In this document: positions 1 to 64,000 of the stretch, piece after piece
Position numbering within the stretch: the stretch's first letter is position 1
Layout: each line of letters opens with the position of its first letter
NCBI GenBank assembly: GCA_000004985.1
Contig: GG738864.1
From: Naegleria gruberi
Taxonomy: Eukaryota
Length of the DNA: 64,000 nucleotides
Reading direction: 5' to 3' (one strand)
Position numbers and translations under genes: made by a program
Notes under the pieces: generated by a model
Database searches by the model: none
What the model was told of the DNA's origin: nothing
What the model saw: the letters and a program-made list of their open reading frames with translations, nothing else

Positions 1-68
1 ATAATGATGAAAAAAAACAAATTTTACATCATGAATGGAAAGATGGATTTTCTTATATTCCCTATCCG

Positions 69-887
69 ATGGGAAATAATCAGATCATTCCACGAATTAT
101 TCATCAAACCTTTAAAAGTCAAACTAGAAATGAAATGACAAGTGGCATGAGGAATGCAACTTTATCCTTTGCATCCAATTTAAATTTTAAATATATTTAT
201 TATAACAATGATGCAGTTTTACAATTTTTAATTGACAATTATGGGGAAAATTCTGATGAATTTCACACGTTTAACAATATTATTCCATTTGCATATAAAA
301 TTGATTTTTGGAGATTGGCACTTTTATATAAAATTGGAGGTTACTATTCAGATGTTGATTCAGTTTTACTAAAAAAGGAATTGAATAGTTTAATTGAAAA
401 TAATGCAACAATGATTCTACCAGTTGGATATGCCACAGAATTTGTTTGGTTTGGATTTGATTTTGCCTTTATTGGAAGTGTACCTCAACATCCATTATTA
501 AGAATTGCCATGGACATGATTATTTATAATGTGAAAAATAAGTTCATTCCACAAGTTCCACAACGATTGAATGAAATTTGGTTTTTCAAATATTTCACAA
601 TTACAGGACCTGTTCTAATGGGAAAAGCATTTAATAGATTTATGAATGAACCTGATGAAGCTCCACATAATATTGTAAAGGGAAGAAGTTTGGGAATTCA
701 ATTTCTTGGATTTTGTGAAGTGAATGGCAGAAAGTATTTTACCACCATTCCACATCAGAGAAATATCAGGGAATGTAGAGGTGAAACTGTGATACAGTTT
801 GCCTATGATGAATATTGGGAGGAGAGATGGAAAACAAGTAAGCCATATTGGCGAAATGTTATTGAGGGAAAGATTTTTAATTCTTGA
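69..887 (+). CDS. Glycosyltransferase, GT32/OCH1-like sugar-binding region with DXD motif
   Basis: Track ORF of 272 aa. N-terminal IIHQTFKS block and a YSDVDS (DXD-type) motif are typical of the Gly_transf_sug family. ATG start. Ends in TGA, with TAA two codons later. Confidence 0.55.
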   Translation: MGNNQIIPRIIHQTFKSQTRNEMTSGMRNATLSFASNLNFKYIYYNNDAVLQFLIDNYGENSDEFHTFNNIIPFAYKIDFWRLALLYKIGGYYSDVDSVLLKKELNSLIENNATMILPVGYATEFVWFGFDFAFIGSVPQHPLLRIAMDMIIYNVKNKFIPQVPQRLNEIWFFKYFTITGPVLMGKAFNRFMNEPDEAPHNIVKGRSLGIQFLGFCEVNGRKYFTTIPHQRNIRECRGETVIQFAYDEYWEERWKTSKPYWRNVIEGKIFNS

Positions 888-1007
888 TATTAAATGTTTA
901 TTTTCAATGTTAATATATTGAAATATTCTAGAAATATGTGGTGATGGTATGCTTTCAAAGATGAGAAAATCTTTCAATTTATTAGTTAATTCACAGATCT
1001 TTAAAAA

Positions 1008-1981
1008 ATGGCACAATATGCATATCTGCAAAACAATTTCACAGAGATTAAAGATTTTATTATTCAACTAGCTGGTAAAACACCATGAGAATTTCTCCAA
1101 TTTATTGAAACTATACGATTTGAATCCGAAAGAATTTATTTGTCATGACGAAAGCAAACTATTCGAGAAATTTGAAATTGATATTAGTCATCATGATGAT
1201 CAACAAAATTATGAAGTTAAAACCATGTTGATGATTTACTTTTTTGGATTGTCAGAATTAGACAAGTATTCTCAACCAAACTTCCAAACAAAGTTTCGTA
1301 ATTTTATTAACAATATAATTCATGACAAATCACTCGCAGGAGAAGTAAATCTATTCGATACTGGAATTGAAACTTTGGAGAAACATCAACAGTTGATACT
1401 TCATTTGTACATTCGTTTGGCAATTGACATTAATAATTCTAAATGTGATTTAGGATTTGGTGGAGTCACTTCAATTCCACCAAGATGTCTTCTACTCACT
1501 CTCTCACAAAGTACTTTTGTGAAAAGAAATAAAAATTCTTGAGTGAAAATTCTGGTCAATTGTGGCAATTTACTGAGAGCGAAAGTTTTCTTTTTACAGA
1601 TATGATCAAATTTTCACATTTTGAATATGAAGCATGTGATCCAGTTGACGATCAAAAGGAACAATACGATCTGTCTGTTGCCAATATTTCACAAATTTCC
1701 ATTGAATGTTTGTATGACAAAATATGAAAATTGTGAAATTTCAAAGGAGATATTGGATGGATTATGTTACATTTCAGAGAAACACATTCCATTTCTTCAT
1801 TCATTGCTTCAATAATTACTTATTAGTGATTATTCAACAAAGAATAGTTGGAAAATATGTTTGGCTAATCAAACACAAGATATTACGAGTCATTGGTGCT
1901 TTATTTTCCAATGATGACCTCTTTATTGGAAAAGTTGACAATCATACACTTTCAATTGATGCAACCCAAAAAGACTGGTAA
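1008..1981 (+). other. Probable multi-exon gene or degenerate locus of unknown function; coding potential switches frame three times
   Basis: Abutting ORFs: frame 0 at 1008-1088, frame 1 at 1072-1542, frame 0 at 1539-1727, frame 2 at 1724-1981. Each frame boundary coincides with a TGA. Candidate small introns (GTAAAA...AAAG around 1074-1130) could join some of them. No homology recognised. Confidence 0.2.
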
Positions 1982-2111
1982 TTACAAAGAGAGTTTTACA
2001 AAAAATTCAAATTGAAATCGACGATGAATCAGAAGGATCACAACAAGAACATGATTCTGCGGATTCTGAAGATTATGAAGATGGAACTGATATATCAGAA
2101 GATGATATTTA

Positions 2112-4196
2112 TTACACTGATACTGAAACTTGTTGAGTTTCTTCTTCTGATTTCACAGCAGAAGTTGCTTCTGGAAGAGTTTCTTCTTTTTGAGATTTAA
2201 GTGCTTCCTTTTGTTCATGGAGTGATGGTTTGAACTTGGCAACAACCAAGTAAATGACACAAATCACTAATGAAACAACTGACATGAAGATACAAATTGT
2301 CATGAAACCAAATTCTGGTTGACCATTTTCCTTAAAACGATCAATAGCTTGAGAAAGTCCAAAGGCAATCAAAGTTGTCAAGATAATGTAACATGAGTAT
2401 AAGAAACTCATGACAGCTGCCAGCTCATTAACACCAGTCTTTTCGTTTGGTTCTTCAGACAGAGTTGATTGCAAATAAGCAACTTGAGAAATATCACCAG
2501 CAGCCCAAGAACCTGAAATTAACATCATGGCAGGAACCATACAAATAGCAAATATCAAGTTGTCATCAGTCTTTTCATTAAATGTCAAGAATGGGAAAAT
2601 CCACATCAAATTCAAAAACAAGCAATCCAAAACAATCCAAACTGTTGGAAGTTTCACCTTCTTGGCAAATATTAAGAGCATTCCAGCTCCACACAATTCA
2701 CCAAAGTTACTTCCACCCAACAGAATTCCAGAATAAGATCCCTTCTTGAGGATGTTCTTACTGTAAGCAGGGAGGAAGATATTTTCAATCAATCTATGGA
2801 GAACTTGTGGAATGACAAAGCATGGAATCAACCAAATGTAATATCTGTTGGTGAGGACTAATTTGGCACCAATGTACATGCTCTTGAAATAATTCTTGAT
2901 GACAGTTCCAATCTTTTTCAAAATTCTTAAAACTTTGTTGTTTGGTTGAGGAGTTGTTTCTTGAGCTGAGGTTGTAGGAGCAGATTCAGTTGAAGGAACA
3001 TTAACTTGTTCTTTGGTTTCAGAATCTTCAAAGATTTCAACTTCCTTCACAGTAATGAAGAAGAGGAAAATGGAAGCAGCAATGAAAAATACTGGAATGT
3101 GGAAGAGAGCAAAAATAGTTCCCATCTTTTCAATGAAAACACTTGATAAGAAGGCACCAACTGTACCTGCCAATTCATACGTTATGTGAACACCTGCATT
3201 AATTCTCTTCAGCACTGACGATTCATTATTACCTAAAATGGAAGCTGGTATAATCTTTCTCAAAACTTCCATCACACCAACGCTGAATCCAATGAAAATG
3301 TAAATAGGGAAGATAATCCAAGGAGTCCACCAACCAGCAGTGGTCAAAGTGCCACCTGTCGAAGCTTCCAAAATAATCATGACCACCACCAAAAGGGCAA
3401 AGAAAACCAAAGAAAGACAATACAATCTGGTAGCTCTAATAATTTTCAAGAGACCTTCAACAGTTGATGAAGAAATGGATTGAGCCAAACCAAATGAAAT
3501 TGTTAACAAGCTCAAAATTGTGGTAGCTCCCAAAGCATTTCCATCCAATCTATTCAAAATGGTCAACCCAATAGCTCCTGATAATGTTTCATATGAAAAT
3601 TTGAAACACATTGTACCTAGTAAGAATAATATCAGATTGGCAACTCTTCTCTTGAATCCCTTTGGCCTTTTCTTTTCAGTAGTTTGATCTTGTGTTTTGT
3701 GTGATTTGTGGTGGGTTTGATGTTGAAAATGATGAATTTGATTATCAGTGTGAACCATAGTTGGTAAAACGTTCTCGTTAAAGCAATCAAGCACATCATC
3801 AATATTATTGGCAACATTTTCTGAAGTATCCGAAACTGATGAACTCGATGTGATGGTATTAGTAGTAGTATTAGTTAATGTTACAGTGTGATTGTGATTA
3901 TGTTGGTGAATTAAATTCAATTGAGATGGAATTGTACAAAGTTTCAGATCTAAATCTGAAATATCATTTACATTGGTTTCTGGTGGAATATCTACATTTT
4001 CTGCTTCAAAAACAGCCCGTTCTTTAACTTGTTTAGATTCTGATTTGCCTAAATCAACAGCACGATGATTATCAGCAGTTGATTCTTCTGTTTGAGAATG
4101 CAAGTGAGGACTAGTCGATTCTTCAACGACAATAACTTGAATTGTTACTTCTTCTTCTTCTCTGTGTTGAGTACTATTTTCATTCGAAACAGTCAT
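2112..4196 (-). CDS. Polytopic membrane transporter, MFS-like, about 12 TM segments, with a long hydrophilic N-terminus (His/Thr-rich) and an acidic C-terminus
   Basis: 694 aa ORF with multiple hydrophobic helices (for example LILFLLGTMCF, IIFPIYIFIGFSVGV, VFFIAASIFLFFI). ATG preceded by in-frame TGA/TAG. TAA stop. Confidence 0.45.
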   Translation of the reverse strand: MTVSNENSTQHREEEEVTIQVIVVEESTSPHLHSQTEESTADNHRAVDLGKSESKQVKERAVFEAENVDIPPETNVNDISDLDLKLCTIPSQLNLIHQHNHNHTVTLTNTTTNTITSSSSVSDTSENVANNIDDVLDCFNENVLPTMVHTDNQIHHFQHQTHHKSHKTQDQTTEKKRPKGFKRRVANLILFLLGTMCFKFSYETLSGAIGLTILNRLDGNALGATTILSLLTISFGLAQSISSSTVEGLLKIIRATRLYCLSLVFFALLVVVMIILEASTGGTLTTAGWWTPWIIFPIYIFIGFSVGVMEVLRKIIPASILGNNESSVLKRINAGVHITYELAGTVGAFLSSVFIEKMGTIFALFHIPVFFIAASIFLFFITVKEVEIFEDSETKEQVNVPSTESAPTTSAQETTPQPNNKVLRILKKIGTVIKNYFKSMYIGAKLVLTNRYYIWLIPCFVIPQVLHRLIENIFLPAYSKNILKKGSYSGILLGGSNFGELCGAGMLLIFAKKVKLPTVWIVLDCLFLNLMWIFPFLTFNEKTDDNLIFAICMVPAMMLISGSWAAGDISQVAYLQSTLSEEPNEKTGVNELAAVMSFLYSCYIILTTLIAFGLSQAIDRFKENGQPEFGFMTICIFMSVVSLVICVIYLVVAKFKPSLHEQKEALKSQKEETLPEATSAVKSEEETQQVSVSV

Positions 4197-4753
4197 CTTG
4201 AATATAACTGATAATGCGCTCTATCACTTCTTTGTTCTTTGAAAACAAGTGGTGTTTCGATTTCAAGTTGTTTTTTTAGATATTGTTAATATTTTCATAA
4301 GATCTCAATTAAGATTTTCAACTTATCCATTGGTGCTCAATATGATCATCATCATCACCAGGTTTTTTATTAAAATAACGGACCGAGTATGGACCTCATT
4401 GTTGATGCAACAAAAACATGCGAATTACTATTCTAACAAGTTATTTTCCTCAATCGTGCCTGATGATGCGATAAAGCTGAAGATATATGACATATGTTGA
4501 GGTGCATACTAATGGTTGGTACCTGTTTTATTTTGTCTATTTCTCAATGGATAGAAATTTTCCTCAATAGTGCGCGATATGTTTTTTTGCTGTTTGATGG
4601 TTTCTATTTTTGTAATGGCGGTGTGACTTTAGAATTTGGCGCCATACTAACAAAATTTCAGTTTAATGCTGTAGTTGCGGACTTGGAAATCGAATGAAAC
4701 TTTTACAAAGTATCAAGTTTTTGAAAGTTTAGAATAAGAAGATATTGAGATTT

Positions 4754-5707
4754 TTATTGATTCTTTGAATGTTTCCAACATTGATAGCACAATTGACCAT
4801 TTTCCAAGAAATTCAAATGCTTTGGTCTCCATCCCAAAACTTCCATTGCCTTTCTTGGGTTTACAATAACTGAATTTTCACACATTTCAGCTAACAAATC
4901 ATTTTGTGGAATTGGCTCAACTTGGAGGGAATCTTCTTCTCTGTGTGGTGAGCTTGGTTTCCATCCAGTTAGTTTGGCTAATTCAATTCTGAGATGACCA
5001 AATTCTGGATGATCGTTCAATGCAGTCACATTGAAAACTTGACCTGAAATTAAGTTTCTGCCAACTGTCAAGACTTTGACGTATGCTTCACTGAGATCAT
5101 CAACGTGTACCCAACTCCATTTCTTGTGTGGAGAACCAATTACGATAAGCTTATTGTCAGAAGTGATTTTAGGTTTGAAATAATCTTCGAATATACCTCC
5201 ACCACTTTTGCCATATACGAAACCGGGACGAATCACAACATTATCCAAATGCTTGTATTGCTCATTAAGCAATTTGAATTCTACCTCTCTTCTCTTATCC
5301 AGAGCAGGATGATTAGGTCTTTGAGGAAAAGTTTCGTCTACAATCGTATCATTTGTTCCATACGTCAAGATTCCACTCGTAAAAAGAAACAATAATTTAG
5401 GATGTTGTTTCTTAAACCGTTCAGCAGCATGTTCTTGAATTAACTGAATCATTTTCTCAGTATCATTGCTCAATCCAACACAATCAAGAATTGCACTTGT
5501 TCTCCACAATAAATTCTCATACTTCTCATCAGTGAATAATTGAGTAACGTTGGGCAAGATGAGTGGAGTAATTTCATTCGACCACATGAGATGTTCATGT
5601 TTATCTGAACGAACGGCTCCATGAACTGTAAAACCATTTCTTTGAAGTGCCTGAGCAACTCCCAATCCAATGTAACCATTGGCGCCAAGGACAATAACGG
5701 TGGACAT
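4754..5707 (-). CDS. NAD(P)-binding Rossmann-fold protein of the NmrA/epimerase-dehydratase (atypical SDR) family
   Basis: MSTVIVLGANGYIGLGVAQAL glycine-rich dinucleotide-binding motif at the N-terminus. The track ORF extends upstream to 5797, but the first ATG giving a canonical start is near 5707. TAA stop. Confidence 0.55.
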   Translation of the reverse strand: MSTVIVLGANGYIGLGVAQALQRNGFTVHGAVRSDKHEHLMWSNEITPLILPNVTQLFTDEKYENLLWRTSAILDCVGLSNDTEKMIQLIQEHAAERFKKQHPKLLFLFTSGILTYGTNDTIVDETFPQRPNHPALDKRREVEFKLLNEQYKHLDNVVIRPGFVYGKSGGGIFEDYFKPKITSDNKLIVIGSPHKKWSWVHVDDLSEAYVKVLTVGRNLISGQVFNVTALNDHPEFGHLRIELAKLTGWKPSSPHREEDSLQVEPIPQNDLLAEMCENSVIVNPRKAMEVLGWRPKHLNFLENGQLCYQCWKHSKNQ

Positions 5708-5901
5708 TTTGTTTGGTTTTCGAAATTTGTTTTGAAAATTCAGAGATTCTTTAAATAGTTCATTTGTGTCCCAGGAATGTACAATTTCCATTCCCAAATT
5801 CTTTTAAACTCCATAAAAAGAACTTGCCAAAATCAAATTCTGAATTTTTACAATTTTTTTTCAAACACACAAAAATTTGTTCGAGCGATCACTAAACTTT
5901 T

Positions 5902-7164
5902 TTGGTGGCAAAAAACGAAACTCTGAAAAATCCACACAAAAAAATGTCTGAATATCCTACCATGACATCGTCCTCAGTGGCATTGCCTCGCCACCAATCC
6001 AACAATAATTCGGCCAACAAACGAACCATCCATCAAGTAGTGGTCGAAACCAGACCACCTCAAACTCCATCACTGGACGAAATTAGTGATGGTGTTGAAG
6101 ATGAGCTTAATACCACAATTAATACTCATCCACAAACACAACCAATGAAAAAGTATAAATTTGATTTGGAAATTAATAGAATTGATGATGAAGATAATCA
6201 AGATGATGAAATTGGTTGTTCCGAAAAGATTGAAGATGAAGATGAAGAAGAACAAGAATTGAAACCAAGACAAAGTTTTACTCAAGAAAATACGACACCA
6301 AATGTTGATGATATTGAGATGGAGGTAGATAATGAAGAAGATCCATCGATCAGTGAAAAGAATGATGGAGGAAATAATCAAGATTTAAACAATGATGTTG
6401 CTGCAGGACAGGAACAGGAAACACAAGGTAATGATGATGGAAATGGTTTGGAAATTCCTCAACCAATCGAAACTGGCCATACTAACCATGGAATGTTGAA
6501 TTATTTTGAAGATTTTGCATTAGAGATGGATAGCTCTGGACGAGTTTATTTTGAAGTGGAGATTTGTCATCAGACACCTTTGGTTGAGGATGAAGTTTCA
6601 TTCGAGATTGGAATTTGTAATAGTAATGAAGAATTGATAGCTATGAATAATTGTGGAAAAGTTCAATTGAATATGGAAAGTGTCATGGATATGGGAGTTG
6701 GATTGTTGAAAGAGAATGATGTAGTTGGTGTGCTTTTCAGTTTTGGAAAGATTTACTTTGTGCACAATGGAAAGAGAATTGCTCATGGTTTTGATTGGAA
6801 AGATATTCAGAATAGTTCTGGAAAGATTGTTTGTAGAAATAACTCTCAAAAGTTCTGTATTAAGAATAATAATTTTCTCTATTCTGGATATAGGAAAGTA
6901 TCAGGAAAGGATGATGCTCTTTCTGCTGCCATTAAAACTCCATTCACTGAGGTGATTCAGAAAATTACTCAACTCGAGATGGATTATTTAGTGAAAGAGA
7001 AGGAGAATAGAGAAATGAAATTATTCCACAATAATTTGAGTGCTAGAATGACGTTGAGTGAAGAGGAAGTTTCTCAACTTTCTGATATTAATATTTTCAA
7101 TTTGCAAAGCGTTATTCTTCAATCAATGACCTTGTTAAATGATGAGCTGAAAAATCGTAAATAA
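5902..7164 (+). CDS. SPRY (B30.2-like) domain protein with acidic, low-complexity N-terminal half
   Basis: 420 aa. C-terminal region VYFEVEI...GICNSNEE...GVLFSFGKIYFVHNGKRIAHGF matches SPRY beta-sandwich motifs. D/E-rich N-terminus. Confidence 0.5.
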   Translation: MVAKNETLKNPHKKMSEYPTMTSSSVALPRHQSNNNSANKRTIHQVVVETRPPQTPSLDEISDGVEDELNTTINTHPQTQPMKKYKFDLEINRIDDEDNQDDEIGCSEKIEDEDEEEQELKPRQSFTQENTTPNVDDIEMEVDNEEDPSISEKNDGGNNQDLNNDVAAGQEQETQGNDDGNGLEIPQPIETGHTNHGMLNYFEDFALEMDSSGRVYFEVEICHQTPLVEDEVSFEIGICNSNEELIAMNNCGKVQLNMESVMDMGVGLLKENDVVGVLFSFGKIYFVHNGKRIAHGFDWKDIQNSSGKIVCRNNSQKFCIKNNNFLYSGYRKVSGKDDALSAAIKTPFTEVIQKITQLEMDYLVKEKENREMKLFHNNLSARMTLSEEEVSQLSDINIFNLQSVILQSMTLLNDELKNRK

Positions 7165-7241
7165 GCAGAGCTCTCTACATTATAGAGTTTCAATAATCAG
7201 TTTGAAAATGAATTTCAATTTATAATATACAATACACCTTC

Positions 7242-9095
7242 TTATTCTGAAACAGAAGCTCCTTTTCTTCTCATTACCAAATTACCAATCATGTACTTGG
7301 TAGTCAGAGTTTGAGCAATAGTTCCAATACCATCCACACCAATCTTTTCATTGTTACCAATATCGACACGTTTGAGAGTTTTGTGATCGATAAGAGCCTT
7401 GACTAAACTCTTGGCACCTGCATTATCGAATGGATTTCCGTGTAAACTCAAATCCTTGAGTCCTCTATTGTAAAGGATACCGTCATTACATAAACGAATA
7501 AGACCCTCTGATCCAATAGCATTGAATGACAAGTCCAAAGTTGCCAATGTCTTATTGGCCTTCAATCCTTCAGCGAGAGCTGAGCAACCTTCATCTCCAA
7601 TATTATTATGACCCAAATCCAAACGTTTGAGAAGTGAATTTGAGCATAGAGCTTTGGAAATTGATTTGGCACCATCTGAACCGACTCTATTATAGGAAAT
7701 ATCAAGTCTTTTGAGTGAAACATTGCCTAGTAAGAGATCGCTCAAATAAACACAACCAACATTTCCAATATTATTATGTGAAAGAGTTAATCTCTTCAAT
7801 GTAATGTTAATAAATAGACCGTCTATTAAATCACAAATACCAAAATCAGAAATCAAGTTAAATGACATATCAAGTGAAGTAATAGTTTGATTATCAGCCA
7901 AACCATGGGCCAATAACTTTAAATGTTCATCACCAACATTACAATTGACAATGGATAAACTCTTGAGTGAAACTCTAGAACTTTGAATACAGGTTGTAGT
8001 AAGAGCTTTCAAATCTGAAATTGTGAAAGGATCTTCACCTTCCAAAACTAATTTTTCAATATTAGATTCACGTTTAGCATCATTTTCCTTGTCTTCATCT
8101 GAAGAAGTATCAATAGCAGCAACTGCAGTCAATAACATAACAACAGACAAGAGTGGTCTCTCAACTCCACAAATTTTACAATCGACAAAGTAATCCTCAA
8201 CGAAAATACAAGCTCTAATTCTCTTAACCCAATCCTTGGCATCTTGCATACTTGGAGCAGCCATAAACAGTTCACGATCAGCTGCAATAACACAAAACTT
8301 GTACTTGTAGGCATTGCTTTCGAGTTTTCTTTGAATTTTTGATTGATCACCTCCACCTGCTGAGCTTTCATTATTTGCAGATGATGAATTGGATCCCTTA
8401 GTATTGGTTTCTTCATCTTCATCATCACTATCTAAATCTTCATTATCTAAAACTGTATTAATTCTAATAGTTTGAAAGAAACTATCATAATTTTGAATAT
8501 CTCCCAAATAATAAACTTGAGCTCCCTTCAAATCCATTCTACCTTTGACATCATTTTCATTCTTTTTAGCATTTTTGAAATAGGTCAACACTGAACCTTT
8601 AATTTGGAAATAACGCTATTTACACATTCATCACAAATTTCACATAAATTTCACATAAATTGTTATTCGAAATACATTATTAAAATAAATTTTCATCAAA
8701 TTCAATTTAAATTTCATCACCAATCATCATTATAACCACAATACAAATTACACATTTCATACGAAACTCAACTAAACACTTACCTTCTTCCAACTCTTCA
8801 CCACACGTCCTTCCTTTATCAAAAACCCTTCCTTCCACACTTTTTCATTATATTCCGTATAAATATCGAATCCCTGTGATCCAGGTGTACCAACAGGACT
8901 CGAAGGAGAAGACAAATCATGATTTGAATTTGTTCTGGAAATTGTTTGCAAAGTTGTTGGAGTAATTTGTGAAGTTCCACCGAGGTAGGAAAATCCGCTG
9001 CCACTTCCTTGTTTTTGTAGAGGTGAAGTGGTAGTTGGTGATCCTGTTGGTGTAGAGCTGCCTGAATCCTTCTTCTTGTTGAAGATGCTACGCAT
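7242..9095 (-). CDS. PH-domain plus ribonuclease-inhibitor-type LRR protein, two exons (exon 1 about 8784-9095, exon 2 7242-8605)
   Basis: Exon 1 ends ...WKEGFLIKEGRVVKSWKK then GTAAGT. Exon 2 resumes ...KGSVLTYFKNAKK, completing a PH-domain start. The C-terminal half has repeated LxxLxLxxNxIGxxG units (RNI/NLRC-like). The alternate-frame ORF 8819-9190 is rejected. Confidence 0.55.
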
Positions 9096-9274
9096 TTTTT
9101 TTTAAATGGTTTGATGACACGTGACAGTTTGTTAAGTGGATGAACAGATATGAGTGAAAGGCAAGATTGAGGATGATGATCTGGTGACACACTAGTAGGG
9201 TAAATGAAACGAATCGTTTTTTAACATTGTTTACAATTATAAATATTTTTGTAACATGTTAAATATGTTTAAAT

Positions 9275-10219
9275 ATGTTTAACATATATTTAATTGCCTT
9301 TTATCAAGTATTTAACAAATATTTAAATATTTTAAAAAAAATGAACAAAAGCCAACCACAAGAATTTATTCATCAAAATAGCAACAAAGAATTTAAAGAT
9401 GATAATGATGAAAAAGTAAAAACAATTAAAACTCAAGTCGGAGTGGATAATATTGCAATTTCAAAGAGTTCGGAATATTCTCTTTTTGATTGGTTTAATT
9501 ATTGGTTTAGGGGAATTACCTTGTCTGTTTCAACATTTGGAGCAGTGAGTAATCCTCATAAATATATTGAAAAACAAGGAGATTTATTACCTGATAGGCT
9601 GTCTCATGATTTCTATTCGAGAATTTATCGATTTAATAAGGAGGAGTATGTGGATGCTATTGTAAATGCAAAAGATGATGTACATGCCCCACTCACTCAC
9701 AACTATGAAGATTGCATGCAAGCAAGGAGAGGAATGACAATATTTGGAGTCGTCTCGGGTGGAATTTTTGGATCTGCCTTTGCCTATGCAAAGAATTTTG
9801 GTACAATTACCAATAGAAAGAGATATTTGCCTTATACATTGAGTGGAGTGTTGATTGGATTTACAATGTTTAGATTTGTGATTGCTCCAAGAACTGAGAG
9901 TTGTTTTGAGCAAATTATAAATCAAGCTCTTTCAGAGAGAATTATTACAAAGGGATACAATAACATGATGGAATACTATAAACAAAACGAGAAACCAAAG
10001 ATGGTGAATTGGAGTGACTATGAACTCGATAAGGAGCAACAGGACTATCTCAATACCAAAATGAGAGAACACATGCTCAATGCAATGAAGAAGGCTGGAT
10101 GTAATAAGGAAAGTATTGAATCTTTCACTGATGGTAATGAACTGGTGTGGAAGCAACATTTGGATGTCAATTTTAAAAGAAAATATCCATCTCATAGAAA
10201 GTATTTCGAGTTTTTATAA
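9275..10219 (+). CDS. Hypothetical protein with one predicted hydrophobic segment
   Basis: 314 aa track ORF. First ATG near 9341 (MNKSQPQEF). Gly-rich hydrophobic stretch IFGVVSGGIFGSAFAYA. No family recognised. Confidence 0.3.
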   Translation: MFNIYLIAFYQVFNKYLNILKKMNKSQPQEFIHQNSNKEFKDDNDEKVKTIKTQVGVDNIAISKSSEYSLFDWFNYWFRGITLSVSTFGAVSNPHKYIEKQGDLLPDRLSHDFYSRIYRFNKEEYVDAIVNAKDDVHAPLTHNYEDCMQARRGMTIFGVVSGGIFGSAFAYAKNFGTITNRKRYLPYTLSGVLIGFTMFRFVIAPRTESCFEQIINQALSERIITKGYNNMMEYYKQNEKPKMVNWSDYELDKEQQDYLNTKMREHMLNAMKKAGCNKESIESFTDGNELVWKQHLDVNFKRKYPSHRKYFEFL

Positions 10220-10231
10220 ACATTAATTATT

Positions 10232-11449
10232 TTACACTTCTTGTGATTTCTTTTCCTCACTTGTTGATGAAACAGGAGTGGAATCTTCTGTTTCTCTTAC
10301 TTGCAAGGAAGTATCCTCGATCGTTGATTCAAGATCTTTAGATCTCACATCATCATTAGTTGCCACTGGTAAATACATTTCCTTCTTTAATTTTTCCATT
10401 TCCTCCTTATATTTAAAGTAAGAGTAAGCAATAGTTCCTAATACAGCAACAGCTATTCCAACAATATGATTAACATTCATTGGTTTATCATTTCCAAAGA
10501 ATAAATATCCTCCAATAAGAATAGAAATAGTTTTAGCATGTCCTAAAACTTGGAAGCTAATAAAAGTTAAATCCAACTGTTGTAATAATATCAAAATACA
10601 TACGTAAGTGGTGATAATTTACCAATTACCAAGTAACCAGCAATATTCACAACAAAAGCAGCAAAGCATGAAATGATTACAGAAATCTGATTTGATTAGT
10701 TGGAGATTTGAAATGAAAAACTTACGAAAAATGATGGATCTTGGATGAATCTCATAAAGCTATATGAAATTGAATCAACACCATCAATTGGAACTGCCAA
10801 AGAACCAACTAGAATTGATGAATACAATGAATGGTTCAATAATAATTCAAAACCATTGAGTTCATATTCTTTACAAAAGTAATTGATGGCCTTTAAGAAA
10901 TTAGAATGAATAATCTTTTTAAATACTCACAATCTGAGATGATGCTCCAAAAATGATTGCCAACAATGCAATGATCGATCCGAAAAAGTTTAAATAGAAA
11001 TCTCCTCCAATAACTAAAGCCATTCCTAAAACAATTAACATTAAACAGGCCAAAATCTTTGGTTCTACAACAGTACGGAACCAAACATAATTAATAGCAA
11101 GAATACATGGAATTACCATCAATTTAGCCAGCTGATAAACAGTGATGGAATTGTGAATTAAACTCAAGTTTCCTACGAGAATGGCCGAACCAATATTCAA
11201 TGCAAAGATTATTCCTGTCCTCACTGGTAATATTTTAGCTTTAAACAATTGAATGATCGGGTTGGATGAAACTCTTGTTAACAAAGTCAACAAGATGGAA
11301 ATTATATAGCATGATAAAAAGTGCAAAGCCATGAGCATTGTACCAGCCACTCGTTTATCCGTATAAATATACTTGTTCAGAAATATAATAGCCACACTAC
11401 TCGCATAGGAAAATAGCAAATAGCCAGCTTCTTGATATATTTTCGACAT
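10232..11449 (-). CDS. SLC35 / triose-phosphate-translocator-family nucleotide-sugar transporter, multi-exon
   Basis: 5' exon 10919-11449 and 3' exon 10232-10594 with at least two small exons between (GTGAGT and GTAAGT donors). Translations have TPT/EamA-like TM helices (…LIGGYLFFGNDK…). Confidence 0.5.
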
Positions 11450-11851
11450 TTTAAAGTATTTACAAAAATAATCCTAGATAAATTATGATATATCGTAATG
11501 ATGATGATGATGATATTTAATAAATTAAAATTTAAATCCAATGAAAGCCACAAAAAGTACCCAATGATCGCTGTCCTTTGTGTGGCTTCTTTTTTTTAAA
11601 AAGTTTAAAACTCTTCCAATGTCATTTCCCGCCCTAGAAAATAATGACAGTATCAAAATTTGAACAGCACACGTAACTTACCACATCATCATCACCAGAA
11701 GAAAGTGTTGTTGGGGCTGCTGATTATTGCATCTAGTGTATTGAAAGCAATTTGATTGCTGAGTTTTCATTCGGACTCCAATGATCTACTGTATTAAGGG
11801 CATTCATTGTACAATGATGAAGGAGATGGCAATTATGAAATTTCCAGAAAT

Positions 11852-12843
11852 TTACTTCTTTTCAGACTTTTTCTTCAAATTGGTAATAGTTTCCTTAAGA
11901 ATCGGATCAGCATAGGCTTGAGCTTGAGCATCAGCTTCTCTGGTGATCATTTGTTCAAGACCTTGAATTTGTTGCATTCTCAAATTCTTTAAACATAATT
12001 TGGTTGCAATTGGAGGATTTCTTGCAATACGAGCTGCATAGTCCAATGCCTTTTCTCTGAGTTTATCTTCACCTTCGACAACTTCATAGACCATTCCAAT
12101 TTCGAGAGCTTTTTGAGCAGAAATCAAGTCACCAGTCAATAATAAAACACTGGCATTTTGATGACCAAGTAAATAAGGGAGGAATATGTAGAGGCCATAC
12201 CTGGTGATAAACCAATATTTACAAAGTTGACACCAAGTTTGGCACTTGTTTCAGCAAATCTGACATCTGTGGCCAAACTGATGGCCAAACCAGCACCTAC
12301 AGCATGTCCATTCAAAGCAGAAATGGTTGGAACTGGAGAGAATTTCAAAAGTGGTTCCAAGAATGAATTATAAAATTGAATCATTCTTCCAGAATTATTA
12401 TATGGTTGATCATTACAACGTTCCAATAAGAAATCAAAATCACCACCTGCACTGAAAGCAGATTTAACACCAGGAGTTTTAGATGGAGCACCTGTCAAGA
12501 CAATACATCCCAAATTCTTGTTTTTCATAATTTTATCACTTGTGAAAAGATCTCTAAATTGTTGAGCAGTTTTAACACAGAGTGCATTCATCTTTTCTGG
12601 CTTGTTAATAGTAACAATTCCGATGGTGGTTTCTTGATTGAATGGAGTGGTGAATTTTGGAGCAATTTGTGAGAGTGGAACTTCTTCAAAGACAATAAAT
12701 TGTTCTTGATCCGATGATGATGATGAACGATTCATGGACATGGTAGAGAAGGATCTTGATGAAGGCATCTTCATCATTGAAAAGCGAGAGGAAGAAGTGG
12801 CTCCAACAAGGGAGAGGACACGTCTTGAAGTGTTTTTGATCAT
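11852..12843 (-). CDS. Mitochondrial enoyl-CoA hydratase/isomerase (crotonase family), interrupted by a 1-nt frame break near 12172-12186
   Basis: N-terminal R/S-rich presequence. Upstream frame reads ...CIVLTGAPS...AGGDFDFL...ALNGHAVGAGL...NIGLSPGMASTY. Downstream frame resumes LPYLLGHQNASVLLLTGDLISAQKALEIGMV, aligning residue-for-residue with the ECHS1 segment [32 protein letters not shown]. No room for an intron; one nucleotide appears to be missing in a TCCTCCC run. Confidence 0.6.
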
Positions 12844-13143
12844 TTTTTTTGATTGGTGTGAAAAGAGGTTAAATTTTGAATGGGTGATTGATTTCTATTG
12901 GATAGTAATTTTTGTTTGTAATCTTTCAATTTATAATGTTTGAGAAATCAAATTGAGGTTGTAAAGTTCATGTTTTATTCAATTGAATCATTGAAAAACA
13001 AATGAAATCCAAAATCACTTGAAAATATATTTCCATTTTCTAATAAATATACGATTCTTTACACTAGTTTATTGAAGATTTTTACAAACCTTCCTAATTA
13101 ATATTTCAATTACCTTCCAATTCAAGGTAAATAGATAATTTAT

Positions 13144-14013
13144 TTAATCGAGGGATTGAGATGCAAAACGTCCAGTATAAACAGCTCTACCTTCAAGCTT
13201 CATAAAGACGAATTGACACAAGTGAGTGCCTGGATACAATGCAAGAGAATTAGGACTAATGGAGTGTCAAAATGCAAAATTCATTTCAATAAACTTACCT
13301 AGCATTGAAAATTTCCAAGACTTGCTTGTTGTTAATACCTGGTTGCATGAAACCAGCAGTGATGTGAATAGCAAGACCCATACGAGCGAATCTAGATCTA
13401 CCTTCCAACAAACCACAGAAACTTGGTGAAATACTGACAGTTTCTTCAGTGATGCCCAAAACAGTTTGACCTGGTTTGAGAACAAAGCATTCACCCTTTG
13501 GAACCTTAACAACCTTTGAGTATTGCTTATAGTCAACGTCATCAGTAATTGGAATAACATCTTCGGAAACTGTCATTTCTCTGAATTCATCTCCAAGAGT
13601 TCTGTATAAGCATTATAAAATTGCATCATATTCAATATTGCATTTTGTATCATCATTTTGTGGTCAATAACATTTTCATTGCATTTTGATGAAATTTTTC
13701 ATGAATTTAAAAACACAAAGATTTTAAAAAGACACCTACAAGTCATAAGAAGCAGGACCCAAGTGAGACAAGTTGAATGGAGTGATGGTAATTTGTCTAT
13801 AGAGTTGCATCATTAAAAAGGTTCATATCAAACGTTACATTGATCATCACAATGACACACAACAATACATTCAAACATGGTCATCATTCCGAGTAATAAT
13901 ATCAAACAAAAGAGTAGCAGATTTATTGTTGGCACCCTGATGTGTGTCCAACCTTCTTCAACTTACTTGGCTTGAATAGCTTTCAAAATCGAGTCGCGGG
14001 AGAGAACAGACAT
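13144..14013 (-). CDS. dcd: dCTP deaminase (Dcd/dUTPase superfamily, bacterial type) with 4 exons: 13967-14013, 13740-13796, 13299-13601, 13144-13255
   Basis: Spliced protein MSVLSRDSILKAIQAKKQITITPFNLSHLGPASYDLTLG...EGRSRFARMGLAIHITAGFMQPGINNKQVLEIFNASPNSLALYPGTHLCQFVFMKLEGRAVYTGRFASQSLD aligns along its length with E. coli Dcd (GRSSLARLGL, LPLALRPG motifs). Donors GTAAGT, GTAGGT, GTAAGT. Total 519 nt, in frame. Confidence 0.6.
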
Positions 14014-14443
14014 TTTTTTATATTAATTTATATATTAAATAATACAAATGATATTATTAGAGTATCTTTGTCTTGATTACTTTTTTGGGTGCATCAAGAA
14101 TTTTCTGCTCCATGCAACTTTCCAGGCGGCGGAATATATGTGAGGATTTATTTGACTGTGTATTACTTCATGAAATTAATATTAAACACTGTTTGGTACT
14201 ACAGATTTTACACTTGGAAGATAACGGGTAAAATTTCATACTGCTTTCATTCATCTGGGTAATGTCAATCAGCTTATTAAGGTTCTAATGGTTTCGTATT
14301 GTTACACCATCACTTGGCTGGGATAAATGGAAAAAAAAAGAGTCAACTAGTTCAATATTTGCTTTCAATTAGTTGGTTGAGCATAGTGGTATTTTAACCA
14401 TGAACCGTTCTCATTACTTTTCTAAAGTTTAAAAAATAGCAAA

Positions 14444-15877
14444 ATGAAACTTATCAATTTTCTAAGTCTTCTTGATAGCTGTTGGTGCACTGTCTTCTAA
14501 CTTGGTTTCGTCACAAGAAGTTAGGGATGTTTCTTTGAAAGTATGTTAAAAATCTCTAGATTTAGTCAATTACAAGCTTTTAAGATACACTGGCTTCTCT
14601 ATCGACCTAATTCAATTTCTTGTTTCCAAAATGACAAACGTGTCCATTGAATTTTATGAAGCTCCAGATGGTACCTTTGGTAGTCCAACTGCTGCGAATG
14701 TGAATGGAAACTGGTCAGGAACCATCGGTGAAATAATATCTGGTCGTGCTGATGTCATGATTGGCCCTTTAACAATTACTCAAAGTAGACATCAAGTCAT
14801 GGATTTTACAACAAGTTTCTTTGATGTTGGACTTTCTATTCTAACTCTTAAACAAGGAGAGGAATCTAATTTATTTTCATTCTTATTACCATTCTCGTGG
14901 GAGGTTTGGATTTTGATTTTCGTGAGTGCATTAATAGTTGCCTTGCTAACATGGGTTTTTGACCATGTTTCGCCTTATGGACATTCGAAACAATCAGACG
15001 AATCAAAGAATGAATTTGATTTTAGTGGTTCGTTAATCAATGTATGACAATATCTGGTCAAGACGGAAATCCAGGTAAAAGCTGGTCAACCAGAATCATG
15101 TTGTTAGGTTATTTCCTCTTTGTCATGATTATTCTCTCAACTTATACAGCTAATTTGGCAGCCGTCCTGACAACAAAGGTTCAATCCACAAGAGTTACTG
15201 GACTATCTGATATCAGAACCTACGGATTCAAGTTTGGTGTGGCTAAAAACTCTGCTCCTGCTTCTTACATTTCCAGCAGTGAAGACATGGCAGATATCAA
15301 AAAGAATATGGTTGTATTCGATTCCCTCGATGATTGTTTACAAGCTCTGAGAGATGGAAAGGTGGATGCTTTGATTTGGGCAAGTGCCATTCTCGAATAT
15401 ATGGCCAATCAACCACCATGTGATACTTTGGTCGTTGGTGATTTGTTTAGTCCTGGAAATTATGGTTTACCTTTTGCTAAGGGAAATTGGATGATTGGTC
15501 ATTTCACTTCGGTGTTGTTGTCGATGAGAGAAAGTGGACTTGTTGAGAAACTCAAAAGGAAGTGGTGGATTGATAAGGGAAGCTGTTCATTGGTTGAATT
15601 GACACAAACAGCAACAGGTGTAAAGATTCAAGACTTGGGAGGTATCTTTTTGATTTTGGCAGGTTTTGTAGTTGTTGGTGGTGTGGTTTTGATATTCGAA
15701 TTAGTATATAGGGCTGTATATGACAAGACAAAACACAAAACTAAACATCTGAAATATCTGAATAGATTCTTGGGAGGTGAAAAGCACCTAGTTCAACGTG
15801 AGAAAGATGTACAGGAATTGAACACCACGAATATTGCAACTCCAACACTCGAAAAAGATGGGAATATGAACCAGTAA
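14444..15877 (+). pseudogene. Minimal ionotropic glutamate receptor (S1-M1-P-M3-S2-M4, no amino-terminal domain) with several reading-frame lesions; possibly a pseudogene
   Basis: Contains YTGFSIDLIQFL, GNWSGTIGEIISGRADVMIGPLTITQSR (S1), the pore/M3 STYTANLAAVLTT (the SYTANLAAF signature), S2 and M4. The frame breaks at about 15044-15047, so the track splits it into ORFs 14631-15047 and 15044-15877. An in-frame TAA lies at about 14547-14549 within a 36-nt GTATGT...AAG segment that may be a mini-intron. The signal-peptide-like start at 14444 is in yet another frame. Confidence 0.5.
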
Positions 15878-16055
15878 ATATATTTTAAAAGGGATATGTA
15901 GATATTGATATTTCGTAAATTAAGGTGTTTGGTGGCTTTCTTTCCAAAACTCTACAAGGCAAAACTAGTTAAATTTTCAGCCTCCAAAGACATTGAAATT
16001 GATAATGGGAATTAAGGCAGAATATATTTAATTACCTCGGGTTGAGATTGTCAAT

Positions 16056-16174
16056 GGCTACGGCCATATCACGATGAATGCACCTCATCCCGTCCGATTT
16101 GAGAAGTTAAGCATCGTCGAGCCACATCAGTACTGAGGTTGGAGACAACTTGGGAACCTGTGGTGCTGTAGTCT
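16056..16174 (+). rRNA. 5S ribosomal RNA, solo copy
   Basis: GGCTACGGCCATATCAC...CCCGTCCGATTTGAGAAGTTAAGC...GTACTGAGGTTGGAGACAACTTGGGAACCTGTGGTGCTGTAGTC matches the eukaryotic 5S consensus, including box A/C regions. The terminal helix pairs 5' GGCTACGG with 3' CTGTAGTC. Followed by TTTTTT. Confidence 0.8.
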
Positions 16175-16180
16175 TTTTTA
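16174..16180 (+). terminator. Pol III oligo-T terminator of the 5S gene
   Basis: TTTTTT run directly after the 5S 3' helix. Confidence 0.5.
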
Positions 16181-16321
16181 TTTAACATTTTTTTATTCTG
16201 CCTTAATAAACTGTATTGTCTAGACTTTCTTTGAAACTGAATTTACGTGAATTTATTCGGCTGGAACTTGATTTTTACCACCTTATTAATAATACTGAAT
16301 TTAAATTTCCATAAGTCCATG

Positions 16322-17278
16322 TTACACCATCAAACAGCCTTTCTTTTTTTTATGTAGAGATAATACCTCTTCCAGCACTTTTTTTGGATCATCAATACGT
16401 ACTCGAAACTTTCTAACACATTCTTCCACTAATTTATCAATATTTTCATTTGTTTTTGCACTTGTTTTCAAAATTGTACAATTAGTCAATTCAAATTCTT
16501 TTACAACTTCTTGTACCATTTCCAAATTAATTTCATACCTATCAGGGAGATCACATTTGTTCATGGCAATCATACAGGGAGCATTCTTTCCCTTCCTATC
16601 TACAAATTTACTTATCAATATTTTCAATTCTTCCAAACTTTTCTGGTCTATCATTGAGCAAACAAGAATCAAAACATCGAACATGCAATTTTTCCAATAA
16701 TAATCAGTTTCTTCCTCACTACACGTATCCAAAAAGTTTACAGTTTCCTCTTCATCATCCACAGAGATTGTTCGTTTGTACGAATCATAACCGGTAGGGT
16801 CATATTCTAGGAAGAATTGCCCATATATAAATCTTGTTATGATTGAGGATTTTCCACTGCCTCCCCTTCCAATCACTAACAGCTCAATAATTGGTGTATC
16901 AAATTTTTTTCTAAATATTTTCCCTTGTTTTTCTCTTGTTCGAATCAAATGAATAAAGTAACCTAAACTTTTAACAACTCCAATCTTGGCGAATTTATCA
17001 AAAACATGCAAAGATTCCATTTCTTTTGATTCTACTGATATCGAATACTGATCAAATATCACACCAACAAAAATCCAACAAAATTCATCAATGTATTTTG
17101 CAATAAATTTCGAATAATTTGGATGAATCAATCGGAAACTTAATACATTCGGAATGGAGTTTTTTAATTGATGGAAATATTGTTCATGCAATTTTCTTTC
17201 AGCTAACTCATAAAACGGAGACAAGTATGAAATAATTTCTGTATGAATCTCTTGGGGAAGTTGAAGAAATTTGGACAT
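16322..17278 (-). CDS. F-box-like N-terminus fused to a divergent Ras-superfamily small GTPase domain
   Basis: 318 aa, ATG start, TAA stop. N-terminus LPQEIHTEIISYLSPF is F-box-like. GTPase motifs: G1 GRGGSGKSS, G4 NKCD, G5 TSAK. Switch II reads LDTCSEEE instead of DTAGQE (Gly60 and catalytic Gln61 replaced). Confidence 0.6.
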   Translation of the reverse strand: MSKFLQLPQEIHTEIISYLSPFYELAERKLHEQYFHQLKNSIPNVLSFRLIHPNYSKFIAKYIDEFCWIFVGVIFDQYSISVESKEMESLHVFDKFAKIGVVKSLGYFIHLIRTREKQGKIFRKKFDTPIIELLVIGRGGSGKSSIITRFIYGQFFLEYDPTGYDSYKRTISVDDEEETVNFLDTCSEEETDYYWKNCMFDVLILVCSMIDQKSLEELKILISKFVDRKGKNAPCMIAMNKCDLPDRYEINLEMVQEVVKEFELTNCTILKTSAKTNENIDKLVEECVRKFRVRIDDPKKVLEEVLSLHKKKKGCLMV

Positions 17279-17393
17279 TTTTTAATGATAAGAAACCTCC
17301 TAAGTTGCTCCTTCAAACAACAACTCACTTGCCAAGGAATAAACATGGATTTAATTAGAAACATTGGGAGTAATATTTTGATGAGATCAAGAA

Positions 17394-17466
17394 GCCGACA
17401 TAGCTCAGTTGGGAGAGCGTAAGACTGAAGATCTTAAGGTCCCTGGTTCGATCCCTGGTGTCGGCA
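17394..17466 (+). tRNA. tRNA-Phe (anticodon GAA)
   Basis: GCCGACATAGCTCAGTTGGGAGAGCGTAAGACTGAAGATCTTAAGGTCCCTGGTTCGATCCCTGGTGTCGGCA is near-identical to metazoan tRNA-Phe. Has a 7-bp acceptor stem, D-loop AGCTCAGTTGGGAGAGC and T-loop GGTTCGATCC. Followed by a TTTTT run at about 17470-17474. Confidence 0.9.
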
Positions 17467-17599
17467 AATTTTTATTCCGATAATAACTAATAAGGTGGTA
17501 AGAAAGAAGGGGTACAGAGCAAGACCTAGAAATAGAAGAAATTCTTCATCTAACTTCAAAGAAAGTTTATTAAGGTGGAATAAGAAGGAAAAAACGACA

Positions 17600-17637
17600 A
17601 CACAGGTTCCAAGTTGTCTCTAACCTCAGTACTGATT
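17600..17637 (-). repeat. Inverted partial copy (about 35 nt) of the 5S rRNA 3' region
   Basis: ACAGGTTCCAAGTTGTCTCTAACCTCAGTACTGAT is the reverse complement of 5S positions around CATCAGTACTGAGGTTGGAGACAACTTGGGAACCTGT, with 2-3 differences. Confidence 0.5.
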
Positions 17638-17864
17638 GGAAAATTCCATTCCTTTTAAACAATTTAAAACTTGGAAATCGTCTAATACATTCAAATTCCA
17701 CTGTTTCAATAATTCAATCATAAATTCCTTATCATTTCTTAGAGAAGGTGGTTATTTTGAAATGAAAATATTTCAAACCCATTTCCTTATCATTTCCAAT
17801 TTGGAAATGAATAAATTGTAGCAAATCTTAAAGCACATTGAATTATTGTAATTGTTGGATTATT

Positions 17865-18881
17865 TCAAATAACACCAATATCAAGTGATGTTAATTGTTT
17901 CATTTCACTTATGAATTTGGATCCTTCTACACCAATTTGATTGTAAGTAATGTCAAGTGATGTTAATTGTTTCATTTCACTTATGAATTTGGCTCCTTCT
18001 ACACCAATTTGATTGCCAGTAATATTAAGTGTTAATTGTTTCATTTCACTTATAAATTTGGATCCTTCTACACCAATTTGATTGTAACCAATATTAAGTG
18101 ATGTTAATTGTTTCATTTCACTTATATATTTGGATCCCTCTACACCAATCCCATTATAATATATATCAAGTGATGTTAATTGTTTCATTTCACTTATGTA
18201 TTTGGCTCCTTCTACACCAATTTGATTGTAACCAATATTAAGTGATGTTAATTGTTTCATTTCACTTATATATTTGGTTCCCTCTACACCAATTCCATTA
18301 TAATATATATTAAGTGATGTTAACTGTTTCATTTCACTTATGTATTTGGATCCTTCTACACCAATTTGATTGTAAGTAATGTCAAGTGATGTTAATTGTT
18401 TCATTTCACTTATGTATTTGGCTCCTTCTACACCAATTTGATTATCAGAAATATAAAGTGATGTTAATTGTTTCATTTCACTTATGAATTTAACTTTATC
18501 TGGAGAGTTACGCAACCTATAACAAAACTTAACATTTACAATACTATTCTTGAATTGGCTTTTCATAAACAATTCAATTCTATTTTCTGTAAATTGTTTT
18601 TTAAATTGAATAACAAGTCTTGAACGTTCCCGGATCACATTAAAGAATTGTTTTGAAATTAAAGAACAATTATTCAAAATAAACCACGAATCATCAATCA
18701 TGGAAATTATGTCAAAACAAACATCATCTGAAAATATATCTTGTTGGAGTTTCACAACTTTTTTTGCTTTCTCTTTCATCGAATAATTATCATTAATCAA
18801 TAGCTCCTCCGAAATTAATTGATTTGCAAAATCTTGGCTGATTCGTTTGCTCATTTTTTTATTACTAATAGTTTTCTTCAT
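17865..18881 (-). CDS. F-box-like plus leucine-rich-repeat protein with about 8 near-identical 24-aa repeats
   Basis: 338 aa. Repeats EMKQLTSL(D/N)I(T/G/Y)YNQIGVEG(A/S)KYIS. N-terminus DVCFDIISMIDDSWFILNNCSLIS is F-box-like. Stop is TGA, with an in-frame TAA about 26 codons later. Confidence 0.6.
   Translation of the reverse strand: MKKTISNKKMSKRISQDFANQLISEELLINDNYSMKEKAKKVVKLQQDIFSDDVCFDIISMIDDSWFILNNCSLISKQFFNVIRERSRLVIQFKKQFTENRIELFMKSQFKNSIVNVKFCYRLRNSPDKVKFISEMKQLTSLYISDNQIGVEGAKYISEMKQLTSLDITYNQIGVEGSKYISEMKQLTSLNIYYNGIGVEGTKYISEMKQLTSLNIGYNQIGVEGAKYISEMKQLTSLDIYYNGIGVEGSKYISEMKQLTSLNIGYNQIGVEGSKFISEMKQLTLNITGNQIGVEGAKFISEMKQLTSLDITYNQIGVEGSKFISEMKQLTSLDIGVI
17880..18480. repeat. Tandem 72-bp nucleotide repeats encoding the LRR units (8 or more copies, over 90% identical)
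   Basis: Recurring TTGTTTCATTTCACTTAT(G/A)(A/T)ATTTGG(A/C)TCC(T/C)TCTACACCAAT(T/C)(T/C)(G/C)ATT units are visible directly in the sequence. Confidence 0.6.
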
Positions 18882-19072
18882 ATATCAATTATGCCAGCCA
18901 TTTCATTGAACTAATGTCTATTCGATTGGTCAATCAAGAAGAACAACCAACACAAACGAATGTAAGAGAAAAGCTAATGCAGTTACTCAACCAAGAAAAA
19001 GAAGGAATGCTCATTTCCCTATGGCATCGTTCTGCAAATTGACGATGGCGTATTTACTCTTTGAGCTCAAGT

Positions 19073-19345
19073 TCACTTTAAAATATAAATACTTGTACAG
19101 TAAGTTAATATTGACAAGTTGCTAGATAACCAATCTGAACCTTCGAATAAACCATTGCCATTTATTTCACTACATGGTTGGATGTATCAATCTTGTTTGA
19201 TCGAATTTAAGTGCAATATCTTTGCAAGGTCTGTAACTTTGGCGGCCCTTGGTAAATCTTGCTTATTAGCCCAAATTAAAAATTTGGCATTTGATGGATC
19301 TTCCATAACTTTACAGGATGAGGTGCATTCATCGTGATATGACTG
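19073..19345 (-). CDS. ARF/ARL-family small GTPase, C-terminal coding segment; in-frame TGA at the invariant Trp codon. Upstream exons not resolved.
   Basis: Minus-strand translation ...AKFLIWANKQDLPRAAKVTDLAKILHLNSIKQD-[TGA]-YIQPCSEINGNGLFEGSDWLSSNL aligns with ARF1 [57 protein letters not shown]. The TGA (plus coordinates 19187-19189) sits exactly where W of NWYIQ is expected. Absent from the ORF track because TGA splits it into pieces shorter than 60 aa. A possible MG... start lies near 19580. Confidence 0.4.
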
Positions 19346-19714
19346 TAGCCCTCACTTAATCGAATTCTTAATATAAAAACAATAATATATCAAATCCTAA
19401 GAAAATAAACTTAATTAAATTATGAAAATTACAATGTATTAATTATTTGGTCTTTTATCAAATATTGGAACTTTTCAATTTGTGGTCAGTCTAACCTTGA
19501 AGTTCGTTCATTCTGTTCCTTTTTCTTTATTATTCCAAAGAGATGGTTAATGAAAGACCAAATGAATAATATCCAAAACCCATGGCTACTCCTTCTTTGG
19601 AAACTCGTTAATCATATTTCTTTCCAAAATTATTAATTGACTGAGCAAGTACAAGTTTTGAAATCTATAAATTGTGGAAAGTAAAAAATTAAAAACAGAA
19701 TACAAAGAAAACAA

Positions 19715-20114
19715 AATGAAAAGATTTATTTCAATTCTATTAATTGCATTGACGTTAACAGTTCTTGCTCTTTCATTCACATCAGGAGTTAGTGCCACCA
19801 CTGAAGAACAAGCATCAACTCTCTCCTTGTATATTAGAAAGTATGGAAATAAGAAGAGAAATCTCAAGAAATACAGATTAAAGAAGAGAAAGAACAACAG
19901 AAAGCTCAACAAGTACATTGATACCTATGGAAGAAAGAGAAGAGGATCAAAGAGATTAGGAAAGAGGAGAATTATCAGAAAGAAGGTTGATGTTTATGGA
20001 AAGAAGAGAAGATTGAATAAGAAGAGAAGAATTGATACCTATAGAAAGAAGAATAGAAAGAATAAAAGAGGAGGAAAGAGAAATAAGAAGGTTGATATCT
20101 ATAAGCGTAAATAG
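19715..20114 (+). CDS. Small secreted polybasic repeat protein (signal peptide plus K/R-rich repeats)
   Basis: MKRFISILLIALTLTVLALSFTSGVSA signal peptide, then repeats of the type (I/V)D(T/V)YG(R/K)KRR...KKRR. The track ORF begins upstream with a non-ATG start; first ATG at about 19715. Confidence 0.4.
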
Positions 20115-20486
20115 AATTTCCTTAAATTTTGTAATTATGAGTAATAAACGTGTGATTCCATTCAATCTTGTTTAACATGAGGCCTTAGAGTCTGAAAACT
20201 TGAATAAATGTTTGGAAGTTTGAATCATGTATAAAAATTCCTTTGGAATGTTTGCACTCCTCAAGCATGGAATAACAAAGAATGTATGTCCATGCACTCT
20301 TAGTCACTCCCGACGGTCTGTCTTAGGGCGTACAAATTTTTCCTCACTAACTGCGTACTATCTCTCTATTTTTATTTAAAAGGCCATTAATCGAAAACCT
20401 CAAATGAAACCAATAACAAAAAAAACTAATCAATTGATTAACTGTTAATAATAGTCATCTATTTAGCTCAAAATATTGAAAAAATC

Positions 20487-21410
20487 ATGTCCGCCTCATC
20501 AAATTCTAATAATTATTCATCTGTTGTAATTGCAGGAGCAAGTGGTAATCTTGGTAACCAAATTGTTAAAGCTTTTCTCAATCAACCAAATGTTAGAACT
20601 CATATTCTTGTTAGAAATGAAAGCAAACACAAGGTTGAAGAATTGATCAAGTTGGGAGCTCACATTATTGAGGGAGATGTAACAACCTCAAGTGTTGAAG
20701 AGTTGGCTCAATCATTCAAAGGAATTGAAGTTATTGTTAGTGCACTTTCTGGTGATCATTCAGTTGTTTTTGATGGTCAACTGAAATTATTGAATGCTGC
20801 CAAGTTGAGTGGGGTTAAAAAGTTTGTTCCTTCAAGTTACGGTTTCAATTTCCAAGATTATTTGCAATTAGGTGATAGTTTACTCATTGATCCAAAGAAG
20901 AAATTGATTAATGATTTGCAATCTCAAAACCAAGTTGACTATCTATTGATTCACAATGGTTTATTCTATAGTTATGCTTTCTTTCCAGGTTTCCTATTCC
21001 AAAAGGAAAATGACACTATTAAATACTATGGAGATTTGAATGTCAAAATCCAATTGACTGACACTTTAGATATTGCCAAGTATGTTGTCGAAGCATCTTT
21101 GAATCCACAATTAAAGAACAAATCCATCAACGTTGCTGGTGATGAAAAGACCTTGGAAGAATTAGCTCACTTGAGTTTCCCTCAAACTCAACTCAAATTT
21201 GAAAAGTTGGGATCCGCCCAAGATTTGAAGAATCTCATCCAGAAAGAAATTCAACAAGGATTGAAACCAGAACAAATTGGTCCAATTATTTATCAACAAT
21301 TACAATGGATTGCAATTTCAGGAGTTGCACATCCACCAAAAACTGATAACGATCTCTTCAATGTTAAACCACTTTCATTGAATGATTATGTAAAAAATCA
21401 AAAACAATAA
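20487..21410 (+). CDS. NmrA-like / isoflavone-reductase-like NAD(P)-binding protein
   Basis: 307 aa. VVIAGASGNLGNQIVKAFL Rossmann motif. ATG start, TAA stop. Confidence 0.55.
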   Translation: MSASSNSNNYSSVVIAGASGNLGNQIVKAFLNQPNVRTHILVRNESKHKVEELIKLGAHIIEGDVTTSSVEELAQSFKGIEVIVSALSGDHSVVFDGQLKLLNAAKLSGVKKFVPSSYGFNFQDYLQLGDSLLIDPKKKLINDLQSQNQVDYLLIHNGLFYSYAFFPGFLFQKENDTIKYYGDLNVKIQLTDTLDIAKYVVEASLNPQLKNKSINVAGDEKTLEELAHLSFPQTQLKFEKLGSAQDLKNLIQKEIQQGLKPEQIGPIIYQQLQWIAISGVAHPPKTDNDLFNVKPLSLNDYVKNQKQ

Positions 21411-21745
21411 ACCCTATCCTGTACTATAGTAACGTTAATATTAAATCACCTACAAATTCTCAATTTTTAACAAGCTTCTTCATTGCGCTTATCATTGATG
21501 GCAAAGAAAAACGAATAATTAATCAATTTAAAAAAAACAAACAACAACGCGTCGCAGCGAAAAGCGAGGAAAACTCTGTGTTTTTTAATAATAGGACCAC
21601 ACAACAACAGCAAGTTACTTGCCGACTACAATAGTACACGTGGTGGATCATCAGAAAGAGAGGATTATTTTAGATCGGCTCGTTTTTTATATTGTGTTAT
21701 ATTCTTCTGTATTATATATTTAGTTGTAAATAGTTTCGGAAGGAA

Positions 21746-24493
21746 ATGAACATTCTCTTCTTGGTTGATACATCTTCATCGATGAATCAACTCACAACCA
21801 ATGGGATGAAATTGATTGATATTTCCAAGCATTGTATTGAACATTTCATCAAGAATAGACAAAAACATTTAATGCACCAACAAAAAAGGGATAATTATCT
21901 ATTGGTAACATCTGGACAAAAGGTAGTTGTTGGATGGAAAGATGCCACGGAATCATCATGTTTCCTTCAAAGATTGAAATCCCTAAAGGCTAATGATTTG
22001 ACTGAAATTGGGCCATCTTTGAAAAAGTCTTTTGATGTTTTAAATCAACATCGGCTTCAAAAAGGAGTGGACCATTATGGCATGGGAAGACATGCAAGTG
22101 CTGTAGAAAATTCTGCTATTGTTTTAATTACGGATGGTGAAAGATTAACTCAATCTGTTAATCCATTCGACCAAAGAGTATTTGTAAATCAATTTTTGGA
22201 TGCCAACAAATTGACACTCCCTAATCCACATTCATATTCTACAAAATTGACAGAGGAACCATTTAGATGGGATCAAAGAGTGTTCAGTATTATTTTACAA
22301 TTTCAAGCTGTTGGTACTTCTTTGACAACTGTTTCTCCATCAGCTTCACTTAATCCCTCATTGGCCAATCAACAACAACAACAAGCCAATTTGACAAATC
22401 AAACACCAACTATTACAGATAATCCAATAGCTCCAATAAGTGAAGTTACAGGTGGCTTATCGAGAACTTTCTCAAATATGGTTTCTCTCCTAAAATTTAT
22501 GGATGATTTATCTGGTGTTCAGCTTGCTAGACCTTCAGTGGTTGTAAATTTTGACATTGTAAAAACATTGAATAATAAGCAATCCAGTGTTTTCCCTCCA
22601 ACAAATAATGAGGGTCTAGGAAAAACTGTACTACAATATATTACTCAACCTCAGCAAAGAGAATCCTTTTGGCCAATACCAGAGAACTATCTTCCAGGTG
22701 CTAACATGACAGAACTGCCAACAAGAAGAGCTCAACCATCTATTTCTTTACTATATACTGAAAAGAATGATATTCTTTTGACAATGGCTCTTAACAAATT
22801 CCCAATTTATGATATTTTTGAAATCAGTACTCAAAGTCCAATTGGAAAATATGTTATTCAACAGTCAAGCAGAGAAGGATGCTATAAAGCCTTTGTAACA
22901 AACAGTACTCCGAGTAATTATGGATTTGGAGAAAGTTTTGGATTTTTAAAGAAGATTGCTGTCCAAAATAGTACTGGAGAAGTTGAAAATAAGATTTATT
23001 TCTACCTTCTGCCATATAACTTTTTGAGATTATTTTATTTGATGAATGAGTTTGTTGTAACCCACAAGTCTCAACCCTCAGCTGCTTGGATCCAACAGTT
23101 CCATAAATTTGTACAGAATCTCCCTGCCTACTATATCAAACCACTTAAATCAGCGATGAACAAATGGTTTGGAGCATTTGCCCATTTCCCTGATGTACCT
23201 TACGAACTACCAAGCTCATTACAACTCTATTACAAGCAACTAGTTGATGAGGAGAAACGATTTAACAAAGATATGGAATTAGAGGAAAGTGGATCATCTA
23301 CCAATGTAAATTTACCAAATGACTCACTTCCAAAAAATGACGACCAAATGCAAGATCCTCCATCCTTCCCAATAATCAGTTTCACAAATCCATATGTTGC
23401 CAAAAAGGAAACCAATAATTTAATTAGAAATCCATTCGATATCGACAAAACATCACTCCTGAAACAAATGAAAATGATGAGCCAGTACCTTTTCCATTCA
23501 GTTGTTGTAGAAGTTCCAGAAGATGCTGACCATTCTAAAATACCTTTGGATCAACATTTAAGAGATTTATCAAAAGAAGAAATTAAGAAACACTCCACTC
23601 CAATATCTCAAATGGGTAACTTTGATAAGGTATTATTGTCTAAGGAGGTTTTGAGAGACCCATTCGAGCCTCAAAAGCAGAAACAAGTCAACTTTGGAAG
23701 CCCATATCAGAAAAAGAAAAAGAGATTGAGATCAATTCATATGAACGCCCCATTACTTCTCGATAAATTAGTTGATGAATCTGAGATGGATCTGAAACAA
23801 AAGGAGGAGGAAGAATCATCAGAATTTGATGCAAAGGTGGAATCAATGCTCTTATTAGAACCAAACATTGCCGATTCAAATGTATCATCAATACCAGTTG
23901 AACCTAGTTCAGCTCCACTTGAAACACACGAACCTTTTGAAACAGAGTTAGAAAAGATTGAACCAGTTCCACCAATTATTGAAGATGCTGTTCCAATTAT
24001 TGTAGATGATGTAATACCTGACCAATATGCAGCCCTAACACAAAGTAGTACTAAGCCACAATCCCCTACCTCAAATCTTCCTGGTAAAGCGGCCAATTTT
24101 AGACCTCCATCAACCAATAGAAAATCTAAAGCTAATCCTCAAAAAGAACATGCTCAATTATTTGTTGATAGTTTCCAAAACAACCATGAATGTTTACAAT
24201 TTGTTTCTCAACTTCCTGACCCTTTACTTTCAGCTGTTGTGACGAGAGTAATGCAACAAGAATTAACAGATGGCAAAAAGAAACAACAACTAGATGCCAT
24301 TAGATCAAAGATAAGAAAAAGAAAACGTAAAGACATGGAAGAATTGGAAGAAGCAAAAGATATTACTTCTGATATTAATAAGGTTCATTTCCCAACTAGA
24401 GAAAGTAGGACAGTCTTTGTTAGAGAAATAATCGCTATAGCCGCTTTATTTAAAAAAACCAAACTAGCTCAATTATTGACAGAAGAGCTCTAA
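21746..24493 (+). CDS. INTS6: Integrator complex subunit 6 (INTS6/DDX26-like) homolog
   Basis: 915 aa single exon. N-terminus MNILFLVDTSSSMNQ (vWA start), ...LVTSGQKVVVGWKD..., and TEEPFRWDQRVF match human INTS6 MPILLFLIDTSASMNQ...TKEPFRWDQRLF. Long disordered C-terminal half. Confidence 0.7.
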   Translation: MNILFLVDTSSSMNQLTTNGMKLIDISKHCIEHFIKNRQKHLMHQQKRDNYLLVTSGQKVVVGWKDATESSCFLQRLKSLKANDLTEIGPSLKKSFDVLNQHRLQKGVDHYGMGRHASAVENSAIVLITDGERLTQSVNPFDQRVFVNQFLDANKLTLPNPHSYSTKLTEEPFRWDQRVFSIILQFQAVGTSLTTVSPSASLNPSLANQQQQQANLTNQTPTITDNPIAPISEVTGGLSRTFSNMVSLLKFMDDLSGVQLARPSVVVNFDIVKTLNNKQSSVFPPTNNEGLGKTVLQYITQPQQRESFWPIPENYLPGANMTELPTRRAQPSISLLYTEKNDILLTMALNKFPIYDIFEISTQSPIGKYVIQQSSREGCYKAFVTNSTPSNYGFGESFGFLKKIAVQNSTGEVENKIYFYLLPYNFLRLFYLMNEFVVTHKSQPSAAWIQQFHKFVQNLPAYYIKPLKSAMNKWFGAFAHFPDVPYELPSSLQLYYKQLVDEEKRFNKDMELEESGSSTNVNLPNDSLPKNDDQMQDPPSFPIISFTNPYVAKKETNNLIRNPFDIDKTSLLKQMKMMSQYLFHSVVVEVPEDADHSKIPLDQHLRDLSKEEIKKHSTPISQMGNFDKVLLSKEVLRDPFEPQKQKQVNFGSPYQKKKKRLRSIHMNAPLLLDKLVDESEMDLKQKEEEESSEFDAKVESMLLLEPNIADSNVSSIPVEPSSAPLETHEPFETELEKIEPVPPIIEDAVPIIVDDVIPDQYAALTQSSTKPQSPTSNLPGKAANFRPPSTNRKSKANPQKEHAQLFVDSFQNNHECLQFVSQLPDPLLSAVVTRVMQQELTDGKKKQQLDAIRSKIRKRKRKDMEELEEAKDITSDINKVHFPTRESRTVFVREIIAIAALFKKTKLAQLLTEEL

Positions 24494-24508
24494 TTATAAT
24501 GTACAGCT

Positions 24509-27500
24509 TTATTCATTCAAAAATTCAAAACTTGACTCTTCTTGATTCTCAGTTTTTTCTTCCTCCTCATTTCCAGCAATGAAATCAAACGATGATTTTT
24601 CTTCGCTAACTGGTTCTGATTCAGTTGGTTCTATAGTTGATTCAATAATTGGGACTTGTTCAGTTGGTTCTTCATCTCCTGATGCGATAAAATCAAAGGA
24701 CGATTCCTCTTGTTTTGGTTCTTCTTCATTTTGAGACTCTTCAGAAATAAAATTGAAGGATGATGGTTCAGTTGTCTCTTCAGTTGGTTCTTCAACTTGC
24801 TTAGCTTCTTCAACAACTTCTTCAACTGGTTCTTCTTCAGTTTTAATAAAATCGAAAGAGGTTGATTCCTCAACTGCTTCATTATCGTTACTGTCATTGA
24901 AGGTTTGATATTCTTCAACATGTTGCTCTTCTTCTTGTGGAGCCTCACTAACAGTAGTAGTGGCAACGGCTTCTGTTGATTCTTCTACTTTTTCTTCCTT
25001 TTCAGTAACCTTTTCTTCTACCAACTCTTCTTCCACCTTTTCTTCCTTTGGTTCTTCAGGAGGAATTTGAGATTTCAATTCTTCAATTTTAGTTTTGACT
25101 TCTGCAATCTTAACCTTTGTTTCTTCCAATTGTTGGTCCAAAACTTCACATAAATCAAATTGCTCCTTTTCTAAAGCATCATTGATATTGTCATTAATCT
25201 TACTTTCTGATTTCTTCAATTCTTCAAGATTAGATTCTAATTTTACAAGCTTATCCTTTGGAGATAAATTTTCCTCAACAACTTTGACTTCATTAACTTG
25301 GACTTGTTGTTGTTGATTTGGAGATTGCTCTTCAACCTTTTCAATAACTGGAGTTTTAGGTTTTGGTACCTCTGGACTATTGATTGACTTTTTCATTTCG
25401 AGCAATTCCTCATCTGATAGTGAAATAATTGACTTAAGCTGTCTAACTTGATAATTGAAAAGAGCAATTAATTCATCAATAACATCAAATCTCAACTTGA
25501 GTTGTTCAGGTGCTTCAACTTCTAAAAGCTTTACGCGATTTTTTTCCAAGAAATCTATTCTCTTCAAACACAATCTAATGAATCGTTTAGAATCCACCTT
25601 ATCAACTTGTTCAAGTCTGTTGTGGGTAGCATCAAGTTCTTGGGTCAATCCTAGCTTTTGTTCCTCCAATTGTGTTTGTTCTTGCTTTAAGCTTGGGATA
25701 CTTGATTCAAGTTCCTGAATCAATTTGGTTAATTTATCGCTTTCTTCTTTACATTGAGCAGCTTCCTTAAATTTACGTGCTTTAGCATATTCAAGCTTGT
25801 CTGCCTGTACTTTTGGCAATCTATCATTTGCTCTTTGAAGTTGTTGAGTTGAGTTATCCAATTCCATTGAAACAGATGAGAGATGAGATTTGAGGGTAGA
25901 CAATTGTTGACTGAGAGCTCCTAATTCCTTAATTATTTGAGGTCTACTGTCATTAGGTGAACCTGGACATTCTTCCAGTTTATCCAATTTTTCAACCATG
26001 TCAATTATTTGTGAAACTCTTACTTGTTGGGTTTGTAGGTAGTCCTTGTATTGTCTCTTATCCATCATGGCATCATATTTCTTGGTTTCTTTGGTTTCAA
26101 TATTGGTCAAGTCCTTATTAAGAGTTGCAGAAAGTTTTTCAAACGAATCAACATCATCCAAATAATTTTGCTTTCTCTTTTGGAATTGTTCCTCATCATA
26201 AGATATCAACTTGAGTTGTTCATTAAAATCTTCCTCATACTTCTTGATTTTGTCTGTAACATCACTAAGTAAAGAAAGAACAGTCTTTTGTTCTGCTCTC
26301 TTTTCTTTCAACTTTCTTTCAAGTTCAGCAATTTCTCTAGAGATTTCTTCATTTTGATCTCTTAAATTATCTTCTTGAATTCTCAAATCCTTTGTAGAAT
26401 AATCAATTTGGTCAGTAATTCTTGTCTTTCTCTTTTGGAATTCATTCTCTTCCAATTTAATGCTTTCACCCATTCTCTTGATACGATTAGTTTCTGATTC
26501 TAATCTTTCACGACGTAATTCCTTCAATGGATTATTTTTCTTTAAAAAGTCATCATAATCCTTCTTTGTTGTTGTAAATGAGAAATCAACTCTTGAGTAA
26601 ACAAGATTGATTTCCTTCTTCATTTCAGTCAAAGTCTTAGAAATTGCAGAAATATAAGAATCGTTATTTTTCTCGGTCACTTGAATTTCTTCAATTTTTG
26701 TTCTCAACTCTGTTAATTCTTGTTCAATTTGTTCAGCCTTCTCGAATTCTTCCTGTTCAGTATATTCATCAAGTAATTGTTCGAGAGATTGAATTTTTTC
26801 TTGAAGAAGAGAGAATTGGTTCTCCTTCTTTTCATCAATCTTCTTTTGTTCTTCATCAAGCAATTTTGAAATTCTAGTTGAATATTTTGTAAGAGATGAA
26901 TTAATTGTAGACTTGATGTTTATCCAATCATTATCTACTGTTTCCTTTTCCTCCTCAATAGTTTCCGATTTGAAGGAATCTCTTCTTGTTGGTTTTTCCT
27001 CCTTGATTGATGTAACAACTGGACTTTCAATATGCTTTACAGGAGTAGAAGCTACAGGAGTTGAAGCAGAACCAACTTCAGAACTTGAACTACCTCTATC
27101 AAGTCTTCTTGGCTTGACTTGTAAAGAAGCAAAATCAATATCATCAGAAGGGCTTGAGGATTTTCTTGGTTCTGCAACTACTGGTGATGGTTTTAATTTT
27201 GGTTCCTCATCCTCAGTAGTCTTCAGAAATGATGAAATTGTAGAATCATCTTGTTCCTCATCCTCATTAGTATTACTATTGTTATTTGATTGAATGTGTG
27301 TTGTTAATTGAGAGCTGTGATTCAACTTAATATTATTTTCAATGTTTGAAAATGTTTTTTGAGCCATTGAATATTCTCTATCCAATTCATCACTTGTTTG
27401 ATCCAATTGTTTTAATTCTTCATCAACCTTGCTATTTTTTGCATTCTTTCTTCTTCCTTTTCCTACAGATCGATTGATTTTAATTTGACCAGGAATTGGT

Positions 27501-27908
27501 TGAATATTTTCAGGTTCATCTTGAGGTGTTGTTGCAGAGGTTGTTGTATCATCATCGTTAATAAAAGAAAAAGAAGATCCAGTATCGTGAGTTGAAACTG
27601 TTGGTGTGACTTCTCTGTGGCTACTGAGTCTAGAAGAACTTCCGGATGATGTACTGTTTTGAAAATAATGTTGTTTTTAAATATTACTACTTTGTTTTTA
27701 AAACCTACGAGTAAGTAGAAGTATTTCCGTAGTTGCTTGAATGTACTGTCATTCCTCCAAACAATTCATCTCCTTGATTTTGTTGATTTATAGAAGAAGG
27801 TGACGAAGAAGCAGCTGTTCCCAAAGGTGGTTCATACTCGGCAGTGCTCTTAGTTGGAGCATTATTCCGTTGTTTTGAATTATTACCTCTACCGAAGAAG
27901 CCAAACAT
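24509..27908 (-). CDS. Long coiled-coil protein (over 1100 aa) with iterated acidic SSFDF(I/L) motifs; two exons (27709-27908 and 24509-27653)
   Basis: The upstream reading frame stays open beyond the track's non-ATG start at 27406. Exon 1 MFGFFGRGNN...NTSTY then GTAGGT...ACAG (55-nt intron). The central ~600 aa is heptad-rich E/K/L/Q. The C-terminus has 5 or more copies of EE(S/T)SF(D/N/E)F(I/L) and the N-region has SSFSFI / DDIDFASL variants. TAA stop. Confidence 0.5.
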
Positions 27909-28123
27909 GCTTTACTTTCAAGATTTTTTTTATTGATGATGTAATTACTCATAGTACCCAGCAATTACTCATAATGAAACACAGTAAAGATTATTTATCA
28001 TCAAAATATGATTTAGATAATAGAGAACATTTTACAATCCTAATGAAACTACCCAAGAAGAAAAATTATACAAGGAAATTATAATTTAGAGTTTTGCTAG
28101 TTGATGTATTATTAATAATTAAA

Positions 28124-28638
28124 TTATTCAATCTTTGGGTTAACTGGTGGACGGAATTCAACACCCAAAACGTGGTGAGCGCATGATTCAAAAGCACTTC
28201 TTTGTGGATAACAATCTAATATAAATTATATTATTATGTTTAAACATTCCGATTCATTAATTAATTCCTTACCTTTGTAGTCATATTCACGCTTTCTCAG
28301 ACATTCAACGAGAGTAGAGAACTTTGGTTGACAAGGAGAGTTCATAAATTCAGAAGCAAGACTGAAGACACATTTACGACAGTTAATGCTTTCCTTCAAA
28401 CAATCTACAATATTATAATATTAATTCGACAATTAATGTTGTGTGATGAAAAATAAAATAATAATTTTGATGATCGTCAAATTAAAACACTATTGCGAAA
28501 TTTACCTTCTGGATTTTCGCTCTTTGATTTACATTTCATATATTCAGTATTTTCAGTTGAACACTTGGTCAAGAGAGCAGGAGCCAAGGCAGCAATGACA
28601 GCGGAAGAGTCAATAGAGTATTGTTCGGTGGTAGACAT
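28124..28638 (-). CDS. NDUFA8: NDUFA8-like twin-CHCH (four Cx9C-type pairs) mitochondrial protein, 3 exons
   Basis: Spliced protein ...IDSSAVIAALAPALLTKCSTENTEYMKCKSKSENPEGDCLKESINCRKCVFSLASEFMNSPCQPKFSTLVECLRKREYDYKDCYPQRSAFESCAHHVLG... aligns with human NDUFA8 ([26 protein letters not shown]...RCLEEGKLVNKCALDFF...). Donors GTAAAT and GTAAGG. Confidence 0.55.
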
Positions 28639-29082
28639 TTTTTTCGTGTAATTACAACATCGCAACAATAAGAGAAGGCTTTAAAGTATTGCAGTCTACT
28701 GATTGAATTCTCCTACATGATGGTTTGGAATGAAGAAAAGAATAGAATAATGTACAATCAGTTGCATCATACATGTTTTCTTCTTAGTAATCTTCAGCTC
28801 AGTCACAATGAATAAAATTATTGTCTATTAAAATATTTGAAAGGCCAATAAAAAACTGCAAAATTTTATGAAAAACTAACTTGTTAAGGTAAAGAATTAG
28901 CATTAATAAACACTAATTTTACAAAGTTACAAAAATTGTGTATGTGAAAATTGTACATCAACACTATTCCTTGTTCATTGACTGTGGTTATTCCGTTGAT
29001 GCTTTGTGTTCAATAACAAAAAGGAAAAACAATAAAAAAGAAATTGAGGAGGGAAATACAAAGCCAAAAATAACTCAAAAAA

Positions 29083-30435
29083 ATGGCAGACGATCTATTA
29101 ATGAGTTTTATGTCTATCACAGACGAAAACAACGTTGAAACTGCTCAACATTACTTGGAAGCAGCTGGATTTGATTTGGAGACTGCTGTAGAATTATTCT
29201 TCTCTAATCAACCTGCAAGTAAATCCAATTCAAGTGCTACTACTACTACAAGTAACAAGCCTACAATACCCTCCGATTATGAAGATATTAGATCACCTAT
29301 TCCGCAACAAGCCTCCAGACTGTATGACTCATTTCAAGGAAATGATTATTCCTATGATAATTCTCAATCCTATTCTGTACCATCTTTTGTAACTTCAAAT
29401 CAATACAACAATAGAGCAAACCAACAATTCCAATCATCAAGATTAACAAAACACGGTGATGAATTTTCGGAAATGTTTAAAAAGCCAGATATTGTATTTA
29501 AGGGAAGTTTTGATGCTGCCAAACAAGAGGCTGAAACATCAGGAAGATGGCTTATTGTAGAAATTCAAAAGGATGATATTTTTGACTGTCACAGAATGAA
29601 TAGAGATACTTGGAATCACGAAGTTGTGAAAACAATTGTGGATACATTCTTTGTTCTTTGGCAAGCTGATGATGGAACTAATCAGGCTGAATTATTTAAA
29701 ACAAGATATCGTATTCGTTCCTATCCTTTCGTTTGTATTATTGACCCAAGAACTGGAGAAAATATGAAGACTTGGGAAGGTAAATATATCGATGCCAGCA
29801 CAATGGTAGATTCTCTTCAAAACTTTGCCGATAGTCACTCACTTATGGATCACCTTCCTTCACCATCTCCAAATACTTTACATACTCCAAATCCATTCGA
29901 TAATATTCCAGTTCAACACCTTCCTTCAACAACGGCAACAACAACAACTAGTCACCATACTGATATGTCAACAGGTGATGAAACAGAGGAAGAAATGATT
30001 AGAGCTGCTATTGAGGCTTCACTCCAAGAATCTAATGCCATGCAGGACGATGACGTGCAAATTTTAGATAGTTTCCCAATTGCTCAACCAACAACAGCCA
30101 CTAATACTATATCGACACCAGTTGTTCAAGAACCACCAAAACCTCAAGAAACACCTGACAAGCAAGTTAATGTTTCCGATTTTGTCGTTGAACAAGGAGA
30201 TACAACCAGAATTCAAGTTAAATTACCAGACGGAAAGAAGGAAGTTATTAAGATTTTGAAGAGTGCTCCATTGGCAGCTGTTTATGCTGTCTGTAGACAA
30301 AAATTAGGAGACAGTGTACCATCATTTACCATTACTTATTTTGACAAGACTCAAAAGACTTTGGAAAATACCTTAGAAAAAACTTTAGGAGGAGAAGGAA
30401 TTTTAGGAGCTGCTTTATCAGTTGTTCCTGAATAA
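29083..30435 (+). CDS. UBA-UAS-UIM-UBX adaptor (UBXD7/Ubx5-like p97 cofactor)
   Basis: 450 aa. N-terminal UBA-like region (FMSITDENNVETAQHYLEAAGFDLETAVELFF). Thioredoxin-like UAS (GRWLIVEIQKDDIFDCHRMNRDTW). UIM (EEEMIRAAIEASLQES). C-terminal UBX (TRIQVKLPDGKKEVIKILKSAPLAAVYAV...). Confidence 0.7.
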   Translation: MADDLLMSFMSITDENNVETAQHYLEAAGFDLETAVELFFSNQPASKSNSSATTTTSNKPTIPSDYEDIRSPIPQQASRLYDSFQGNDYSYDNSQSYSVPSFVTSNQYNNRANQQFQSSRLTKHGDEFSEMFKKPDIVFKGSFDAAKQEAETSGRWLIVEIQKDDIFDCHRMNRDTWNHEVVKTIVDTFFVLWQADDGTNQAELFKTRYRIRSYPFVCIIDPRTGENMKTWEGKYIDASTMVDSLQNFADSHSLMDHLPSPSPNTLHTPNPFDNIPVQHLPSTTATTTTSHHTDMSTGDETEEEMIRAAIEASLQESNAMQDDDVQILDSFPIAQPTTATNTISTPVVQEPPKPQETPDKQVNVSDFVVEQGDTTRIQVKLPDGKKEVIKILKSAPLAAVYAVCRQKLGDSVPSFTITYFDKTQKTLENTLEKTLGGEGILGAALSVVPE

Positions 30436-30570
30436 ATGACAAATCCATTACTTTAAAGAAAGTGTATAGCGTAAATACCATTTAAATCATCAAGAAGCAA
30501 AAAACAAATTAGCTCACGATCGTAGGTGACAATAATAAACAAGTAAAATGTCAAAAAACTAAACACAAAT

Positions 30571-30928
30571 TTATTGGTGCTTGGCGAGCAATTCCTTGAC
30601 GAGAGCAACGTATTGTTCCATGGCATCTTCCTTGGTCATACCTTCCTTACCCTTCCAGGCGTCCCTATTTTAATATTGTTGTTATTAATAAAATATCATT
30701 TTAAAACAACTTACCATTTAGCTCTATCCTTCATGTAGAAGATAGATGGTTGATCAGTGTTGCAATCACCAACAGTAGCTTGCTTGTACTATAAAATTAT
30801 TAGTTGATGACATGATGAATATTTAAACATACCAAAGAGTACAACAAAAGGAGATCATCATTGGTTGGTCCAGAGGTCAACTTCTTGATGTCTTCAGCAG
30901 CTTGAGTGAAATCTTCTTGCAAACCCAT
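30571..30928 (-). CDS. Acyl-CoA-binding protein (ACBP/DBI), 3 exons
   Basis: Spliced: MGLQEDFTQAAEDIKKLTSGPTNDDLLLLYSL | YKQATVGDCNTDQPSIFYMKDRAKW | DAWKGKEGMTKEDAMEQYVALVKELLAKHQ. Canonical ACBP motifs YKQATVGD and KWDAW. GTATGT and GTAAGT donors. Confidence 0.7.
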
Positions 30929-31185
30929 TTTTATGTGTTGTTGATTTTTTGTTTTTTGAAAATTTATTTTCCTTCTTCCGAAGGCCATTTAATTCGGCCC
31001 AAGACAAGTCATCAAATTTTTAGTCCGTTGTTGATTGTCGACGTTGTAAAGTTGCTTTCAGTTTATTGGTTTGAATTATCAATTAACAGCTTTGGCACGT
31101 CAAGAGTTGAGGATGGCCATTAATTGCATGAAAAGTTTCTTAATTGTTAAATTGTCTAATTTGCAATATTTTCAAATATTAAAAA

Positions 31186-34062
31186 ATGTCAAAGTATGAT
31201 CCATACGTTGTCGATGACAATGAAAGTAGTTGTGAGGAAGTTGATGATGAAGAAAATGAAGATGATGATGATGATGACGATGAGGACATTAATACATTAG
31301 AAACAAAACCAGCCTTGGGATCCTTATTTTCTAGTGTTGTTGAGATGGGTGGAGGTAATTTTACTTGTGGAGGTGCATTGCAAAGTAATTTTGGCTTACC
31401 TGGATTGGAAATTATCATTCCGAAGTCATCATCGGATCAATCATCAAGTAATGTTTCTTCATCAAGTGAACAATTTGAATATAAACCAATTGCCTTACCA
31501 ATTGTTTCAAAAGAACAAGCTAATGAATTAATTTCTCAATGCTCTAAAGCTCCTTTTGGAAAAGGAGAAGAAACAATTTATGATGATAAGGTTAGAAATT
31601 CATGGCAATTGTCACCTTCACAATTTAGAATTTCTAATAAGAATTGGAATGTTATGTTAAATGAATTAATGAATGGTGAATTGAAACGTGGATTGGGAAT
31701 TAATGAAAATGTTAAAATTAAGTGTTCACTATACAAATTATTATTATATGAGGAAGGTGGACATTTTGAATTTCACAGAGATACTGAAAAGGAAGATCAA
31801 ATGTTTGCTACTTTAGTGATTCAACTTCCATCAGTTTATAAAGGAGGTAATATTATTGTAAAACATTGATCTAATGAGGAAGTTTATGATTTATCAAACG
31901 AATCATCATATACTCCATTCTATTTCAGTTTCTATTGTGATTGTAAACACAAAGTAGACGTAGTTACAAGTGGTTATAGAACTTGCTTGATTTATAATGT
32001 CTGTTATGTTTCCGGAAGTAAGCCAATCATTACAGATAATACCTCACTTGTTACAACATTTAATGAGATTGTTAATAATTGGAGTCTTTCAACCCCAATA
32101 CTGTGCTATCTACTTGGCCATAAATATTCAAAAGCAGGTCTAAGCTTTGATTGTCTAAAGGGTAGTGATACAAAGATATTACAATTAATCAGACAATACA
32201 ATGCCAAACACTCAGAACAAGGTATTGAAGTGTTTCTAGCAATGATGACGAAAACAGAGAGTGGGTATGGAGATCCATATAATATTGAGTGGGAAGAGAC
32301 TTCTTACAGCATTACTCATATGATTGATGAGAGTGGTCATATTCATTCAAACACCAATAACTTGGATTTGGACGAAAGTGATTTCTTTCCAGAAGATGCT
32401 CTAGAAGAATTAGAACAATCTGGTGAAGAAGTAAGTTCTATCTGTACATTAATTTATAACTCAGTTCGTTGTCATCTCTAGATTGAAGAACATACAGGTA
32501 ATGAAGGAGCTACTGCTTCAAGATGGTACAAATCAGCATGCTTAATCATTTATCCAAAGAGATTCAAATATTTAATGGCATTGAAGTTTGGTGGTTCAAG
32601 TGCTTATAAAGGACTCCAGGATTTATGGGAAGCTTATCTGAAAGATGCTTCATTAAGAAATCAACTCGTTCAATATTTGAAGAGTTTTATAGAAAAAACG
32701 TATAGTCGTTATATGGTTGGCAATTTTAGTATTGGTAATTACATTTCCGAATTAAGAGAATTGAGTTTGGCAAAATTATTACTTTCTCAATATAAATGTT
32801 CGAAAGAAGATGTTATTCAAATGGTATCAGCATTTGGAATTGACCCACTCAGAAACGAAATCATTGGATACTATAAGAACATGGATTTTAATTCCCTTGC
32901 TGAATTTTTGGATGTATTTCCTGATAATAATTTGGCTCAATTATTAATTCCTACTCTTCTAACCAATAATAGATACTCTTATAGAAGTAATTCATCAACA
33001 GATTATGAGACTGCATTAACCGCTTGCTCAAAGTATAATATTACCTTGGACTCTGAAACAAAAAAGAAAATTCTATCCGATAGTTCATATAACACTACTC
33101 AACTCTATCAATTGGGATGCAAACTAAAAGATATTTATTGTTTGATGGAAGTATTGAAAAGATCATTCTCTATCAGCTTGAATTCAAACAGATTCTATTT
33201 AAATTCTAATACTGTAACACCTCCTACCACATTACCTGTTAAAATAATTGTAAATTGTATTCAAATTATTGGACTTGATAATTGTAGAGCCACATTAGAA
33301 CAATTAATTTCAGAATTTGTGAATAGAAATGGAATTTCATCATCTCTAGATAGTATTCAATTATTTAGTGATAATACAGATAATATTCACGTATCAGATT
33401 TCATTTCAAAGTCAATTGTTAAGAATATTAAGGCAAGAAATGATTTAAAATCTCAAAACATTGATATTTATGAAAAGATATTTATTCAATTCTACAAGTG
33501 TGGAGCAATTGATGAGATGAGTGATCTTGCTAAATTATTAATTTCTAATCCTAATTCTCAATATATTCACTCAACAATTAATCCACTTGTTTTGAAAATT
33601 TCAAGAGCCAATATTAATGTTATCAATAGTGAACCCCTTCAATTTTTAATTAGAAAATGTATTCAATACTATGATTCAGTAATTACAAACCAATCAAATG
33701 TACCAACACCTAATAATTGGGTCATTAATGCTACTTTGGGTTGTACATGTGGTAATTGTAAATCATGTAATGAATTCCTCAAATCAGCCACACAAGTTAC
33801 TCATTCGATAAAGGCATCAGCCAGCGTTAGAGATCATGTCGAGAGGGAGTCACGTAAAGTTACAATTGATTTGCAATATGATACACTCAGACAAGGTTCT
33901 CCACACACTCTCGTATTGACAAAGATTAGAAAATCACAAGAATTGAAACAGAGAGCATTACAAGAGTCCATTACTTCCAGAAATAATTTAACACCACTGG
34001 TGAGGAAAGCAGGAGCATCCACAAATGATCCACCTTCCAAGAAGCTTAAAAGTGAACATTAA
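31186..34062 (+). CDS. 2OG-Fe(II) oxygenase (P4H-like) domain protein with about 550-aa C-terminal extension; in-frame TGA at 31867-31869; 51-nt intron 32431-32481
   Basis: HFEFHRD (HxD), GGNIIVKH, then TGA, then in the same frame SNEEVYDLSNESSYTPFYFSFYCDCKHKVDVVTSGYRTCLIYNV (second His plus the GxR DSBH strands). The track shows it as two same-frame ORFs, 31186-31869 and 31987-32481. A GTAAGT...CTCTAG segment whose last triplet is TAG joins in frame to ORF 32575-34062, which carries a C-terminal CTCGNCKSCNEF Cys cluster. Confidence 0.5.
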
Positions 34063-34656
34063 TAAAGATGATCTATTACGCCACAGAATATTTATTGTTC
34101 ATCCATTATGTTAAACTTGGTATTCCTTAATAATAATGTTGATGATTTTCTTTTTCTACGTATGTAATTTTCCCATTGTCATTTCATTTGTAATAGTACT
34201 ATCATCTCTCCTGTTGTTCAACATTTGATTTCCATCAATTAAATAAAAGAATTTATCATTAATTTCGGAATGAGAAGACAGTGTTGATTAGTGATTGTCT
34301 ATTGATGTTGAGATTGAATTGATTAATTCCATCATTTAATTGTCTAATTGTCTGCGATTAAAAACATTGCAAGAGATGAAAATATTTCCAATTTCAGGAA
34401 ATCAAGTGTTTGTCTGTTGTTTTTGTAACAAACTGATTCGGAAGGATTTACACTCTCACTTTGTTTACTAATCACCATGTTGAAGAGAGTCATTTTGGTT
34501 TGCAAGCTTCATTGTTGTACATCCTTGTTGTGGTGAGTGATGAAAATTTTTTCCAAGTCTATTGCTTGCCATTTTTCGCTGAAGAAATTCTTTGTTGTAA
34601 AATAATAGTTAACCAAGAATAAAAAACTTGTTGAAAAAAAATAAGTCGAAAGCACA

Positions 34657-35550
34657 ATGGTTTGTATTCATCTGCTGAATTTTATCTTTGCTTACACTTT
34701 GCTGTTTTAATATTAACACTAACCTCCTCTTCATACCCTATTGTTAATGTTGTTCTTCAAATTTAAACTATAATAGCCTCCAAAGAATCCACAAGAAAAG
34801 AAGGCCAAGAAAGTCGTCAAGACCTCTGGTAAGAAGATCCAAAAGGGTGACTTCAAGAATTTATTGGCTCCTAGACCAAAGGATATCGGTATTGGTAGAG
34901 ATTTGGGCGCTAAGATGAACTTGACTAGATTCGTCAAATGGCCAGTTTATGTCCGTCTCCAAAGACAAAAGAGAATTCTCTTGAAGAGAGTCAAGATTCC
35001 ACCAGCAATCAACCAATTCAGAATTGTTGCTGATAAGCCTTTGGCTCACTCTGTTGTCCAATTCCTTGCTAAATACAAGCCAGAAGATGAACAACAAAAG
35101 AAGGAAAGACTCAGACAAGCTGCTAAGGATAAGGTTGAAGGTAAGGCTGCTACTCCAAAGAAGAGTGAATCCTCCCTCATCCACGGTATTAACGAAGTTG
35201 TCAAGGCTGTTGAAAGAAAGCAAGCTTCATTGGTCGTTATTGCTCACGATGTTGAACCAATCGAACTCGTTTTGTTCCTCCCTGCTTTGTGTAAGAAGCT
35301 CGATATCCCATACGTCATTGTTAAGTCCAAGTCCAGATTGGGTCAATTGGTCCACATGAAGAACTGTGCTGCTGTTGCTTTGACTGAAGTCAAGAAGGAA
35401 GATAGAGATCAATTCGCCAAGATTGTTGAAGCCGTCAGAGGTGCTTTCGTTGACAGATTCAGAACTGTCAATACCAAGTGGGGTGGTGGTCAATTGAGCA
35501 AGAGATCAATCATCGAACAAAAGAACAGAATCAAGAAGCTCAAACAATAA
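34657..35550 (+). CDS. RPL7A: 60S ribosomal protein L7a (eL8); exon 1 is the ATG alone, then a 117-nt intron (34660-34776)
   Basis: ATG|GTTTGT...TAATAG|CCT CCA AAG... gives MPPKNPQEKKAKKVVKTSGKK...LLAPRPKDIGIGRDLGAKMNLTRFVKWPVYVRLQRQKRILLKRVKIPPAINQF...LVVIAHDVEPIELVLFLPALCKK..., near-identical in motifs to eL8. Confidence 0.8.
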
Positions 35551-35648
35551 ATTCCAACATAAAAACCATAAATTTAAAATTAAAAACATTTTACTTTTTT
35601 ATTTACAAAATAGACTTGCCCTTTTACTTTGGTTTTGCAGAGCTCTCC

Positions 35649-37178
35649 TTAAGGTAAGAACATGGATAAGAATTCATCCATATTTTCATCACGTTCTTGT
35701 TGCTTTGTTTCTTCGTCTTCATCTTGGAGAAATACGTTTTCAAAGGATCCAATCATGGAATCTTCTTGGTTTGTATCAATCATTGAAATCTCATCTAGTG
35801 GTGTTTGTTGCATTGGCACAGTATTGTGAGAAGGTTCTTGTTGGTAAGATTCAGAGATGAGAAAAGATGAAAAATCATAACTTGGAATATCACTGTTTGA
35901 GGAATGGGAAGAGACAGGAGTTCTTGAGACTGGTGAATAACTGTAGCTTGAAGATGCAGTTTCCCTTATTCTCATCTTGTTTGCCTTTTGTTGAGGAATT
36001 TTGATTGGTTGATGGTTACTAGCATATCGTTGTTTGAATTGTTGATAGTTAAAGGATTGAGAAAGTTGACTCAAATCTACACTATTCATATTTACAACTG
36101 ATTGAGTTTGCTGGGAACTGTTTGGTTCATGAACATTACTATTAGCATTGACTGCATTCAAACTTCCACCTCTTGGTGTTGACACTGATGCTCTTCTAAT
36201 ACTGGATCTTCTCTGTCTATGAACTGAATCTGAAGTACCACTTTGAGTATTGCTTCCTCCAACATTGAACATTGAAGTATTGCCATTGCTTCCTTCCAAT
36301 TCTAACAACTTGGTAAAGAAATCAAATTCAGCACTTGGTTGACCTCCAAATGATTGAACTCTTTGCAAATTATTGTGAGCATTATTGGGTGGAGGACTAA
36401 TCATTCCACTATTGTTACTAGTGTATGAGCTTCTTGGAGTTGATGAATTAGAATTTGAATTCAAATCCATCATCATTGAATCAGTCATTCCTCCATAACT
36501 GAAATTATTTGGATATGAGGATGAGATTCTTACAACCTTTGTTGGAGTATAGATACTATCATTACTATAACTATGATACATACTTTGAGCTGATGTATCA
36601 ATAAAGAGTGGATGAGAATCATCACCATTCAATTCTGATGTTGCGGTTGTTGCTGTTGTAACCGAATTGAGATTTTGTTGTTGAGGATTAGTATTATTAC
36701 TATGATACAATTGATTCATCGAATCAGAATGATGCAAACCTGAAACATTAAAGGTAGTTTGCAAGAGAGAAATACCAGATATTGTGTTTCTTCTTTTATG
36801 TGAATAATTGCTATTGGCACTCGAAGAATCATGATGAATGGCAGCAGCATCATATTGAGAGGTGGAGGAGGAGAGGAAATCATCATCGGTTGGAGTTACA
36901 ACTGAATGAGAGGATGAGTTCTTACGTTTCTTCCTATCATTCTTATCAGTCTTGAAGAAAAAGTAGTTGGCTTGAAATTCGGTATTGCTTCTGAATTGCT
37001 TGTTGACTTTGAGCAGTTTATCTCCTTTCAATTGAGTCTTGAGTTTCACCTCATCTGTTAGATCGACAATTGAGAATTTGCCATTACCATTCGAATCATT
37101 CGTTGATGCAGTTGATATTGTTGTGGCAGATGCAATTCCATTATTGTTGGTATTCAATGATGAAGAGGCTTGTTGCAT
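35649..37178 (-). CDS. Ser/Asn/Gln/Thr-rich low-complexity protein of unknown function
   Basis: 509 aa, strongly biased composition with homopolymeric N/S/Q/T tracts. Short structured N-terminal region KFSIVDLTDEVKLKTQLKGDKLLKV. TAA stop. Confidence 0.4.
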   Translation of the reverse strand: MQQASSSLNTNNNGIASATTISTASTNDSNGNGKFSIVDLTDEVKLKTQLKGDKLLKVNKQFRSNTEFQANYFFFKTDKNDRKKRKNSSSHSVVTPTDDDFLSSSTSQYDAAAIHHDSSSANSNYSHKRRNTISGISLLQTTFNVSGLHHSDSMNQLYHSNNTNPQQQNLNSVTTATTATSELNGDDSHPLFIDTSAQSMYHSYSNDSIYTPTKVVRISSSYPNNFSYGGMTDSMMMDLNSNSNSSTPRSSYTSNNSGMISPPPNNAHNNLQRVQSFGGQPSAEFDFFTKLLELEGSNGNTSMFNVGGSNTQSGTSDSVHRQRRSSIRRASVSTPRGGSLNAVNANSNVHEPNSSQQTQSVVNMNSVDLSQLSQSFNYQQFKQRYASNHQPIKIPQQKANKMRIRETASSSYSYSPVSRTPVSSHSSNSDIPSYDFSSFLISESYQQEPSHNTVPMQQTPLDEISMIDTNQEDSMIGSFENVFLQDEDEETKQQERDENMDEFLSMFLP

Positions 37179-37309
37179 TCTTTTTTGTCAGTGTTTTGAT
37201 GAATATTGTTGGTGGAGCTCTCTCTCGTTCCAAGTTTTCATTCTTCCTTCCATAATTGAGGAGCAACAATTAAAACATGTCATCAATTGCTTTGAATTGT
37301 TGCAGACTA

Positions 37310-38105
37310 GTGAAAAATTCATTTCATGCATGCAAAAACCTTTTTTGTAATTTGGAGGACAATATCGACATCAATGCACAATCTGATCCTCTCACATAAC
37401 CAGCCAATCCTTCTTCTGTGCTCGTTGGTTGTTGTTATTGTTCAATAGTATAAAAAAGGAATGTTTGAAATAGTCCCAATTGTCTCTATTTAATTGTAAT
37501 GTTCATTGCGTGGTATTACAATGAATCTTCGTGTGAGATTTCTAATATTCTGTTCGATTCCTAAAAAATTCAGCAGCTGTTTGATATTAAATCAGGAAAA
37601 ACAGGATTTTTTTGACCCAGTAGCCAATTTTTCTAATAGCAATCGAATGAATATTGACAAATCTTACCATGATTGTTTAACTATATTTTTATCACTATTC
37701 ATACGCTGTCTAAAAATCTTCTGAATAAAATCAAAAAAACAAGCATTAGAAAAGATTAAGCAAATTGCTCCAACATTTGCATGTTTGTGTAATAAAGGAA
37801 GTGACCTGACAGATAGTGCAAATTATTGGTGCTTAACTCAAGGAGAATTGGCTTCAAGCAGACTTGAATCAACAATAAAAATCACTTGCCAACATGTTTC
37901 CCCCTCAGTCAATACAACAATTTTCATTTCATGCAAAAACCTTTTATGTAATTTGGAGAATAATATTGTAGATAGGTTGTCCAATCTGATCCACAATCTA
38001 ATCCACTCATTTATCCATGTTAACCTTTTCTGTAAGGATTTGTAATAGTATTTAAAAGGAAATTTGAAATAGTCCCAATTTTCTCTAATCTATTGTAATA
38101 TTAAA
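37310..38105. repeat. Two copies of an about 190-bp direct repeat (about 37310-37500 and about 37915-38105)
   Basis: Shared blocks TTCATTTCATGCA(T)GCAAAAACCTTTT(T/A)TGTAATTTGGAG(G/A)A and TTTGAAATAGTCCCAATT(G/T)TCTCTA...ATTGTAAT appear in the same order in both copies. Confidence 0.45.
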
Positions 38106-38116
38106 TGATGGTGAAA

Positions 38117-39247
38117 TCACTTTGAATTTTCTGAAGATACTGTTGTTGGAGTACTGTTTTTGGCTGCATTCTTAGATGAATCGTCAAATTTAGTTCTAAG
38201 ATTTTTGTAAGCTCTTGCTGTCTTTTCTTCATTACTGACATAATTTTGTCCGACTCCAGATCCACCATCATTACCAATTTTAGTACCATCTCGTGAGTAA
38301 ACTCTGTATCTATTGTTTTGAACACCTCTAACTCTATTCTCCTCGATTTCTTTCATTTTAGAGGTTTGAGCTTCTCTTCTCACAAGAGAGGTCATTCCTT
38401 TGAAAACTAAATAAATTGCAAAAACGTAAGCCACGTAAGCCATCAATTTCATACCGAGAGCAATGGCTTTAGTTGGAGTCATTCCGTTCATCTTAATGTC
38501 GTAAACAAAACTGAAAATGACTGGTGATTTCAACAAGACTTTTTTAACAAGCTCATGTTGGTCTTTGAAATGAGTTTGAATTATAGTTTCTCTTTGTTTC
38601 ATTTCTTTTTCTTGTCTTCTCTCTGAATTATACTTATTCATAATACCAAGGAAAGTGGTATGTTCTGAATCAGCAAACCATGTCTTTTCACCCTTCTTAT
38701 ATTTTTCAATTCTTGTCAGGAAATCATCATCTGAAAATGGGAATACATCGAATGGATTGTAACGAGATCCACTACTAAATGGATCCTTTCCCCAAAATCC
38801 TCTTGGATCTGATTGTCCTGTTCCAAATGGTGCACTATTTGGATTGTTTGGATTTTGAACATTTCCTTGTTTAATTTGAGAATAGGCTGCATTAATTTCA
38901 GCCATCTTATCTTTAGCATCCTCTGTCTTGTTAAGATCTGGGTGAAATTTCTTACTCAACTTGATATAAGCCTTTCTGACAACATCTTCACTTGCTCCAA
39001 ATTGAACTCCTAAAACTTCATATGGATTTTTCGTGGCATTTTGAAAAAAGGATTGTGTATGAAAGGAACGACTTGTTCCGATATTTAATAAATCCAAATA
39101 ATTATTATTGCGTTTTAATAAATTACTATTATTGCTACTATTAATGTTCCAAAGAAATAAATTATTCAGTGATGATGACAAACGTAAATTGGAGGAGAAG
39201 GTGGCGAAAGTTTGTCTTCGAGAGTATCGGGAAATCATTCGAGACAT
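38117..39247 (-). CDS. J-domain (DnaJ) membrane protein with predicted mitochondrial presequence
   Basis: [34 protein letters not shown] contains the HPD motif. Two hydrophobic helices ([22 protein letters not shown]). N-terminus [14 protein letters not shown] is R/S-rich. Stop is TGA, followed 9 codons later by TAG. Confidence 0.6.
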
Positions 39248-39554
39248 TTTTTAATTAAAGTACAAGATATTATGTGGATGATGACGACAATATATTGTTG
39301 AACGAATACTTGCAAAAGTACTCATAAATCAGAAATGATTGAGGCATATTCTTATTGTTTTCATCAAGAATTACAACACCTTTGCAGAAGAGTGAGAGTT
39401 TCAAACTTGTGAAGTGGTAAAAATGAAGGGACGAAACTTTGATTGTAAAAACAAAAATCGGTGGTCATCCCAGGAAATTTTTTGAAAAAAAAAGCCCAAA
39501 CGTAAGTAGACCTTTTATTTCGCCCATCTCGTTACACAGACATTTTAATAGAAA

Positions 39555-39803
39555 ATGCAAAACGACGCCGGTGTCCAAGTTGATTACTATCACCCAAGAA
39601 AGTGTACTGCCACTAAGAATTTGATCACTGCTAAGGATCACGCTTCCGTTCAAATCACTGTTGGTTTGGTTGATGAAAACGGTGTTTACACTGGTGAAAA
39701 TGCCACTGTTGCTTTGTGCGGTGATTTGAGAATGAAGGCTAAGTCTGATGGTGCTGTCAACAGACTCATGCTCGAACAAAAGATTATGAAGGATATCCAA
39801 TAA
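39555..39803 (+). CDS. RPS21: 40S ribosomal protein S21 (eS21)
   Basis: MQNDAGVQVDYYHPRKCTATKNLITAKDHASVQITVGLVDENGVYTGE... matches eS21 ([33 protein letters not shown]...). 82 aa, single exon, TAA stop. Confidence 0.85.
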   Translation: MQNDAGVQVDYYHPRKCTATKNLITAKDHASVQITVGLVDENGVYTGENATVALCGDLRMKAKSDGAVNRLMLEQKIMKDIQ

Positions 39804-40416
39804 ATTCTCAACTAAAAAACTATTTAAAATATTAAATTTACCTTTACTTTTTCTAATTACAATAGTAGAATGACATTTGAAAAAGCATTAGATGATATTT
39901 CAACATCATTCGTTTTTGCTTATTATTTTCAAAAACAATGTCTCTAATTGGCCCAAAGGATTTATCGGACCAATGCAAAATTCATATCAGCAAGGATTAT
40001 AACTTGCAGATTGTTAGCATTGTCATTTGCTTTCTGAGTATTATAAGTAGTGTTTTTGTATTTGCAGGAGTGTTTTTGTATAGGAAGGAGACCAAATCGC
40101 CTCGGATGAACATTTTAGCGTATGTATTAATCTAATTCTTCTCATCAACAACTTTATCTGTTTTACAATTCTTGTTAAATTTCATTATTTCACCAATGTT
40201 CTCTTTCAACAACAATATAACATCATTACGATAGTATAATCAACATTTTCGGATTCATCTATTGTTTATGTATTGAAATTGAATCAATAATTATCACATT
40301 GTGTAGGTTTTCGCAAAATGTAATAATACTAATTAATTAATCAACATGATTGTACATCATCAACTTTGTTCCGAATTCAATTCATCAAAAATCATCATCA
40401 AATCTGAAATAATACA

Positions 40417-42601
40417 GTGGGAAATGTCACTTACATTTATCCTCTATGCCAAATTCAAGCCTTTGTTGCAAATAGCTCTTCATTGTGTCTGAACACATTT
40501 TCTCTGTGTTTGACATTCTTCCTCTTCTACACAGTGGTTGTTAATAATCAGTATAGGAAATTGAAATCCCTCTACTCTAAACTCATTATCATCTTTTTAG
40601 TGCTTTGTTTCCTTGTCTCTATTCCATTCTTTGTATTTATATTTCCTGTTCCAGTTCCAAACTCTTCGAGATATGCAGAGCTCTATGGAAAATCATCGAA
40701 ATTGTGGTGTGATTTTGCCAATACCCCTAATCATTATATTAATCAAACTGATGATGCATCAATGAGTAGTTTTATTAGTCAATCATCACCTAAATTGCTA
40801 ATGACATCAACAATATCAACAATGGGAGAATTTTCGAGGAAGAATGCAACAGTGGCGGATCCTGTGGAAACTTATTGGGCTATTTTCTTTGAGATTGGAT
40901 TCTTTTATGTTCCAAATACTCTAATTCTGTTTGGGTATGTTTCCTATTTCATGACATGAATTAATATTTGGAAATTATAGAAATGTTCTCTTGTTTTTAG
41001 TGATTATTGTGAAAATTAGGAGGAATTCAACAATTCTTAAGAATCACCAACAGATGTTTTCATTGATGAGGGAGTCTTCTTCCAACACCTCTATTGTAGA
41101 TGATTCAGAGGTTTCTCAATCGGTTCCTATTAAAAATCCAAAGAGAGTTGGTTCTATGGCAAATATGAGTCCATCCAATAGGAGGAACACACCATCGGTT
41201 GGCTCTCTTGGAAATAATCTTTCATTTTCTAATGAATGTATTGATGAGGACAATCAGGAGGCAATAGATGAAGGAAGGCCATTACTGAATCCAAAAAAGT
41301 TTTTCACGAGTAATTCTTCTTCTTTAAATCTACTGGCAAAGAAGGGATCTTCAAATTCATTGGTTATTCCAAAAAGTGGCCCAAAGCCAAACTCAGTCAC
41401 ACAACCTTTGGAGGCATCTCTTCCTAGTACTTTTTCCTTCTTTATGTTTGGAAGTAATATCAAATATTCCACGTTAACACAGAGAGATATTGATGAATAT
41501 ATTCAATTTTTACATTCTCAATCTAGAACAGCCTTGTATTATATTGCCGTATTGACATTTAATTGGATTGTATGGATTGTTTCAAGGTTATGTTGGGAAT
41601 TTACACAATGTCAACAATCTGAGAGTCAATCTATTATCATTTTCGTTCTTTTATCGATAGCAGAACAATGTAGTGGACCTAGAATGAGTTCCATTCTGCT
41701 ATCTATTATTTTTGGTATTAGTGAGGATACAGTTTCACCATCAACACTTTTTGACATGTTCCAAGATGTAACATGTCTCAGATATTTTACGACATATTGT
41801 TCTGAGAGAGATTCAACAGTTTCTAACAAAGAACCACAAGAAGAAAAACCATTACCTATCGAATATGATAATTTGGTTTTCTTTTGGTTTGATATTTATC
41901 AACTCAAAGAGCTAATTATGAAGGAAGAGGAGACAGAGCAAGAATTGAGAAAGAAGAAAATATCTGCAAAGGTTCAAGATATTTGTGATCTCTACTTCTC
42001 TGAAACATCACAATTTAAAATCAATTCTGACATTGTTACGAATAAGGAGAAGAACTTCTTGAGGACAACATGTATTAATTATATTAAGGGAGGTGCTCAT
42101 GACGAATCTGATGACGAATATTCAGAGAGTAGTGATGTTGAAGGAGATTCAGCCTCAACTGTATCAGGAGCTCATGAAGGAGTTCCTAAAGAAGATTTGG
42201 TTCTTCTCAACACTTTGAAACAACCTTTAAAATCATCACTTAAAATTATGAATGATTTATTATCAGAATTTAAAACTAGCCCAGCTTTTGATGAACTTAT
42301 TAATATTTTGAGAATGAAAGCTGTTTCGCAAAGAAGAAGCTTATTCAAAGACATTATCTCCAAATTGGGAAGGTTATTTATTAACTGCTTTGGAATGTGT
42401 CAAGTGTTCTTTTTGTCCAGTAGACATGAAAGTGAAGTTGAAGGATATGAAACAGTTACAGATATTGAAAATAAGCATGTAGATCATGTTGATGTACAAA
42501 TCAAGGACTTGTGGTCCAAAGAATATTCGCAAGATGTTTTCGAATTCCTCGAAAGACTAAAGAATTTGAAATTGGATAATAGAAAGATTTGGGTAATTTA
42601 G
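40417..42601 (+). CDS. Seven-transmembrane receptor fused to a C-terminal RGS-like domain (AtRGS1-type architecture); intron about 40934-41003
   Basis: Exon 1 has multiple TM helices. GGTATGT donor and TTTTAG acceptor join it to ORF 40991-42601. The C-terminal part has an RGS-like stretch (FTTYCSE...IEYDNLVFFWFDIYQLKE...AKVQDICDLYF...INSDI). TAG stop. Confidence 0.5.
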
Positions 42602-42685
42602 TTAATATGTACTACAAAGTCAACAACAGAACACTCCACACGTTCTATTGTCATCTAATGTATTGATTAGTTAGTAATTTACAAG

Positions 42686-43741
42686 TTATTGTTTGAGTTC
42701 ATCAAAGTATGGATGTTTAAGGGCATCACTTGCACTTATTCTATTTGCAGGATTTATGACTAACATTCTTGATAGCAGATCCAATCCTTGGGAGTCTAAA
42801 GGTGTATTAATAAATTTTGATGCAAGCAAATTTACGTTCCATTTAGGGAATGTTGTTCTAAAGTTTGGTAATTGTGTTACAGCTCCATCAGAAGGTGTGC
42901 CTAATAATTGGAATACCTTAAATAAATGGTCAATTTCTGAATCGCTTGGGAATAATGGTTGTAATAAAACCAATTCAGCAAAGATACAACCAACTGTTTA
43001 AAGTAAATTAAAACAATAAACGAGTTCACTACTTACTTGACCATATATCTACTGAGGTTGAATATTTGTTTGCTCCCAATAAGAGTTCTGGGCATCTGTA
43101 CCACAAAGTAATGACTTCCTTAGTGAGTGTTCTGAGAGGAATATTGAATTCTCTGGCCAACCCAAAGTCTGCAAGTTTAATATTCCCCTGGGAATCTATC
43201 AGAATATTTTGTGGTTTGATATCTTTGAAGAGTTATAAAATAGGTTCAAAATGTGAAACAAACCTCTATGTAATACACGTCGTGCATGACAAAAAGCCAG
43301 AGCTTGTAACATCTGGAACATGTATTTCTTCACTAAAATTGGAGGGAAATATGTTTTAGTTTTTCTTTGTTGATCGATAAATACTTTAAGGTCACTATCT
43401 ACAAATTCAAATACTAAATTCAATTGATTGTTTTCGTGTATTACTTCAAAAAGTCTTTAGAATTTCAATACGAGAAATAGTTCAATAATTGAAACCTACC
43501 TTACAACACAAGGGTGACAAATATGTTTCAGCAAGGCAATTTCTCTCAATGTTGTGGATGGTACTCCTTCATCTTCCTTTTCTAATCTAATTCTCTTCAC
43601 TGCCACAACGTTATTATTTGTTAAATCTATGGCCTAAATGTATTTCAAGTTTAGATTAGATCAATAACAAGTAGAATCACAAAATACTGACTTTAAAAAC
43701 TACACCATATGTTCCTTCTCCAATCTTTTCTAACTTTTCAT
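42686..43741 (-). CDS. Cyclin-dependent kinase (Cdk1/2/5-like), about 4 exons
   Basis: [20 protein letters not shown] | [36 protein letters not shown] (PSTAIRE-like) | ...[14 protein letters not shown]...HARRVLHR | [50 protein letters not shown]...SVDIWS | ...[21 protein letters not shown]...[21 protein letters not shown]-type donors. Confidence 0.7.
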
Positions 43742-44157
43742 ATTTGGCCAATTTACTTGATCTGTGTAATGTAGTTGATTCCGTATCACAATCATGTTGT
43801 TGACAAATTATTCTTGTTATGTTATTAATTATTGAAACTCTACCCAAAGTTTGCTTGCTGTTGCACTTGTTGTTGCTGTTGTTGAATATGAATGTTTTGC
43901 GCGTAAATATTCGGTTGTTGTGTTTGCATTTTTTTTATTTGAATTTAAAAAGTTAGAAATTTTGGCGGCAACATTTAGAAAATACTAATTAAGATGACTA
44001 AGTGTTGTTAATATAACAATAAATGAAATTATTAATAGACTCTTTATTCTATCTTTACAAAAAATTAAAGGATTTAATAAACAATTAACGATTTACAAAA
44101 TGATAATACATATAATACGCCATAATGGTGGTGTGAAATAAGTTAAATAGGAAAAAT

Positions 44158-45650
44158 TTAAAGCTTCTTGGCAAACTCGACTTCTTCTTCGTCTTCCTTA
44201 AGGAATTCAATGAAATCTCCGAGACTCTTATCCTTGTATTCCTCAGATGTTGGATCATATTTAAATACATATTCATCTTCGGTTCCTTCCTTCAGTTTGA
44301 AAAGATCTTGATTCCACTTTTGTCCATTTTCTTCTCTCTTCTTTCTCAATCCACGTTGTTTTTCTTCAATCAAGTTCTTTTGTACGTTTGCATCTTCGAA
44401 TTCACTATCAGCTAAAGCTTTGGTGACCTTGTGCCAAACTCTACGAGATTCGTTTAATTTTTGACTGGCAACCTTCTTTACAAACCATGGAGCATGTTCG
44501 ACTTCCTTAGAATCAAAGAATAAGCTTTGTTTCTTGGTCTTGACACTACGGATTTGAACTTGACCAGTGATTGATCCATTAACCTTGTAGAGACGGTTTC
44601 CATCCTTTTTGATAGAACCCTTAATTTCATTGTCAGTACCAGATTTGAATTGAATCTTGGCAGAATAACCAGTACCTGGGCAAGAGATTTTCAAATCTTC
44701 ATTGATTTCAATACATTGAGTTCCCCATATTAATCCCTTGGCAACAACCCATGGGAAGACAATTTCATACACTTCGGTTTCTGGTTGGTTCAAGAAACGC
44801 ATTGTGATTGTACCTTCCAAGACAATTGATGCACTGTTACCATGGAATTTACTCTTAGGTTTTATCATGGCATTAACGAGGAGATTGTTTTTACGGTTCA
44901 TCAATACACAGGAAGCCATTGGGGGATGGTGAGATACTTGTTCCGCAATATATTCTGTTTTAGAAATTTCACCACTTGATGGATCCTTATGGATCCATTT
45001 ACAAGCAAAAACTTCACCAATAATTGGATTGTATGGTTTGGCTTGCATAATACCACCACGAGGTGTGTGGCTGGTATTACTCAACCACCATTTCAAAACT
45101 GAGATGAAACGTTGTTCTGGATCGAATGATTTGTGGGCACTTTAAAGAAACAAGAAACGTCATTATGTTGTATGTTTGACAGATTTAACACAAAAAGTTC
45201 AAGTGTCATTTTTCGGTTGATGATGAGTTGAAAAAGACGATTGGAGTTGAAAACAAAGTTTGTTGATAGATAAAGTAGATGATCGTGTCCAATAGATAAA
45301 GATCGTACGATTTTTTGATGAAGAAAATTAAATACTACAAAAGTTAAACTAATTACATACCTCAAGATATAATTTTGTGGTCTAACAAAGTAGGAAATAT
45401 ATTCAAGCATACTGATTGGAGCCAACAACGCGGATGGGAGAGAAATTCTGAACAAGTCTGCTCCGGTACGCAATTGTTTAACAACATCCATAATGATTGA
45501 TCCTCTGCTAATACCCTTTTCCTTCAAGGTTGATTCCTCAGCTTTAAATTGAGTTTGTCCATAATACTTTTGTTCTGTTGCGAGTTGTTCATCTGTTGGT
45601 TCGATATCCAAAATTTCGCTACCAGTTGTTGATGTTGGGGTGTCAGACAT
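44158..45650 (-). CDS. Oxysterol-binding-protein-related protein (short ORP, ligand-binding domain), 2 exons
   Basis: Exon 1 ...LEYISYFVRPQNYIL then GTATGT. Exon 2 ...KPYNPIIGEVF...EQVSHHPPMASCV (OSBP signature EQVSHHPP). TAA stop. Confidence 0.7.
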
Positions 45651-46344
45651 TTTTTTTCGATGAGTAACGTTCCTATGCGTATTTTCTGTCGTGATGATGC
45701 ATTAAATTTTTTGGCTTGGATCTCAATCGCGCACAAAATTTCAAAAGGACGCTTGTATTTAAAGTACAACAGCAGATGGACCTCAGGTAAGGAATACCAT
45801 GTGACCTTTGGGTGTATTGAAATTGATATTTTACCAAGAGGTTCATTGGTGCTAATGATGTTGATGAACAGCAAGAATATCCCGTCCTATTGGTTTGTTC
45901 TCATCATTTTGTCGAGAATGCAGAGAGTGCAAAAAAGGCTCTTAATATTCCGTGGAGCTTTAATGGACTCTAAGAATCTCTAATCAAATAAATACTACTT
46001 ACGAATCGTTCCAACATTCGAAACATATGAAAAAGAATTTTCTTGATAATCATCATATTATAATGAATTAGATGGTGGCTAATGAGTAATGATGAATGGA
46101 TAATTATCCATTCATTCTAAATGGACGCTCTATGAAATCCTGACATACACTCGTTGAGGGAACATGGTTTTTTCAACGTTTAAGAGATGCTCATCTCTTC
46201 ATCGTTTGAAATTTACGATTGTATAGTTCATTCAATGGAGAAAAATGGTCTTCTTCCTTGTTTGCTGTTTGACTATATGAAGAATATTAAGGTATTTAGA
46301 AAATTACAAAAATATATATAACATTGAAGAATTGTATTGAGAAA

Positions 46345-49300
46345 TTAAGTATCTTCCTCCTTAACAGTGTAGAGGTGAGAATGTTTGTATACATGTCTAA
46401 GTTGTTCCTTAAGGAGATTGAATGGTTTTTGATGTTGTTCAATCTCAGAGTTGTGATTCATGCATTTTTCAATTAGATTCTTGCTGATATCTTGTAAGGT
46501 ATATCCAAATGATTCTCTATATACTCTAAAGAGTTTTGGAAGGATAATTATATTATTGGATTGAGAAGTAGAGTTGTTGAAATTGTTAATAATTTTGATG
46601 TTTTGTAGGAGGAATAATTCTGTTTCCTTTCTGACAAATGATTCATAGTTTTCTGGAGTAATGTATGGGAATAAAGTACAACAATTTCTCATTCTCATAT
46701 TCTTGAATTGTTGTGAGTTTGGAAGGATAGATATTTGAGATTTTTCATTCCACAATAGCTCACCATATCTGTACATTATAAATATCAATCTCAAATCAAC
46801 ATAATTAGAGTAGAAAGAAATAAATCGTGATCTTCTATCAAAAGATTTCATACCATTCCCATTCAAAACATTGATTGGAGGAGCTAACAATTTACTAGAG
46901 CCAACAATATTTTTCTGGTCGTGAGACATATCTGTAACAATACCATTAGGATAGCTCTTGTTTCCTCTCAAAATTCCATCACGAATGTCAGAAAGTGAAA
47001 ATATCAAGCCATCAACTTGATAAGCCATTCTATTATAGAAAATGAAAGTGGCATTATTTCCCACTAGTCTATACTTGCTGCTAGATCCCATTATCAATAA
47101 AGAATGATAGAATAGTGTTAAGAATAGGTTCAAAAAGAAACATCTGAATCTAACTCGTTCATTCTTTTCTTCATGAACATCCATAAGACTAGAAAGATCA
47201 ATTCTTGATAATTCATGGCAAAGAGGAAGTAACTGAGTTAGGTAAATGTGGTTTGTACACACAATTTTTCTAGAATGTTGGGATACAGTCTTGAAGAAAG
47301 TGGCATTTCGGAAATTATACTTTTCATATTTAGGGAATATTCCTTGATACATTTGTCTTAGGTATTCCATTAATTTGTAAAGAACTGCATTAGGTTCACA
47401 CCTATATGGAATGTTTTCAATCGATTCAGGATATGAAAATACGTCACTAATAGGTAAACTCATGTTAATAACTCGGATTGGGTTATCATTACTAAATCTA
47501 TACAAATAATAGCCATCAATAAATGATAGCCCATAGTTAACATGGTGAATAATGTTGGACTCAAGGAGAAGTTGATAGAATTCAACTGCTTGCTTTCTAC
47601 TTTCCATATTAATTACAACAAATGGTTGGCTGAGATCATTATTTTGGGTGTTGTTAAAATTCAAAAGCAAATCTATCGCCTCTTTAGATTCGAAACATTT
47701 TCTGTAAATCTTTCCTTTCAATAAATTATACAATGAAGTTGAATAATTACTTTGCTTTGGGTAACGAACTCTATCCAGTAGGGTAAGGTTATTCTTCAAA
47801 TAGGCTATTACAACTTGAATGTGTGAAACTAACTGATCAATATCGTGTGCCAATGGAAAGAATTTTTTAAGCTTGTTCAATACAATAATATCGTCCTTAT
47901 AGAGAAGAACCAATGAATTGATAGCAGAAAGTGGACCATCTACAATATTATTCTTAGGCTTCTTATCATTGGATGTAACTTGCTTGTACATATTAATCTT
48001 TGAAACCTCTTTCTTATTCAGGAATGATACATCATATTGATACTTTACATATTGGCCATAAATGGTTTGGTTATGAGCTGGTACAATATAAGGGGTTATT
48101 GATTTGGATTCAAACTGATTTTCAATAAAGTATTGAGAAATATATTCATCATATTCCTGTGATCTTTGAACTGATTGATCACTAATATTCTTTTCCTCAA
48201 TTAATTGGTTATTAAATTCGGTGGTATAATTAGAATACATATCCATATCATAACTAGGAATAACATTTCTTTCTATACATTTTCTTGCTTGTAAATTATT
48301 GTAAATAGAATTAACATCTACATTATAGAAATCTCTCAATACTTCAAATGAAATATTTGGATACTCATTACTCATTTTACCTTCTAATGATCTCAAAATT
48401 TCTCCCTGAGGAAGAACAGTTGTAGAGCCATTCTCGTTGAGAGTAAGCTTCATAGAGTTCATAATACTCTTAAGGATTTTTTCATTCTCTGCCACATTAT
48501 CAGAAGGTGTTGGGATTGGTGAAGTAGGTGATTTTTCTTGTTTCTTTTCGTGTGTCTTATTCTCCATTTCTTTCACTGGAAGAACTGATTCGATTTCATC
48601 TTCAACTTCAGAGTTAATAGTCAAAGAGAGCTGATCTAGCCTTTCATCACTCAGGTCTGTTATTTGTCTTGGATTATATGTTTCATCAAAATAGAGCTGG
48701 GAGGTAACTTGATTAGATACTTCCTCTTCATCATCTGAGTCATCAGAGTAATCGTCACAAGAGTCTTCTTCATCAGTAATCATACTTAAATCCCTATCAT
48801 CGTGTAAATAAATATCACCACTTTCCAAATCCCACAAATGTACTCCAAACAATCTAATGTGGAAACTTGGTTTATAGTTACCCAAAAATATATTGATAGC
48901 ATGTTGTTTCCACTCATCTTTAAAGTTACTACTATAATATCTTTTCATATTTGTCATTAAATCAGCCAAAACACCTCCTCTATTGTGAATATCAACACTA
49001 ACTGTTCTACTTCCACTGTATTGAATAGCAATATGGTCACTAACTTGTTCATACATTTGCATTAAAATTAAAATGAATTGACCATGGTGAACAAGATGAG
49101 GTGATTCAATAATTCCCAGTGAACATAATTGTTCTCCAAGAACATATTTGGCAATAATAAATTGAGCTACACCTGTTCTATCAAGACAATCAATACAATT
49201 AGTTCTTAAAACACCAGATTGTTCCTGTATCACTTTTCCATACTTGGATGTTGTGAAAAATTTACATTGTCTTACATGATTTTCTGCAATTGCATGGAGT

Positions 49301-51090
49301 TCATTCAATGCCTTTTCAGGTTTGTCTTTAATTGCATTCCTGAAATCAAATGGAACATATTCTATATGCTTCTTTTGTTTGAATGGTTCTTCATTTTTGT
49401 AAATATTCCTGTTAAGATATTCTATGCAAATCTTGAATTTTTCTCCCAATATTATTTCTCTTGGTTTTTTCTCGTGCTGTTTCACTAGATCCAGACACAT
49501 GATTGGAGAACCTTCGTATCTTTCGAATAGGTTATTGAAATGATGCATACTATCCAGATAGAGAGGATCAAATTTTGTAATAATAATATTAGGTTTTGAG
49601 AGTAGGTTTGATGTGGATGCTTTTGTTGTGGTAGTAGTAGTATTCTTTTGATCGTTTTCATCGACAGTGGTCGTGGTAGTGGTCATTGTTGTAGTGGTAG
49701 CAGTAGATTGAGACCAATATAGAGGAATACTTCCTCTCACTTGAACAAAGCTACTAAATGCACCTTGAGATTGATTATTGAATAAATGGTGATTTGCTTC
49801 ATAAACTATTTGCTCAATTTCAACATGATTGGCCACATGACCTCCATCTGAAATACCTCGTTTAAGGTATCTAGTACCAGCATAATATCGACTTCTCCTT
49901 GCAATAACTGTCAATACAATAGATATATTACTGTTACCTGTTTTAATTTGATTTTTCTGGAGTGTTTTGTTGAATTCTTCATGTTGAGAAGGTTTCATTA
50001 ATTCCTTTGAAGAGTTTCTTTTAACTGGCACTGGTTTGGTATAATCAGCAAGAGCCATTGAAACCTTGGATTGAATAAAGTGGCCATGAATGCATGGACA
50101 CATCCATTTAGACATTTTCGTCCTCTTCAATGGTTCAAGAAGATGTGAATTCCAAACAAACATATCACATGTTGTGTTTTTTGGTTCATCTCCATAAGTC
50201 ACTATTGGTGTAGAGTTTTGTTGCAATGTTTTTGTGAGATCATAGTTATAACTAAAGTAAAAATCCTGATTCAAATTAATATTATTAAATAATTCCTTAT
50301 ACTTGTCTTCGATTAACTGTTCTTGTTTTGAAAGGTTGTCATGCATAGATAATTTCACTAATTTAGTATCTTTAATTTCATAGACACTAGCATTACCAAT
50401 CATTCCAACTTTAAGTCTATCCGTTATCAAAACCAAATAATGATGAGATTTGAGTTCAATAAACCCCAAAATGCCATAAATATTATTAGTATGGAGTTTG
50501 ATATCTTGTTGAATACTCTTCATTGCAAATTTTATCATGTGCAATAGATCATTGATTTGTTTCAAGCTATACTCTCCAGCATCTTCATTTAAATAATTGA
50601 CAATGTCACAATCAGCTCCATTGGGTCTATCAATTTTTAACATTTTATACTTTGTTTTTGATCCATTGCATCCAACAAGATAAAATCTATTATATGCCTC
50701 GTATAATGTAAAGTTGCTATACTTTTCACCAAATGTAAAATCAATTTTACTATATTCACATTCAAATGATGAATTAAATTCCTGTTGAGGAATATCGTCT
50801 CCTCCCGTCTGAATATCCGTATCAGAATTGGTTGTGATGGGCTGAAATGATGAAATTGGAGGTTGAATTGGTGATGATGGTTCCACTACTTGTTCTTCAA
50901 CATTTCTCATTCGGGATTGATCTAATATTGGCGAATCATCATTGAATTCGTAGGTTGGTGATTTTTTGGATTTTTGATCACCATAGGGTGTGTTCTTTTG
51001 TGGGCTCGTATTTGAAGATGAAGGAACGAGCAACCTTTTGATGAACATTTTTTTTGTTAAAAAATCTTTTAAAGAAGCACTTAATATCAT
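46345..51090 (-). CDS. SAC-domain phosphoinositide phosphatase with a very long C-terminal extension (1581 aa)
   Basis: RTNCIDCLDRTGVAQ (the CX5R(T/S) catalytic motif) plus upstream SAC blocks (RYLKRGISDGGHVANHVEIEQIV, VQVRGSIPLYWSQ). Single exon, ATG start, TAA stop. Confidence 0.7.
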   Translation of the reverse strand: MILSASLKDFLTKKMFIKRLLVPSSSNTSPQKNTPYGDQKSKKSPTYEFNDDSPILDQSRMRNVEEQVVEPSSPIQPPISSFQPITTNSDTDIQTGGDDIPQQEFNSSFECEYSKIDFTFGEKYSNFTLYEAYNRFYLVGCNGSKTKYKMLKIDRPNGADCDIVNYLNEDAGEYSLKQINDLLHMIKFAMKSIQQDIKLHTNNIYGILGFIELKSHHYLVLITDRLKVGMIGNASVYEIKDTKLVKLSMHDNLSKQEQLIEDKYKELFNNINLNQDFYFSYNYDLTKTLQQNSTPIVTYGDEPKNTTCDMFVWNSHLLEPLKRTKMSKWMCPCIHGHFIQSKVSMALADYTKPVPVKRNSSKELMKPSQHEEFNKTLQKNQIKTGNSNISIVLTVIARRSRYYAGTRYLKRGISDGGHVANHVEIEQIVYEANHHLFNNQSQGAFSSFVQVRGSIPLYWSQSTATTTTMTTTTTTVDENDQKNTTTTTTKASTSNLLSKPNIIITKFDPLYLDSMHHFNNLFERYEGSPIMCLDLVKQHEKKPREIILGEKFKICIEYLNRNIYKNEEPFKQKKHIEYVPFDFRNAIKDKPEKALNELHAIAENHVRQCKFFTTSKYGKVIQEQSGVLRTNCIDCLDRTGVAQFIIAKYVLGEQLCSLGIIESPHLVHHGQFILILMQMYEQVSDHIAIQYSGSRTVSVDIHNRGGVLADLMTNMKRYYSSNFKDEWKQHAINIFLGNYKPSFHIRLFGVHLWDLESGDIYLHDDRDLSMITDEEDSCDDYSDDSDDEEEVSNQVTSQLYFDETYNPRQITDLSDERLDQLSLTINSEVEDEIESVLPVKEMENKTHEKKQEKSPTSPIPTPSDNVAENEKILKSIMNSMKLTLNENGSTTVLPQGEILRSLEGKMSNEYPNISFEVLRDFYNVDVNSIYNNLQARKCIERNVIPSYDMDMYSNYTTEFNNQLIEEKNISDQSVQRSQEYDEYISQYFIENQFESKSITPYIVPAHNQTIYGQYVKYQYDVSFLNKKEVSKINMYKQVTSNDKKPKNNIVDGPLSAINSLVLLYKDDIIVLNKLKKFFPLAHDIDQLVSHIQVVIAYLKNNLTLLDRVRYPKQSNYSTSLYNLLKGKIYRKCFESKEAIDLLLNFNNTQNNDLSQPFVVINMESRKQAVEFYQLLLESNIIHHVNYGLSFIDGYYLYRFSNDNPIRVINMSLPISDVFSYPESIENIPYRCEPNAVLYKLMEYLRQMYQGIFPKYEKYNFRNATFFKTVSQHSRKIVCTNHIYLTQLLPLCHELSRIDLSSLMDVHEEKNERVRFRCFFLNLFLTLFYHSLLIMGSSSKYRLVGNNATFIFYNRMAYQVDGLIFSLSDIRDGILRGNKSYPNGIVTDMSHDQKNIVGSSKLLAPPINVLNGNGMKSFDRRSRFISFYSNYVDLRLIFIMYRYGELLWNEKSQISILPNSQQFKNMRMRNCCTLFPYITPENYESFVRKETELFLLQNIKIINNFNNSTSQSNNIIILPKLFRVYRESFGYTLQDISKNLIEKCMNHNSEIEQHQKPFNLLKEQLRHVYKHSHLYTVKEEDT

Positions 51091-51104
51091 TCCGAATATT
51101 TTGA

Positions 51105-51980
51105 TTATTTATCAGAATTTGAATCATTGGATGGTTTCCTATTCGAATACGAATATTGAAGTGCAAATTTAACACAACGTTGGAAATAATGACCTTCCCA
51201 AAAGAATTTTTTGCAAGTTGGACATTTTGTGACTGTTTGACCGTACAGATCATAAATTCGTTTTCCTCCCATAATTTTGGTCAATTCTTGAATTTCTTCT
51301 TCAGTAGTTGCTTTGATACACTGTACAGGATCGTTGCATTTCAAACATCTGGTGTAAATTTTTGCTGGATGAAACATGAGGTGGAATGATTTTACAATAT
51401 CTGAAATTGAGTCATGAAACTCAACTTTTCTTGAATCAATGAAAAGATATCGAATTTGTTTTGTTTCCTCATTATTCGAATTTTCTTCATTTTCTTCCTC
51501 GTCACTATCATAATAATCTTTCACTTTTGGTTTAGTTCCCTTGTTTTCACTCTTAATTTTTGAAGCCAAAGAAGCAGATCCAGTAACTATTATTCTATTC
51601 TCTGATCTAGCTTTATAAATAATATAATTCGTGGAATAGGATGGATCACTAATACAATCATATCCCAGTAATCTGATATGTTTGGCAATTTTTGAAATAC
51701 TTGTATCAGCAATAAATTTTGTATTTCGGAAAAAGCCATTAATTTCAGTTTGTTCTTCCTCAGTACAATCCACAAGAGGTTTATCTTGTTTTAAAACTCC
51801 CTTCGGAAATGTAAAATTCGATGTTTGTTCATTATTCTCCTTTTCCTCTTGATTCAGTACGAGAGAATTTGTTTGATTGATAATAGACATCATTTCTTCA
51901 TCCAAAAATTCATCTTCCTCTCCATTTGCTTGTTCGTCCACATTCCGAGCCTCCATCATAGGTTCATTACTTGCTAACAT
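51105..51980 (-). CDS. Mut7-C / PIN-like RNase-domain protein with C-terminal zinc ribbon
   Basis: HIRLLGYDCISDPSYSTNYIIYKARSENRIIVTGSASLASKI resembles the Mut7-C domain core. C-terminal CLKCN...CPTCKK Cys pairs. Acidic N-terminus. Confidence 0.4.
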   Translation of the reverse strand: MLASNEPMMEARNVDEQANGEEDEFLDEEMMSIINQTNSLVLNQEEKENNEQTSNFTFPKGVLKQDKPLVDCTEEEQTEINGFFRNTKFIADTSISKIAKHIRLLGYDCISDPSYSTNYIIYKARSENRIIVTGSASLASKIKSENKGTKPKVKDYYDSDEEENEENSNNEETKQIRYLFIDSRKVEFHDSISDIVKSFHLMFHPAKIYTRCLKCNDPVQCIKATTEEEIQELTKIMGGKRIYDLYGQTVTKCPTCKKFFWEGHYFQRCVKFALQYSYSNRKPSNDSNSDK

Positions 51981-52216
51981 TTTTTATTTGTCTTTGCAAC
52001 AACTATTGTGTATTTCTTCAAATGGAAAAGAGTAGCATCTTCATGTTACGCTCTAAAATAGTACATTCTTATTACACCAGTTATTAATATTACCATTCAT
52101 CATCAAGTTGTTTCCTCTTCTTCCTACCTTGATAACATAAGAGAACGTTACGAAAGCAAGACTTTCTAAAAAATTTTGAAGTTGAAAAAATATTCAAAAA
52201 AATTGAATTGAAAAAA

Positions 52217-55200
52217 ATGTCCACCGTCATAGCAAAGAGCCTTCAATTCAAATTTTATTCGGACGAGGATATTGAAAAATTGTCAGTTCTCGAAGTTGAT
52301 AATGCTATTACACACGATGAATTCCAAATACCTGTGCGGGGAAGTTTATATGATCCAAAGATGGGTCTTAGGGACAATGATGGACCAATGGCAAGATGCG
52401 AAACTTGTGGATTGGTGAATACATTCTGTCCTGGACACTTTGGTCATATAAGTATTCCACAACCTGTTTTTAATGTATTGTTAAAAACCGACGTAACACA
52501 AGTTATGAATTTATGTTGTCCTTTTTGCGAAAAGTTGCATATACCAAAGGAAGAAAAGACAATATTATATTTGGTTTTGAGACTCTTAGATTGTGGATTA
52601 CCTTCCGAAGCCATGGAGTTAAACGATAAACCTCTCATGTTTTTGAGAAAGTACGGAAATGAACAAGAGGAAGAACCTATGAGCGAAGAGGAAGCAGAAG
52701 AAGGTAAAAAGAAAAAGAAGAAAAAGAAGAAAAAACTTGATTTGGAAACTGAACACTACAGATTTGAAGATGATTATCAAAAGCTTGTCTCAACTACTTT
52801 AGGTCTTATCCAACAACAAATTTTAAAATACGACGTGTCGAATGAATTGGAGCTCCATTCAAAATTCTTAAATGACGAAATTGTCTTTGATTTAAAACAT
52901 CAAATCAAGGAAAAGATTATGAAGACACATGCCCATCCACCTCTTTCCAAGATTAAGACTACAGGTTGTAGAAATTGTAAAGCTGTAAGAGTTCCATTTG
53001 CTATTCTCAACAAGGATTGTGTTGCTTTGCACGAGACTACTGTTGTTAATTTTGAATTTTTGAAAGCTCTTAAGGAATGGCATGGTAAATGTATCCACAA
53101 GGATTATGCTGACAAGAGTTTATTCGATGATGTGGACCAAGTTGATACCGTTCTTAAAAAGAGAATTGAAAAGCCATTCTGTTTAGCTAATAATTTCCAC
53201 TTGATGACAACTAAAATTTTGAAGGAAACTACTTCACTTTTCTATAATTACCTTCACACTGATGAAGTAGTAGATATGCTTGACCGTGTTTATTATAATG
53301 GTATTGAAACAGCTCTCAATGAAGTTTTATTCAAGATGGATATCAACAATGAAGAAGAACATTTATTTGATCTTATTGCTGGAAGTATCCAAGATAATAG
53401 AATCAGATATATGGATTCTTATATTTTACACTCCTTTTTTGATAACAGTCCTGCTCTCATGTTTACTAAGAAGGTTTTGGTGATGCCAGTTCGTTTCAGA
53501 CCAATTTCTCCTCTTCATATTGCTGCTAAGGAAGAAGGTAAAACTATGGTTACCTACGTTAAAACTGATATTGATATTCACTACATTAACGTTTTAAAGA
53601 CAAAGAAACTTTACGAAGATATTCAAGCTAAATTGGGAACAAGTACTATCAGATCTGATAACACAGCTATTGCTGTTTTGAGAGCTCTCCAATGTTACAT
53701 TAACGATATGTTGGACAGTACAAGTAATACTTCTTCTGGGTCAAATAGATTCTACTCATCACTTCTTAAGAAGAAGAAAACATCTACTACAACTTTGAAT
53801 CGTGGTATGAAACAATTGATGGATAAAAAGGCTGGTTTAGTCAGACAATCTATGATGGGTAAGCGTGTCAACTACAGTGCTCGTACAGTTATTTTGCCTG
53901 ATGTTGCTATTGCTTGTAATGAAGTCAGTTTCCCAGCAATGTTTGCTAAGAAGATGACATTCATGGAAACTGTCACTAACTTTAATATTAACAAGATGAG
54001 AGAATTAGTTATCAATGGTGCTAAACAATATCCTGGTGCTAATCAAATCGTTAAGAGTGGTAAAACTCAATCTGATGTTTCTTCCTCAACAGCTGTTGCT
54101 CCATATACTCGTCCTCCACTTTCAATTCAACTTAATGTTGTTAAATCAAAGAAACAAAGAGTTGCTATGGCTAATCAATTGCAAGTTGGTGATGTTGTCT
54201 ATCGTCACCTCCAAGATGGAGATATGTTGTTGATGAACAGACAACCTTCATTGCACAGACCTAGTATTTTAGCTCACAGAGCTAGAGTTATTGCTAACCA
54301 ACGTGTTATGCGTCTCCACTATGCCAGTTGTAAATCTTTCAATGCTGACTTTGATGGTGACGAAATGAATGCTCACTTTGTACAAAACCCAATTGCTCAA
54401 AGCGAAGCTCGTCAATTAATGGATGCTCAATTGTCTTTCTGTACTCCTACCAGTGGTGAACCATTGCGTGGCTTAATTCAAGATCACGTTTCATCTGCTG
54501 TCTTGTTGACTATGAAAGATAACTTTTTATCTCGTGAAGATTATCAAGAAATTTTGCTCAGTGCTAACATTTTTGATGTCAATGAAGTCATTCGCTCTGA
54601 AATTCCATCCATTTTGAAACCAACACCTTTGTGGACTGGTAAGCAAGTTATTACAAGTCTTTTGAAGCATGTTGCCAAGAAGAATACTCCAGCTGGTGCT
54701 CCAGTTTTTGGTGTCAATTTGGATTGTAAGACTAAGGTTAAAGGTACTGTTTGGGGTGCTCACAACGAAGAAGGAATGGTCATTATTAGAGATAACGAAC
54801 TCTTGACTGGTATTTTTGATAAGTCTCAAGTTGGTTCTTCAAAATATGGTATTTTGCACGCTTTTGATGAATGTTATGGTAACAACGCCAGTAATATGCT
54901 CATTTCATGTTTATCAAGAATGTTAACTTTCTACTTGCATTACTTTGCCATCAGTTGTGGTATTGATGACTGTCTCCTTTCCAAGTCTGCTGAAGCTAAC
55001 CGTATTGAAACTTTGAAAAACTCCAATGAAGCATGTCATCATGCTACTGCTTCCTACTGTGGTCTCCCAAAGAAGAAGGATGCTTCACAATATGATCACG
55101 ACAAGGTTAAGGAATTTTTGGCCAAACATATGCTTAACCCAACTGTTTCTAAACAAACAGGTGAAATTATCAATGAAAAGATTGTCCGTAAATTGGATTC

Positions 55201-57484
55201 AACTGTCAAGAAGAGTATTAACAAGTTCACAACAAAGGCTATCAATGATTCTATTCCTATGGGTCAATACAAGGCTTTCCCATACAATATGCTTTCACTC
55301 ATGACTGAAACTGGTGCCAAGGGTTCTATGGTTAACTCTTCACAAATTGCTGTCTGTTTAGGTCTTCAAGAATTTGAAGGTAAACGTGTTAACGTTCAAG
55401 TTAAGAGTGGTAAGACCCTGCCATCATTCGATTCTTTCGATTCAAACAATATTGCTAACGGTTACGTTGCTAGTAGATTCTTGACTGGTATCAAGCCACA
55501 AGAATTCTTCTTCCATTGTATGGCTGGTAGAGATGGTCTGATTGATACTGCTGTCAAGACAGCTCGTAGTGGTTACTTGCAAAGATGTTTGATTAAGCAC
55601 TTGGAAGACCTTTCCGTTCAATATGATGGTACTGTCAGAAATGGAAACAAGACAGTCGTCCAATTCTCTTACGGTGGTGACCATATTGATCCAATCAAGA
55701 CTGGTTATATGACTCAATTCGATTTCATGAGAATGAACCAAGATTTACTTTCTCAAAGATATAATGAAGAATCAGCTATTCAATACACTAAGGATGTTAA
55801 GGAATGGCAAGAAAAGACTAAGAATGCCACATCTACTATTTATAAGAACGACTTTGTTCAAATCGAAGATCCATGGAATTATTTGGGTGGTGTTTCTGAT
55901 GCTTACGATAAGAAGCTCAAGAAGTACATTGAGGCAACTAAGACCACTACTTTGTCTGATACAAAGAAGAAATTCGACCCAGAACGTATCAAGACATTGG
56001 CTCATCTCAAATATCTCCGTAGTTTGGTTAACGCTAGTGATCCAGTTGGTATTATTGCTGGTCAATCTATTGGTGAACCTTCAACACAGATGACTTTGAA
56101 CACTTTCCACTTTGCTGGTTTGGATATGGCTCACGTTACAGTTGGTATTCCTAGATTGGTTGAATTGTTGATGAGAGGTACTACTCGTGTCCTCACAATG
56201 AATGTTCCAGTTAAGAAGGAATGCGCTCAATACCAAGTCGAAAAGATTTACCAATATGCTGATAGTATTTCAAAGTTGCCATTCTTCAGAGTTTTGACTA
56301 ACATGGACATTCAAGAACAATTCAAGTTCTCCGTTGACGTTAAGCGTAAACAAATTTCAGTTTCTCTCTTCTTTGATATGAAGGACATTACTGAATACTA
56401 CCAAATTTCTAATGATGTTTTTGACAAGAAGGTTCAAACTCTTCTCATCTTGTTAACAGCAAGAATTGTTTCTCCAAAGAAGCTCATGTACTCTAGAATG
56501 AAGGCAATGTTATCCAAACTTGCCAGTTTTGGTGGTACTGGTGCTGTTGCTGATGGAGCTGCACCAGCTGAGGCAGAACCTGAAGAAAACAAGGAAGCCA
56601 CACCAATGGATGCATTCATGGGTACTGATACAGCTGAAATGATGAAAGAGGATAGTGATGAATCCAATGTAAAGAAACCTAAGAAGAAGAAAAAGAAGAG
56701 TGATAGCGACGACGAAGATGAAGATAATGACGAAGATGAAGAAGAAAAGAGATCTAAGAGAAAGAAGAAGAGGGATGAAGAAGAAGAAACACAAATTAAT
56801 AATGATGAAGGCCTTTCTGGAGAAGACCTTTTCATTAAGACTTTCGGATCTGCTTTGGGTGAATATGATGAACATTCTATCAATGCTAAGGAAGGTGTTG
56901 TCACTTTCACATTTACTCAAAAATCAGATGCTGGTAAGGTTTACATTGCTGAAGGTATTCAAGATGTTTTGAAGAATTGCTTCTTACAAAGTGTTGACGG
57001 TATTGAAAACGTTACAGTTGTTCCAACTAATGATGGATACGATCTTTCAATTGAAGGTTTCAACTTTTATGCTTTGCACGCTCTTCCAATGTCCCATGAA
57101 TTGCTCGACCTCAATCGTTTGGTCACAAACAATGTCAACATTATGAACGACCATTATGGTATTGAATCAGGATACGGATTGATTGTTAAGGATGTTTCTT
57201 ACGTCTTTGACATGTACGGTATGGAAGTCAGTCCAGCTCACATTCAATTGATTGCTGATTACCTTACATATCGTGGTTACTATTCCTCATGTAACAGATT
57301 TACCATTAAGAACAGCCCTTCAACATTCTACCGATCTTCTTTCGAACAAGCTTGTCAAAATCTCTTGAAGGCTGCTGTCAGAAGCGAAACTGATACTATG
57401 GTTTCTCCAACTGCTCGTGTTGCCTTGGGTACACCTGTTAGTGTTGGTACTGGCAGTTTTGATTTGTTGCTTGTAAATAAGTAA
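52217..57484 (+). CDS. RPA1: DNA-directed RNA polymerase I largest subunit (RPA1/A190)
   Basis: About 1755 aa single exon. Zn-binding N-terminus (CETCGL...CPGHFGHI), active-site NADFDGDEMNAHF, trigger-loop and cleft regions. Pol I-specific acidic/lysine-rich insert near the C-terminus. The track ORF starts at a TTG at 52208; first ATG at 52217. Confidence 0.85.
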   Translation: MSTVIAKSLQFKFYSDEDIEKLSVLEVDNAITHDEFQIPVRGSLYDPKMGLRDNDGPMARCETCGLVNTFCPGHFGHISIPQPVFNVLLKTDVTQVMNLCCPFCEKLHIPKEEKTILYLVLRLLDCGLPSEAMELNDKPLMFLRKYGNEQEEEPMSEEEAEEGKKKKKKKKKKLDLETEHYRFEDDYQKLVSTTLGLIQQQILKYDVSNELELHSKFLNDEIVFDLKHQIKEKIMKTHAHPPLSKIKTTGCRNCKAVRVPFAILNKDCVALHETTVVNFEFLKALKEWHGKCIHKDYADKSLFDDVDQVDTVLKKRIEKPFCLANNFHLMTTKILKETTSLFYNYLHTDEVVDMLDRVYYNGIETALNEVLFKMDINNEEEHLFDLIAGSIQDNRIRYMDSYILHSFFDNSPALMFTKKVLVMPVRFRPISPLHIAAKEEGKTMVTYVKTDIDIHYINVLKTKKLYEDIQAKLGTSTIRSDNTAIAVLRALQCYINDMLDSTSNTSSGSNRFYSSLLKKKKTSTTTLNRGMKQLMDKKAGLVRQSMMGKRVNYSARTVILPDVAIACNEVSFPAMFAKKMTFMETVTNFNINKMRELVINGAKQYPGANQIVKSGKTQSDVSSSTAVAPYTRPPLSIQLNVVKSKKQRVAMANQLQVGDVVYRHLQDGDMLLMNRQPSLHRPSILAHRARVIANQRVMRLHYASCKSFNADFDGDEMNAHFVQNPIAQSEARQLMDAQLSFCTPTSGEPLRGLIQDHVSSAVLLTMKDNFLSREDYQEILLSANIFDVNEVIRSEIPSILKPTPLWTGKQVITSLLKHVAKKNTPAGAPVFGVNLDCKTKVKGTVWGAHNEEGMVIIRDNELLTGIFDKSQVGSSKYGILHAFDECYGNNASNMLISCLSRMLTFYLHYFAISCGIDDCLLSKSAEANRIETLKNSNEACHHATASYCGLPKKKDASQYDHDKVKEFLAKHMLNPTVSKQTGEIINEKIVRKLDSTVKKSINKFTTKAINDSIPMGQYKAFPYNMLSLMTETGAKGSMVNSSQIAVCLGLQEFEGKRVNVQVKSGKTLPSFDSFDSNNIANGYVASRFLTGIKPQEFFFHCMAGRDGLIDTAVKTARSGYLQRCLIKHLEDLSVQYDGTVRNGNKTVVQFSYGGDHIDPIKTGYMTQFDFMRMNQDLLSQRYNEESAIQYTKDVKEWQEKTKNATSTIYKNDFVQIEDPWNYLGGVSDAYDKKLKKYIEATKTTTLSDTKKKFDPERIKTLAHLKYLRSLVNASDPVGIIAGQSIGEPSTQMTLNTFHFAGLDMAHVTVGIPRLVELLMRGTTRVLTMNVPVKKECAQYQVEKIYQYADSISKLPFFRVLTNMDIQEQFKFSVDVKRKQISVSLFFDMKDITEYYQISNDVFDKKVQTLLILLTARIVSPKKLMYSRMKAMLSKLASFGGTGAVADGAAPAEAEPEENKEATPMDAFMGTDTAEMMKEDSDESNVKKPKKKKKKSDSDDEDEDNDEDEEEKRSKRKKKRDEEEETQINNDEGLSGEDLFIKTFGSALGEYDEHSINAKEGVVTFTFTQKSDAGKVYIAEGIQDVLKNCFLQSVDGIENVTVVPTNDGYDLSIEGFNFYALHALPMSHELLDLNRLVTNNVNIMNDHYGIESGYGLIVKDVSYVFDMYGMEVSPAHIQLIADYLTYRGYYSSCNRFTIKNSPSTFYRSSFEQACQNLLKAAVRSETDTMVSPTARVALGTPVSVGTGSFDLLLVNK

Positions 57485-57589
57485 ATAAAACATTAAATCT
57501 TTAAAAATTATTTATCCTGTTCCAAATTTTAGGTTCCTAAATCCTTATGAAATAGCGAAAACTTTAATGCTACATTTATTAAGATTTAT

Positions 57590-59794
57590 TTATCTTCTTT
57601 TATAGTAACTGTTATTATTGCCACCACCATAGCTTGAGTGATAACCTCTTCTTGCACTGGTATTCACACAATCTCTCAAATACTTTGCAATAGATGAATT
57701 ATCATATAATGTACCTATTCCGACATAGTCAAAGTATTGTTTGAAAGATGAAACATTTTGAATCTTGAAAACTTCACGTTGTAACACATCTTCCAACAAT
57801 TCACCACTCTTTGTCTTTGGAGGACAGCCAAAGTTTGTATCGTACAATCTTCCAAATTCTTCCAAGGAGAGATCACTATATTCTTCAACAATGTTTCTCA
57901 AAAAGAAGACGTGGAACATGATCAATTTGCAGGAAACTTGGTTTGCTTCCCATGATTTGATACATCTTTCAGAGTCCATTTCGTTGAATCTAGCCAATCC
58001 AGGATGCATCTTGATAACCCACAATGCATTTCTAATTGAGGTTTCTTCAACAACAGAGGTCTTAATTGAGTTCCATGTTAATTTACTTGGACCCAGAACT
58101 GAAAGCTTTGGAAGGAATTCTCCAAGATTTGGACAGGAGCTCTTTAATCTAGCGCTTTCAGAGTTCTTGAATTGATTGACTTGATACTTTAAACGATCCA
58201 AAGCTTGTGGGAATTTTTCAATCAAGTAAATTAACCAACGATGGAAGTACATGTAACCGTAGAGAGCTTTGATTGAGGCATGAGTATTACCTTTCATAAT
58301 TTCAACAACCATAGTATTCATCAACTTGCACATCAATTCAATATAAATTGTTGCATTATCTAAGGATTCAGAGCTTGAAATTGAAGGATAAGCAATTTGA
58401 ATTTTCATCACTGACTGTTTCAAAATCTCAAAGTTACCATGCTTTCTGTTGATAAATACTGGGATCCAGTGAGAGAAACATCTTCCCCAGACACTCTTTC
58501 TGACATTCTCCTTATAGAAGGAAGTGTGAGAGAGAAGATCCAGAGGAGTTGAAATTGAGGCAATTGTGCCATCTTTCTTAGTTTCGAAAGATAGACCAAC
58601 ACCAAGTGTATCCTCATTAAATGTTTCCTTAGAGTGGAAACACACTAATTCTCTGGCTGTAGACAAGAATTTGTGTTCACACAAATCATAGAGATATTTG
58701 CTAGACTGTTCAACTCTCTTCAATTCAATAATATTAAGATAGCTGAGAGTGTGTAAAATCAATTCGTTAGGTAAGTCTTTGAGATGCTTCTTTGGTTCAG
58801 GAGTTTTCTTCAACATGCTTACAGCAATTAGGTTTTTGGAAGGTTGCGCAGGAGAAGCTGTTTCAATAATGGTTGATGATTCAACTGCAGACTTTTTCTT
58901 TTCCATCTTTTCTTGAACTTTCTTCAATCTGTTCAGTTTCTTTTTCTTGTTCTTTCCAATGTAGTTTGGATCCTTGGCTTCATCTTGAGATGGTTTTGGT
59001 TGTTCTTCCTTCTTGGCAACAACCTTAGTTGGATCAACATATTGAAAAGGAATATCCCAGGCATTTGTGTTGACTGGAACTGCTTTAGGTTCTGGTTTGG
59101 TTTCTACTGGTTTAGTTTCAGCTATTGTTTTAGGTTCTACAGGTTTAGTTTCAACTTTTGGTTCAACCGTCTTTGGAGTTTCTTTCTTTGGAACTGGCTT
59201 GACCACAGGTTTGTCTTTCTTTAGAACGACAGCTTTAACAGGTTGTGGAACATACTTTGAAGCAAGAATTTCTGAAACATTCCAATAAGGAGCACATGGA
59301 TATATGGTTCCCTTTGTTGGATTGTGTCCAGTTGTGGAATTAACATATTTCCTGGAAGCGTCAATATCACTCTGTATATATCTTTCCTGTCTATCCTCTT
59401 CTTCCAATAAGAATGATTGTAATTGCAACAAGATTGACAAACAAGAGTAACTTGTACTCCAACCCATGTATGGAATATCGTCAAAATAGTGAGCTTTCAA
59501 CATGTCCAAGCAGATCCACCCACCAAAAACGTGAGAGTGATGCAATTGAGTAAGGCAAGCAATTTGTGGAGGTTCATTAGGATAATCCTTTGGAAACTTG
59601 ATATCCAATACAACAATAATTCCATGATACTTGGATGTCTTTGGAGCTAACACAGTTGCATACCAATGAAACATGTCTCCTTGAAATGGCTCAGCATAGA
59701 CAGTTTCTAATGGATTCGATTGAATTTCCTTCAAGTCTCTCGTTATTCTTTTGAGAGCAGAAGAAGGGAGAGCCTTCGAGCTGCTGCTATTCAT
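57590..59794 (-). CDS. Ubiquitin-conjugating (UBC) domain protein with central K/P-rich linker and an F-box-like motif
   Basis: N-terminal UBC fold ...KFPKDYPNEPPQIACLTQLHHSHVFGGWICLDML (active-site Cys; the HPN triad reads HSH). PKxE/KPV repeats. LPNELILHTLSYLNIIELKRVEQSSKYLYDL is F-box-like. ATG start, TAA stop. Confidence 0.55.
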   Translation of the reverse strand: MNSSSSKALPSSALKRITRDLKEIQSNPLETVYAEPFQGDMFHWYATVLAPKTSKYHGIIVVLDIKFPKDYPNEPPQIACLTQLHHSHVFGGWICLDMLKAHYFDDIPYMGWSTSYSCLSILLQLQSFLLEEEDRQERYIQSDIDASRKYVNSTTGHNPTKGTIYPCAPYWNVSEILASKYVPQPVKAVVLKKDKPVVKPVPKKETPKTVEPKVETKPVEPKTIAETKPVETKPEPKAVPVNTNAWDIPFQYVDPTKVVAKKEEQPKPSQDEAKDPNYIGKNKKKKLNRLKKVQEKMEKKKSAVESSTIIETASPAQPSKNLIAVSMLKKTPEPKKHLKDLPNELILHTLSYLNIIELKRVEQSSKYLYDLCEHKFLSTARELVCFHSKETFNEDTLGVGLSFETKKDGTIASISTPLDLLSHTSFYKENVRKSVWGRCFSHWIPVFINRKHGNFEILKQSVMKIQIAYPSISSSESLDNATIYIELMCKLMNTMVVEIMKGNTHASIKALYGYMYFHRWLIYLIEKFPQALDRLKYQVNQFKNSESARLKSSCPNLGEFLPKLSVLGPSKLTWNSIKTSVVEETSIRNALWVIKMHPGLARFNEMDSERCIKSWEANQVSCKLIMFHVFFLRNIVEEYSDLSLEEFGRLYDTNFGCPPKTKSGELLEDVLQREVFKIQNVSSFKQYFDYVGIGTLYDNSSIAKYLRDCVNTSARRGYHSSYGGGNNNSYYKRR

Positions 59795-60501
59795 TTGTAT
59801 TTGTTTTTTCTTTGTTGATATTGTTAAAGCATGGAACAGCCTTCCGAGCTATTTAAATAGTTTCAAAATTTGATGAACAGAGTAGAGCTGAAGTTGAATT
59901 TTCAAAGTAAATCCGGATCGATTTGATGAGATGTTATCAAGTAAATTGAATTTTCATCATTTTTTTAAGCGCCAAAAATAGCTTGAAAAGGTATTTGAAA
60001 CAAAAAGAAAGAGCTGTGATTACTTCTGGTTTACGGTCTGGAAAATTTTGCAAGTAATAACCTTAATCTTAAATAACTTCCCATGCATGATTAATCAATG
60101 TGATAATAAATATTTACCAAGAGAAGGTGATTAAAAAATGATTACCACAATCAACCTCATTTTTTCGTCAATAAAAAATTGTGAAGCATCTTTGCATCCT
60201 TTTAGAGCCTAATGATGATCACTAAATCATGACTAGAGTCTCCGAATCCCTGTGAGCGATAACCCAACAAACTCAACTCAACAACTCTGACAAGCTTATT
60301 ATCTTTACATTAATTTAATTGCTAAATATTAAATACACATTAATTTTTTAATTTTGAATCAATTTTCAAAATTGGAAAATCTAAGGAGATGACATACTCC
60401 TTCAAAACTCCTTGGAGATGGGAGTGAGTATCAAGAAGAAAACCTGGCGTGAAATTTAATGATCCTCTCGCTTGTCAATAGTTTTCATATCATAAAAAAA
60501 T

Positions 60502-62417
60502 ATGAAACAATCACTCTTGCTAGTTGTTGCTGTTTGTTCCGTGATGGCAATGTTATTGTCATCATTGGCCGTGGCACAAACTGAAAAGGATCATCTCGTT
60601 ACAACTCTCCCTGGTTATAAGGTATGTTTGTTTTATTGCATGGATGCTGATATGCTGAACCATTGACAATAATGCACGGGCAAATTATTCACAAATATTC
60701 ACTCTTGTATGAATTTTAATAATAATTAATAATATAGGATGGTAGAACACCACTTCCATTCAAATCATATACTGGTTATTTATTGGCAAATCAAACTAGA
60801 GGCCATTACTTGTTTTATTGGTTTTTTGAAGCTCAAACAAATAGTGACACAGCTCCTCTTGTTTTCTGGACAAATGGTGGACCAGGTTAGTAGTATAATC
60901 TGTTGTGGCATTCAATATTTTCTATGAAAATCATGCAATTTTTTTATGATATGGAACTATACAGGCTGTTCAAGTCTTGGAGGAGAAGCCAGTGAACGTA
61001 TGTATTTAAAAGTTATTATCAATTGAGGATCATTTAATATTATATAGATGGATTTTTACTTGTCAATGCTGATGGTGCTACTTTGAGAGAAAATCCATAC
61101 AGTTGGAATAGAAAGGCCAATATGTTGTACATTGAACAACCTATTGGTGTTGGTTTCAGTTATTCAAATCATACTTCTGATTATGGAGTTGTCAATGATG
61201 TGATGGCTGCTTCTGATATGGCTAATGCTTACAGAGATTTCATTAAGAGATTCCCAAAGTTTTTGAATAGAGATGTTTATTTGTCAGGTGAAGTAAGTAT
61301 ATTCACACATTGAATGAGATTGAATTTCTTACCAAATAATAGTCTTATGGAGGAGTTTATGTTCCAACTACTGCAGCTGAAATTATTCAAGGAAACCAAA
61401 ATGGACAAGTCCCATACATTAATTTGAAGGGTATTTTAGTCGGAAATGGTGTTACAGGTATGTTTACTGAAATGTTAAATTCCATAACAATTATTTCTAG
61501 ATGCTGAGGCTGACGCAAATAGCATTCCACCAATGATGAAATATCACAGTTTGATCTCTATCAAGTATTACGAGCAAGGTTTTGCTGCATGCAAGGGTGA
61601 TTTCTTTAACAATCAAAATGTTCCAGCTTGTGCTCAATTTTTGGACCAAAGTAACAATGTCATGGGTAATATTAACCCATACTACATTTATGACAGCTGT
61701 CCATGGTTGGGTATTACTTCTCAAAAAGCCAAGATTTCATTCCAAGAAAAGAAATTCAATGTTTTGAATGAACAAGGAAAGAAAGTCGATGTTCATCCAC
61801 TTTTCCAAATGTACAAACATGGTGGTTGGTCAAAGAGAGTTGCATTGCAATCAAATTCTAAGGTTAGAATGGAGTCTGACAGTCCATGTGTTCCAAATCA
61901 ATCCATTGCTAAATATTTCAAGAGATTGGATGTCCAAAAAGCCCTTGGTATTCAACACGGAACTGTTGATCCAAATGGTTGGGATATCTGTACCAATGCC
62001 ATTAATTATACTCAAGTTTATCCAAGTATTCTTCCATTCTATACAAAGTTGTTGCAACACATTAGAATTCTTGTTTTCTCTGGTGATGTAGACATGGTAA
62101 GTTCTCCATATTTCTAATTGTTTTTAATAATTACTAATTTTAATATTTTAATTCCATAGGTTGTTAACTCTTACGGAACTCAAGCTGCTATTGATAAATT
62201 GCAATTGCAAGAAACTTCATCTTGGAGAACTTGGGAACATGAAACAGTTACTGGAACAGTTGTTGGAGGATATATCAGAAAGTTTGGACCAGGCGGAAAG
62301 AATGGACAAGGATTGACCTTTATTACCATTAGAGGCGGTTCTCACATGGTTCCTATGGTGAAACCAGAAGCTGCTCTCACCTACTTTACTAAATTCTTGG
62401 ATGGTGATTGTTGTTAA
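60502..62417 (+). CDS. Serine carboxypeptidase (peptidase S10), secreted, about 7 exons
   Basis: Signal peptide [25 protein letters not shown]. Exons encode ...[42 protein letters not shown]..., catalytic [14 protein letters not shown] (GESYxG), and C-terminal ...[20 protein letters not shown] (His). Introns with GTATGT/GTTAGT/GTAAGT donors. Confidence 0.75.
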
Positions 62418-62432
62418 ATAAAGTTAAACATT

Positions 62433-63008
62433 TTATTGAGATGATTCATTTGGATTCTTTAAATATTTAATAACCTTACAAGGATTTCCAGCAGCAACAA
62501 CATATGGAGGAATATCCTTAGTGACAACAGAACCAGCTCCAATAGTTGTTCCCTTTCCAATCTTAACTCCTGGAAGAATAATTGCAGCTCCACCAATCCA
62601 AACATCATCTCCAATCTCAATTGGTTTTGCATATTCCAATCCAGATTTTCTCTCCTCTGGATCCACTGGATGAGTTGCAGTATATACATTTACATTAGGT
62701 CCAAATAAAACATTATTTCCAATTCTAATTTCACACACATCCAACATGACACATCCAAAATTAGCAAAAAATGATTTTCCATAATGAATATTATATCCAT
62801 AATCACATCTAAATGTTGGTTCTAGAAAACTTCCCTCACCATGAGTTCCCATCAATTCTTTCAAAATTCCATCCATTACCTTCTTATCTTGTTCATTATT
62901 ATAGAGATGAACGAGTTGACGAGCTTTGGCTCTCTCTTGAACTAGCTGTTCATCCATGGCATTGTAGAGCTCTCCAGCGAGCATTTTCTCCTTTTCACTT
63001 CTTTGCAT
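62433..63008 (-). CDS. Maltose/galactoside O-acetyltransferase (left-handed beta-helix hexapeptide family)
   Basis: 191 aa. N-terminal Mac domain (MLAGELYNAMDEQLVQERAKARQL). Hexapeptide repeats (IGDDVWIGGAAIILPGVKIGKGTTIGAGSVVTKDIPPYVVAAGNP). ATG start, TAA stop. Confidence 0.75.
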   Translation of the reverse strand: MQRSEKEKMLAGELYNAMDEQLVQERAKARQLVHLYNNEQDKKVMDGILKELMGTHGEGSFLEPTFRCDYGYNIHYGKSFFANFGCVMLDVCEIRIGNNVLFGPNVNVYTATHPVDPEERKSGLEYAKPIEIGDDVWIGGAAIILPGVKIGKGTTIGAGSVVTKDIPPYVVAAGNPCKVIKYLKNPNESSQ

Positions 63009-63267
63009 TTTTTTTTGATTGTTTTTTGTAATAATTTAACTTGGATATTAATATTGGACGAATCTTATTTGGAAAGACACGTGTTTTTTCATTCTTTTCA
63101 GCTGAATTGAAAAAGAAATATCTTTTCAATAAATGTTTAAAGTTTAAAACAACTTACAAAATCCGCCAAATCAAGTTCTTTAAGTTTTGTAACACAATAT
63201 GGAGTTTACTTTAGTTATGTAACATGATATGGAGTTTACAATATTATAACACATCCCAACAAAAAAA

Positions 63268-64000
63268 ATGTCAATATTTTCACCACAAAACGATAATGAT
63301 GAAGAATTTCTCATTCAAGATTTGATCAAGGCACATTTAGAAGGAAAATCATCACAAAAAACACTTGAAAAATTCCTAAATGATCCCTTCTATGGGATGT
63401 GTGATCGGATCAGAAGGTGGATTAAACAAGATGAATCGAGAGGATGTTCTGTTGCTTCGGAAGAAGTGATCAATGTGGATTTACTTAGAAAATTGGATGA
63501 TAATATCAAGTATGATATTATGGAATTTATTCCAACCTTTTCGAAATGGAAACAATTCAATCTGGAAAGGGAATATTTGAAAAGGATTAATTTTCCAAAA
63601 GAAATAATTCATTCCAATGAATATTATCTGGATAGCAACTTGGTAACCTTTCACAAAATGAGATTAATTTCCAAATCTTTCAATAGACGAATGATGATTA
63701 AAATATTGAATATTGAAGAAGTTTTCATTGATATGGAATTACCTAATGCAAGAGAACTAATCGAAGGTTTCAATATATTATTCGCTAAACAGACTAAATA
63801 TGTTAAGGAAAATAGAATATTACCAGATTCAACTTTGTATCTGTATTCAGATAAGACAGTTCCTGATCCTTTAGAAGCTTTGAAAAAGAGTGTTAAGAAG
63901 GTTAAGAAGAAAGCATCCTTGTTCGATGATGAGGATGAGGATGAGATGTTTCCTGTTGGAACGAGTAGCTCAATATTTGATGATTCATCTGAGGATGATT
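63268..64000 (+). CDS. 5'-partial view of a gene of unknown function; ORF runs off the window end
   Basis: ATG near 63268 (MSIFSPQNDNDEEFLIQDLIKAHLEG...), open in frame to position 64000 with a D/E-rich tail. No stop within the window. Confidence 0.35.
   Translation, partial: MSIFSPQNDNDEEFLIQDLIKAHLEGKSSQKTLEKFLNDPFYGMCDRIRRWIKQDESRGCSVASEEVINVDLLRKLDDNIKYDIMEFIPTFSKWKQFNLEREYLKRINFPKEIIHSNEYYLDSNLVTFHKMRLISKSFNRRMMIKILNIEEVFIDMELPNARELIEGFNILFAKQTKYVKENRILPDSTLYLYSDKTVPDPLEALKKSVKKVKKKASLFDDEDEDEMFPVGTSSSIFDDSSEDD

What the first reader, a model, noticed from the sequence alone, without database searches (positions are those of the whole stretch)
31186..34062. 2OG-Fe(II) oxygenase catalytic domain interrupted by an in-frame TGA with homology continuing in the same frame
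HxD (HFEFHRD) and the GGNIIV strand lie upstream of TGA 31867-31869. The second catalytic His and the G-x-R strands (CKHKVDVVTSGYRTCLIY) follow in the same frame. The distance is too short and splice signals are lacking for an intron. This is a second case of TGA inside a conserved domain in this window, and reading it as Trp would give VKHWSNEEV. It supports the same hypothesis as the ARF case, or marks another nonsense lesion. Through a 51-nt intron the gene also continues into a 495-aa C-terminal region with a CTCGNCKSCNEF Cys cluster. A P4H-like oxygenase with this kind of C-terminal domain is unusual.
Basis: partly seen in the sequence, partly recalled or inferred. Interest (0 to 1): 0.6.

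Follow-up and report, generated by a model that had tools for sequence, protein, structure and literature searches.

The report
Premature stop in Naegleria oxygenase gene
The in-frame TGA is really in the sequence, but it is a one-base change (GGA glycine to TGA) found only in the Naegleria gruberi NEG-M reference genome, while a 99%-identical wild Naegleria sequence and the Willaertia ortholog both encode glycine there, so it is an ordinary nonsense mutation or base-call error and not a sign of an altered genetic code.

Summary
A 941-codon, two-exon gene (31186-32430 and 32482-34062) encodes a PHD-like 2OG/Fe(II) oxygenase. It carries one in-frame TGA (31867-31869) between the HxD motif and the distal His/Arg.

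The recoding reading is not supported.
- The window is the Naegleria gruberi NEG-M reference, a standard-code organism: seven window ORFs match its GenBank proteins exactly.
- An environmental Naegleria contig, 98.9% identical and syntenic over 9.4 kb, has G where the window has T at 31867. That gives GGA (Gly) and an uninterrupted exon 1.
- The collinear Willaertia magna ortholog (56% identity) also has Gly (GGT) there.
- The 36 homologs in the alignment never have Trp or Cys at that column.
- Eighteen long ORFs (11,642 codons, 74 TGG) contain no TGA.
- No SECIS element was found.
- The "ARF case" is only the last third of an Arf domain, a gene relic.

So the TGA is a private G-to-T lesion in an otherwise intact gene. 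It is either a real null allele or a base-call error; reads would decide. The gene is probably missing from the reference annotation for this reason.

The C-terminal region is not unusual. It is shared by the bacterial and eukaryotic homologs inspected, and it ends in a Cys-cluster plus an R3H-like module.

Interest is low.

The parts
31186..32430 (+). Exon 1 (415 codons): acidic N-terminus, PHD-like double-stranded beta-helix catalytic domain, and most of a second beta domain
31774..31782 (+). HxD iron ligands (H197-R-D199)
   Evidence: Invariant columns H197 and D199 in 37 sequences. Read directly from the sequence.
31867..31869 (+). In-frame TGA (codon 228). It is GGA Gly in the related Naegleria contig and GGT Gly in Willaertia. 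It lies in the turn between beta strands 223-226 and 231-234.
   Evidence: TGA; T in window versus G in L002; GGT in Willaertia; column D/K/N/E/G/Q/R/H/S/L, no W or C; secondary structure.
31948..31980 (+). Distal iron-binding His (H255, 31948-31950) and 2OG-binding Arg (R265, 31978-31980), downstream of the stop
   Evidence: H255 is nearly invariant and R265 invariant. Sequence.
32431..32481 (+). 51-nt intron, GTAAGT...TAG, with an in-frame TAG at its 3' end
   Evidence: The collinear protein alignment has no gap once it is removed. Willaertia coding is contiguous at this site and has its own 64-nt intron 14 codons further on. L002 keeps the intron, with 2 substitutions.
32482..34062 (+). Exon 2 (526 codons plus TAA): end of the second beta domain, about 380 aa of helical repeats, and the C-terminal module
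33712..33999 (+). C-terminal module (aa 826-921): Cys cluster C836/C838/C841 with invariant R865 and H867, then a beta-alpha-beta-beta-alpha unit ending in GSPHTLVLTK

Best explanation
The window is the Naegleria gruberi NEG-M reference genome, which uses the standard code. Codon 228 of an otherwise intact, unannotated gene for a PHD-like 2OG/Fe(II) oxygenase has undergone a single G-to-T transversion. This turned Gly (GGA) into a TGA stop.

Shown:
- The change is private to this sequence.
- The closest relative and the ortholog both encode Gly at this codon.
- The rest of the gene carries no other lesion.

Inferred:
- The T is a real allele of NEG-M. It could be heterozygous, or recently fixed in a long-cultured axenic strain that has at least one paralog.
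- It gives a 227-aa product that keeps HxD but lacks the distal His and the 2OG-binding Arg, so it is catalytically dead.
- The transcript would probably be a target for nonsense-mediated decay, because the stop lies 561 nt upstream of the exon junction.

Lesion rather than recoding carries about 0.93 combined probability. The 0.62 given here is for a real allele as opposed to a base-call error.
For: - Identity of the genome: seven window ORFs are exact matches to N. gruberi NEG-M GenBank proteins on one 441,990-nt scaffold.
- ENA metagenome contig L002 (9401 nt) is 98.9% identical and syntenic to window 30522-39922. It has G at 31867, giving GGA, and its exon-1 ORF was called as an uninterrupted 430 aa.
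- The Willaertia ortholog P0001 is collinear over all 941 aa and has Gly (GGT) at this site.
- There is a single lesion. All other differences from L002 are 9 missense, 5 synonymous and one in-frame 3-nt indel. Exon divergence is 0.32% and 0.70%, against 0.89% for non-genic DNA.
- 6.3% of possible single-base changes in this CDS are nonsense, so one such hit is not exotic.
- Paralogs exist: P0007 in N. gruberi and three in Willaertia.
- Naegleria strains show ploidy variation, heterozygous SNPs and culture-related change (PMC9928731).
- There is no plus-strand gene model here in the reference annotation. EFC45172 (UBX) is followed directly by EFC45173 (RPL7a).
Against: - No NEG-M reads or transcripts could be examined, so a consensus base-call error cannot be excluded.
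- Only one near-identical comparator sequence was found.
- The gene shows no further decay, so if the allele is real it is very young or heterozygous.
- dN/dS against L002 (about 0.5, from 14 changes) is too imprecise to show either constraint or relaxation.
Confidence: 0.62

Rival explanations
1. Base-call or assembly error in the 2010 Sanger reference. The NEG-M genome actually has GGA and the gene is intact.
For: - The difference is a single base.
- Everything else in the gene is intact and conserved.
- The closest relative has G.
- Exon 1 is among the least diverged stretches of the 9.4-kb comparison.
Against: - The 9.4-kb comparison shows no frameshift or other sign of sequence error. Every coding indel is a multiple of 3.
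- From general knowledge of finished Sanger consensus quality (not measured here), real strain differences (about 0.6% per site here) outnumber expected consensus errors by orders of magnitude.
- The site is not in a homopolymer or other error-prone context.
Confidence: 0.3
2. The TGA is decoded as a sense codon, either through a lineage-wide UGA reassignment (Trp or Cys) or through site-specific programmed readthrough that keeps the enzyme functional.
For: - The reading frame stays open and conserved for 713 codons after the TGA.
- A second TGA in the window aligns with a conserved Trp of ARF.
Against: - The ancestral and sister-strain codon is Gly, not a conserved TGA.
- No W or C occurs at this column in 36 homologs.
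- There is no TGA among 11,642 codons of the 18 long ORFs, against 74 TGG, in a 33% GC genome where a sense TGA would be favoured.
- All other TGA-bridged ORFs are introns or junk.
- The ARF case is a truncated relic.
- The context is TGA-T, not the leaky TGA-C/CUAG type (context rule from general knowledge).
- No tRNA with a UCA anticodon is in the window.
- The full-text searches run found no report of a heterolobosean code change.
Confidence: 0.04
3. The TGA encodes selenocysteine.
For: From general knowledge, not tested here: N. gruberi has selenocysteine machinery.
Against: - No SECIS or any Rfam family reached threshold in the gene or its 3' flank, even at E up to 10.
- Homologs have no Cys at this column.
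- The position is a surface hairpin turn and not a redox site.
- The sister strain has Gly.
Confidence: 0.005
4. The two halves are separate genes, or a small unrecognised intron removes the TGA.
For: None beyond the presence of the stop.
Against: - The Willaertia protein aligns residue by residue across the site (GGNIIVKH-G-SSEQIYDL against GGNIIVKH-*-SNEEVYDL) with no gap.
- The stop splits the catalytic fold between its iron ligands.
- L002 reads straight through the site.
Confidence: 0.005

Closest known systems
PHD/PKHD-type protein prolyl 4-hydroxylases (Pseudomonas putida PPHD 4iw3, human PHD2/EGLN1, Dictyostelium PhyA, PiuC, Tpa1/OGFOD1)
   Same: - Double-stranded beta-helix catalytic domain with an HxD...H iron triad and a 2OG-binding Arg.
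- The family's bacterial and N. gruberi members pass the Pfam PF13640 threshold.
   Different: - Only 12-16% sequence identity.
- The window protein scores 21.7 bits against PF13640, below the 27-bit cut-off.
- It carries about 650 further residues that those enzymes lack: a second beta domain, helical repeats and a Cys-cluster/R3H-like module.
- The substrate is unknown.
Uncharacterised 730-1030-aa '2OG-Fe(II) oxygenase' family of bacteria (Planctomycetota, cyanobacteria, alphaproteobacteria, Entotheonella), Heterolobosea and Bradysia flies
   Same: - The architecture is the same from end to end, including the C-terminal W..CxCxxC..FL...RxH...GSPxTLVxTK block.
- Willaertia P0001 is a collinear ortholog at 56% identity.
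   Different: - The window copy carries a premature stop.
- It has an acidic N-terminal extension and a basic KKLK tail that the heterolobosean members share and the bacterial ones lack.
Genuine nuclear UGA reassignments (Blepharisma/Condylostoma and Blastocrithidia UGA=Trp; Euplotes UGA=Cys)
   Same: An in-frame TGA lies inside a conserved domain, with homology continuing in the same frame.
   Different: In those lineages in-frame TGAs are frequent, align with one amino acid and are conserved among relatives (general knowledge; Blastocrithidia in PMC12153298, listed). Here there is one TGA, it aligns with Gly, and the sister strain lacks it.
R3H / Jag-KhpB / Alba-type single-stranded nucleic-acid-binding modules (IF3-C-like beta-alpha-beta-beta-alpha fold)
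   Different: - Z stays below 8 and identity is 8-21%.
- The invariant pair is R865-x-H867, not R-x3-H.
- It is preceded by a CxCxxC cluster.
- No binding has been tested.

Membership tests
2OG/Fe(II) dioxygenase, PHD-like (Pfam PF13640) | HxD...H iron-binding facial triad | tested here: met
   H197 and D199 are invariant and H255 nearly invariant in 37 sequences. All three are encoded in the window, but they lie on either side of the stop.
2OG/Fe(II) dioxygenase, PHD-like (Pfam PF13640) | Basic residue binding the 2OG C5 carboxylate | tested here: met
   R265 is invariant.
2OG/Fe(II) dioxygenase, PHD-like (Pfam PF13640) | Double-stranded beta-helix fold | tested here: met
   [not shown]
2OG/Fe(II) dioxygenase, PHD-like (Pfam PF13640) | Score above the Pfam gathering threshold | tested here: inconclusive
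   The window protein scores 21.7 bits and Willaertia 22.1 bits, against a cut-off of 27. Family members P0018, P0065 and P0007 score 28.6-33.3 bits.
2OG/Fe(II) dioxygenase, PHD-like (Pfam PF13640) | Uninterrupted reading frame through the catalytic domain | tested here: not met
   TGA at codon 228 in the window. The feature is met in L002 and Willaertia.
Nuclear genetic code with UGA as a sense codon | In-frame TGAs recur in conserved genes | tested here: not met
   There are 0 TGA in 11,642 codons of 18 long ORFs, against 74 TGG. Other TGA-bridged ORFs are introns or junk.
Nuclear genetic code with UGA as a sense codon | TGA aligns with one consistent amino acid (Trp or Cys) in homologs | tested here: not met
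   The column reads D12 K6 N4 E4 G2 Q2 R2 H2 S1 L1, and the ortholog has Gly.
Nuclear genetic code with UGA as a sense codon | The TGA is conserved at this site in close relatives | tested here: not met
   GGA in the 98.9%-identical contig L002.
Nuclear genetic code with UGA as a sense codon | Cognate tRNA(UCA) and an altered eRF1 | not testable with these tools
   The only tRNA in the window is tRNA-Phe. The rest of the genome was not available.
Selenoprotein gene | SECIS element in the 3' UTR, and Cys at the column in homologs | tested here: not met
   No SECIS hit at E up to 10 across 31000-34800. No Cys at the column.
Decayed (old) pseudogene | Several disabling lesions and relaxed constraint | tested here: not met
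   There is a single stop and no frameshift. Exon divergence from L002 is at or below the non-genic rate.
R3H domain (C-terminal module) | Beta-alpha-beta-beta-alpha fold | tested here: met
   [not shown]
R3H domain (C-terminal module) | Conserved Arg-x3-His motif | tested here: not met
   The invariant residues are R865 and H867, which is R-x-H.

The most novel reading that the evidence does not exclude
NEG-M truly carries only TGA at codon 228, yet makes functional full-length enzyme by site-specific stop-codon readthrough. That would be a very recent switch from a Gly codon to a read-through stop.
Probability: 0.03. Interest if true: 0.5.

Novelty: new member of a known kind. Interest (0 to 1): 0.12.

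Why it matters
It matters mainly as a negative result. It removes a false lead for a genetic-code change in Heterolobosea, and it shows that the two TGA cases in this window are a fresh nonsense lesion and an old gene relic.

Two modest practical points follow.
- The N. gruberi NEG-M reference annotation appears to lack this gene, probably because of the stop. Pangenome and orthology tables built on that annotation would then score it as absent.
- If the allele is real, NEG-M is a natural knockout or heterozygote for one member of a widespread, completely uncharacterised family. The family combines a PHD-like hydroxylase, helical repeats, and a Cys-cluster/R3H-like module.

Tried and rejected
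- **Hidden intron or two separate genes:** rejected, because the alignment to Willaertia is gap-free across the site.
- **Selenocysteine:** rejected, with no SECIS and no Cys column.
- **Window-wide recoding:**
  - A codon-usage scan of every TGA put this site first, with nothing else credible.
  - I inspected eleven TGA-bridged ORFs by eye, and all the extensions are intron or junk sequence.
- **ARF case as support:** rejected.
  - tblastn and a six-frame reading find only the last 64 aa.
  - Pfam matches Arf profile positions 111-173 of 174 only.
  - A database search with the fragment found nothing.
- **Searches that found nothing useful:**
  - The JGI metagenome scan for related loci returned nothing.
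  - There is no synteny between the window and the Willaertia locus beyond the gene itself.
  - Literature searches for heterolobosean code changes, Naegleria readthrough, in-frame stops and PRJEB11402 gave nothing relevant.
  - A sequence-profile search of the PDB found nothing significant.
  - NCBIfam gave only a weak sub-threshold PiuC-like hit.
- **Polarising the missense differences:** where Willaertia is informative (S510, T595), the NEG-M allele is the ancestral one. NEG-M therefore shows no extra decay, but the counts are too small to conclude anything.

Full report
**What is in the sequence.**
- The frame opened by the ATG at 31186 runs 227 codons to a TGA at 31867-31869. It then continues open to 32430.
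- A 51-nt GTAAGT...TAG intron (32431-32481) follows, and a second exon runs to TAA at 34060-34062.
- The spliced product is 941 aa.
- H197 and D199 lie before the stop; H255 and R265 lie after it. All four are invariant or nearly invariant in a 37-sequence family alignment.

**Whose genome this is.**
- The window is 33% GC. Its long ORFs almost all end in TAA.
- Exact-sequence look-ups show that seven window ORFs are identical to GenBank proteins of Naegleria gruberi strain NEG-M. These are EFC45170, 45172, 45264, 45269, 45270, 45273 and 45274, all on one 441,990-nt scaffold.
- N. gruberi is annotated with the standard code (established knowledge). The full-text searches run found no paper reporting a heterolobosean stop-codon reassignment.
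- The oxygenase gene itself seems to be missing from that annotation:
  - No identical N. gruberi protein came up in the homology search.
  - Exact look-ups of its pieces failed.
  - The plus-strand accession after the upstream UBX gene (EFC45172) is the downstream RPL7a gene (EFC45173).

**The ortholog.**
- The best homolog is a 935-aa Willaertia magna protein, 56% identical and collinear over the whole length.
- Around the stop it reads GGNIIVKH-G-SSEQIYDL, against GGNIIVKH-*-SNEEVYDL in the window. There is no gap, so a hidden intron and a two-gene reading are both excluded.
- Its codon at this site is GGT.
- It has no intron at the window's intron site. Its own 64-nt intron lies 14 codons further on.

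**The decisive comparison.**
- A cluster member of the neighbouring gene led to an ENA metagenome contig (ERZ929261, k127_419351, 9401 nt).
- The contig is 98.9% identical and syntenic to window 30522-39922.
- At window position 31867 it has G where the window has T. That makes the codon GGA (Gly), and the gene caller found an uninterrupted 430-aa exon-1 ORF.
- Across the gene, the other differences are 9 missense changes, 5 synonymous changes and one in-frame 3-nt indel.
- Over the whole 9.4 kb, every coding indel is a multiple of three. Exon divergence is 0.32% and 0.70%, against 0.89% for non-genic DNA.
- The TGA is therefore a single G-to-T change private to the NEG-M sequence, in a gene that is otherwise intact.
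- In this CDS, 6.3% of possible single-base changes create a stop.

**Tests of the recoding idea.**
- In 36 homologs the column under the TGA reads D12 K6 N4 E4 G2 Q2 R2 H2 S1 L1. There is no Trp and no Cys.
- In the AF2 model (mean pLDDT 79, about 90 in the catalytic region) the residue sits in the turn between strands 223-226 and 231-234.
- Eighteen long ORFs total 11,642 codons. They contain 74 TGG and no TGA.
- The other ORFs that lengthen when TGA is read as sense continue into intron-like or nonsense sequence.
- The window holds one tRNA (Phe) and a 5S rRNA gene, and no suppressor tRNA.
- No SECIS or other Rfam family approaches threshold in the gene or its 3' flank.

**The ARF case.**
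- At 19115-19303 on the minus strand, a TGA (19187-19189) aligns with the conserved Trp of ARF 'RNWYIQ'.
- Only the last 64 residues of the domain are present.
  - Pfam Arf matches profile positions 111-173 of 174.
  - Six-frame reading of the 1.1 kb upstream shows no P-loop or DVGGQ motif.
- It is a gene relic. A TGG-to-TGA lesion there says nothing about the code.

**What the gene encodes.**
- Pfam sees only PF13640. The window and Willaertia proteins score below its threshold, and other family members score above it.
- The rest of the protein is a second beta domain (about residues 300-440), about 380 residues of helical repeats, and a C-terminal module.
- That module has invariant C838, C841, R865 and H867, and a GSPxTL strand. 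It is present in every bacterial and eukaryotic homolog inspected. The architecture is therefore typical of the family, which had 811 hits at E <= 1e-3.
- My inference, untested: the family hydroxylates a protein of an RNA-containing assembly, or a nucleic acid, with the C-terminal module supplying the tether.

**Verdict.**
- The TGA is a lesion and not a code signal. The combined probability for a lesion is about 0.93.
- Whether it is a real NEG-M allele (favoured at about 0.6) or a base-call error (about 0.3) cannot be settled without reads.
  - For a real allele: real strain differences are far commoner than consensus errors, the 9.4-kb comparison shows no other sign of sequence error, and Naegleria strains show heterozygosity and culture-related change.
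  - For an error: the gene is otherwise pristine.
- If the allele is real, the 227-aa product lacks the distal His and the 2OG-binding Arg and would be inactive.

Noticed in passing
window 19115-19303 (-), TGA at 19187-19189: An ARF-like gene relic. Only Arf profile positions 111-173 of 174 survive, with TGA in place of the conserved Trp. No N-terminal G-domain motifs occur in the 1.1 kb upstream, where a plus-strand ORF for a signal-peptide, Lys/Arg-rich repeat protein (19674-20114) sits instead.
   Followed up: yes
window 31186-34062: The oxygenase gene appears to be absent from the N. gruberi NEG-M GenBank annotation. Plus-strand accessions run EFC45172 (UBX, 29083-30435) and then EFC45173 (RPL7a). 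No NCBI protein clusters with the intact ORFs of contig L002.
   Followed up: partly
window 16056-16174 (+) and 17394-17466 (+): A 5S rRNA gene (105 bits) and a tRNA-Phe(GAA) gene lie among the protein-coding genes.
   Followed up: no
homologs P0001-P0113: The family is mostly bacterial (Planctomycetota, cyanobacteria, alphaproteobacteria, Entotheonella). It also occurs in Heterolobosea (several paralogs each in Willaertia and Naegleria) and in Bradysia fungus gnats. This patchy eukaryotic distribution suggests horizontal transfer.
   Followed up: no
[not shown]
   Followed up: partly
window 32431-32481 versus L001 (Willaertia) gene nt 1309-1372: The single intron sits at different positions in the two orthologs: after SGEE in N. 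gruberi and after TASR, 14 codons later, in Willaertia. This suggests intron sliding or independent gain.
   Followed up: partly
The word-indexed protein search did not return the roughly 99%-identical ENA proteins P0134 and P0135, which are in the collection. They were reached only through a neighbouring gene's cluster. Absence from that search is therefore weak evidence.
   Followed up: partly
window 17865-18881 (-): A leucine-rich-repeat gene built of near-identical 24-aa units (KYISEMKQLTSLxIxYNQIGVEGx). One unit is shortened, and the ORF ends at a TGA.
   Followed up: no
window 34531-34615: Weak, sub-threshold C/D-box snoRNA-like matches lie on both strands between the oxygenase gene and RPL7a (SNORD111 25.8 bits, E 0.2; snR47 26 bits).
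   Followed up: no

What the first reader, a model, noticed from the sequence alone, without database searches (positions are those of the whole stretch)
57590..59794. E2 (UBC) domain and F-box-like motif in one polypeptide
An N-terminal UBC fold with the catalytic Cys in HSHVFGGWICLDML (HPN Asn replaced by His) is followed by a Lys/Pro-rich KPVE repeat linker and an F-box-like LPxEIL(x)HIL(x)YL helix. A single chain that could both carry ubiquitin and dock to Skp1/Cullin is unusual; it may be a self-contained E2-adaptor, or non-catalytic like UEV.
Basis: partly seen in the sequence, partly recalled or inferred. Interest (0 to 1): 0.5.

Follow-up and report, generated by a model that had tools for sequence, protein, structure and literature searches.

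The report
E2 fused to F-box and UBR4-like ligase module
This Naegleria gruberi gene encodes one protein that joins a Rad6-like ubiquitin-carrying (E2) domain, a genuine F-box and a previously unrecognised C-terminal domain shaped like the ligase module of the giant E3 UBR4. It therefore looks like a self-contained E2-E3 enzyme that can also plug into Skp1, and it belongs to a large, uncharacterised protist family.

Summary
Window 57590-59794 (-) is one uninterrupted 734-aa ORF, 100% identical to an annotated Naegleria gruberi protein. It has a UBC domain (Pfam E=2.6e-21) with Cys95 in place and H86-S87-H88 instead of HPN. A disordered K/P/V/E-rich linker follows, then an F-box (Pfam F-box-like 26.2 bits, cut-off 24.3; found in 16 of 17 homologues).

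The full-length model reaches pTM 0.78 with about 78% of residues ordered, so AlphaFold2 treats all folded parts as one body. The C-terminal domain has 2809 cluster representatives, mostly fused to a UBC domain, in Heterolobosea, Amoebozoa, a diatom and a chytrid.

Best reading: a cis-acting Rad6-like E2 / UBR-type E3 hybrid docked to Skp1 through its F-box. All mechanistic steps are inferred. The zinc site is not conserved, and catalysis and Skp1 binding are untested.

The parts
57590..59794 (-). Complete single-exon CDS, 734 aa plus stop. N. gruberi 'ubiquitin-conjugating enzyme family protein'.
   Evidence: ORF list. 100% identity and 100% coverage to NCBI/UniRef protein P0001.
59387..59767 (-). 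UBC (E2) core, aa 10-136. Helix 1 reads ALKRITRDLKEI. Rad6/UBE2A-like at family-profile level.
59531..59539 (-). H86-S87-H88, the equivalent of the E2 HPN motif (Pro to Ser, Asn to His).
   Evidence: Alignment to UBE2D. Across 92 family UBC domains: HPN 43, and about 25 of the H-x-H type, 7 of them HSH.
59510..59512 (-). Cys95, the presumed catalytic (thioester) cysteine.
   Evidence: Aligned to the catalytic Cys of UBE2D. Cys in 87 of 92 family members.
59225..59386 (-). Structured post-UBC extension, aa 137-190: a helix at 134-149, short strands and a helix at 173-178. H157 and P166 are family-invariant. The family's CxxCxH motif is degenerate here (NSTTGH).
   Evidence: pLDDT 92-98 up to about aa 180. 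Consensus FxCxxCxH...WP in A1, A3 and A5. E2s that carry C-terminal extensions (UBE2Z, UBE2O, BIRC6) align over 158-171 residues, against 130-140 for plain E2s.
58790..59224 (-). Lys/Pro/Val/Glu-rich linker, aa 191-335. Mostly disordered, with one predicted charged helix at aa 281-306. Length and sequence are not conserved among homologues.
   Evidence: pLDDT below 50 at 202-274, 307-317 and 319-329. Unalignable and variable in length in A1. Weak 27-nt repeat at 59079-59130.
58670..58789 (-). F-box, aa 336-375: L341-P342-N-E344-L-I-L...L353...E357-L358...L371. It lies directly N-terminal to the C-terminal module.
   Evidence: Pfam F-box-like 26.2 bits, above the cut-off of 24.3. Found in 16 of 17 homologues. 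Canonical family consensus. Three short helices at 343-350, 355-362 and 366-372 with pLDDT about 91-93. Best PDB sequence hits are the F-boxes of Legionella AnkB (E=0.024) and FBXW7 (E=0.75).
58385..58663 (-). hemiRING-like subdomain, aa 378-470. It starts with the conserved C385-F-H-S-K loop, then an extended beta-hairpin (397-405 and 411-415), a short helix, a strand and helix 455-468. The boundary with the next part is inferred from secondary structure.
57629..58384 (-). UZI-like helical subdomain, aa 471-722: 11 predicted helices, as in the UBR4 UZI.

Best explanation
The gene encodes a self-contained E2-E3 hybrid ubiquitin enzyme that is tethered to Skp1.

Proposed mechanism (inferred throughout unless marked otherwise):
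1. The N-terminal Rad6/UBE2A-like UBC domain is charged with ubiquitin by E1 on Cys95.
2. The C-terminal domain is a divergent, probably zinc-poor counterpart of the UBR4 hemiRING-UZI E3 module. It binds this UBC domain in cis, or in trans within an oligomer, on the usual helix-1/loop surface. There it promotes ubiquitin discharge, as the UBR4 module does for UBE2A.
3. The long disordered linker allows the E2 to come off for recharging by E1.
4. The F-box, placed directly before the E3-like module, docks the enzyme on Skp1 and possibly on Cul1-Rbx1. Skp1 would then supply localisation, partners or substrates, or turnover control.

Shown here: the domain identities, the fold match, conservation of the architecture, and AlphaFold2's prediction of one compact body.

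Inferred: thioester formation, E3-like activation, Skp1 binding, and the targets.
For: 1. **UBC domain.** It has a conserved catalytic Cys.
2. **Fold of the C-terminal domain.**
   - The AF2 model of aa 378-726 has pLDDT 87.8 and pTM 0.87.
   - Foldseek gives 8b5w as the only hit with E<=0.001, at probability 1.00 and TM 0.63; every other hit has TM 0.25 or below.
   - No templates were used. From my own knowledge, the AF2 training set predates these 2023 entries.
3. **What the UBR4 module does.** It binds UBE2A on its hemiRING and activates E2~Ub through the UZI; UBR1-3 have a RING-UZI (PMC10873205).
4. **E2 type.** The family UBC profile scores highest against Rad6/UBE2A/UBE2B, which take the top 13 PDB hits. 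Helix 1 (consensus A..RL.RD.KEI; window K15-R16-x-x-R19-D20) resembles UBE2A's R7-R8-x-x-R11-D12, the residues UBR4 reads. Public annotation names two members 'E2 2'.
5. **One compact body.** The full-length AF2 model has pTM 0.78 with only 573 of 734 residues at pLDDT>=70, so all folded parts are predicted as one rigid body.
7. **Conserved pairing.** The C-terminal domain has 2809 representatives. Of the best 160, 111 carry a UBC domain, and many of the rest are fragments.
8. **Variable partners.** Members carry changeable binding modules (LRR, RRM, S1, CCCH, SPRY, Ank, TerD, VWA), as E3 families typically do.
9. **F-box.** It is canonical at family level and is kept in Heterolobosea, Amoebozoa, a diatom and a chytrid.
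Against: - No experiment supports any of this; everything is computational.
- The UBR4 relationship is at fold level only (11-13% identity). HMMER profiles of the C-terminal domain do not reach UBR4 in PDB, and Pfam does not match it.
- The C2HC zinc site that defines the hemiRING is not conserved. Only C385 and H452 are near-invariant; H387 is present in 91 of 138 and H442 in 72 of 138.
- The tools do not show the interface. The extra residues matched to 8v0d_A could come from the post-UBC extension rather than from the hemiRING-like part.
- HPN is replaced by HSH, which could impair isopeptide formation.
- The preference of the UBC profile for Rad6 over UBE2D is small (104 versus 99 bits). 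With the window protein alone, UBE2D ranks first.
- The window F-box has lost the VC and W consensus residues (S364-S365 and L368). Skp1 binding was not tested.
Confidence: 0.5

Rival explanations
1. Conventional SCF substrate receptor with an E2 on a tether. The F-box places the protein on Skp1-Cul1-Rbx1. The C-terminal domain binds substrates in the way WD40 or LRR domains do. The tethered UBC domain is then engaged by the Rbx1 RING, which raises the local E2 concentration.
For: - The F-box is followed directly by a large folded domain, which is the position of substrate-binding domains in F-box proteins.
- The disordered linker of about 145 aa could span the SCF arch.
- The F-box consensus is canonical in the family.
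Against: - The C-terminal domain has the fold of an E2-binding E3 module, not of a known substrate-binding domain.
- It stays fused to UBC in family members that have no F-box.
- AF2 predicts the UBC domain packed onto the rest rather than free.
- The UBC profile is closest to Rad6. Cdc34/UBE2R-type E2s rank well below Rad6 and UBE2D in the structural comparison.
Confidence: 0.15
2. Catalytically dead, UEV-like E2 domain. The HSH variant cannot catalyse transfer, and the protein acts as a scaffold or regulator. It might, for example, occupy Skp1, or hold its own E3-like module in an autoinhibited state.
For: - The HPN motif has lost both Pro and Asn.
- Pfam matches only the first 113 of 140 UBC profile positions.
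- The window protein has also lost the family's post-UBC CxxCxH motif.
Against: - Cys95 is retained in the window protein and in 87 of 92 family UBC domains, including all 15 of the 17 close homologues whose UBC domain covers the HPN position and carries His in place of the Asn.
- The active UBE2W family has HPH, and its second His is proposed to take over the role of the Asn (PMC4630614; PMC9527308).
- About 25 family members share the H-x-H variant, so it is a maintained state rather than decay.
Confidence: 0.15
3. E2-E3 hybrid as in the best explanation, but the F-box works outside SCF. It would form a Skp1-only complex used for stability, dimerisation or localisation, or be a relic without Skp1 binding. 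No cullin would be involved.
For: - The window F-box deviates from the family consensus at several core positions: T349, S364-S365 and L368.
- PF00646 is just below its cut-off.
- Many family members lack a detectable F-box.
- From general knowledge, non-SCF Skp1-F-box complexes are well established in yeast, for example Rcy1 and Ctf13.
Against: - F-box-like PF12937 passes its curated cut-off.
- L341-P342, E344 and the hydrophobic core positions are kept.
- The F-box is conserved in this position across four eukaryotic lineages.
Confidence: 0.2

Closest known systems
UBR4 hemiRING-UZI E3 module (human UBR4 aa 4831-5183; PDB 8b5w and 8btl; Barnsby-Greer et al. 2024, PMC10873205)
   Same: - A small beta-rich N-terminal subdomain is followed by 11 helices.
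- It partners with a Rad6/UBE2A-type E2.
- It sits at the extreme C-terminus of the protein.
   Different: - Identity is 11-13% and no sequence-profile link was found.
- The C2HC zinc ligands are not conserved.
- Here the module is fused to its E2 and to an F-box in a 734-aa protein, rather than ending a 574-kDa N-degron ligase that has a UBR box.
Rad6 / UBE2A / UBE2B (UBC2) E2 enzymes
   Same: - Best PDB matches of the family UBC profile.
- Similar helix-1 basic pattern and WS..Y..SIL..QS.L helix-2 motif.
- They are the cognate E2s of UBR-family E3s.
   Different: - The window protein has HSH instead of HPN.
- It has an insertion of about 8 residues after the catalytic Cys.
- It has a different C-terminal extension in place of the last UBC helices.
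- The score margin over UBE2D is small.
E2/E3 hybrid enzymes UBE2O and BIRC6
   Same: - One polypeptide combines a UBC domain with elements that make it act without a separate E3 (PMC12818219 abstract).
- The post-UBC extension aligns structurally over more residues with UBE2O, BIRC6 and UBE2Z than with plain E2s.
   Different: - The non-UBC parts are unrelated. UBE2O and BIRC6 have no F-box and no hemiRING-UZI-like module.
- Their UBC domain lies towards the C-terminus rather than at the N-terminus.
SCF F-box substrate receptors (Skp2, FBXW7, Legionella AnkB)
   Same: A canonical F-box motif sits N-terminal to a large folded domain.
   Different: - The domain after the F-box is E3-like rather than WD40, LRR or another known substrate-binding fold.
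- An E2 is carried in the same chain.
UBE2W family E2s
   Same: His replaces the Asn of the HPN motif while the enzyme stays active (PMC4630614).
   Different: - UBE2W is HPH (the Pro is kept), is a single-domain E2, and targets N-terminal amino groups.

Membership tests
UBC / E2 superfamily (Pfam PF00179) | UBC fold recognised by profile and by structure | tested here: met
   [not shown]
UBC / E2 superfamily (Pfam PF00179) | Catalytic cysteine at the conserved position | tested here: met
   Cys95 aligns with the active-site Cys of UBE2D. Cys in 87 of 92 family members.
UBC / E2 superfamily (Pfam PF00179) | HPN motif upstream of the Cys | tested here: not met
   H86-S87-H88. HPN is present in 43 of 92 relatives. 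Asn-to-His also occurs in the active UBE2W family.
UBC / E2 superfamily (Pfam PF00179) | E1-dependent thioester with ubiquitin or a ubiquitin-like protein | not testable with these tools
   Needs biochemistry.
Rad6/UBE2A/UBE2B subfamily | Closest E2 subfamily by sequence, and the helix-1 Arg trio (R7, R8, R11) read by UBR4 | tested here: inconclusive
   With the family profile the top 13 PDB hits are Rad6/UBE2A/B (101-104 bits, against 99 or less for UBE2D). With the window protein alone UBE2D ranks first. The window has K15-R16-x-x-R19. Some relatives have RR..R.
F-box (Pfam PF12937 / PF00646) | Profile match above the curated threshold | tested here: met
   PF12937 scores 26.2 against 24.3. 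PF00646 scores 19.6 against 20.5, just below. 16 of 17 homologues match F-box-like, best E=2.8e-11.
F-box (Pfam PF12937 / PF00646) | L-P start, conserved hydrophobic core and three-helix fold | tested here: met
   L341-P342, E344, L345/I346, L350, L353, E357-L358 and L371 are kept, but VC has become SS and W has become L. Helices at 343-350, 355-362 and 366-372 with pLDDT about 91-93.
F-box (Pfam PF12937 / PF00646) | Binds Skp1 | not testable with these tools
   No complex prediction or experiment was available.
UBR4-type hemiRING-UZI E3 module | Two-subdomain fold: a cross-brace-like beta-rich subdomain packed on an 11-helix UZI | tested here: met
   [not shown]
UBR4-type hemiRING-UZI E3 module | Single C2HC zinc site (UBR4 C4838, C4841, H4887, C4890) | tested here: inconclusive
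   No CxxC...HxxC pattern. Only C385 (invariant) and H452 (133 of 138) are conserved; H387 is present in 91 of 138 and H442 in 72 of 138. The window protein has all four. Their geometry could not be inspected.
UBR4-type hemiRING-UZI E3 module | Detectable sequence homology to UBR4 orthologues | tested here: not met
   Profiles A2 and A6 do not hit UBR4 chains in PDB at E<=10. No Pfam hit in aa 378-734. HHsearch against UBR4 alignments was not possible.
UBR4-type hemiRING-UZI E3 module | Binds a Rad6-type E2 on the canonical RING-binding surface and stimulates Ub discharge | tested here: inconclusive
   [not shown]
E2/E3 hybrids (UBE2O, BIRC6) | Homology outside the UBC domain | tested here: not met
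   [not shown]

The most novel reading that the evidence does not exclude
An ancient, widespread but unstudied class of autonomous ubiquitin enzymes exists in which a Rad6-type E2 is permanently fused to a UBR-type (hemiRING/RING-UZI) E3 module. This would be a natural 'Rosetta-stone' fusion of the Rad6-UBR pair. In the F-box subfamily the unit is mounted on Skp1, possibly with Cul1-Rbx1, at the position normally held by a substrate receptor. That would give an SCF-like complex with two ubiquitin-transfer centres, or with a built-in E2. The hemiRING-like part may work with a reduced zinc site or none. The H-x-H active-site variant may redirect chemistry away from lysine, as in UBE2W.
Probability: 0.3. 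Interest if true: 0.8.

Novelty: new variant of a known kind. Interest (0 to 1): 0.62.

Why it matters
- **A second home for the UBR4-type module.** If the reading is right, the UBR4-type E3 module is not confined to giant UBR ligases. It was described only in 2024 and was said not to be recognisable from sequence. Here it forms the core of a large protist family (2809 cluster representatives).
- **Independent support for the E2 pairing.** The fusion with a Rad6-like E2 is evolutionary evidence, independent of the crystal structure, for the Rad6/UBE2A to UBR-module pairing.
- **A tractable model system.** A compact protein of about 700 aa is far easier to study for hemiRING-UZI mechanism than the 574-kDa UBR4.
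- **A testable question about SCF.** An F-box placed between the E2 and the E3 module raises the question of whether an SCF scaffold can carry its own E2-E3 unit in place of a substrate receptor.
- **Annotation.** It gives a functional hypothesis for many proteins now labelled 'hypothetical', 'ubiquitin carrier protein' or 'E2 2' in Naegleria (including the pathogen N. fowleri), Acanthamoeba, Balamuthia, diatoms and chytrids.

Tried and rejected
1. **Two genes or a missed intron.** Rejected. The ORF is continuous, identical to the annotated protein, and the architecture recurs in other genera.
2. **Chance F-box match.** Rejected on the Pfam gathering score and family-level recurrence.
3. **Sequence-level identification of the C-terminal domain.** This failed. 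Pfam found nothing. PDB hmmsearch with a 15-sequence and a 30-sequence profile returned only chance hits, to homeodomain-like and Drs2 chains with E between 0.1 and 0.6.
4. **A conserved four-ligand zinc site in the hemiRING-like part.** Not found.
5. **AlphaFold-database fold search (afdb50).** The library was unavailable.
6. **Word-indexed homologue searches with C-terminal profiles.** These returned only 18-23 proteins and no characterised member.
7. **Literature.** Searches for an E2-F-box fusion, a hemiRING/UZI fusion, or Naegleria/Dictyostelium Skp1-interactome reports of such a protein found nothing relevant.
8. **KPVE 'repeat'.** Only a weak imperfect duplication of about two copies at DNA level, so it is treated as a low-complexity disordered linker.
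Full report
**1. The observation**

Window 57590-59794 on the minus strand is a single 734-aa ORF from ATG to stop. A search of public proteins returns a 100% identical, full-length Naegleria gruberi entry named 'ubiquitin-conjugating enzyme family protein', with Pfam PF00179 and PF12937 precomputed. The window is therefore N. gruberi nuclear DNA (about 33% GC), and the gene model is a single exon.

- UBC domain: Pfam finds UQ_con at aa 16-134 (E=2.6e-21), covering only the first 113 of 140 profile positions.
- F-box: F-box-like at aa 339-375 scores 26.2 bits, above the curated cut-off of 24.3. The older F-box model scores 19.6, just under its cut-off of 20.5.
- Active site: alignment to UBE2D structures places H86-S87-H88 on the HPN motif and Cys95 on the catalytic Cys.
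- Linker: it is K/P/V/E-rich and predicted disordered. At DNA level it holds only a weak duplication of about two copies of 27 nt.

**2.

Seventeen homologues share UBC, then a variable linker, then an F-box, then a well-conserved domain of about 350 aa that has no Pfam assignment. They come from three Naegleria species, Willaertia, Acrasis and unnamed metagenome or transcriptome sequences.

- Profiles of this domain hit nothing meaningful in PDB by sequence.
- An AlphaFold2 model built from a 15-sequence alignment is confident (pLDDT 87.8, pTM 0.87). It shows a small beta-rich N-terminal part followed by eleven helices.
- Foldseek agrees independently. 8b5w ('E3 module from UBR4') is the only hit with E<=0.001 (probability 1.00, TM 0.63 in both directions). 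All other hits have TM 0.25 or below.
- No templates were used, and both UBR4 entries were released in 2023. My own knowledge that the AF2 training set is older means the match is not a memorised structure.

**3. What the UBR4 module is**

This section is taken from PMC10873205.

- Human UBR4 ends in a 'hemiRING' (aa 4835-4948) that holds a single C2HC zinc site: C4838, C4841, H4887 and C4890.
- The hemiRING packs on a UZI subdomain of 11 helices.
- The hemiRING binds UBE2A on the canonical RING-binding surface. It reads UBE2A Arg7, Arg8 and Arg11 in helix 1, and Arg95 and Ser97 in the loop after the active site.
- The UZI modestly activates E2~Ub.
- The authors stress that the module cannot be recognised from sequence, and that UBR1-3 probably have an analogous RING-UZI.

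**4. The E2 is Rad6-like**

A profile of 25 family UBC domains searched against PDB puts Rad6/UBE2A/UBE2B orthologues in the top 13 places (101-104 bits). UBE2D follows at 99 bits or less.

- Family helix 1 has the consensus A..RL.RD.KEI. Several members read RRL.RD, and the window protein reads K15-R16-I-T-R19-D20. UBE2A reads R7-R8-L-M-R11-D12.
- The motif after the active site, GWS.SYS..SILLQLQSFL, parallels UBE2A's RWSPTYDVSSILTSIQSLL.
- Automatic annotation calls two members 'E2 2', which is the Rad6 name.
- The margin over UBE2D is small, and with the window sequence alone UBE2D ranks first. I treat 'Rad6-like' as probable, not proven.
- Even so, the pairing is striking: the E2 type that UBR ligases use is fused to the E3 module type that UBR ligases carry.

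**5. Is the E2 alive?**

- Cys95 is conserved in 87 of 92 full-length family UBC domains.
- HPN is present in 43 of them.
- Variants of the H-x-H type, with Asn replaced by His, occur in about 25, including the whole Naegleria/Willaertia group.
- The same Asn-to-His change is the family signature of UBE2W. That enzyme is active, and its second His is proposed to take the Asn's role (PMC4630614).
- E2s that lack HPN tend to have non-lysine chemistry (PMC9527308).

A dead, UEV-like domain is therefore not the favoured reading, but altered chemoselectivity is a real possibility.

**6. Predicted quaternary logic**

A full-length model built on a 60-sequence alignment has mean pLDDT 83.7 and pTM 0.78.

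- Only 573 of 734 residues (78%) have pLDDT>=70. The rest is the linker and the termini.
- A pTM equal to the ordered fraction means AlphaFold2 places the UBC domain, its structured extension (aa 137-190), the three-helix F-box and the C-terminal module in one confident rigid body.

I cannot see the interface, but there is an indirect test.

- Isolated E2s align over only 130-140 residues.
- Fusion chains in the opposite order (RING first: 4r8p_L, 8uqe_B, 8jwu_A) align over about 132-146 residues, with poorer rmsd.

So at least about 40 residues of the model superpose on a RING bound to its E2 in the canonical position. The caveat is that the tool does not report which model residues these are. 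The post-UBC extension cannot be excluded as their source.

**7. The family**

A profile of the C-terminal domain finds 2809 cluster representatives at E<=1e-3, and 1017 at E<=1e-30.

- Among the best 160, local HMMs detect a UBC domain in 111, UBC plus F-box in 52, and an F-box without UBC in 6. Many of the remainder are fragments.
- In members without the family-type F-box, Pfam finds changeable modules: LRR, RRM, S1, CCCH zinc fingers, TerD, SPRY, ankyrin, VWA and CLU. A divergent F-box-like match is present in 8 of 45.
- The invariant core is thus UBC plus the UBR4-like module, sometimes only about 60-90 residues apart. The accessory domains look like targeting modules, which is the usual pattern of E3 families.
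- Named members come from:
  - Heterolobosea: Naegleria gruberi (at least three full-length paralogues plus a fragment), N. fowleri, N. lovaniensis, Willaertia and Acrasis.
  - Amoebozoa: Acanthamoeba, Balamuthia, Arcella, Pellita, Pyxidicula, Protostelium and Soliformovum.
  - The diatom Seminavis robusta.
  - The chytrid Rhizophlyctis rosea.
- The diatom, chytrid and several amoebozoan proteins have the F-box in the same position. The three-part architecture is therefore old or widely spread.
- No member carries a functional name, and literature searches found no description of such a fusion.

**8. Weak points of the UBR4 analogy**

- The defining zinc site is not conserved. Across 138 full domains only C385 (invariant) and H452 (133) stand out; H387 is present in 91 and H442 in 72. 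There is no CxxC or HxxC pair.
- The window protein happens to have C385, H387, H442 and H452, which could form a site, but I could not check the geometry.
- The conserved C-F-H-[ST]-K loop sits at the same place in the domain as UBR4's first zinc knuckle, eight residues into both structures. In UBR4 that knuckle is part of the E2 interface. This is positional inference only.
- Sequence homology to UBR4 was not detected, so I claim a shared fold and a likely shared mode of action, not family membership.

**9. Mechanism, committed**

I think the most likely reading (about 0.5) is a cis-acting E2-E3 hybrid.

1. E1 charges Cys95.
2. The hemiRING/UZI-like module engages the charged UBC domain and promotes discharge.
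3. The flexible linker allows cycling between E1 and the intramolecular E3 surface. From general knowledge, E1 and E3 binding sites on E2s overlap.
4. The F-box anchors the unit on Skp1.

Whether Skp1 brings Cul1-Rbx1 or acts alone is open, and so is the substrate. With Cul1-Rbx1 the result would be an SCF whose 'receptor' is itself a ubiquitin-transfer centre.

The rivals each explain part of the data and are scored separately. They are a plain substrate receptor with a tethered E2, a pseudo-E2 scaffold, and a non-SCF or vestigial F-box.

**10. Verdict**

- It is a new variant of known kinds: E2/E3 hybrids, the Rad6-UBR pairing and F-box proteins. It is not a categorically new system.
- The protein itself is already in databases with its UBC and F-box domains marked.
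- The new element is that the C-terminal domain is recognised as a UBR4-type E3 module, with the conserved fusion logic that follows from that. All functional claims remain computational.

Noticed in passing
window 59225-59386 (aa 137-190); alignments A1, A3, A5: Most family members carry a conserved F-x-C-x-x-C-x-H...W-P motif just after the UBC core, which may be a small zinc knuckle. The Naegleria group, including the window protein (Y-V-N-S-T-T-G-H157...P166), has lost both cysteines but keeps the His and Pro. The region is still predicted as structured (pLDDT 92-98).
   Followed up: partly
[not shown]
   Followed up: no
other N. gruberi loci (P0003 NAEGRDRAFT_59412, P0029 NAEGRDRAFT_65426, P0093 NAEGRDRAFT_76881): N. 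gruberi has at least two further full-length paralogues with the same UBC, F-box and C-terminal architecture. It also has a 233-aa gene model 80% identical to the C-terminal domain of the window protein, which may be a fragment or a recent duplicate.
   Followed up: partly
window 58877-58954 (aa 281-306): Within the otherwise disordered linker there is a confidently predicted long charged helix (KNKKKKLNRLKKVQEKMEKKK..., pLDDT 84-89). It seems to be counted in the rigid body of the full-length model. Its role is unknown.
   Followed up: no
window 52208-57484 (+): The convergent neighbour is a 1758-aa RNA polymerase largest subunit with Rpb1 domains 1-5. It carries poly-Lys and acidic insertions and is probably the Pol I subunit. 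The two stop codons lie about 100 nt apart.
   Followed up: partly
window 46345-51090 (-) and 51105-51980 (-): A 1581-aa protein combines a SacI phosphoinositide-phosphatase homology domain with DEP and DUF547 domains. The adjacent 291-aa ORF has a Mut7-C RNase domain.
   Followed up: partly
window 21746-24493 (+) and 24509-27406 (-): A 915-aa ORF has a VWA domain plus an INTS6 beta-barrel and so resembles Integrator subunit 6. The neighbouring 965-aa ORF has no Pfam match at E<=1e-5.
   Followed up: no
window 60502-61313 (+): Several short ORFs in different frames, one reading ...[26 protein letters not shown]..., look like exons of a serine carboxypeptidase (S10) gene interrupted by introns. 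This is judged by eye only.
   Followed up: no
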